Origin: Jimgerdemannia flammicorona | Taxonomy: Eukaryota | Direction: 5' to 3' | DNA: 41,705 bases | Assembly: GCA_003990765.1 (NCBI GenBank) | Contig: RBNJ01000102.1 | Coordinates: forward strand, 1 to 41,705 | Part shown: positions 1 through 41,705 of the stretch, one piece after another | Layout: every line of letters starts with the position of its first letter | Numbering within the stretch: the stretch's first letter is position 1 | Program-made: the position numbers and the translations under genes | The notes under the pieces: generated by a model | Told to the model about the DNA's origin: nothing | The model's input: only the letters and a program-made list of their open reading frames with translations | The model's database searches: none

Positions 1-13
1 TGTCGTCATTTAG

Positions 14-663
14 CCTACATTGAGTCCGTTTCGATCGTCCCCGACTACAACCAATCCAGCAATGGTTTGCCCAATGTCAGTATGCTGATCAAGACCTCAA
101 ATCGCGAGCTGAAAGTCACCGCTCCTTCCAAGGAGAGGCACGATATTTGGTATCAGGTATGCTCACCGACGCTTATCGGTCTGTTTTCCATTACTGCTGA
201 TGATTGATGGAATAGGTATTCTTACTCACCAATGGCTTTATGATTTTTTTTTTTTTTTTAGTCTCTCTCATATCTCTTGTCTCGTCCCGGTGGCGAAACG
301 TTCTCCAGCATGAATGGGTCTGCCGAAGATCAAGAACCTCGGGAAGCTGTTAATTCTGTCATCGGCAAAAAGCGCAGTTTCCAGCGACTTCAATCTCTGT
401 TCAGCTCCAAGAGGGAGCCGTCCCCGATCTCACGTGAACATGTTGACGTCGCTGCGGCGTACCAAGCTAGCAACGGTGATGGCCTTGACGCCGACAGCGA
501 TGACGAGGAGCTCGAGAACATGCGCCAGTGCTGCGATGGCAAGCACGATTTGACCAAGCTCGAACGCGATCACCATCATCCTTCCCAACACCATTTATTC
601 CACGGTCGGTCAAAGGACAAGGAGGTTGCCCACAATAATTCCAGTAGCGTGTCGGCCGACTGA
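14..663 (+). CDS. NUM1: 3' end (last two exons, 14-156 and 262-663; GT-AG intron 157-261) of a Num1/ApsA/Mcp5-like cortical dynein-anchoring protein with a C-terminal PH domain
   Basis: The spliced translation YIESVSIVPDYNQSSNGLPNVSMLIKTSNRELKVTAPSKERHDIWYQ|SLSYLLSRP resembles the end of the Mcp5/Num1 PH domain. The tail LENMRQCCDGKHDLTKL resembles the ApsA/Num1 C-terminal CCDGKHD motif. The intron is phase 0 with a poly-T acceptor, and CpG content is normal. Confidence 0.8.
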
Positions 664-2196
664 ATAGTGCGTGGTCATGGTCGCTCATATTAGGACGCTT
701 GGACGGGCCGAGTTCTTCGGATGTCAATTATTTGGAAACACGGCGCAAATCACATAGCCCATGAAGAAACGATCAAAAAGGGTCTGCAGTCTTATTCCGC
801 AATTTGTGCTCGCCTCATGGACATCAGTCGGTCGGCACCCATCACATACCAAAGTTCATTAGACGTTTTTTCTTTTTTTTTTTTTTCGTTTTATTGTTCT
901 CCCTTCATCGCCTGGGTTCTTCATCTCTCTGATTCGGTCTTTGTAATTGTGATCGTCTCTTTGTGCTTTGGCGAGTTGACGATGTGTATGTACATACATT
1001 GAATTCTGCATATCCCCACCCCTCCTCCCTCCTCCGCATCTCATACCAAACCATACACCCTGTTTCTTCAGTTATCTGGTTCCTCTACAGGCCGAGTTTT
1101 CAGAATATTTCCCACTTTATTTGTCAATGTGGTCGTTACCATGTGGTCTTTCGCATATTTGTTTGATCGCGATGAGCACTCTGTTGAACGGTTTTTTACC
1201 CAGCAAGTATAACTATGGAAAAGTGAGGCCCCCAATTTTGATACCCAATCGCCACCACTGGTTACGCATAACATTCTCAGCTGGCTGTATTTGCTATTTT
1301 GCAATTCATTTTCTACCAGTCGACGACTTAAAAAATAATAATAATGTAATGGTAAATGATAGCAATGCTGGATTTCAAAAATTTGTGGCCGCTGCCTATT
1401 AATATAGTGCGCCAAGTCTGCCAAGTCTATAATTGACCTACGTTACAGCCACATAAGGAATTGATGAATCTGTAATTGACAACATGTGGTGGACGAACGA
1501 GCAAGGGTGGGAGTCGGGGGACGAATGAGCAATGGAGGTTGTGGGATGATGAATATGGAGGACAATTGATAGTGGAGGTTGAGAGAGAGATAAATGAGTA
1601 ATCAGCTCCTTTCTCCACTACCATACTGGTCACAAGGTTGGTAGGTGACCTTCTGAGTCCCCTTTTCCCTACTTTTACCCCCTCTATATCAGGTTGGTTT
1701 GCTGTACCTGTAAGGGCATGATGGGAGGGAGGCAATGGTGATGAATTGCCCCTTTATTGGTATTTTCTCCACTTTTTTGCAGTTTTTAGTATTTTTAGCT
1801 ATATCTGGGGTGTTCTCATTTTGGTATAGTACTTTCTTCCTTTTGCTATCATCAACAAGGTGTTGTCTGGTGTATCATAGGCTAAATATAGAGTCAGCTG
1901 ACCTTAGGTATCAAGTACCAGTATAGATTATCTGTAGGTTTCTGGTGCTTATAGTGGGGCCCTCTGAGCTTTAATAAGCTTCTCAGCAAATAAGGTTCTG
2001 ATATAAGTAATTGCTTTTAGAATGAAAGGGGAGATGATCATTATAGATAGGCAGAAGAACAATAACTATAGACCAGTAGGATGCTAGACTGGGGGTAGTT
2101 ATTAGAGTTAGTACAGACATTATCTTATGTAGTAAGACCTTTTGATTGGTTAATAGAAGGTGAGATGATATAGGAGTTAGTGTTCTAACTATATTC

Positions 2197-2337
2197 AACT
2201 AGAACTGAGAGCTGATGCAATAATGCAATTAAGACCCACAGGCTTGGGAAGTGGGTCCTTCCTTATTTGGCAGTATCTAATTAGAACTGGGAGCTGATAT
2301 AATAATATAATTGAGGTCTACAGGCTCAGAAAGTGGG
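2197..2337. repeat. Degenerate direct repeat (about 59-bp unit, 82-bp period)
   Basis: aactagaactgagagctgatgcaataatgcaattaagacccacaggcttgggaagtggg vs aattagaactgggagctgatataataatataattgaggtctacaggctcagaaagtggg; the differences are transitions. Confidence 0.7.
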
Positions 2338-2768
2338 AGTAGAGTCTTTTCAGACCTTAGCCTATATATTAGTCCTTTTGAGAGAGTCTTGTATATGTTC
2401 TTTACTCACTCACTTTGAATCTATTCGGTCTTCTATTAGCTAGTTGGGGTTTTTCTTTGCCTTGAGTCTTTGTTTGGGGGTTCAGAGGGCTATTTCTTAT
2501 TTAGTCTCAATATTACTAGATCTGATATATTGATATACTCTCATATATAATAGTTATAATGATTTAGCTCTAATGAATAGACAAGTCTGATCTATATAGT
2601 AAGAGTCAGTATATCTGATATACATATATATATAGCTAGAATAGTAGAACTGTAAGATAATTCAGTAGCCTAGATTAATGGGGGAATAATGTCTGATAGA
2701 TGGTGAGAGAGAGTTTTGGCCTATATAGTTTAGGTTCTCTTCTAATAAAATCTATGGGACATTGAGTC

Positions 2769-2772
<4 letters not shown>

Positions 2773-2806
<34 letters not shown>
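2773..2806. repeat. Poly(A) tract, 34 nt
   Basis: Seen directly. On the minus strand it reads poly-T followed by AACAG, like an intron acceptor. Confidence 0.9.
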
Positions 2807-2808
<2 letters not shown>

Positions 2809-2809
2809 A

Positions 2810-3300
2810 AGCTACTTCTTATTATATGTTCAAGGCTTATCTTACTGATATGTCTTAACTATTGATATATATTTATTGAATACATCAGGCATAGTTTTTG
2901 TATAAGTAGAGGCTTTTGTACCATTTAGTATCTCATTGATTATATAAAAATTTCTATATTTTAAAGCTATTATTAATCTTTTGTTATCATATAAATTATA
3001 TACTATTGTATCTTTTGAATATATATAGATCTTTTTATTACTGTGGGATATCATTTTTCCTATCAAAAAGTGATTCTTTCTGATTTCTAGAGTATACAGT
3101 ATATCCCCAAGAGTAGCAGTAGGCTTAATGACATTTCTGTAGAGATATATCTTCACATTTCCCTTTTCTTGAGTATAGATGATGATGTTGTCTCCTAATT
3201 TAATAGGTACAGAGTGTTTGAAAGGCTCATATATAGAGATACATTCCCTATATAGCATCATATAATGTATGGCTCCAGAATCTATTAATTAGATATTATT
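2810..3300 (-). pseudogene. Decayed Ty1/Copia fragment: aspartic protease to GAG-pre-integrase
   Basis: Minus strand reads LIDSGAIHYMMLYRECISIYEPFKHSVPIKLGDNIIIYTQEKGNVKI, matching the Copia WxxDSGATxHM...I.LGD....A.G.G.V pattern. Confidence 0.75.
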
Positions 3301-3559
3301 GTTATTAGCTATATTGGTGGATTTGCTACTGATAGATGTATACTTGGAGAATATATAATTGTTGGTAGTGTTGACATCATTGCCACTTTTCATCAAATGA
3401 AAAGTATTTTGCTGACTGGGATTTATAGATGATAAGTTGGTGGATTTGGCAGTAGATATTGTAAAAGAGAGTGATTTTATTGAAGTTACATAGATTATAT
3501 ATTTCTCTGTATTACTAATAAATGATATAAATCTGATAGAATGATACAAGGTTATGTGC

Positions 3560-4197
3560 TGACATATTGAGTTACCATCTCAATAAGTAGAATATCTCTT
3601 CCATAGAAACACTCATTCTCCAAGAGAATAAATAATTATATCTTCTCTAAATTAGCCTTACTGTATATTCTATAATTATCCAGATAGTAACTATACTTAT
3701 ATAAAATATTTTAAAGATTTGAGTGATTAAATCTCAGTATAAAAATTTAAAAGATAAGTCTATTTATAATATACTTCAAGAGATATATCTGCTAAGAGCT
3801 ACTTGATCTAAAAAAAAAATTACAATACTTAGAAGAAATATCTACTCTTTACTATTAAGATAATTGTAAGCTTTATTCTCTTTTTCACTTTAGTATATTT
3901 TTCAATATAAAGAAGTTTACTTATTTTGGTCTACTTGCTAGATAAAGTCTGATGATTTGCTATTACTTAAAGAGAAATTTACTAAATTTACCATATTATA
4001 TAGAATTTGCACTAATTAGAAAATTACTAAAATTATCTATATTATACAAATAAGAGAACTTGCATCTCTTTCTGAAAGAAAGACCAATAGAACTATTGAA
4101 TATTTTGTTACTTTTTGACAAAGTAACTAGAAAAGCAAGCCAATCTATATAGCTGATCTACTTATATAGTTTGTCTCTATTGAGCTAGTATATTATA
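3560..4197 (+). mobile_element. Heavily decayed LTR related to Gypsy-A (5' boundary uncertain)
   Basis: 3675-3745 matches the LTR-A segment ccagatagcaaccaacttgtataaa...gagtgaataaacctcag. 4098-4197 matches the LTR-A 3' end gaacattttgttgc...attgagccggcacgttaca, mostly through C>T and G>A changes. Confidence 0.65.
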
Positions 4198-4199
4198 TA

Positions 4200-5205
4200 T
4201 ATATAGTACTATATAACTATAACACTAGTTCTCATATAATCCAATCTACAGAAATCATTTATATTATATATAGATATCTCTAAGAATATTCTTAGAGAAA
4301 TGCTTACTCAAGAATATCTGATCAGTAGTACTAAAAATAGCTTATAAGTTGAGCTATCAATAAACAGTAAGCCAGTTATAATAGTACTAAATTGAAATAT
4401 CTTATAGTTATATGAGTAGTTATATCTTATTCAAGTATCATTTTATCAGAAAAAAATTCATCTTGATAACTAATTATACTACTTACAAATAGCTACTCTC
4501 TGTAAAAACACTATTAAAATTCTTATCTACTAAATTTTAATTCTAAATCGCTATTATCTATAAAGTAAAAAAGATCTATAATAATATTAATATAGTTTCT
4601 TATATAACTCATAAACTGGAAGATAAATATATCTAAAAACTATACTCTAAAGAGAGTTCTTATAACTACTAAGAAATAAGAAAATCTCATCTGATAAGAA
4701 TATTAAAAAGTCTATCAAGGACAGATAAGCTAAGAGAAGAAGTGGTAAAAAATATATCAACACTAGTCTCACCTCAGAATATTAGTCAGAGATATCCTCA
4801 GAAGATAAATATCTGTTAGAAGTTTGAAGGAAAGAAGAATTATCAAGTATAATTATAACTAATCCCACTATCTATTTATATCTTTCAAAGATAGAGAATA
4901 GATATAATAGATTTTCTATCAGAATACTAAGAAGAAATAAATATATTCAAATATTTAACCAAGTAGTCTGAGATATTTTTATTGAAAATTGCAGATATCT
5001 GGATTATTATAGATCTCTTCTATAATATTACTCTCTGATATAGATCTTTAGAAGAATTTCTCTCAGACTATAGAATTAATTTTATATATAAATTTATAAA
5101 ATCTGCCTAAAAAGAACTATATTCTATTATCTTCAAACTAATAAAATAAGAGAACAAATAAATCAGATCATTAAAAAGAAACTTGCTCAAGTTAATTTTA
5201 CTATA
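4200..5205 (+). pseudogene. Heavily decayed RNase H-integrase of the Gypsy-A family
   Basis: ccaatctacagaaatcatttatattatatatagat corresponds to ccaatctacagaagccattcatcttgtatacagat near 21463. aatcagatcattaaaaagaaacttgctcaagttaat corresponds to aaccagaccatcaagaaagaacttgcccaagtcaat near 22433. Confidence 0.75.
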
Positions 5206-5553
5206 ATAAAACTATATACTAATAGAATTAATATATTGAAGATAGTCAATAATAACTATTGACTCTAAGTTCTAAGTTCTTAAGGAAACACTGAGTTCTA
5301 ATTATCTATTATAATAGAGTCTAGGTATCACTTTTAAGTTCTTATACTGATAGAAGTATTGTACTTATATTCTAAGTTGATCATACTCAGAATTATTAGT
5401 AAGTCAGATCTAAGATATTAAAATTCTGATTATTATAACTCAATAATATGACTTATATAACTATATTATTCTTAATTATATTACTAATTTCAACATATAA
5501 ATATATACTATCTAAAATAATAAACAATGCTTCCTCTTTTCTCTCTACTCTAT

Positions 5554-7049
5554 TGTAATGGACCAGAACATACTACCCGAATTATAACTTAGCCAGATGA
5601 TACGAACAATTAGCATACTTACTCAGCATGATGTGACTTCCAGTGTATCATAGTTACTCATGCCCACCACACTTATAATTAGCCAAGACACCAGATCAGG
5701 ATTGTTTACCTGTGTCCTGAGGACACACTCATGTCCTGCAGACACACTCATATCCTGCAGACACACTCATGTCCTGCGGACACACTCATGTCCTGTGGAC
5801 ACACCTGTACCCAGAGGACACACCTAAACATTACCAAAGATAGCAAATGTATAATTAGCCACATAGTAACCAGATAGCAACCAACTTGTATAAATTACCC
5901 CAGTGGTGAGAGTGAATAAAACCTCAGTCCGAATTGAAGTGCAAACCAAAGAAGCCTCTAAAGATTGAGCAATTGGTCCCCTTATTCCCACTCTGGTCCA
6001 CTTTCCGATACAAAGAAGAGTTTGTTACGTTTTTGGTTCGCTTGCCAGATAAGCCTGAAGATTTGCCGCCTAAGTTCAAGGAGAACTTCGCCGCCTTTTG
6101 AAGAGTAACCCGCCGCTTAAGGAATAAGCCGCTGTTTCCAAGTTATCCTCCACCTTCCCAAGAAAGCCGCCTTGCTTAAGCCAGTTTCTGATGCAACTTC
6201 ACAGTGATTCGTCGCGCAAACGAAGCCAGTCTTTGATGTAACTTTGCCAAGAGACCCTTTCCCAAAAGCCGCCATCCGGTTTCCCAGTTGAAGCCGCTGT
6301 TCTCGAGTTATCCGCATTCCCAGAAGCTCGCCAATCCAGGAGAATCCGCGTCATCCGCCGCCTTTTGAGTTAATCCGCCGTATTCCCAGTTGAAGCCGCT
6401 GTTCTCGAGTTATCCGCATTCCCAGAAGCTCGCCAATCCAGGAGAATCCGCGTCATCCGCCGCCTTTTGAGTTAATCCGCCGTATTCCCAGTTGAAGCCG
6501 CCGATTGAGAAGAATCCGCAACATCCGAGTTATTCGTCATTCCCAGTGAGCCCGAGTTATCAAGTTATCTGCCACCCACATTATTCCCAGAAAGAAGAAC
6601 CTGCGCCTTACATTCCCAGTGAGCCAAATCGAGCTATCCGCCAGAAATCACATACTTTTGGAAATCGTCGCGCTACACAAAGAAATCGCCCGCCACCCAA
6701 GAAGGAGAACCGCTAAATTGCCAGACCGTCACGCATAAGGAGATCGTCGCGCTACACAGAGATCGTCATGCAGAAATCAGAAGATTGTCACTCAAGAAGG
6801 AAACCGCTCATGCTACACACAAATTGTGCCATTACCAGTTGACCCAAGAAGGAGAAGACACACAAATCGCTGCTATACCCAGAGAACTGTCCCAATAAGG
6901 AAATCGCTCGCATAGTATCCAGATCTTGACTATTATACCGCTAAACACCAAGAACATTTTGTTGCTTTTAACAAAGTAACTGGAGGCTCAAGCCAAACTA
7001 CATCAACCCCCAACCTTGTAATTTGCCTCCATTGAGCCGGCACGTTACA
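5554..7049 (+). mobile_element. Solo LTR of the Gypsy-A family with a 4-bp TSD (CTAT)
   Basis: TGTAA...TTACA termini, colinear with the LTRs at 14476-15879 and 23463-24809. CTAT lies at 5550-5553 and 7050-7053. It holds four copies of the 19-bp gacacactcatgtcctgca unit. Confidence 0.93.
6281..6501. repeat. 102-bp tandem duplication (about 2.2 copies) inside the solo LTR
   Basis: ttcccagttgaagccgc recurs at 6281, 6383 and 6485, and the units appear identical. Confidence 0.9.
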
Positions 7050-7367
7050 CTATATTCTAACTAAAATACAATAAAGGTTATGAGTTCTACTTAGTAGCTA
7101 ATACTTCTCTAAGACTAAATACTACTCTATGTTAAGATATTGGTACAGACAAATCAAGGAGTCTGTATGAGTATACTAGCTATAGTAGATACAGATATCC
7201 TCAGAATATATATAATGGTCATAGTCTCTATAGCAAATATAAATACAGCTAAGAGATCAATTTGTATCTTTGATAATAAGGATTATATTATTTAGATATT
7301 CTATATGAGCAAACAAGAGGAGTGAAGAGGTAGAAGACTAAAGATGAATGGGTTTGAGAGTAGAGAA

Positions 7368-7710
7368 GGGAGAGAGATTGTCCAAATTGAGAAAGATAAG
7401 AGAGGTTAATATGAGAGAGCAGAGATCTAATCAAATGAAGCTATTAGACAATCAATATATCCTTAAATATAAAAACTCTGATCTCTTTTGTACACCAATC
7501 TGGCAAAGTTATTCAAATTGTTTATAAGAGTAGATATAAGCCAAAACTAGCTCCAATATACCAAGTGTTAGAGAGAGAGAGGAAATAGAAGAATGAGAAA
7601 ATTGGAAAGAAAGGGATTACCCAAAGAGAGAGAGAGAGATTGCCCAGAGAGAGAGAAATTGACTGAAGAGAGAGATTGCCCAAATTGAAAAAGATAAAAG
7701 AGAGAAGGGA
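7368..7710. repeat. Purine-rich (AG) degenerate repeats
   Basis: gagagagattg(t/c)ccaaattga(g/a)aaagataa occurs at about 7370 and 7668, with shorter gagagagattgccc copies between. Confidence 0.6.
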
Positions 7711-8479
7711 TCAATGTGAGAGAGTGAAGACCTGGATATAAAATGCTAAATGATATTATATTAGATAAATTGTAGGTAGTTTATACTATTTTTTCCAGTA
7801 GATAACAGAATGGAATTATAAGTGATAGAATCAGAAATGGTATCAACTGCTTGGGGTAATTAAATTAATTATGTAACTGACTTTACACCACTTTACCACT
7901 TTGCTACTTAGCCATATTTCATTCTAACTTCTTTCACTTCTTTCCTCTCATTATTTCTGAGATCCTCCTAAGACTTTTCCTTTTATAAAACTATTAAAAA
8001 AACTCCATCCTTCTAGCAACAGTGTAACTTTGGTTAACAAGGTTATAAGACCATTCCTCTGCTACTCTATAAGTTCTCTATACTATGACTATGTCTTTGA
8101 AATAGCTGTATCTTGGCAGTAGTTGGGTCTTTGCAATGGCTGGATCTTTGTAATAGTTGGGTTACTATTTTCACCAAAGTTGTTTTTTGGAGTCTACTGG
8201 TCATTAATATATTTGAAAATTCATATATATGCTCTGTTATTCACAGAGATCCTGCTTTTATATTATATGTATCAGAGAATTATCCCCTCTATCAAGAATT
8301 TGCTCTTTATATATAAAGGTATATTTGTTAGTTAGGATATATACATGAGTACAGGTCTCAGGAGCTGTACAATTTTTTTTTAGAAAGAATCTGTATAATA
8401 TATAATGATCTAACTTAGAAGAATCTATATAATATATGTATAATGATCTGACCCAGAAGAATCTGTATAATGTATGATG

Positions 8480-9370
8480 ATCTGATACACTATATTCTGA
8501 TAGCAACTCTACCTTATGATTCCAATATACTATATTCTGATGATGCATCTGACTTCCTGCACTCTATCTTCTGTATTCTGATAACTCAACTTCTAGTATT
8601 CTACCTTCTATATTCTAACAACCTGATTTCCTACACTCTACCTTCTCTATTCTAATGATCTGACTTCTATACTCTATTCTCTATATTCTGACAACCTATC
8701 ATATTCTGATGATATACCCAATTTCCTGCACTCTATCTTCTATATTCTGATGACCTGACTTATGATACTCTATCTTCTATATTCTAATGATCTGATTTTC
8801 CACACTCTACCTTGTGTGTTCTGATAATCTGACTTCTATACTCTATCCTCTATATTCTGATGACCTACTATATTCTGATAATATATCTGATTTCCTGCAC
8901 TCTACTTTCTATATTCTGACAATCTGACTTCCTATATTCAGCCTTCTATATTCTGATGGCCCAACTTCCTACACTCTATCTTCTGTATTCTGATGATATA
9001 CCCAATTTCCTATACTCTACCTTCTGCTGACTTCCTGTACTCTACAACCTACTATATTCTGATGATATAATCAACTTTCCACACTCTACCTTCTGCTGAC
9101 TTCCTGCACTCTATAACCCACTATATTCTGATAATGTGCCTGATTTCTAGTACTCTACCTTTTGTATTCTGATGATCTATCATATTCTGACAATGTACCT
9201 AATTTTCTATACTCTATCTTCTGTATTCTGATGACCCAATATATTCTGATGATGCATCTGACTTCCTGTATTTTTCTGTATTCTGATAACCAACTTCCAA
9301 CCATATTCCAGTGACCCAACTTCTTATACTCTATCTTCTATATTTGGACCATCCACTATATTCTAATGAT
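8480..9370. repeat. Degenerate minisatellite (about 35-bp units with variable inserts)
   Basis: Many copies of gacttcctgcactctatcttctatattctgatgaccc-like units. Confidence 0.85.
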
Positions 9371-11721
9371 ATACTTAAAGATCTCAATATCCAAGATATG
9401 CTCACAGAGGCCTATTAATCCAGAGGTGAACCAAGATATCCAAATAATATCTAAGATAAAGAAAAAAAATAGCCAAGCCTCCACCAAGTTCTCAAGCCAT
9501 AGTAATAGAAACTCTATTAAGCCACTACCTCCAGCTGATGAAAATCTCCCTCCTGGGTACCCTGAGCTACTGCAGATACCTAAACCACTGATGAATTACC
9601 AGAACCTTTCCAAACCTTCAAGTGGTAATCTTTCTGAGCCATTTCTTGATCAAAGTAACTTCTCTGAGCTATTGCTGGGTCATGGGGGCACTAGTGAGGG
9701 TATCTTAAAGTCATTGCTTCTCAAGTTGCCAATCTCTAAACTGCCACTCCCCAAATCACTGCTGCTCCCCCAAACTACTACTTCTCAAACTACTGCTACT
9801 CTCCAAACCACTATTCTCTAAACTATTACTCTCTAAATAGCTGATCTCCAAACTACTACTCCTCAAACTGCTGCTCCTTTCCAAACCACCAGTCCTCAAA
9901 CCACTACTCCCCAAACCATTACTCAGTTATAAGCAAGACCTTTAAGACAGATTTAGAAGTGATACTAATGATATCACAACTCTGCTAATCAAAATTCCAG
10001 TATACCATCTATATTATTATCTTCAAATTCAAGATAAAGATGAGTTAGATAAGTTTGTATATATAATTCCAGATATGTTTATATTTATAATATTTAAATT
10101 AAATTTAATTATTTATTATTATCTTTAAATTATATTATATATAGTATATATATTATAAATAATAATCTTGAAGATAATGATCTTGAAGATAAAAACTTAT
10201 CACAGTATGTAAGTCTACTATATTATCTGAGTCCATCATATTACCTAAGTCCACAATATCATCCAAGTCCACAATATCATCTAAGTCTACTATATTACCC
10301 AAGTCTGCTATATTGCCAAAGTCTGCTACATCACCCAAGTCTGCCATATTGTCCAAATCCAAGTCCAAGTCCATCATACCACCCAAGTCTACCATATCAT
10401 TCAAGTTCAAGTCCATCATATTGCCTAAGTCTATCATATTGCCCAAGTCTATCACATTCCCCAAGTCTATCACATTACTTAAGTCTATCATATCACCAAA
10501 GTCTATTATGTTGCCCAAGTCTATTACATTGCCTAAGTCTATCATATAGCTACTTCTTTCAGAATTATAGAAAGTCTCAGTGATAAATATCATTCTTGTG
10601 ATCAAGATGTCTGTTCTTCAGAAGTAGGTATAATTAATTTTATATATTCTAAGAATTTCTGTTCAATATCTGGTATTAATTCAGACATCTATATTTATTT
10701 ATAGTATTAAGAGATACTCTCAAAAAGTCAAAGTTAATATTATATATATAAAATATAGATAGAGTAATATTCTTTGGCAGTTAGCTATACAACAAGTTTA
10801 CAAATTTATCTTCTTAGAGAATGCTTGGCCAGATGTTACAGAGCAGAAAAAAAATTATCTCTCTGAAACTATATATTGTTAATAATGAGCAGGATCTGTC
10901 TTCTTAGATAGATATATTTTTGTTGAATTTATTTATAGTACTCTAAATTTTATGAGATTTATAATTATATATATATCATCAAATAGATTATTAGAGAGAT
11001 ATCACAAACTTGAAGTAAAGCAAAAGAATATTGTATCAATTTTTTAAGTACATTATTCTTGGATGTCAACCTTCAGTTCTCAATCAATATACCTTTCAAA
11101 GATATCAAGGAGCTCAAACAGAAGGCATTGCAACCTCTCATTGGTCTGAAAGACAGTCCAAATGCTTACTTTATTTATATACCACTAACTTACAATCTTG
11201 ATGAAGAAGGAGCTATTAGATATAATGATAATAGAAACTCTATTATTCTGATACCAGTACAAGAACCTTTCTACTCACTATATATTATCTCTGCTTTTTA
11301 GTTATTGTAGTTTGGAGAAAAATCTTGATTTAAGATTATAACATTAGATCTTACTATATCTCAGCTTTCATTCGTCTGTAGTTTAGTAAGTTTTTTTTTT
11401 TTTTTAAATAATATAATTTAATATATATTAGATTAAATACTAATTTTATATCTATAATCTATATAATCTATAACTTATAAACATATATAGTTGGGGCATC
11501 TCTATACTGATAGTCTGATAGAGAAGTTTGAAGATAAAACAGAATCACCTCAGTACTACAAGTGGATGAAATAAATTCAAAATTTGATTGATAAAAAAAA
11601 ATTAGATCTCAAGACTCTATGGAAGTAGGTAGTTATAGTATCTAAGATAGGTTTAAGAGTTGATACAGCTGAAGAACACTCTGAACCTAATATTTTAGAT
11701 ATATTAGATGACTGGATTTAA
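9370..11721 (+). pseudogene. Decayed intron-containing gene with a low-complexity N-terminus and a possible DUF6532-like C-terminal domain (probably TE-borne)
   Basis: Fragments QLAIQQVYKFIFLENAWPD, EPFYSLYIISAF*LL*FGEKS, LTISQLSFVCSL (then a GT...AG intron at about 11385-11431) and KFEDKTESPQYYKWM resemble my recollection of the DUF6532 pattern. No search was run. Confidence 0.35.
10205..10550. repeat. 18-bp tandem repeat (ccaagtctatcatattgc-like)
   Basis: The periodicity explains the repetitive ORFs 10153-10605 (-) and 10313-10549 (+). Confidence 0.88.
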
Positions 11722-11739
11722 ATTCATATTGTTAACTTG

Positions 11740-12000
11740 CAGTCTATCATTATCTTGTAGTATATATATCATCTCATTATCTTGCAGTCTATTGTTATCT
11801 TGCAGGTCCATCATTCTATTATTATCTTGTAGATCTATCATCATCTTGCAGTCTATCTTACAGTCTATCTTATAGGGTTGTTCTGTACTTTGTCATTCTG
11901 CACTTTGTCATTCTGTACTTCATCATTCTATACTTTATTATTCTGTACTTCATTGTTCTGTACTTTGTTATTTTGTACTTCATCATTTTGTATTCACTGC
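11740..12000. repeat. Two short degenerate tandem arrays (tcattatcttgcagtct-like, then 15-bp tcattctgtacttYR)
   Basis: Seen directly. Confidence 0.75.
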
Positions 12001-12089
12001 ATCATCCATTATCTGATATCTATTATGTAGTTTTATTTCATTCATTATTTTATCTCTAGTATTCTATAATAAAAGATAATTGAAGAATA

Positions 12090-14475
12090 CTAGAATGTCA
12101 TCAGAATAGATATATATCTGATATTCAAGAGCTGTTCTAGATACAGTCCTTAGTTATCTTATCTGGCCTCTCAATAATGTATCTCTGCTCTAGATTATAA
12201 CTGCAAAATTTGTATCCAGATATACTCAGATCACCCAGATATCTCCTACAATTTTTGATGTAATCAGTATTATACATACTAGATAGTTTTATATCATTCT
12301 TATTATTGTTACTATTACTTCTGCTCAATCTACTGAGAGTGAGTATATAGTATACTATTTCTTTAATATATCTGAAAATTCTCTTAATAGTACTCTAATA
12401 TAAATTATTATAATATAATGAGCACTATATCATCTTATTTATAATATATGAAATTTTAGACCTTATTTCTAGCATGAGATATATGAGAGAACTAACTGCT
12501 TATTAATAGTGAATATTGATATAGTTTTTCTCTAGCATAGTATCAGACTTTTTTAATTTTATCAAAGTTCCTATAGAGGTATTTACTGGTTTGCATTTAC
12601 TTATATTGAATTATTCAAGGATGATATAGATATAAGTTAACTGTGAGAGGTGTATTATATGTACTTTAGTTATATATAATAGATATCTCAAAAAAGAAGA
12701 ATGAATTACCCATATTAGTCATTTTGAATTTCTTATATTAACTCTATTAAGCTTGTTTTTGTCATAATAATAATAATATCATCTATCTATACATCTTTTA
12801 ATGCTACTCTATTGGTATAGTATTGAACATATATGCAATTATCTGCTTTAGAGTATATAAAGCTATTATTAAGAAGATATTTATTGATTTTTCTATTCCA
12901 CAAATAGACTACTTACTTAATATCATTTAATTATTTGCATAGTTTATATACTAGGTTATTCTGATCATATTCTTATAGCTGGTAAACATATAGAGCTATA
13001 TATATCTATATTGCTATTAAGAAAAGCCAACTTTATATCTATCTAATAGATTTCCAGATTATGTATAATACTGACTGCAAAAAGTATTCTTAGTAAAGTA
13101 AGCTTGAATATTAGTAAAAATATCTCACCATAGTCTATACTGTAATATTGCAAATAATTCTTAGCAATGAAATAAGCTTTATACTATTCTATACTTCTAT
13201 CACTTTTGTACTTAATTTTATAGACCCAATGTAATTTTATAATTTATTAATTGATCAGAAGAGATACTAGATTCTATATACTATTTCAATAAGTAAATTA
13301 TACTCTTTATCTATGGTTATCTTCTATCTCTTGTTGTCAGGGAAAGTTATTACTTTATTATATATGCTTAGTTCACTAGAAGTTATAATAAATATATATT
13401 CATATGTCTTAGCATATATAGCTCATGTGGTCTTTACATTAAGATATCTTTTGTATATTCTAATAACTCTCTAAATTGATATAAGTCTTATTTCTGAGCT
13501 TATGCTTTAGCTTTTCCTTACTCTTGATAGACCCTTTATCATTAATCTCATTATCCTTAATCTTCATTATCCTTGACTCAGATAACTCTGGCTCAGATAC
13601 ATATATATAGTAGTTAAAAATAATTTTACTTTATCAGAGTAATTGGTATTGAATGTTATACTGGCTAAGATATAGATATTAAAGTAAAGATTGAAATAGA
13701 GATTGAAGTAGAGATTATAGTAAAGATTCTGATAAGTATATCTATATAGGGTTTCAGATTTTTTTTTTTATTAAACTATACATTATGTGAGATTACTATA
13801 CAATATTTGCATGAATCTCAAAGTTAATACATCTTATCAGAATACACAAGAAATATATGCTTACTAGCTTTTAGCTCAAACTTGTACTAATTGGCATTAC
13901 TCTTATCAAGAATATATATATTATATATAAATATATATAAATATAATATATCTGATTTTATTCTACTCTGTAACTCTTCAGAAGTAAGATTATGTATGAT
14001 TGTTCCTGGAATACTTATTATTATTATTGCTAGATTTTTTATTTAATACTTAAGATATATATTAGTTATATATATATACTACTATATTAATAGTCTCAGT
14101 CTAATAAGAATATGATAATCTGGCTATATTGATTATTGTATATGCTATTTCCATGGCTATACAGTTAAATCACTTAGTTACACTATTCTGCTATACATAG
14201 TATTTATAATACTATTGTCTAATGATATATATCATATTTCCTCAGATACTACTTAAAAATATTATAGATATATTTATATCTATTATCTGAGTATATAGTA
14301 TATATTTTACATTCTGTTTTATTCTCTGTAATCACTTTGAATACTTTGAATTTCTCCAAAACTTTGTTCTTTATTAACAAGAAGTATATATATATTTTAT
14401 ACATATAATCATTAATAAATATAACAAAATATCTCTTTCCATTATAAGAAGTAGTATATATTAGACTATATATAT
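12090..14475 (-). pseudogene. Old Ty1/Copia element, segment 3: integrase core, RT and start of RNase H
   Basis: IYSLIYTTSYNGKRYFVIFINDY...KVLEKFKVFKVITENKTECKIYTIYSDN matches the Copia rve pattern. YNTDY...DLSISGYKF resembles YSDADWAG...KSTSGYVF. Domain order is IN before RT. Confidence 0.85.
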
Positions 14476-15879
14476 TGTAATAGACCAAAACGTACCACCT
14501 GAATTATAACTTAGCCAGATGACATGAACAATTAGCATACTTACTCAGCATGATGTGACTTCCAGTGTATCATAGTTACCCATGCCTGCCATACTTATAA
14601 TTAGTCAAAGACACCAGATCAGGATTATTTACTTATGTCCTGAGGACACACTCATATCCTGCAGACACACTTATGTCCTGCAGACACACTCATGTCCTGC
14701 AGATACACTCATGTCCTGTGGACACACTCATGTCCTGTAGATACACCTGTACCTAGAGAACACACCCAAACATTACCAGAGATAGCAAATCTATAGTTAG
14801 CCACATAGTAACCAGATAGCAACCAACTTGTATAAATTACTCCAGAGATGAGAGTGAATAAACCTCAGTCCAAAATACAAATACCAAAGAAGCCTCTAAA
14901 GATTGAGCATTGGTCTCCTTTCCACTCTGGTCTACTTTCTGATACAAAGATTGATTGGTTCGCTTGCCAGATAAGCCTGAAGATTTGCCACCTAAGTTCA
15001 AGAAGAACTTTGCCACCTTTTGAGTAACCCACCACTTAAAAAATAAGCTGCCATTTCTAAGTTATCCTCTGCCTTCCCAAGAAAGCCGCCTTGCTTAAGC
15101 CAGTTTCTGATGCAACTTCATAGTGATTTGTCATGCAAATGAAGCCAGTCTTTGATGTAACTTTGCCAAGAGACCCTTTTCCAAAGAATGCCATCAGTAG
15201 TTCATATTCCCAGTTGAAGCCGCCAATTTAGAAGAATCTGCACCACCCAAGTTATTTCTCAGAAGCCTGCTGATTCAGGAAGAATCTGCATCATCTGCTG
15301 TTTTCGAGTTATCCACCGCATTCCCAGAAGAACCCTGCCAATTCAGGAAGAATCCATGTCATCCGAGTTACCCGAGTTATTGAATTATCTGCCTCCTGTG
15401 ACATCCAAGTTATTTGTCATTCTTAGTGAGCCTGTTATGGAAGAATCCATGCCATACAATTCCCAGTGAGCCAAATCGAGTCATCTGCCAGAAATCGCAT
15501 ATTCTTGGAGACTGTTGTGTTACACAGAGATCATCATGCAGAAACTGCATAAGGAGAACTGCTAAATTGCTGGATTGTCATGCAGAAATCAGAGATCATC
15601 ACCCAAGAAGGAAACTGCTCATGCTACATACAAATTCTGCCATTCCCAGTTGACCCAAGAAGGAAACCCATTCACACAAACTGCCGCTACAGCTAGAGAA
15701 CTGTCCCAATAAGGAAACCACTCACAGATATCCAGCTTTGACTATTATACTGCTAAACACCAAGGACCTCAGGAATCTTAGAACATTTTGTTGCTTTTTA
15801 ACAAAGTAACTGGGGGCTCAAGCCAAACTACATCAACCTCCAACCTTGTAATTTGCCTCCATTGAGCCAGCATGTTACA
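14476..15879 (+). repeat. 5' LTR of Gypsy-A (1404 bp; five 19-bp repeat units)
   Basis: tgtaatagacc...catgttaca, with a TATA-like tataaa followed by aataaa. Confidence 0.95.
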
Positions 15880-15881
15880 TT

Positions 15882-15899
15882 TGGGGGCTCAACTGGGAA
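15882..15899 (+). promoter_or_regulatory. Primer-binding site, tRNA-Pro-like
   Basis: TGGGGGCTCAACTGGGAA starts 2 nt after the LTR. The canonical tRNA-Pro PBS is TGGGGGCTCGTCCGGGAT, and two of the mismatches fall at CpG sites. Confidence 0.75.
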
Positions 15900-15913
15900 G
15901 ATTTTAAAAATCA

Positions 15914-18900
15914 ATGTGACTTTTCAGCTCACAAGAACCCACAGTCAAACTGGATACATTTGATATAACACCAATCTCTGCCACTACAGGAGAACCAGTC
16001 ATCACTAGCATTTGGATAGGAAGAGAAGTAATTACCTCAAGACTTGCCAACTACCCAGCATCAGAAGGATCCCAACCAGAAGCAGGAGGCAGTATAGCCT
16101 GAAATCACCAACCAGATCAACCAGATCAACCAGACAATATAGACAGTCCTGCTAGAGATTTTGGAGAACTTGCACAAGAACTAGAAGATTTTATTACCCG
16201 GACCCAACATTTTACAGCCAGATACCCCACACCAGTCCCACCAATCTCACCAATAGAACCCCTACCACAACCCCTTGCAGAACCAGAAGTAGCTCCTACA
16301 AGAATACCTAGGCCTATTCTACCTCACCCAAGGACCAGAACACCATCCTCAAGATACCCAAGCACCCCTGTCTCTAGTGACAGTTCAGAAAGTGAATCAG
16401 AATCAGAATCTGAACCTGAACCAGAATTAGAAGAAAGTGATGATGAAATGGCCACCTCATTGCCAACCTTTGCAGGATATCTAGAGGAGGACCCCAGAGA
16501 ATTCCTTGATGGAATTGAAGGAATTGCAGCCTTGAGAAACCTCTCAGATGAAAGAAAAATCACCATCTATAAAGCCCAGCTTAGAGAACCAGCTAGAGGA
16601 ATTTTCCACCAAATAGCAAACAACCCAGATTCAGAATTGGTAAGACAGATACAAGTGGCATTCTCTGATGAGCTAGAGTATGAGGCCATGGTCCATTGGC
16701 TCATTGAAAAATATGCAGGAAATGAAACCTGCCACAAGGCTCAGGAATCTATCATGGGAATGAAGATGAATCTTGGAGAATCACCCAGAGCCTTCTTCAC
16801 AAGAATCCAGAAGAGAATGCATTCTGCTAGATTCAATGCCACCAACCAAGACATCATAGGTCCAATGACCTTCATGAATGGAATTCCTCTGAATATTGCC
16901 CAGCATGTCCACACCTTAGGCATCAGAAGGTCTGAAGAACAAGTAGATGCAGCCCAAGGATTCTTTGATGTCAGGCAAGGAACCACCTGGAGTGATCATG
17001 ATAAAAAGGAAGATAAAGAAGATATCCTGGTCAAGGCCCTGCAAGGACTCCTTCAAGAACAAGAAAGATCTGAAGAAAGGAGGCCAGCCAAGGAAGGAAA
17101 GAAGGACAGAAGTGAAATTCAAGATCTCAGCTCCAAGTTAGACCGATTGATTGGCCAGATTGAAAAACTCACTACATGTGAAAATCAGAGCTACCAAGAC
17201 AACAGAGGATACCCACCACAGAGGAGCCAAGGTTATCCACCAAGAGATAACAGGAATTACCACCAAGAAGAAAGAAGGTACCCTGTCTAAGACAGAGCCC
17301 AAGTCCAATGCTTCCACTGTGGACAATTCAGACACTATGCTACTGAATGTGACAACAAAAGAAGTGACCGAAGGGACTCGGAACCACCAAACCGAAGGAA
17401 TGACACTCAGTACAAGAAGACTGAAGCCCATCCTGTTGAAGATTTTGAAGAAGCAAGCAACAGTGAAGACTACAGTGACCTAGACTTGTACCCCACTAAG
17501 GTTACAACCTGGAAAACAGTCTATCCAGCAGAGAAAAGAAAGAGACCCATAGGAAGACCATCCAGGAACACCAGCAGAAGAATTATCCAAGAAGAGGATG
17601 AAGAACATGAGGAGGAACAAGTAGAAACACCTCCCCAAACCCTCTCACCTTTCATCCCTGAGATAAATGAGTTGCCACCAGAAGATGAAGAAATAGAACA
17701 AGAAGAATGGGAGCCTGCTGCTCCAAAGCCTAAGAAGAAGTACACTCCAAAGACCATGCCTAGAGATATTTACAATGAAGTCTGGCAAAAGATTCAAGAA
17801 GCTAAGATAGAAATCTCTCTCCTGCAGTTCTTGCAACTGACACCAGCTAGAGTCTAAAACAAATTGCTGAGAACCACCAGGTCTAGCACTGGCCGAGTTC
17901 CAATCCCACAGCAAGAACCAGCCTCCATCTCTGTCCAAGCAGCCAAAAGACATGTCAGCACCTACTTACATGGGGACATTGGGGGACAAAAAGCAAAAAT
18001 TCTCATAGATATAGGAGCAGCTGTCTGTGTCATTGCCAAATGATTCCTGGACACCCTCCAATGGCCCATTGATGGACCATCCAACCTCAGCATCATAGTA
18101 GCAGATGGAGCCCGAACACAACCCCTTAGAGAAGTATGAAATATCACCATCTCCCTTGGACATATTCAGTTCTCCATCTCCAAAGCTGTTGTCACCGAAG
18201 CTGTCACCTATGACATGATTCTTGGCACCAACTGGATGAAGGAAATGAATGTAGTTGTTGATATCAGCCAACAAGTACTCAAGTTTGACTACTGAGGCAA
18301 GAAGTATAGAGTTAAGGTGACCAGCTACAAGCAATCAAAGAAGAAGAAGAAGGTCACTATTCAGGAAGAATATGCCATCAGTGAAGAATCTATCATAGAA
18401 GAAGAAGAAGAATCTGAAGATGGAAATGATCCCAGACTCAATCTCCAAATTAACCTGGTGGATGACAGACCAGAAGACAATGTGTGGGCTAAGAACACCA
18501 TCCCCATCACCATTAGAGCCATTGCAGGAGAAGCCAAAGGATGCCCCACATGCCTCAAGAGACACAAGTGTCCCGAGCACTCCTCCAAGATCATGGGAAC
18601 AAGGAAATCACCTGGTCAGAATGCAGAAGAAAGAAGAAGAAATGCAGACATGTTCCAGAAACACCTGCAACCAAAGCTGCAGAAGTACAAGTAATTTGGG
18701 GTCAAGAATCATCTGAGGAAGAAGAAACTTCTGACCAAGAAGTTCCTAAACAAGAAGCACCTGATGAAGAAGAAGTCCCTGAACTCATCTCCTGGGATGA
18801 CCCTCGCTGGATACCACCTGAAGACAATGACCCCTAGAATACAGAGGAAGGACCCAGTACCATCACCATTATCCCCAAGAAAGAAACCCACTAAGAGAAA

Positions 18901-21851
18901 GCTTTCTGGCTAGGAAGATGTCCACATCAAATGGTCTTCCACTCTCCCTGAGACTACTGCTATCAGTGTCATCTGTTGGACCAACAAGAAAGATAGAGAC
19001 CCCAGAGACCAGAACCCCCAACTACTCTTGCACAGTCTACCATCTTTCAAGAAGTCACCACAAGGTTACAAAGTCGATTTAGAGGACAAGGCTTCTTTAC
19101 CCGAACAGAAATATACCCCTTGTCTACCCTTCCCCCAACCTATGATCAAGATGGGTACCGATTCCCAAGATAACAAGAGATAAATAGCCAGGAACATCAT
19201 TTCCAAGCAATGGGATATTGCAACCATGGGAGACACCCTGATTGCTGAGACTGCAGACATCAGAAGATTCACCTCAGTCATGATGTTGCAGTGCATACCT
19301 TGAAGAAAGGAGATAACTGAAGCTAGATCCAAAAAAGTCAGATTCGAAAAAGCCAGACCAAAAAGACTGAAAAAAGAATCCTCAAGATCTACAATTTAGA
19401 AGAAGACATCCTAGCTCTCATCAGACATGTAATCTACCAAGGATGGGCAGAAGATGCAACCAACTTCATGGAAGCCCTTGACCCTATAGGAAGGAGGGGA
19501 ATCAATTACCTCCAAGACCCCTCTGCTGGAGCCAGATGGCCACACCTCAACCTTAGAGCCTGGAGGCTTTCTGCTAGAGGAGCTTCAGCCTTAGGAAAGC
19601 CTGAACTCAGTAAGGACATTGCCCAGTATGCCCTGCTGCACCCTAAGGCCAAACCCCCAACCAAAGCCCACCCAGAGGATGTAGAATATGATCTTCACAG
19701 CCTGGAGGATGAATCTATCAAGCCTGGAAAAACCTTTATGGTCAGAACTGAATTAGCCATGCAGCCACCTCAAGGAGCTTATATTCAACTGACCTCAAGG
19801 TCCGGACTTGCCAGACAAGGGATAACTGTAGAAGGAGGAACCATTGACCCTGGATATATAGGTGAAATCAAGGTTATCCTACACAACAACAGTGCAGAAT
19901 GGCACCGAATCATTAGAGGACAGAAGATTGCCCAAGCAGTCTTCATGAAGGTCAAGACCCCACAGTTACAGAAAGTCTCTGAACTAACCAAAGGAACAAG
20001 ACAAGCCAAGGGATTTGGAAGTTCAGACAGGAAAGAGGTACATCTCCTTCAAGTCAACCACCTCAAGAGGAATGTTCCCCAGTAAGTATACCAGCAATCA
20101 GTCAGACTGCACAAGAATCTCATCCTGGAGTCTGGAGAACAAACTACCTTTGAAATATTTGCACCACCTGACCCCAGGAACCATTTCTTTGAACCCAAGG
20201 AAGACATCCTACACCTGGACATAGAGGGACATACATTCCCTGACAAGATGAACCCAGTATACTCCCGAGCAACCAACCAAAGTTGGGAGACCATCATCCT
20301 GCCAAAAGGAACCATCATAGGACATCTGGTGCCTTTTCTCAACTGAACTCATAGGGAAGTTTATGAACTAAACCTATCAGGAAATAGCAAAAGGTCCCAG
20401 AAGAAAGGAAAGGCCCCTCTGCGACCCAGGAGACAGTGAAGCCTTCCACTAACATTGGAGAAGAACTGACACCTCAACAACAGCAACAACTAGTAGAACT
20501 TCTCAACAAATATTAAGATATCTTCACCACTGATTATGGCAACCTACCATATAACCCATCATATCACCACAGCATAAATACAGGAAATGCAACACCCATC
20601 CAGCAGAAACCCTATAGAATACCCCATCACTTGAAAACATTTGAAAAGGAGCACATCCAAGAACTCTTAGACAATGGAGTCATCCGACCCTCTACCAGTC
20701 CCTGGGCCAGCCCTATACTTATTGTACCAAAGAAAGGAGAATGGAGACTCTGCGTGGATTACAGAAAACTCAACTCAGTTACTGAAAAGGATGCTTATCC
20801 TTTACCTAGAATCGATGACCTTTTGGACTAGTTACAAGATGTCAGATACTTCAGCAGTATGGACCTCTTCACAGAATTCCATGAGATCCCCATAGACCCT
20901 AAGGACATTCAAAAGACAGCCTTCCTTGCTTTAGGAAAACTGTTTGAATACCTCCAAATGCCCTTTGGACTCTGCAATGCACCCCCTACCTTTCAGAGGA
21001 TGATGAATTCAGTCTATACCCCCTTGATCCACCACTGTCTGATTGTATACATGGATGATTCCAACATCTATTCAGCAAATTTCGAAGAACACCTGCACCA
21101 CCTAGAGGAATTCTTCAAGCTCACCTGCAAGAATCACTTGAGACTAAATGCAAAGAAATGCTACTTTGGAAAACAGAAACTCAAATTTCTGGAATTCATG
21201 GTTTCAAAAGAAGGAACTCATGCAGATCTAAAGAAAACTGAGAAGATCAACAATTGGCTGGTACCCAAGACTCCAAAGGAAACACTATCATTCTTGATGC
21301 TAGTATCCTACTACAGAAGGTTTATCAAAGATTTTGCTCAAATTGCTGCCCCAATCTGAATCCTTCTCAAGAAAGGCGTACCATTCAAATAGATGGAATC
21401 ACAAGAAAAAGCCTTCACAGAACTCAAGAACTGCATGACTATAGCACCAATCCTTGTGCATCCCAATCTACAGAAGCCATTCATCTTGTATACAGATGCT
21501 TCTAAAGATGGCCTCGGGGTAGTACTGTCCCAAGAAGGACCTGACCAATAGCACCATGTGATAGCTTATGCAAGCAGAGCTATCAATCAGTAGCAAATGA
21601 ACTATGGTAGCACTAAACTGGAATGTCTTGCAGTCATATGGGTGGTCACCCTGTTCAAGCATTATTTTATTGGAAAAAGGTTCTCCTTGATCACAGACCA
21701 TACAGCCCTCAAATGGTTATTCAACCACAAGGAACCAGCCGGAATCCTAGCTCGCTGGATCCTTATCCTTCAGGATTACAAAATCACTATTATTCACAAA
21801 GCAGGGAAAGCCCATGACAATGTTGATGTACTTTCCCGCCAGCCCCAATGA
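15914..21851 (+). pseudogene. Gypsy-A gag-pol (gag, CCHC knuckle, protease, dUTPase, RT, RNase H) with stops and frameshifts
   Basis: LPTFAGYLEEDPREFL (gag); CFHCGQFRHYATEC; ILIDIGAAVCVI (PR); [34 protein letters not shown] and YMDD (RT); LYTDASK, ECLAVIW and TDHTALKW (RH). Confidence 0.93.
19620..20030 (+). other. dUTPase domain within the Gypsy-A polyprotein
   Basis: All five motifs: EYDL, SRSGLA, GGTIDPGYIGEIKV, IAQAV and RQAKGFGSS. Confidence 0.93.
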
Positions 21852-22927
21852 ATCAGAAGAAGGGTGTCTCGAGGAACCACACCCTAAAGGAAGCTCCTCA
21901 GACTATCAAAGCACAAGAAGATCTCATCTGAAAAGAACATCAGAAAGCCCACCAAGGACAGACAAGTATAGAAGACAGGATTCAAAAACAATATCAACAT
22001 TGGCCCCACCTCAGAACTCAAGTCCAGGACATTATTCAGAAATGTGATATCTGCCAGAAGTACCAAGGAAAGAAGAACTATCAAGCCCCTCTGCAACCGA
22101 TTCCCCCACCCACTCATATCTTTCAAAGATGAGGAGTAGATGTAATTGGACCTCTACCAGTTACATCAAGAAGAAACAAATACATTCTTATATTTGTAGA
22201 ACATCTGACCAAGTGGCCCGAGGCTTTCCCAATGAAAATCACAGATGCCTTAACCATTGTAGGCCTCCTCCATAGTCTTACACTCAGATATAGACCTCTA
22301 GAAGAACTCATCTCTGACCGAGGCATGGAATTCATCAACAACATAATCACAAGTTATGCCCAAATTCACAAGATCCACCTCAAAAGGACCACATCATACC
22401 ACCCTCAGACCAATGGCATGACAGAGAGAATGAACCAGACCATCAAGAAAGAACTTGCCCAAGTCAATCCTATTAATTGGGACCTCTGCTTACCTGAGAT
22501 CCTATGGGAAATTCGGAACACCCCTGCTACATCCACCAAACAAAAGCCATTTGAAATGATGTTTACCAAGAGAACCAGAACTACTGATTATGAGAATCTT
22601 GGAGATCTCCTCAAGAAGGCAGAACAGTTATGAAATCAAGCCCAAGGACAGATTATCAAAGCCCAGGAAAGACAAAAGAAGTACTATAATCAAAAACAGA
22701 AGGATCAGGAGATCAAGATTGGAGATCAAGTTCTAGTTTGGAGAAGCATGATTGAGACAAACTTTGCTACCAAACTGGAACTGAAATGGGAAGGATCTTA
22801 TCTTGTACACAACATCAGAGGAACCAGCATCTATTTAAGAAGTATGGAAGGATGAACCCTGAGAACACCAGTATACATCAATTGCCTCAAGATATACTTC
22901 TCCTCACACCATGAATCAGAGAATTGA
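21848..22927 (+). pseudogene. Gypsy-A integrase in its own ORF (ATG overlaps the RNase H stop as ATGA)
   Basis: EHQKAHQG...CDICQK (HHCC), GVDVIGPLP, ISDRGMEF, YHPQTNGMTER and KWEGSY. One 360-codon frame with internal stops; no chromodomain seen. Confidence 0.88.
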
Positions 22928-23423
22928 CAACCACCTCTAAACTCTTGTTCTCAGTTCCCTCCAAGCCCTACCAGTTCCCCTGCCTCAGTTCCAGGAATCC
23001 AATGGAACACATCTTCAGAAAATCCGAGTTCATCAAGAGAACCTCACTTTGGCTGAGAGGCTACTCCAGGTCCACCAGCTGCAGACATATTATGCAATTA
23101 GAGAATAGTTGCAGAATCTTCCTCTCCAAGACCTAGCCTATGTCTAAAACACCACTGGCCTGAACAGAAGGAATACTACTGCTGCAGACAGACTATACAC
23201 AATATATAAATGAAATCCTTCTGTCTTAATCCAGACCCAGTTTTCTCTGAATGATCTCCAAAGGATGACACTGCCCACCTACCTCAGCATTATTCACCAA
23301 GTAGAGATCCTATTTCCTGAGGAAGAAGAAGAGCCCCTGGAATGGAGTGACTGTAGCTCAGATGATGATGATGGAACAGGTATAGATGCAGAAGCTGCTT
23401 ATGCCTATTGGGATGATGACTGA
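22911..23423 (+). pseudogene. Unknown accessory ORF-X of Gypsy-A (170 aa if four C>T stops are reverted)
   Basis: The ATG overlaps the end of integrase. It reads ...LQTYYAIRE*L...TTAADRLYTIYK*NPSVLIQTQFSLNDLQRM... with an acidic tail, and resembles ORF-X of Gypsy-B. Confidence 0.7.
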
Positions 23424-23450
23424 AGAATAGTCTGGGACAGACTACCCTTT

Positions 23451-23462
23451 AGTGGGGGCTGA
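23451..23462 (+). promoter_or_regulatory. Polypurine-tract region of Gypsy-A
   Basis: agtgggggctga lies immediately before the 3' LTR. Confidence 0.6.
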
Positions 23463-24809
23463 TGTAACAGACCAAAACGTACCACCTGAATTATAACTTA
23501 GCCAGATGATGTGAACAATTAGCATACTTACTCAGCATGATGTGACTTCTAGTGTATCATAGTTACCCATGCCTGCCACACTTATAATTAGTCAAAGACA
23601 CTAAATCAGGATTATTTACTTGTATCCTAAGGACACACTCATGTCCTGCAGACACACTCATATCCTGTGGACACACCTGTACCCAGAGAACACACCCAAA
23701 CATTACCAGAGATAGCAAATCTATAGTTAGCCACATAGTAACCAGATAGCAACCAACTTGTATAAATTACCCCAGAGACAAGAGTGAATAAACCTCAGTC
23801 CGAAATACAAACACCAAAGAAGCCTCTAAAGATTGAGCATTGGTCCCCTTTCCACTTCGGTCCACTTTCCAATACAAAGATTGATTGGTTTGCTTGCCAG
23901 ATAAGCCTGAAGATTTGCTGCCTAAGTTCAAGAAGAACTTTGCCACCTTTTGAGTAACCTGCTGCTTAAGGAATAAGCCACTATTTCCAAGTTATCCTCC
24001 ACCTTCCCAAGAAAGCCACTTTGCTCAAGCCAGTTTCTGACACAACTTCGCAGTGATTTGTCATGCAAACAAAGCTAGTCTTTAATGTAACTTTGCCAAG
24101 AGACCCTTTCCCAAAGAATGCCACCAGTAGTTTGTATTTCTAGTTGAAGCTGCTGATTTAGAAGAATCTGCACCACCTGAGTTATTTCCCAGAAGCCTGC
24201 CGATTTAGGAAGAATCTGTGTCATCTGTCATTTTCGAGTTATCTGCCATATTCCCAGAAGAACTCCACCAATTCAGGAAGAATCTGCATCATCCAAGTTA
24301 CCCAAGTTATTGAATTATCTGCCTCCCACAACATCCAAGTTATTTGTTATTCCCAGTGAGCCTGTTATGGAAAAATCCATGCCATACAATTCCCAGTGAG
24401 CCAAATTGAGTCATCTACCAGAAATCGTATATTCTTGGAGACTGTCATGTTACACAGAGATCATCATGCAGAAACTGCATAAAGAGAACTGCTAAATTAC
24501 TGGATTATCATGCAGAAATCAGAGATTGTCACCCAAGAAGGAAACTGCTCACACTATACATAAATTCTGCCATTCCCAGTTAACCCAAGAAAGAAACCCA
24601 TTCATACAAACTGCCACTATACCTAGAGAACTGTCCCAATAAGGAAACCACTTGTAGATATCCAGCTTTGACTATTATACCACTAAACACCAAGGACCTC
24701 AGGAATCTTAGAACATTTTGTTGCTTTTTAATAAAGTAACTAGGGGCTCAAGCCAAACTACATCAACCTCCAACCTTGTAATTTGCCTCCATTGAGCTGG
24801 CACATTACA
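23463..24809 (+). repeat. 3' LTR of Gypsy-A (1347 bp; two 19-bp repeat units)
   Basis: tgtaacagacc...cacattaca. It is 57 bp (3 x 19) shorter than the 5' LTR. Confidence 0.95.
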
Positions 24810-25157
24810 ATATCTATATGGATTAAATCAAGTATATCAAATATGTATTTTATCTATTCTTTAAATAGCTGCTAAGATACTTTATTTGATATACAATCCT
24901 TACAGAAGTTATTATAAAGATATATTATCAGTAATCCTCATATAGATTTTTTCCTAATTATCTTTTTTAGACTCAATTTGCCTATATATCTCAAGTATTG
25001 ATGCTATATATTAGATATATTAGATATAGTTATTATATATACAAAGGTTTTTATACCACTTAGTATACCATTAATCATATAAAGATTACCTCATTTTGAT
25101 ATCATTATAATCTTCTTGTTATTCTTCAAACTATATATTATTGCTCCCATTAGATAT
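24810..25157 (-). pseudogene. Old Copia segment 2: GAG-pre-integrase to start of integrase
   Basis: FCKDCISNKVS*QLFK followed by DLIHID, continuous with 14475 across Gypsy-A. Confidence 0.8.
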
Positions 25158-25203
25158 TGTAATGTAGCAGACACTTACTCTTGAATAGTGCTCTGAATGA
25201 GTC

Positions 25204-25620
25204 AATTCGAATCAAATCTGGATTTGATTCATCACATGATGGTTTGATTCGAATCTCAAATCCGAAGCCATCTGAATCAACTTGGATTTAATCTGAATCA
25301 CCCCATCCGAATCACCCCATCCAAATTACCCATCCGAACCACCCCAATCTGAATCACTCAATCCAAATCACTCAATCCAAATTGCTCCATCCAAATCGCC
25401 CCATCTGAATCACCCATCCGAATCACCCATCCGAACCACCCCAATCTGAATCACTCAATTCAAATCACTCAATCCAAATTACTCAATCCAAATCACTCAA
25501 TTTGAATCCTCCAATTTGAATCCTCCAATTTGAATCCTCCAATTCAAATCCTCCAATTCGAATTCTTCAATCCAAATCCTCATCCAAATCCTTCAACTGA
25601 ATCCTCCAATCCAAATCCTC
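25204..25620. repeat. Left subterminal repeats of the hAT (atccgaatc/atccaaatc/atctgaatc)
   Basis: Dozens of short units next to the TIR, typical of hAT transposase-binding arrays. Confidence 0.85.
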
Positions 25621-25715
25621 CACATGACTCATATGCCAGATACGTCCACAACACAACACACACACACACATACACACACACACATACATATACACACGCA
25701 AACATGCAAACACAC

Positions 25716-27205
25716 ATGTCAACAGATCAGTCTTCAACAGTTCACAGTACCGATGATGCTTCAAGTCAAACATTCCTGATAGTTCCACACCTTCCATGCA
25801 TCCTCGCTCCAAAATCTGGCAACATTGTGCTAAGATAGGAAATGATGTTGTTTGTAATTATTGCAGGTAAAAAATTAAGATGCACCTATTGACACTTTGT
25901 TTCGACACACATATGATATTGTTTTGACACACACATGATATTGTTTCATCCACCCCCATGAACTGCACCAGCCAGAAGTTCAAAATGCTTGGGAGTACAA
26001 CTTCAAACATGAATCAACACATAAAAGACAAGCACTCTGACAAAATCAAAAAGAACACAGAGACAAATAAAATCGACATCCAAGCTGTAGTGGGTATGTT
26101 TATCCAATTGCCTGACCATTTCTGTACCAATAATGCTTTTAATCAAAAATATTTAGCCATACTCTTTGGCAGAATTTCGAAATTGGCTCATTTGCTGGAT
26201 TGTGTGCACAGACCAGCCATTCACAACCATCGAGAGTGATCAATTGCATAGCATCTTTGGCCTCCTCAAGCATGATTTATATTTGCCAAGTGCCGATACT
26301 ATTCACAAAGATGTCCTGGAGGCCTATAGGAAGGAGCATGACAATCTCCGCCAGACACTTTAGGTAAAATAAGGGCAGCACCATGACCTTTGCAAGCTGA
26401 ATTATATAAAAGAGCTCACCAATTTAACCTCACATTCAATAAGCAGAATTCGGCAGGCAAAATTTCGTTTACGATTGACACATGGACATCCCTCAATGCA
26501 ATTTTGTTTCTGGGCATTACTGGTCATTAGATTGATCTCAATTGGCAGCTTAAATCTCTCACCCTTGACTTCGTCAAACTTGCTGGCCCTCATTCTGGAG
26601 ACAACATTGCAGATGCTTTTATTAGTTGTATCCAGAAGCTTGGGATCACCACCAAGATAAAAAAGGGGGGCTTGCTATCAGGTCGGTGTTTTGATGGAGG
26701 TCCTAAACCAAACCAGATTTTATTGGTTACTTATTTTCACATAAAATTGTCAACTAAATATTTCAAGTACAGATTTTGACTATTACAATGGACAATGTCA
26801 CAAACAACTCAACATTTTTCCAAGGTTTAGTGGCCAGCCTCAAACAGGAAAATATGGCCTTCAGTGCAGAAAGCTGCCGTGTGTAATGCCAGGCCCACAT
26901 ACTGAACCTCGCTGTTCAGGACTATCTTATGTATATAGAAAAAACATCCGAGAGAGGAGGGGCCCTGAGTATAATTTCCAAGCTACGCAAACTGGTTGTG
27001 TCGGTCCGATCGTCCCCACAATGATGAGACAAATTCGCTGCGCAGTGTAGGGCAATCAGTTTAGCCCCGAAAGAGCTTATATTGGATGTCTGTATGTGTT
27101 GGAACTCAACATTTGCAATGATCCAGTGTGTGCTGGAGTTTGCTATGATATACATCCTTTTTTTCTTCGATCAGCTGAAGCAACTGTTTCAGATGATGGA
27201 AGATT

Positions 27206-27236
<31 letters not shown>

Positions 27237-28300
27237 AATAGATTCAATGATGGCTGCCAACAAGGAAATACGGGCCAAGGCTCTAGGTGAAAGTGAGTGG
27301 GATGTACTTAGGAATGTTGTCAGAGTTTTGGAAGTAAGTGGTGATTGCCCTGGCTCTACACTCATTTTGTCTACCTCCACACAATGCAATACCTCACCAC
27401 ATATAACTACCAGTGTTTCGATAATTGTATGAAGGATATAGTCAAACAAACGACCCTGACAATAAGCTTTGCAATACCAGTATACAACCTTCTGATTGAC
27501 TGGCTAAAGGACAAGCTTGAGGACAGACTGGAGGGTTGTAGTGATTTATGGTTAAGCCCAGATCAGAGAGACACTGTGGAGGTTGCTCTAAGCAAGCTTA
27601 GAAAATACTACTCTCAAACAGATACTGCCATATACTCAATTAGTACAGATATGTCGATGTCAGTATGTAGCCATTGCCCCTTCCAAAACAGAGGAAACCC
27701 TGCAAAAACTCACTCTTCTTTTCTTCGAACAGTGCTGGACCCACGCTTAAAGCTACAATACCATAAAGATCAGGGCTGGGAGCAGCACTTCATTGAGAGA
27801 ACCAAGCAGGCTGTAATTGAAGTGTACCAGAAAAACTATGCACTGCCGCAAGGTTCCAGCCAAAGTCTGGATGAATATGCTGAGGGATCCCTCCTGTCCC
27901 ACATTTACTTCAGCAGAAAGAGGAAGAGGGAGCCATCAGTGGAAGAGCTGCTGTCAATAGACGAACTTACCATTTACCTCGCCAGTGACCGCATGGTTCT
28001 GCTGGAGGACACAGAGGTGCTCAACTGGTGGAAGGTGGGTTGTCAGGTGGGTGTTGGGCCAATTTAACCCATCAATCTAACCACCACTCTATCCACCAGA
28101 GTGTGCAGCTGCATCAAACGGACTTCCCCAGCCTGTGTAGTATGGCTTGGGACTACCTGGTGATTCCTGCCTCCAGCGCTCCTGTTGAGTGGGTGTTCTC
28201 AGGTGGGGTGGACCTCGTTGCCCCAAAGAGGTGTGCGCTGAATGCTGAGACAATCCGGGCATGTATGTATCTGAAGTCTTGGTGGGGCTCGGGCTACTAA
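25716..28300 (+). pseudogene. hAT transposase (BED zinc finger, DDE core, hATC dimerisation domain), multi-intron and disrupted
   Basis: RSKIWQHC...VVCNYCS|QKF...STTSNMNQHIKDKH (BED); FTIDTWTS; ITMDNVTNN; CQAHILNLAVQ; LDVCMCWNST; VLDPRLK; VLNWWK; FPSLCSMAWDYLVIPASSAPVEWVFS. Confidence 0.95.
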
Positions 28301-28429
28301 AATTCAGCAGGTCCATGGATAAGTTGGTTGGCCTTGTGGAATATTTAATACCTTTTATAATAAAAAGGAAAAAAAAACCTGAGGACTCAGCCCGGAGTTT
28401 GCAGTCAAAGTGGGGTGGGGTTGACAGTG

Positions 28430-29030
28430 GCAGCGGAGGGAGCATACAATATTTGCAGCTCTTAGCCAGTAGCAAGGGGCAGCCCCAAGCTGCCAGTGCT
28501 CGGGTCAGCGGGTGGGTCGGTGGGCAGGTTGGTGGGTCGGTGGGCAGTGGGTGGGTCAGCAGAGGGAGCATGCAAAATTTGCAGCTCTCAGCCAGTAGCA
28601 AGGGGCAGCCCCAAGCTGCCAGTGCTTGGGTCAGCAGGTGGGTTGGTGGGCAGATTGGTGGGTCGGTGGGCAGTGGGTGGGTCAGTGGAGGGAGCATGCA
28701 AAATTTGCGGCCCTCTGCCAGCAGCAAGGGGCAGCCCCAAGCCGCAAGTGTCTGGGTCAGGGGGGTAGGTGCGAGGGAGCACACAAAATTTGCGGCCCTC
28801 TGCCAGCAGCGAGGGGCAGCCCCAAGCTGTCAGCACTCAGGTCAGTGGGCGGGGTCAGTTGGCGGGCGCGGGGTCAGTGGAGGGAGCATGCAAAAATTTG
28901 CGGCCCTCTGCCGGCAGCAAGGGGCTGCCCCAAGCTACAAGTATCTGGGACGGGCAGAGCAGGCAGAGGGAGCACGCAAAATTTGCAGCCCTCTGCCAGT
29001 GGCATAGGGGCAGCCCCAAGCTACCAAGGA
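28430..29030. repeat. GC-rich array: six copies of a ~60-bp core with G-rich spacers
   Basis: agggagcatgcaaaatttgcggccctctgccagcagcaaggggcagccccaagc starts at 28437, 28563, 28689, 28774, 28881 and 28967. Confidence 0.9.
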
Positions 29031-29300
29031 GTCTGGGGTGGAGGGTGCTTCTGGTAGTTGGAGGGTGCTTCTGGTGGTCAGAGAGCATTTCCGGTGGTCA
29101 AAGTCATCGGTTCGGGTCTCACAGGCACCCCAGCCCTACACCACAGTACTGCACTGGCAGCACTATAGAGCAGGGCCGAGGGGCCAGTAGGGCCCTGCAT
29201 AATGGCTAAGCTAGTGCTACATAAGAGGTGCCCAGCCCAACCCCCCCATGCTCAACCTGCACAAATGGCTGCCTAACCCTTATGAAAGATTACCTAACCC

Positions 29301-31416
29301 TCACAAAAACTGCTCCACCCACCAGTCCCAGGCCTTGATGAGCCTGTTGGCCATTGTGAGTGCGATGACTGTTGTGTCCGAGCTCTTCTTGAAGGCGACA
29401 GTGCTGTGGTGGTCATGTGGTTGGAATAGGATGGCCGTGTTGGCTGCAAACAGGACCCCGAAACCATAGGTGAGGTCATACCAGACTCCGCCGCTATCCT
29501 CCCAGGTTGGGCCCTTCCTTTTCAGAATGTAAAATATTACTGGGGTGACATTGTTGTCTGTGTGTATGGGCAGAGAAAGGTTGCACCCGACATATCCTGA
29601 TATGATGTGAGTGTACAGTTGGGTGAACCCTTGGCCCAGGACCTCATACTGCCAGGCTATGCTGGTGGATGCCTGCCCTTGGTCCAGCCCCGGTAGCCCC
29701 AGCTTGGAAACCTGCCAAAATGGATAGCAACCGGTCAGTCCTTTTTGCATTTGGGGGGGCAGAAACCCCCCGGGCCACAGAAACCCCCTGGGCTGCAGCA
29801 CCCCAAAAAAGCGGAGCTCCTCACCTCATACGGTACACTAAATTGCACCAAGAATGTATGTACAGCTGTGCCGAGATCACCACCAAGCTGGCCTGCCATA
29901 TGCTCTACCAATCTGCTCAAGAACCCCAGATCATAGCTGCCATCGCCACATAGGTCGTGTCATGCTCACGTGCAGTTTGCTCTTCAATGGTACTTCTAAA
30001 GTTCTGGTAGGGGTACAGAATCTTGTGCATCCCTGGAATTGTATCAAAAAGAGTATGTCGGCAAAGAGTGTGATTTATCTGGGGAGGGGTTAAAAAAAAA
30101 AGGGAGACGAGTGCGGGGGATTTCGGAACTCCAGAACCCACCCTTCACCAGTGTTGCAGTATACCCAATTCTCATCCAAACCCCCTCTCCTTGCTTTTTT
30201 CGCCCCCTCTTTTCTGCCACCCAGTATTTGACGCAATCCTTGCAAATCTCATTGATGTGGCAGTGAAGCTCATCACCATAGAGGTTCCTTACCACTATTA
30301 CAACCACCTCTCCATGTTCATTAATAAAGATATGGTTCTCTTCGTCGTTGGTTACTCCTGCTGGCCAATGGACTCCTTGGTTGAGTACGATTGGCTCTGA
30401 TTCGAATGTAGACCCCCAAGCCTTGATGACGATACTGGTACTGCTCATGCTGAACATCTTGCCCTTGAATTTCTCTATTTGATCAGATGCCGGATGTGGT
30501 TGAACTTAAGTAACTTTGAACTCTCCTTTCCAATGGAACTGAGCCCTGATCTGAGGGACTGAGATAAGTATGCAGACGGGTTGCATATGGACGGGTTGCA
30601 TGCGGGCGGGTTGTGAGTGGGTTGCGTGTGGGCAGGTTGCATGTGGGTGGGTTGCGTGCGGACAGGTTGCATGTGGATGGGTTGCATGCAGATTGCATGC
30701 AGGTGTGGGTGTTTTTTAGGGGGAGACCATGTAAAAATGAAATTAAATAAAACATGGAGATGGATATTTCAGAGAAAGAGCATGAGTGAGTGAGCTGCAT
30801 GCCGGTGAGTTGCATGCCGACGAATTGCACGAGTTGCACAAGAATTGCTCATGAAGGCTTGCTTCTGTTTCTTTTGAGACCTCCACCACGTGATGTATTG
30901 ACTCAACAGCTCAGCCACCAAAGGCATGCCCTGCAATGTCTGCCAGCCTTTCTTCATCTTGACCAGATGTTGCAAATAAAGTTGGCAGATCTCACCATAG
31001 AGTTGTGGACCCTAAGAAAAGCATGAGGTGAATTGGGTCATGCTGGGGAAGTTTAAATAAATACAAGTAAACAAGTGGTGGCCGAGTGAGCAACCTACAT
31101 CTACTATCAGCTGCTCCAAAAAGACTGCTGTATACATAGCTGTGAGGTCTGTGAATTCTGAGATCCAAAGGGCTGCTGTGAGTTGTTGCCGGAATTCTCC
31201 CTCATCCCCGCCATCGCCATTGCCACCACCACCACCATTGCCCCTTTGGCTCTTGATGAGCAGCTTGTGTGCTGTCCATATGAGAAAGGATCTAACATTG
31301 TCAGCAAAGAGTGCATTTCTACCTCAAATACTCCCTCTTTTGACGATTATTACAGGGTGAAAAATGAGTAGACTGGACCAATGTATGAATTAAGGGCTGT
31401 TGCTTTGTTTGCTCAT
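29301..31416 (-). pseudogene. hAT cargo gene: 2OG-Fe(II) dioxygenase, TET/JBP-like. Proposed exons 31416-31099, 31011-30853, 30550-30142, 30032-29825, 29711-29301
   Basis: The last exon reads SGYVGCNLSLPIHTDNN...SGGVWYDLTYGFGVLFAANTAILFQPHDHHSTVAF...NRLIKAW, with HxD plus a distal H and a GG-aromatic strand. Upstream it reads RIGYTATLVKGMHKILYPYQNF. Intron phases are consistent, but the model needs three C>T stops reverted, one 1-nt frameshift near 29925 and one decayed GT donor at 30852. Confidence 0.72.
30575..30700. repeat. Short tandem repeat (gggttgcatgtg-like, about 15 bp) inside a cargo-gene intron
   Basis: Seen directly; it explains the repetitive ORFs 30475-30687 and 30483-30839. 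Confidence 0.75.
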
Positions 31417-31554
31417 GATGCAGCAGGAAAGAATAAAGAAAAAGAACAAAGAAAAGAGAGGGAACAAAGGAAAGAGTGATGTCACCAAAGTGTGGCAGAA
31501 AAAAAAAAACAAGAGTGAAATGAACAAAAGAAAGGGTGATGTCACCAAAGATTT

Positions 31555-31800
31555 CAATCTGGATGGATCAATCCGGATGGGTCAATCTGGATGGATCAAT
31601 CCGGATGGATCATCTGGATGGATCAATCCGGATGGATCATCTGGATGGATCATCCGGATGGATCAATCCAGATGGATCATCCGGATGGATCAATCTGGAT
31701 GGATCAATCCAGATCAATCTGGATCAATCTGGATCAGATTACAAGACCAATCCGAGTTGATTCGAATCCATCATATGATGAATCTGAATCGAATCTCATC
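31555..31800. repeat. Right subterminal repeats of the hAT (ccggatggatca(a)t)
   Basis: Tandem 13-14-bp units next to the right TIR. Confidence 0.88.
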
Positions 31801-32276
31801 TGGATCAACTCCATTCATTTGGAGCACTACTCTTGAAAGTATGTCAGATTTCTGTATCTTGAAAACTTGACTGTTTGGACTCTCGCAGAGTCTCTTGAAG
31901 TTACAGGGGAGGGTGGGTGAGTTCGAGGTGTATCTGCCTGCAGGCTTACTAGTTTCTTTGCTATCTCTTTGCTTTGAACTATTTCGATCTGAGGTTTATT
32001 CACTCGAAGATACTGGGTTATTTATATAAGTTTGCTAGCTATGAGATGGTTACTGGGTTACATGGCTAAGTTATGAGTCATTTAACACTTTGCACAATGT
32101 TTCACCAGTTGCGAAATACTATACTATATTGGGGAGCTCAATTTTGCACTTTGTGAAATATTTAGCAAGTTGCAAAATTAAGGACTGTTAACTATGTGGC
32201 TATACTACTTTGGGACTGAGTATGATCAAGTATTTATTCCCTATTTCCTTCTTCTGAATCTGGCTATACCATCACA

Positions 32277-32288
32277 ACTTCCTCCTGA
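32277..32288 (-). promoter_or_regulatory. Polypurine tract of Gypsy-B
   Basis: Minus-strand tcaggaggaagt lies immediately before TGTGATGG of the 3' LTR. Confidence 0.65.
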
Positions 32289-32313
32289 ATAGATGATCTC
32301 GTCCCTAAAGCAT

Positions 32314-32775
32314 CTATTCAAACTCCCAAGCTTCAATGGTCTGTATGGTCTTGTATTGCACAATTTGTTGTATCACTGTTTCCCAATGGTGTCGCCTAAC
32401 TCAGTTGAAGTCTGAGGGAGTCACTCCTCGCAGGTGGGCTAGTGCTGATTCATCCTCTCAGAATAGCTTGTGGATTCTTTTGGCAATGGTAATCTGGAAA
32501 TAGGAGAGCTGGCATTCTGCAATCCAATTTTCTTTGGTCATTTCTGGGTCTTGGTTGAGTACTTGGTCAAGTTTGAAGTACTCTTGGAATTTGTTCCGAT
32601 GCTGATAGGCCTTGAAGTGTGAGATCCAAGAGAGATGAGTCTGCACGATGCTTTGGATACCATCATAAGACTCCTCTATGGTCGGAGGCTCAGTGGTACA
32701 CCATTGTCTCTTGATGGCTCTTTGGGCAGCACTAGTGATCTTGAGTGCCATCACAGTACTTTTGTTACCGGCCAT
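32314..32775 (-). pseudogene. Unknown accessory ORF-X of Gypsy-B (153 aa if two TGA are read as CGA)
   Basis: MAGNK...FQEYFKLDQVL...ITIAKRIHKLF*EDESALAHLRGVTPSDFN*VRRHHWETVI...WEFE. The ATG overlaps the integrase end. Confidence 0.7.
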
Positions 32776-33957
32776 GATATTTCTTGAGTCAGTTTCGATG
32801 AATGGTGGTGGGAATTATAGTGCCTGAGGGTTTTCATAGCCAAAAGGTAGTTCCTTTTATATCTTGTATGAGGTAAGGTCCTTCCCACTTAGGCTCCAGT
32901 TTTCATGACCATGAAGCTTCAACTATATTCCGATACACCAGGACTTTGTCTCCTATCTTGATAATCTCTAAGGATTTGTGGGTCTTTTCAACATTCCTCT
33001 ATTGTAGTGTCTGTGCCTTAGTTATGTAATCCTCAGCCTTCTTCCTGATTTGGTGTAGTCTCCATATTTCCATATCTATATGTTTCCATACGGCATCTCC
33101 ATTGGATGACAAGGTTCCCTGAGAACATTCTTCTCTGAACAGCATTTCTCGAAAGGTAAAGTGAGTGCTTTGTGATCAGATATCCCAGAGAGCAGATAAT
33201 GCTATTGGTAGATAGTGATCCCAGTTCTTGTAGTTATTGCAGATCTTGGCAATAACGTTCTTGAGGGTTTTGTTGGTCCTTTCTACTTGTCCATTTCCTT
33301 GAGGGTGATATACTGTAGTCTGAATATATTGGATCTTGTACTTCTTGTAGAGAACTTCAAAGAACTGGTTCATGAATTCTGTTCCTCTATCTGTAGTTAC
33401 TTGATTGGGGTCTTGAACCGGCAGATGATTTTCTTGTAGAAGAAATCAGCGATTGACTGTGCATTGGCTTCCATAAGGGGTCCCACTTCTATCCATTTTG
33501 TAAAGAGGTCTATGATGATGATGATATATCAGTTGCCAGTCAAGGTCAAGGGTAGGGGGCTGATTATATCCATTGCAATGTGGGCAAATGGTACTGGTTC
33601 TATGTGTGCTGATCCTGGGGATTGATTTCATTGGTCTTGTTTCTGTTTCTGGCATTTGTCACAGGTCTTGACGAATTGTCTAATATCTTCCTCCATCCCT
33701 GGCCACCATATTATTCTCCTTGCCTTGTCATATGTATTCGTTCCTCCTAGATGGCCAAGTTCATATACTGATTTCATCACTTGCTCCTTCTTGTGTTCTG
33801 GTATGACTAGTAGTTTTCCTCTCTTCAGTGTTTCTCCATCAGTTTCGAATTGTTTCCATGTTCTGTTGATAATCATTTGTGTCTATTCTTCCAGATGTTG
33901 GGGCATCTTTCACTGTCCCAGGTATGTGATAATTCTATAGTAGAGCTCCTTATTCAT
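32765..33957 (-). pseudogene. Gypsy-B integrase in its own ORF (ATG overlaps the RNase H end)
   Basis: GHLGGTNTY...WWPGMEEDIRQFVKTCDKCQK; YHPQGNGQVERTNKTLK; KWEGPY; ends IHRN*LKKYHGR. Confidence 0.88.
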
Positions 33958-36900
33958 GATGATTTTGTGGGGGTGGGGTCTTTTGGGGTGTCTGTGAGAG
34001 GGTGTCGGCATTAGCATTGGTTCTTCCAGAGTGGTGTATGATCATTACATCATAAGCTTGCAACTTCATTATCTATCTGGCATAGATTCCTTTGGGTTGT
34101 CCAGTTGTCAGTAGCCAGATGAGAGCTGAGTGATCTGTTTGGATGGTGAAGTGTCTTCCAGCCAAGTAGTAGTGGAACTTTTCTATGGCCCAGATGACTG
34201 CAAGGCATTCCAACTTGTAGGATTCATATTCTTTTTCAGCTCCTCGGGTTCCGTGGCTGAGGTATGCAATGACATACTCCACTTTATCTTTCTTTTGAGC
34301 TAGGACTACTCCTAGTCCTTGTGCACTTGCATCAGTCTGTAAGATGAATTCTAGAGTCCAGTCAGGTCTTCTGAGGATGGGTGCCTGGGTCAGTCTGACC
34401 TTGAGTTTATCAAATGCTTTTTGTTGTTTGCCAGTCTACTGGAACTTGGTATCCTTCTTGTTAAGTTCATAGATTGGTCCTGCAATATTAGAAAATCCTC
34501 TAATAAATCTGTGATAATAGGAGGCGAGTCTCATGAAGGCTTGGGCTTCTGTAACAGTGGTGGGTCTTGGGTATGCTGCTACTGCTTATATCTTGAGGGG
34601 GTCCATGTGTGTTCCATCTCAGTTGATGATGTGGCCGAGATAGGAGATCTCAATTTCTGTGAACTTGCACTTCTTGAGTTTGATGTAAAGGCCATATTGT
34701 CTTAGTCTCTCCATTATCTGCTGTATGTACTGCAGATGTTCCTCAGGTGTCTTGCTGTAGATGATTATATCATTGATGTAGACCATCATCCATCTTCTCA
34801 TATCATAGTGGAAGATTTTGTTCATCATTCACTGGAAACTTGCTGGTGCATTGCACATTCCAAATGGCATTCATAGGTAGACGTAGGTTCCATCTGGAGT
34901 GATGAAAGCTGACTTTTCACTTGCCATGTCTGTGAGTCCGATTTAGTGGAATCCTGAGTATAAGTCCAAGGTGCTATAGTATTGTGCTTCATCTTCCAGT
35001 GTTATGAGGATGTCATTGATGAGGGGCAGTGGTTGGCGATCCTTCTTGGTAACCATGTTGAGTTTTCTGTAGTTGATACAGAGTCTTGGGGCGAATTCTC
35101 CAGGCTTGCTACCTTTTTTTGGAGCCAGTACAAAAGGTGAGGACCAGGGACTGCTGGCTTCTTTAATGATACTGGCTTCTTCCATCTGCTTGATTTCTTC
35201 TCTGAGCCATTCTCAGTAGGCTGGCAGGACAGGTCTTGCTTTCTGATAAATTGGTTCAGTGTCTCCAGTATCTACTTCATGATAGTAGTGTGGGGTCTTT
35301 CCTTTGATATCCTTGAAATCTGTGGCAAGGACATCTTCGAATTCATGGAGTATTTTCTTGAGTTCTTTCTTGAGTGGAAATTCATTTCCGATGGTATAGC
35401 TGTGCTTGCTTGTGTTTTTCTCCTTCTTATGCTCGAGTTCAGTGATCTTGGTGTTGGTGAATACTCCTCTTCCTGTGGATCCAAATACTTTCTTTCCTCT
35501 TCTTGTTTTCTTCAGCTTCTTAACTTCTATGATCTTTGGTTGTAGGATCGGAAAGATCAACATTTGCGCCAATCGGTCCTTCTTCTTGACTGGAAATGGG
35601 ATTGTAGGATTGTGATTCCTAGCAATGAGTAGAATTTCTCTAGTGTAGTCTGAATCAATAACTCCTCCTTTGATTGTAATTTCACTTCTAGCCAGGCTGC
35701 TTCTTGTCTTGAGAATCCTGATATGATCCTTTGAGATGGTCATCTCCAATCCAGTTGCAAGTAGGGTAGTTGTCTGGGGTTCCAGTATGGTCTCTTCTAC
35801 TGTAGTGATGTCCATTCCAGCTGCATTTTCTGACTTGTATTCTGGCAAGACTGCATCAGGGTGGATCTTTCAGATCTTGACCTTGATTTCTTCTTCATCA
35901 TCACTGTCCTCCAGGAGAGCTGGTGGTTCATCATCTTCCTCCTTCTCTTCTTCCCTAACCTGTTTTTCAAGAGCTTTCTGCCTTCTTTCCTGGTGGATCT
36001 TCCTGATTCCGATGGTGCACTGGTAGCAATTATTGACATGCTCCATGCAGTACATTTTGATCCCATGAGGACAGACTCCTTGTGAGGCATAACCTTCTGT
36101 GATCTTCTTACACCATTCTTCTTCACTCATCCATCCAACTTTCTTCTTCTTTGGAGTAGTCACCATATAAGCTTTCTCTTGCTTGCTCTCTTCTTCCTCC
36201 ATATCAGGCAGGACTCCTTTGTTGACATTGATGGGAATTTGTATCTTCTGTCCCCAGTAGATGATCTGCATCTTCTGGATGTTGAGATCGATTACTGCCT
36301 TGGCTTTGTGAAGCCATTGATTGCCAATGAAGATGTCATAGTTGGTGGTGTTGGTTACAATTACATCTACTGGGATGGTTGCTCCTCCAATCTTGATGGG
36401 AACATCTCAGATCTTTCCCAGAGATGTGGCTCTTATGCCATCGGCTGTGACAAACACCAGCTTAGTTGCTTCTTCCACATCCCAACCTAGGCAGTCTGCT
36501 GCCTTCTTGCTGAGGAGACATCCTCTTGCTCCTGTATCAATGATGGCCTCAAAGATTCTATCTTCGATTTGGCATATTGCATATGCAGAGGTTTTGCAAT
36601 TGTCCTCACTTTCTTCTTCTGAGTCCTCTTGAACATTATTGGCCTCAGTTATCTTCCATCCCTATTCCTTAGTTGTTTCGGCAAGTCCAAACCTCATTTG
36701 CTGTCTGAATGTTGGGATTTCTGCAAGCTGACCAAAGGTTGCATTGACCTTTTGTTGGCTGAGGTCCTTGAAGATATCATACTTAAAGGTCTTGGTCTTG
36801 TGAAGCTTCTTCTCTTTTTCTCCTTCACTGGCTGGAGTGATTCCTCGGATGATACATATCTTGAACTACTTACTCCAGCTCTGTATCTTGGTCCATCTCT

Positions 36901-37946
36901 TCAGCTTGGCTTTTCATGGCAGTTTCCATCTGCTTTTCCACTGAGTTCTTCTTGGGTCTTCCTGGTGGTCTCTTGTAGGGCTCTTTGCAAGCATTCTTCT
37001 TAGTAGTCTGAGCAGGATAGGCCTCCTATTCTTCTTCATCAGAATCTCCAATCTCCTCAAAGGTAATTGTATTAGCCTGCTCCTTGTTTCGTATAGCATT
37101 GCTTGGTTGAGCCTTGTGCTTGGTTTCGCTCATGCATTCATAGGAGTAGTGGCCTTCTTCTCCACAAGTATAGCAGGTACCTTTCTTCTTATCTGAGGTA
37201 GCAGCAAACTTCTGAACAGGGCAGCAGTCTCTTTCTCGAATTTCCTTTACCATGTCTCCCAGGTGGGCAGTCATTTTGGCAAACCTTTTGGCGAGTTCCT
37301 CCATAGGGTCACTGTTCTTTTGCTGCTCTGTAGCTTTTGGCTGAGGTGTGTTTCAATTGATCATTGTGGTAGGGATCACACTAGTTGCCTTGGGTGCCTC
37401 AATTCTGACTCCTGTGACCCTTTCCATTGTATGGTCTTATGGATGTCTGGCTATCCAGTATCACTGAGCATAGGTGACCTTCTGTGGCAGATCCAGAATT
37501 ACTGGTGATGAGCGGATGGCCATGGCTATTTCTGAGTAGACTCCTTTCATAAAGGTTGTCTTGGCTACTTGATCTCGGATAGCAGCAGCATAATCTGCCA
37601 GGATTATCTGATATGGAATTCTGGTATAGAATGTGTTTGGATCCTCACTCATTTCTTGGCATGTTGTATTGAGCTGATCCTTCAGAGCTTGCTTGATCTT
37701 GTCTGTATAATATGTATTTCAGAGCCAGGTCTTCTGTGCTGTCAGTATAGCATCAGCATCATTTCCTGCATAGGTTGCAGCTGTGAATGCTGCTCTGGCA
37801 GGGCCTCATAGGCTAAAGGGCATGAGGGCTACTTGCTGTGCTGCTGTCAGGGTCCTTACAGCAGCATACTGCTTGAAATCATCAATGAAGGTAATGATCA
37901 ATTCATCTGAGGTATATCCATGGAATACTGGTGGTCTCATATCCAT
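33950..37946 (-). pseudogene. Gypsy-B gag-pol (gag, CCHC, protease, dUTPase, RT, RNase H), disrupted
   Basis: MRPPVFHG (gag); CYTCGEEGHYSYEC; AIIDTGA; SPWSSPFVL, RLCINYRKLN and YIND (a decayed YIDD); ECLAVIWAIEKF and TDHSALIW. Confidence 0.93.
35468..35860 (-). other. dUTPase domain within the Gypsy-B polyprotein
   Basis: AAGMDI, TRSSLA, GGVIDSDYTREI, DRLAQML and RGKKVFGSTG. Confidence 0.93.
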
Positions 37947-38042
37947 CTTGTCTGGATATTGGGGCTCAGTTTGTATGGTCATTTGGGTGGTGGCAGTTGT
38001 TCATTGTTTAGCTTGAAAGTGTGGAATTTGTCTTGAATCACC

Positions 38043-38057
38043 AGCCAATAGACACCA
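38043..38057 (-). promoter_or_regulatory. Putative PBS of Gypsy-B (tRNA not identified)
   Basis: TGGTGTCTATTGGCT starts 3 nt downstream of the 5' LTR on the minus strand. Confidence 0.45.
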
Positions 38058-38060
38058 AGT

Positions 38061-38527
38061 TGTAATATAGTGGACACTTACTCTTGAAAGTACATCAGAT
38101 TTCTGTATCTTGAAAACTTGACTGTTCTGACTCTCGCAGAGTCTCTTGAAGTTGCAGGGGAGGGTGGGTAAGTTTGAGGTATATCTGCCTGCAGGCTTAC
38201 TAGTTCCTTTGTTATCTCTTTGCTTTGAACTATTTCGATCTGAGGTTTATTCACTCGAAGATACTGGGTTATTTATACAAGTTTGCTAGCTATAAGATGG
38301 TTACTGGGTTACGTGGCTAAGTTATGAGTTATTTAACACTTTGCAAAATGTTTTGCCAGTTGCGAAATACTATACTATATCGGGGAGCTCGATCTTGCAC
38401 TTTGCGAAATATTTAGCAAGTTGTAAAATCGAGAACTATTAACTATGTGGCTATACTACTTTGGGACTGGGTGCGATCAAGTGTCTATTCTCTATTTCCT
38501 TCTTCTGAATCTGGCTATACCATCACA
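38061..38527 (-). repeat. 5' LTR of Gypsy-B
   Basis: Colinear with 25158-25185 plus 31838-32276; TG...CA termini. Confidence 0.95.
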
Positions 38528-39600
38528 ATATATATATATTTATTTATCACCATAGGCCATCATTTTGCTGATTAAAAAGAGATTCTTTTTTATCTTCAAA
38601 GTATATAATATGTCCTAAAAATTATCAGCAGTCTCTATAATATTTTTACAGAGATATATACTGATATTTTCTCTTTCCTGAGTATATATAACATTGTTAT
38701 CATCTAATTTAATTAGTATCAGATGCTTGAAGAACTTATAGATAGAGAACTATTCTTAGTGAGCTATTATATTTTATATAGCCTCTGAATCCATAAGCTA
38801 TATATTATTATCATCAGCTATATTAGTATATACTTCACTTATATTATTGCTTTTTGCTGGCTCAAAAGTATATGACTTAGATGTAGATATAGATAATATC
38901 TTCTCTAAATACTCAGCATATATTACTTATATGTAGAATATGCCTTTACTCTAGTTTTTATTAGTTTTGGTAGTATTTGTATTATATTACTATTATATTT
39001 CTTTCTACTGCTCTTATGTTACTAATACTGACTTTTATGCTTATTTTCATCATTTTCTTATCCTTATAATAGCTGACATTCTATATATATCTATACTTAT
39101 CATAGTAATGACAGTTTCTAACAAACTTAGTAGACTTATATTTCTGATCTTATTGGTATTTCTTATCTCATCTGTATGACTCATAAAATATTTTCTCATC
39201 ATTATTATTGCTACTATTTTCTTGATATATCTCTTCATTAATGAGGCTTATTGTTATATGAGTATAGTTTACAAGTTTTCTGCTCTCATATATAGCTATT
39301 ACTGTAATATTATATATCTTAGAGAGGTCTCTTATAAGGATCAGAACCTTGTCTTCATTATTAATACACTCTACTGGCATACTTAGAGAATTCACTCAAT
39401 TCATCAAATCATTAATATAATTGATATATTTATAAATACTTTTCTTGGGTTTCCTTTATAGATTGAATAATTAAGATTTTAGATAGAATCAATTTGATGG
39501 GAATACTTATACATAATAATTATATAGAGTCTCTCATATATTGTAGACTATTGTAGTATACATTATAAGCTTCGTTTACTGATTTAATAATATAAAAATA
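38528..39600 (-). pseudogene. Old Copia segment 1: gag and protease (boundary uncertain)
   Basis: *LMDSEA at about 38780-38800 is a decayed WLMDSGA. Position and strand continue from 25157 across Gypsy-B. Confidence 0.65.
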
Positions 39601-39999
39601 ATCTCTTATAATACTTTTTTTTTTTTTTTTTTTTTTATAGTCACTTGGACTCATCCTTTATTACACCCATCTATTCTATATAAATACAATGAGCCCACCC
39701 CCTATCCAATCCCCCTAGGGGGGCCCCTCCCTATCTCTTATAATACTCAATTATTTACAATATCATAATCTTGATTCTATACTTATAGTTTTATATACTC
39801 TATTATGCTATACTCTTTTAGAGAATAGATCAATATTTGGTATATCTCTTACTTAGAAGTCAGATCATAGAGGACTCACCTACCAATACTCTGAGTATTC
39901 ACAGATGTTCATATCTTAAGGTGGATTAATACAAAATTATTGATATATGTATTCTATTTCCAGCATTCTAGCTCTCTTATTACATCCAGCTAATATAAT

Positions 40000-41705
40000 A
40001 TAAAGATGACTCACTATTACTTAATACTAATTCTGAGACTGCTGGAGTGACTAGTCTACCTTCTGATATTGCTACTATTATTTCTAGAGCTCTCAAAGAA
40101 TCTGAAGATACTGGAATAGATACTGAAATAGATACTGAGATAGATCTTGAGATAGATAGAAATATTTCAATTAGTCAGTCTTTTGAAAAAACACTAGTAT
40201 ATTTTAGTGATAACTCTAAGTCTGAATCTGGACTATTATTTGATGAAGAGAAGAGTAATGTTGATAGCAATCAGAGTGATAACTCAGCTGAAATCTACAA
40301 TAATCTGATGTAACTTTCTGAGTTACTTTAGTTTGGTAATATTCTTTCTCACTCTAATACTAGATATATATATAATGTTCAAGGAGAAGACCAAACTTTA
40401 CAATAATCTATATTATTCTTGGGCTAGTAAGAATGAACTTTGGCTATCAAATTTCTTATTCTTCAAAGTAAAAATATCACTTAGAGTAGCTGATGAACTT
40501 ATGAATACTATCAGAAAACATTATATAACTATAGAAGATCTGGATATTTTGAACTCAAGATAGATATTAGCAAAAGCAGATAAAGTAACTTATATATCAG
40601 TAAGTAATATAGTTTTATTTAAAAACTATATATTTTAGTAGTAAATTATAGATTTTTGATTTAATTAATATATTAATCATTATTTTTATAGTAATTCTTC
40701 AACAAAAGATTACACTCTATCAAAATTATAAAATATGGACTATAGAGTATATTCTTTATTACAGAAGTCCTCTAGAGATTATTCAGACTCTCTTGTATAA
40801 TCCTCTTTTTAAAGATGATATAATTTATATATCTGAAAAAAGATTTTATTCAAATGGTTAACATTTATATTCTAAAATATATTAGAGTGAATATTGGTGA
40901 AAAACTCAGATAAGTGAATAAAATCTAAATATAAAAAAAACTTTATAATATATTTCTAATATATATATATATATTTTTAACTTAATAGGATACTTTACCA
41001 ATAAGTACTACTTTTGTTTCAATTCTCTTAGAAATTGATGAGACAAATATCAATGATATTGACAGAATATTAGTCCATTCTTTATATATCATTATTGACA
41101 ATCTATCCAAGAAGATTCAACATATATATAGTTAGTATATCTATATTCTAGTTATATACTTTCCAATACTAGATACTATTGGAATAGAAAGATATTGAAC
41201 AGCATTTATAAAGACTAAGAGATTTCTTTATTATTAATATATAAAGACAATTCTCTCAGAACTAAATAATACTTCTCAAAGATATTTATATTTATATTTA
41301 AATATTAAGTTTTGGATTATTATAATTAATTATATATTTTAAAAATATCTCTTATATTAATTATAGAGAAAGATTTTGGAAATACTCAGATGGACAAATA
41401 AGACACTGTTTTCTAGTTGTCTTTGGATTTCAAGTTGATTATCCAGAATTACAGATACTTATCTTAATAAGACAGAACAATATATATCCAATATATATAG
41501 CTGGAAAATCTGATTTTAGCAATCTCTCTCAAAAAGATATCAGATGAGGACATCTGAGCATACAATACAACTATACAAAGAAGCAAAGAATCTATATGAA
41601 ACTAGAGCAATTATAGATGCAGTTTCTTTAGTAATACGGTCTAATTTATGTAGAGATAATTTAATTTTATTATCTTATTATATAATTTTAATAATTATAA
41701 AAAAA
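40000..41705 (+). pseudogene. Decayed Plavaka-family transposase with introns; runs off the window
   Basis: NLYYSWASKNELWLSNFLF; YILYYRSPLEIIQTLLYNPLFKDDIIYISEKRF...LYSKIY*SEYW*KTQ; TLPISTTFVSILLEIDET...VHSLYIIIDNLSKKIQ. These follow the Plavaka pattern YRDPL..I..L..NP.F...GDWWW..Q...LP.GAT..PIIL.SDKT...HP.Y.TIGN. Confidence 0.8.

Follow-up and report, generated by a model that had tools for sequence, protein, structure and literature searches.

Does a hAT transposon of Jimgerdemannia flammicorona carry, between its own ends, a gene for a Tet/JBP-like DNA-base dioxygenase, and does that gene belong to the transposon? The question arises in the window, by which we mean the whole 41,705-nucleotide stretch of DNA that was analysed. 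A sequence-only reading had described there a hAT with TIRs and a TSD and, facing its transposase, a minus-strand gene. Both points were confirmed: the element has TAGTGCTC ends, an 8-bp TSD, an hATC domain and an empty site in metagenome contigs, and a convergent gene lies inside it.

A dead hAT copy from a multi-copy family

Positions 25186 to 31829 of the window are a dead copy of a canonical hAT cut-and-paste transposon (8-bp TSD), and this copy belongs to a multi-copy family. Its features are as follows.

25178 to 25185, no strand: left TSD copy CTCTTGAA, 8 bp; the site is uninterrupted in contigs of the soil-metagenome runs X2 and X5
25186 to 25202, plus strand: left TIR TAGTGCTCTGAATGAGT, compared with the right end
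25296 to 25622, no strand: left subterminal repeat array (TRF) of 14-nt units with the core CCATCCGRAT, in the opposite orientation to the right array
25700 to 28300, plus strand: decayed hAT transposase gene, with Pfam PF05699 on 27989 to 28300
28431 to 28849, no strand: tandem repeats of 126/85 bp, rich in GC, that separate the two genes (TRF), with contig joints within 28516 to 29173
31554 to 31736, no strand: right subterminal repeat array (TRF), unit TCAATCCGGATGGA
31813 to 31829, minus strand: right TIR; contigs of run X6 exit the element at 31829
31830 to 31837, no strand: right TSD copy CTCTTGAA, identical to the left copy

Both termini read TAGTGCTC (25186, plus strand; 31829, minus strand); they are identical over 8 of 8 bases and then agree at 14 of the first 17. 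The CCATCCGRAT core is common to the two subterminal arrays, whose mutual inversion was seen both by TRF and in the inverted-repeat matches. A 7-bp TSD, as in hAT7 elements, was considered and rejected, because the duplication is 8 bp long and a 7-bp one would leave asymmetric termini. The TSD CTCTTGAA agrees with nTnnnnAn, the reported target preference of hAT elements. In the transposase, the hATC dimerisation domain (PF05699) was recognised at about 28109 to 28282 with an E-value of 2.5e-11 (43.6 bits; cut-off 21.4). The coding sequence is broken into numerous stop-to-stop ORFs that lie in three frames, and a BED-like CxxC...HxxxxH pattern was found by eye near 25840 to 26020. The other transposase ORFs gave no Pfam match, either to an RNase-H-like DDE core or to a BED finger, and a protein homologue search with the transposase as query returned zero homologues.

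Contigs from four public soil-metagenome runs (X1, X2, X5 and X6) were matched to positions 24686 to 32329. In contigs of X2 and X5, the sequence leftward of 31828 is a diverged copy of the left flank of the window, agreeing by eye at about 19 of 22 bases, and the three mismatches are all at CpG. These contigs, which join the 31828 side to a copy of the left flank, thus represent an uninterrupted target site with a single copy of CTCTTGAA. Three X6 contigs continue beyond 31829 into unlike flanks and are therefore taken as other insertions of the same hAT family. From run X1 alone, 2565 contigs matched; their identities ranged between less than 90% and more than 99%, and they covered each of the 30 bins, which indicates a diverged multi-copy family.

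Some features of the surroundings were also recorded. The element is inserted in another repeated sequence, and many soil-run contigs contain its two flanks (24686 to 25185 and 31830 to 32329) free of the hAT. Family copies differ in the number of repeats in the 28431 to 28849 array, since contigs from all four runs skip forward or step back there. The hAT lies between two decayed LTR retrotransposons of the Ty3/Gypsy type that point in opposite directions (16100 to 22700, plus strand; 32400 to 36500, minus strand). The pol genes of both include a dUTPase, PF00692 (E-value 3.5e-26 at 19327 to 20085 and 2.6e-25 at 35213 to 35869), and both elements also encode protease, reverse transcriptase, RNase H and integrase. 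Long AT-rich blocks with a GC content of 0.24 to 0.31 occupy positions 2000 to 5000, 10000 to 14000 and 38000 to 41000.

The convergent gene and its relatives

The second gene of the element has the transposase on one side and the right subterminal repeats on the other. It is a multi-exon minus-strand gene, extends from 29304 to about 31011 (perhaps 31323) and converges with the transposase. Its parts are listed below, beginning with the last exon; P0004 is a full-length protein relative, and L001 is a metagenome contig with a homologous gene.

29304 to 29711, minus strand: last exon (protein P0001), 136 codons, stop at 29301 to 29303
29712 to 29824, minus strand: phase-0 intron, GTGAGG...GGCAG, whose position matches an L001 intron
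29825 to 30033, minus strand: exon with a frame-breaking 1-base deletion at 29918/29919
30034 to 30139, minus strand: phase-1 intron, GTGGGT...TCCAG, in place and phase as in L001
30140 to 30478, minus strand: exon for the region of the beta-hairpin, the helix and the Gly-rich strand; tblastn with P0004 E 4.5e-11, with L001 E 9e-12
30479 to 30843, minus strand: probable intron with approximate splice sites, holding 15-nt tandem repeats at 30570 to 30689
30844 to 31011, minus strand: exon similar to the helix at the N-terminus of P0004 and L001 (..ITWWRSQKKQKQAF..), weak E-value of 0.067, co-linear
31012 to 31323, minus strand: open frame from the ORF list, putative first exon

Four exons, about 375 codons in total, are co-linear with P0004 (374 aa) and with the L001 gene. 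Of the five exons and roughly 500 codons proposed earlier, these four stand by homology; the fifth, the open frame at 31012 to 31323, has no homology to the relatives, and a search for a start codon in it found none. The phase-1 intron falls inside a Gly codon that precedes Met-His, and the phase-0 intron lies a few residues ahead of LP.LD. The probable upstream intron contains about eight copies of the 15-nt repeat GACGGGTTGCATGTG. A GCR1_C match on 30769 to 31011 (E-value 0.0062) was under the Pfam cut-off and was disregarded.

The motifs that had been pointed out in the last exon are where the sequence-only reading put them. IHTD occupies 29567 to 29556, with the His of HxD at 29562 to 29564 and the Asp at 29556 to 29558; the GGVWY..YG region is present as GGVWYDLTYGFGV; and HHST occupies 29411 to 29400, with the distal His at 29408 to 29406 and the Ser codon AGC at 29403 to 29405.

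The family of this protein is small: about six relatives were found among 1.8 billion representative proteins. A HMMER search over 1.84 billion such proteins at an E-value of 0.001 or below gave seven matches, five of which are true relatives: P0002 (76% identical), P0003, P0004, P0005 and P0007. The other two, P0006 and P0008, were discarded as repeat-protein false positives (a DUF7507 adhesin and a fungal lectin). A word-indexed protein search added one relative, P0009, and its profile version gave 2 of 8000 scored candidates. In a metagenome scan, 2 of the 23 pattern matches were confirmed, namely the contigs L001 and L002, which share 99% identity across 2.7 kb.

When six sequences were aligned, the two His and a further 15 positions proved invariant (6 of 6). 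The two His correspond to H283 and H335 of P0004, and the Asp is kept in five of the six sequences and in L001. The P0005 cluster (28 members) has HVN at this motif, and L001 (1537 to 1953) and the other relatives have HVD or HTD; some copies have thus lost the carboxylate ligand. An Arg lies 21 residues past the distal His in P0001 to P0004 and one position earlier in P0009, and it is missing in L001. Across these six sequences there is no invariant basic residue at the usual 2-oxoglutarate-anchoring place.

The contig L001 is AT-rich, its homologue is intact, and its segment 3490 to 3620 ends in GATTTGA/GATTCGA repeats. These end repeats share a 17-nt match (94%) with the left subterminal region of the hAT in the window, a hint that the L001 homologue also adjoins a hAT-like end. 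There is no transposase within the 3.7 kb of L001, and two ORFs downstream of its gene (2320 to 2945) have no Pfam match.

The copy in the window is a pseudogene, as had been proposed. Its frame is lost at 29918/29919, and one extra base at this point in contigs of other copies puts the frame back. This base accounts for 161.6 of a summed depth of 241.3 in X1, 3.54 of 3.54 in X5 and 2 of 4 in X6; the deletion is private to a minority of the family copies. Among the 12 of 87 indels listed, five fall in the gene span, three of them in the two confirmed introns and one in the putative upstream intron; the fifth is the frame-restoring base.

A second lesion had been read in HHST, as a change from HGT to HST by a single CpG-to-CpA substitution. 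This reading is borne out by the relatives: HG[TS] is found in all five that cover the site where the window has HS, which supports a Gly-to-Ser change, and CACGGC to CACAGC would be a CpG-to-CpA change. The Ser/Gly site, 29405, does not appear among the 40 of 1202 read differences listed, and support for the ancestral Gly comes solely from the homologues. Position 29387, which belongs to another codon, shows T to C in all covering contigs.

Nature, origin and possible role of the accessory gene

The case for a Tet/JBP-like enzyme begins with the H-x-D ... H iron-binding triad pattern of TET/JBP proteins, which is present in the window as HTD (29564 to 29556) and the distal His. In the ESM Atlas, where scores serve as leads only, P0001 adjoins a Basidiomycota PF20515 cluster (score 0.92, 179 shared features, 72% of members) and lies near a PF12851 cluster (0.89), and P0004 gave a PF20515 cluster at 0.96 (209 features, 15% of members) and PF12851 at 0.91. 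The nearest named Atlas clusters are mostly from Basidiomycota. Compared by eye with the PU-type TET domains of rusts in Table S1 of PMC12730594, the order and spacing of the motifs are the same, and the shared motifs are a Gly-rich strand, a helix ending in ..FN.P.., F..xxH.D, GG.F.[FY] and H.[TS].

The alternative is that this is a true hAT accessory gene with another fold or function, for example that of a DNA-binding or regulatory partner, in which the H-x-D ... H pattern is coincidental or marks some other metal site. It draws on a series of negative searches. Pfam gave no match, PF12851 and PF20515 included, for P0001 to P0005 and P0009 even at E-values up to 10; the single-sequence search of the PDB gave only noise (Rho, E-value above 1) and the profile search 0 matches; and PHROGs gave no meaningful match for the protein. 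Two AlphaFold2 models, with mean pLDDT of 36.4 and 40.2, were unusable; at this low confidence they contain a beta-hairpin, then helices and then about eight strands, and Foldseek on the second model returned 0 matches at an E-value of 0.001 or below, its top entry (herpesvirus gB) being noise. The canonical 2-oxoglutarate-binding Arg is not conserved, and the 28-member P0005 cluster has HVN instead of HVD, both of which would also suit a protein of another kind. Against this, two independent Atlas queries both adjoin PF20515 and PF12851 clusters, and both His are invariant, with spacing and flanking strands that resemble the PU-type TET domains in the published table. Moreover, PMC12730594 documents such cargo well on fungal DNA transposons. 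Taken together, we consider a gene of non-Tet/JBP nature unlikely. The earlier Tet/JBP assignment has the Atlas neighbours and the by-eye co-linearity of motifs in its favour, and finds no backing from Pfam, the PDB profile search or the AlphaFold models. Provided that this is a real cargo gene, its motifs and sequence neighbours suggest that it probably encodes a very divergent Tet-like DNA-base oxidase.

As to its origin, the gene is probably part of the history of the hAT element, which has a convergent, intron-containing accessory gene. The gene (29304 to 31011, or 31323) lies inside 25186 to 31829, between the TIRs and within the TSD. It is very unlikely to be a one-off capture or nested insertion, that is, a dioxygenase-like gene brought in from another repeat or host family by transduplication or within an inserted element: such an event would fit the higher GC content of the 28 to 30 kb part (0.55 to 0.58 vs 0.40 to 0.47 in the rest of the element), the L001 homologue with no transposase in its 3.7 kb and the lack of a contig spanning transposase and cargo in another copy (all matched contigs are short), but no inverted or direct repeat, TIR, TSD or LTR was found to bracket the cargo alone, contig cover in X1 and X5 is continuous over all 30 bins, cargo included, no joint that skips the cargo occurs among the 15 of 19 joints listed (these change only the copy number of the 126-bp repeat), the cargo has decayed at CpG to the same extent as the transposase and not as the flanks, and its place inside the right subterminal array is that of the cargo in published TET+ elements. 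Since no contig links the two genes elsewhere, the cargo could also be multi-copy by itself.

The figures for decay are as follows. The observed/expected ratio (o/e) of CpG is 0.33 in the transposase, 0.29 in the tandem repeats and 0.36 in the cargo, and that of TpG+CpA is 1.40, 1.46 and 1.44, respectively. CpG depletion and TpG+CpA excess are thus alike in the three parts of the element, and the LTR elements and flanks differ, with CpG o/e values of 0.10 and 0.16 for LTR retrotransposons 1 and 2 and of 0.25 and 0.18 for the whole left and right flanks.

CpG is strongly depleted throughout the window (o/e 0.10 to 0.36). The window mostly has T or A where the family contigs have C or G, which fits deamination of methylated repeats. 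These values, with TpG+CpA o/e of 1.40 to 1.46 within the element, agree with the earlier proposal that the host methylates and deaminates its repeats.

A canonical hAT with a Tet/JBP-like anti-silencing accessory gene is, on balance, the reading of the whole locus that we favour. We infer that the accessory protein would be a very divergent Tet/JBP-like Fe(II)/2-oxoglutarate dioxygenase. The substrate of an intact enzyme would be a methylated base, most likely 5-methylcytosine, in the element or in DNA close to it, and its oxidation would work against both silencing by methylation and the CpG-to-TpG decay seen in the host repeats. TET+ transposons in rusts, mushrooms and truffles have been proposed to act in the same way. 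More tentatively, and with some doubt, the protein may be the first example of a fourth type of transposon-borne Tet-like dioxygenase, one invisible to Pfam and carried on canonical 8-bp-TSD hATs of soil fungi outside the rusts, mushrooms and truffles, the three lineages for which TET+ transposons are catalogued; because the conserved 2-oxoglutarate-binding Arg is missing, a different co-substrate or base target may apply to such a type.

A transposon with its own demethylase-type enzyme amounts to a counter-defence against genome silencing. If the protein is Tet-like, a canonical hAT lineage would be added to the carriers of such genes, together with a cargo clade too divergent for standard annotation; since standard annotation overlooks this clade, domain scans may underestimate how widespread such cargo is. 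With its small size and variable Arg, the family would also be a compact candidate for enzymology, with respect to both the base acted on and the co-substrate used. If the protein is not Tet-like, the locus is still a clean case of an accessory gene conserved in a hAT family.

Comparison with known transposon systems

The sequence-only reading knew of no hAT described as a carrier of a TET/JBP gene, a view that is now outdated, since TET+ hAT7 elements of the rust fungus Puccinia are already in print (Kojima 2025, Biology 14:1741, PMC12730594). According to that article, TET/JBP genes occur in eleven lineages of DNA transposons, with three cargo types (PU, AG and PE) that are recognisable by sequence or HHpred, and twenty TET+ hAT7 families with 7-bp TSDs are found in six Puccinia species. 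A full-text literature search for JBP-type dioxygenases on fungal hAT transposons returned this one paper.

The hAT7 group resembles the present element in being a fungal hAT with a TET/JBP-type gene inside the TIRs beside the transposase, and in the proposed role of that gene, escape from methylation-based silencing and C-to-T hypermutation. The differences lie in the TSD (7 bp in hAT7, 8 bp here), in the ends and in the gene layout. In the rows of Table S1 that were compared, the hAT7 consensus starts with CAACGGTGGGC or CAGCGATGGGC, whereas the present element starts with TAGTGCTC; and hAT7-1_PCor, hAT7-2_PCor and hAT7-1_PHor have a TET gene upstream of, and co-oriented with, the transposase, whereas the present cargo lies downstream and is convergent. 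The cargo has, by eye, no recognisable sequence likeness to the PU rows compared, and the strings YGFGV, THVD and THTD have 0 occurrences in the 187,118-character supplement of PMC12730594. Some of the published PU rows have His for Arg in the ..T[RH].G.S.Q.. motif (PMC12730594, Table S1).

At the protein level, the cargo resembles PF20515 (2OG-FeII_Oxy_6, fungal Tet-like) and PF12851 (Tet_JBP) in having H-x-D and a distal His in a beta-rich C-terminal half; unlike them, it has no HMM match at E-values up to 10 and no conserved Arg at the usual distance past the distal His. With canonical hATs such as Ac, hobo and Tam3, the element shares the 8-bp TSD, short TIRs that begin with TAG, arrays of subterminal repeats and an hATC domain at the C-terminus. 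It differs from these by an additional, unrelated gene with several exons, by a tandem array rich in GC and by its decayed transposase, of which Pfam recognises the hATC part only.

The KDZ, Plavaka, EnSpm, IS3EU, PHISTA, ESTA and Helitron TET+ transposons of fungi likewise co-mobilise a Tet/JBP gene, and these carriers belong to other transposase superfamilies. Fungal TET+ transposons such as KDZ that co-mobilise Tet/JBP genes were reportedly described by Iyer et al. in 2014. Relative to the elements of PMC12730594, what is new here is a canonical hAT with an 8-bp TSD, another arrangement of the two genes and a cargo that does not resemble the PU rows compared.
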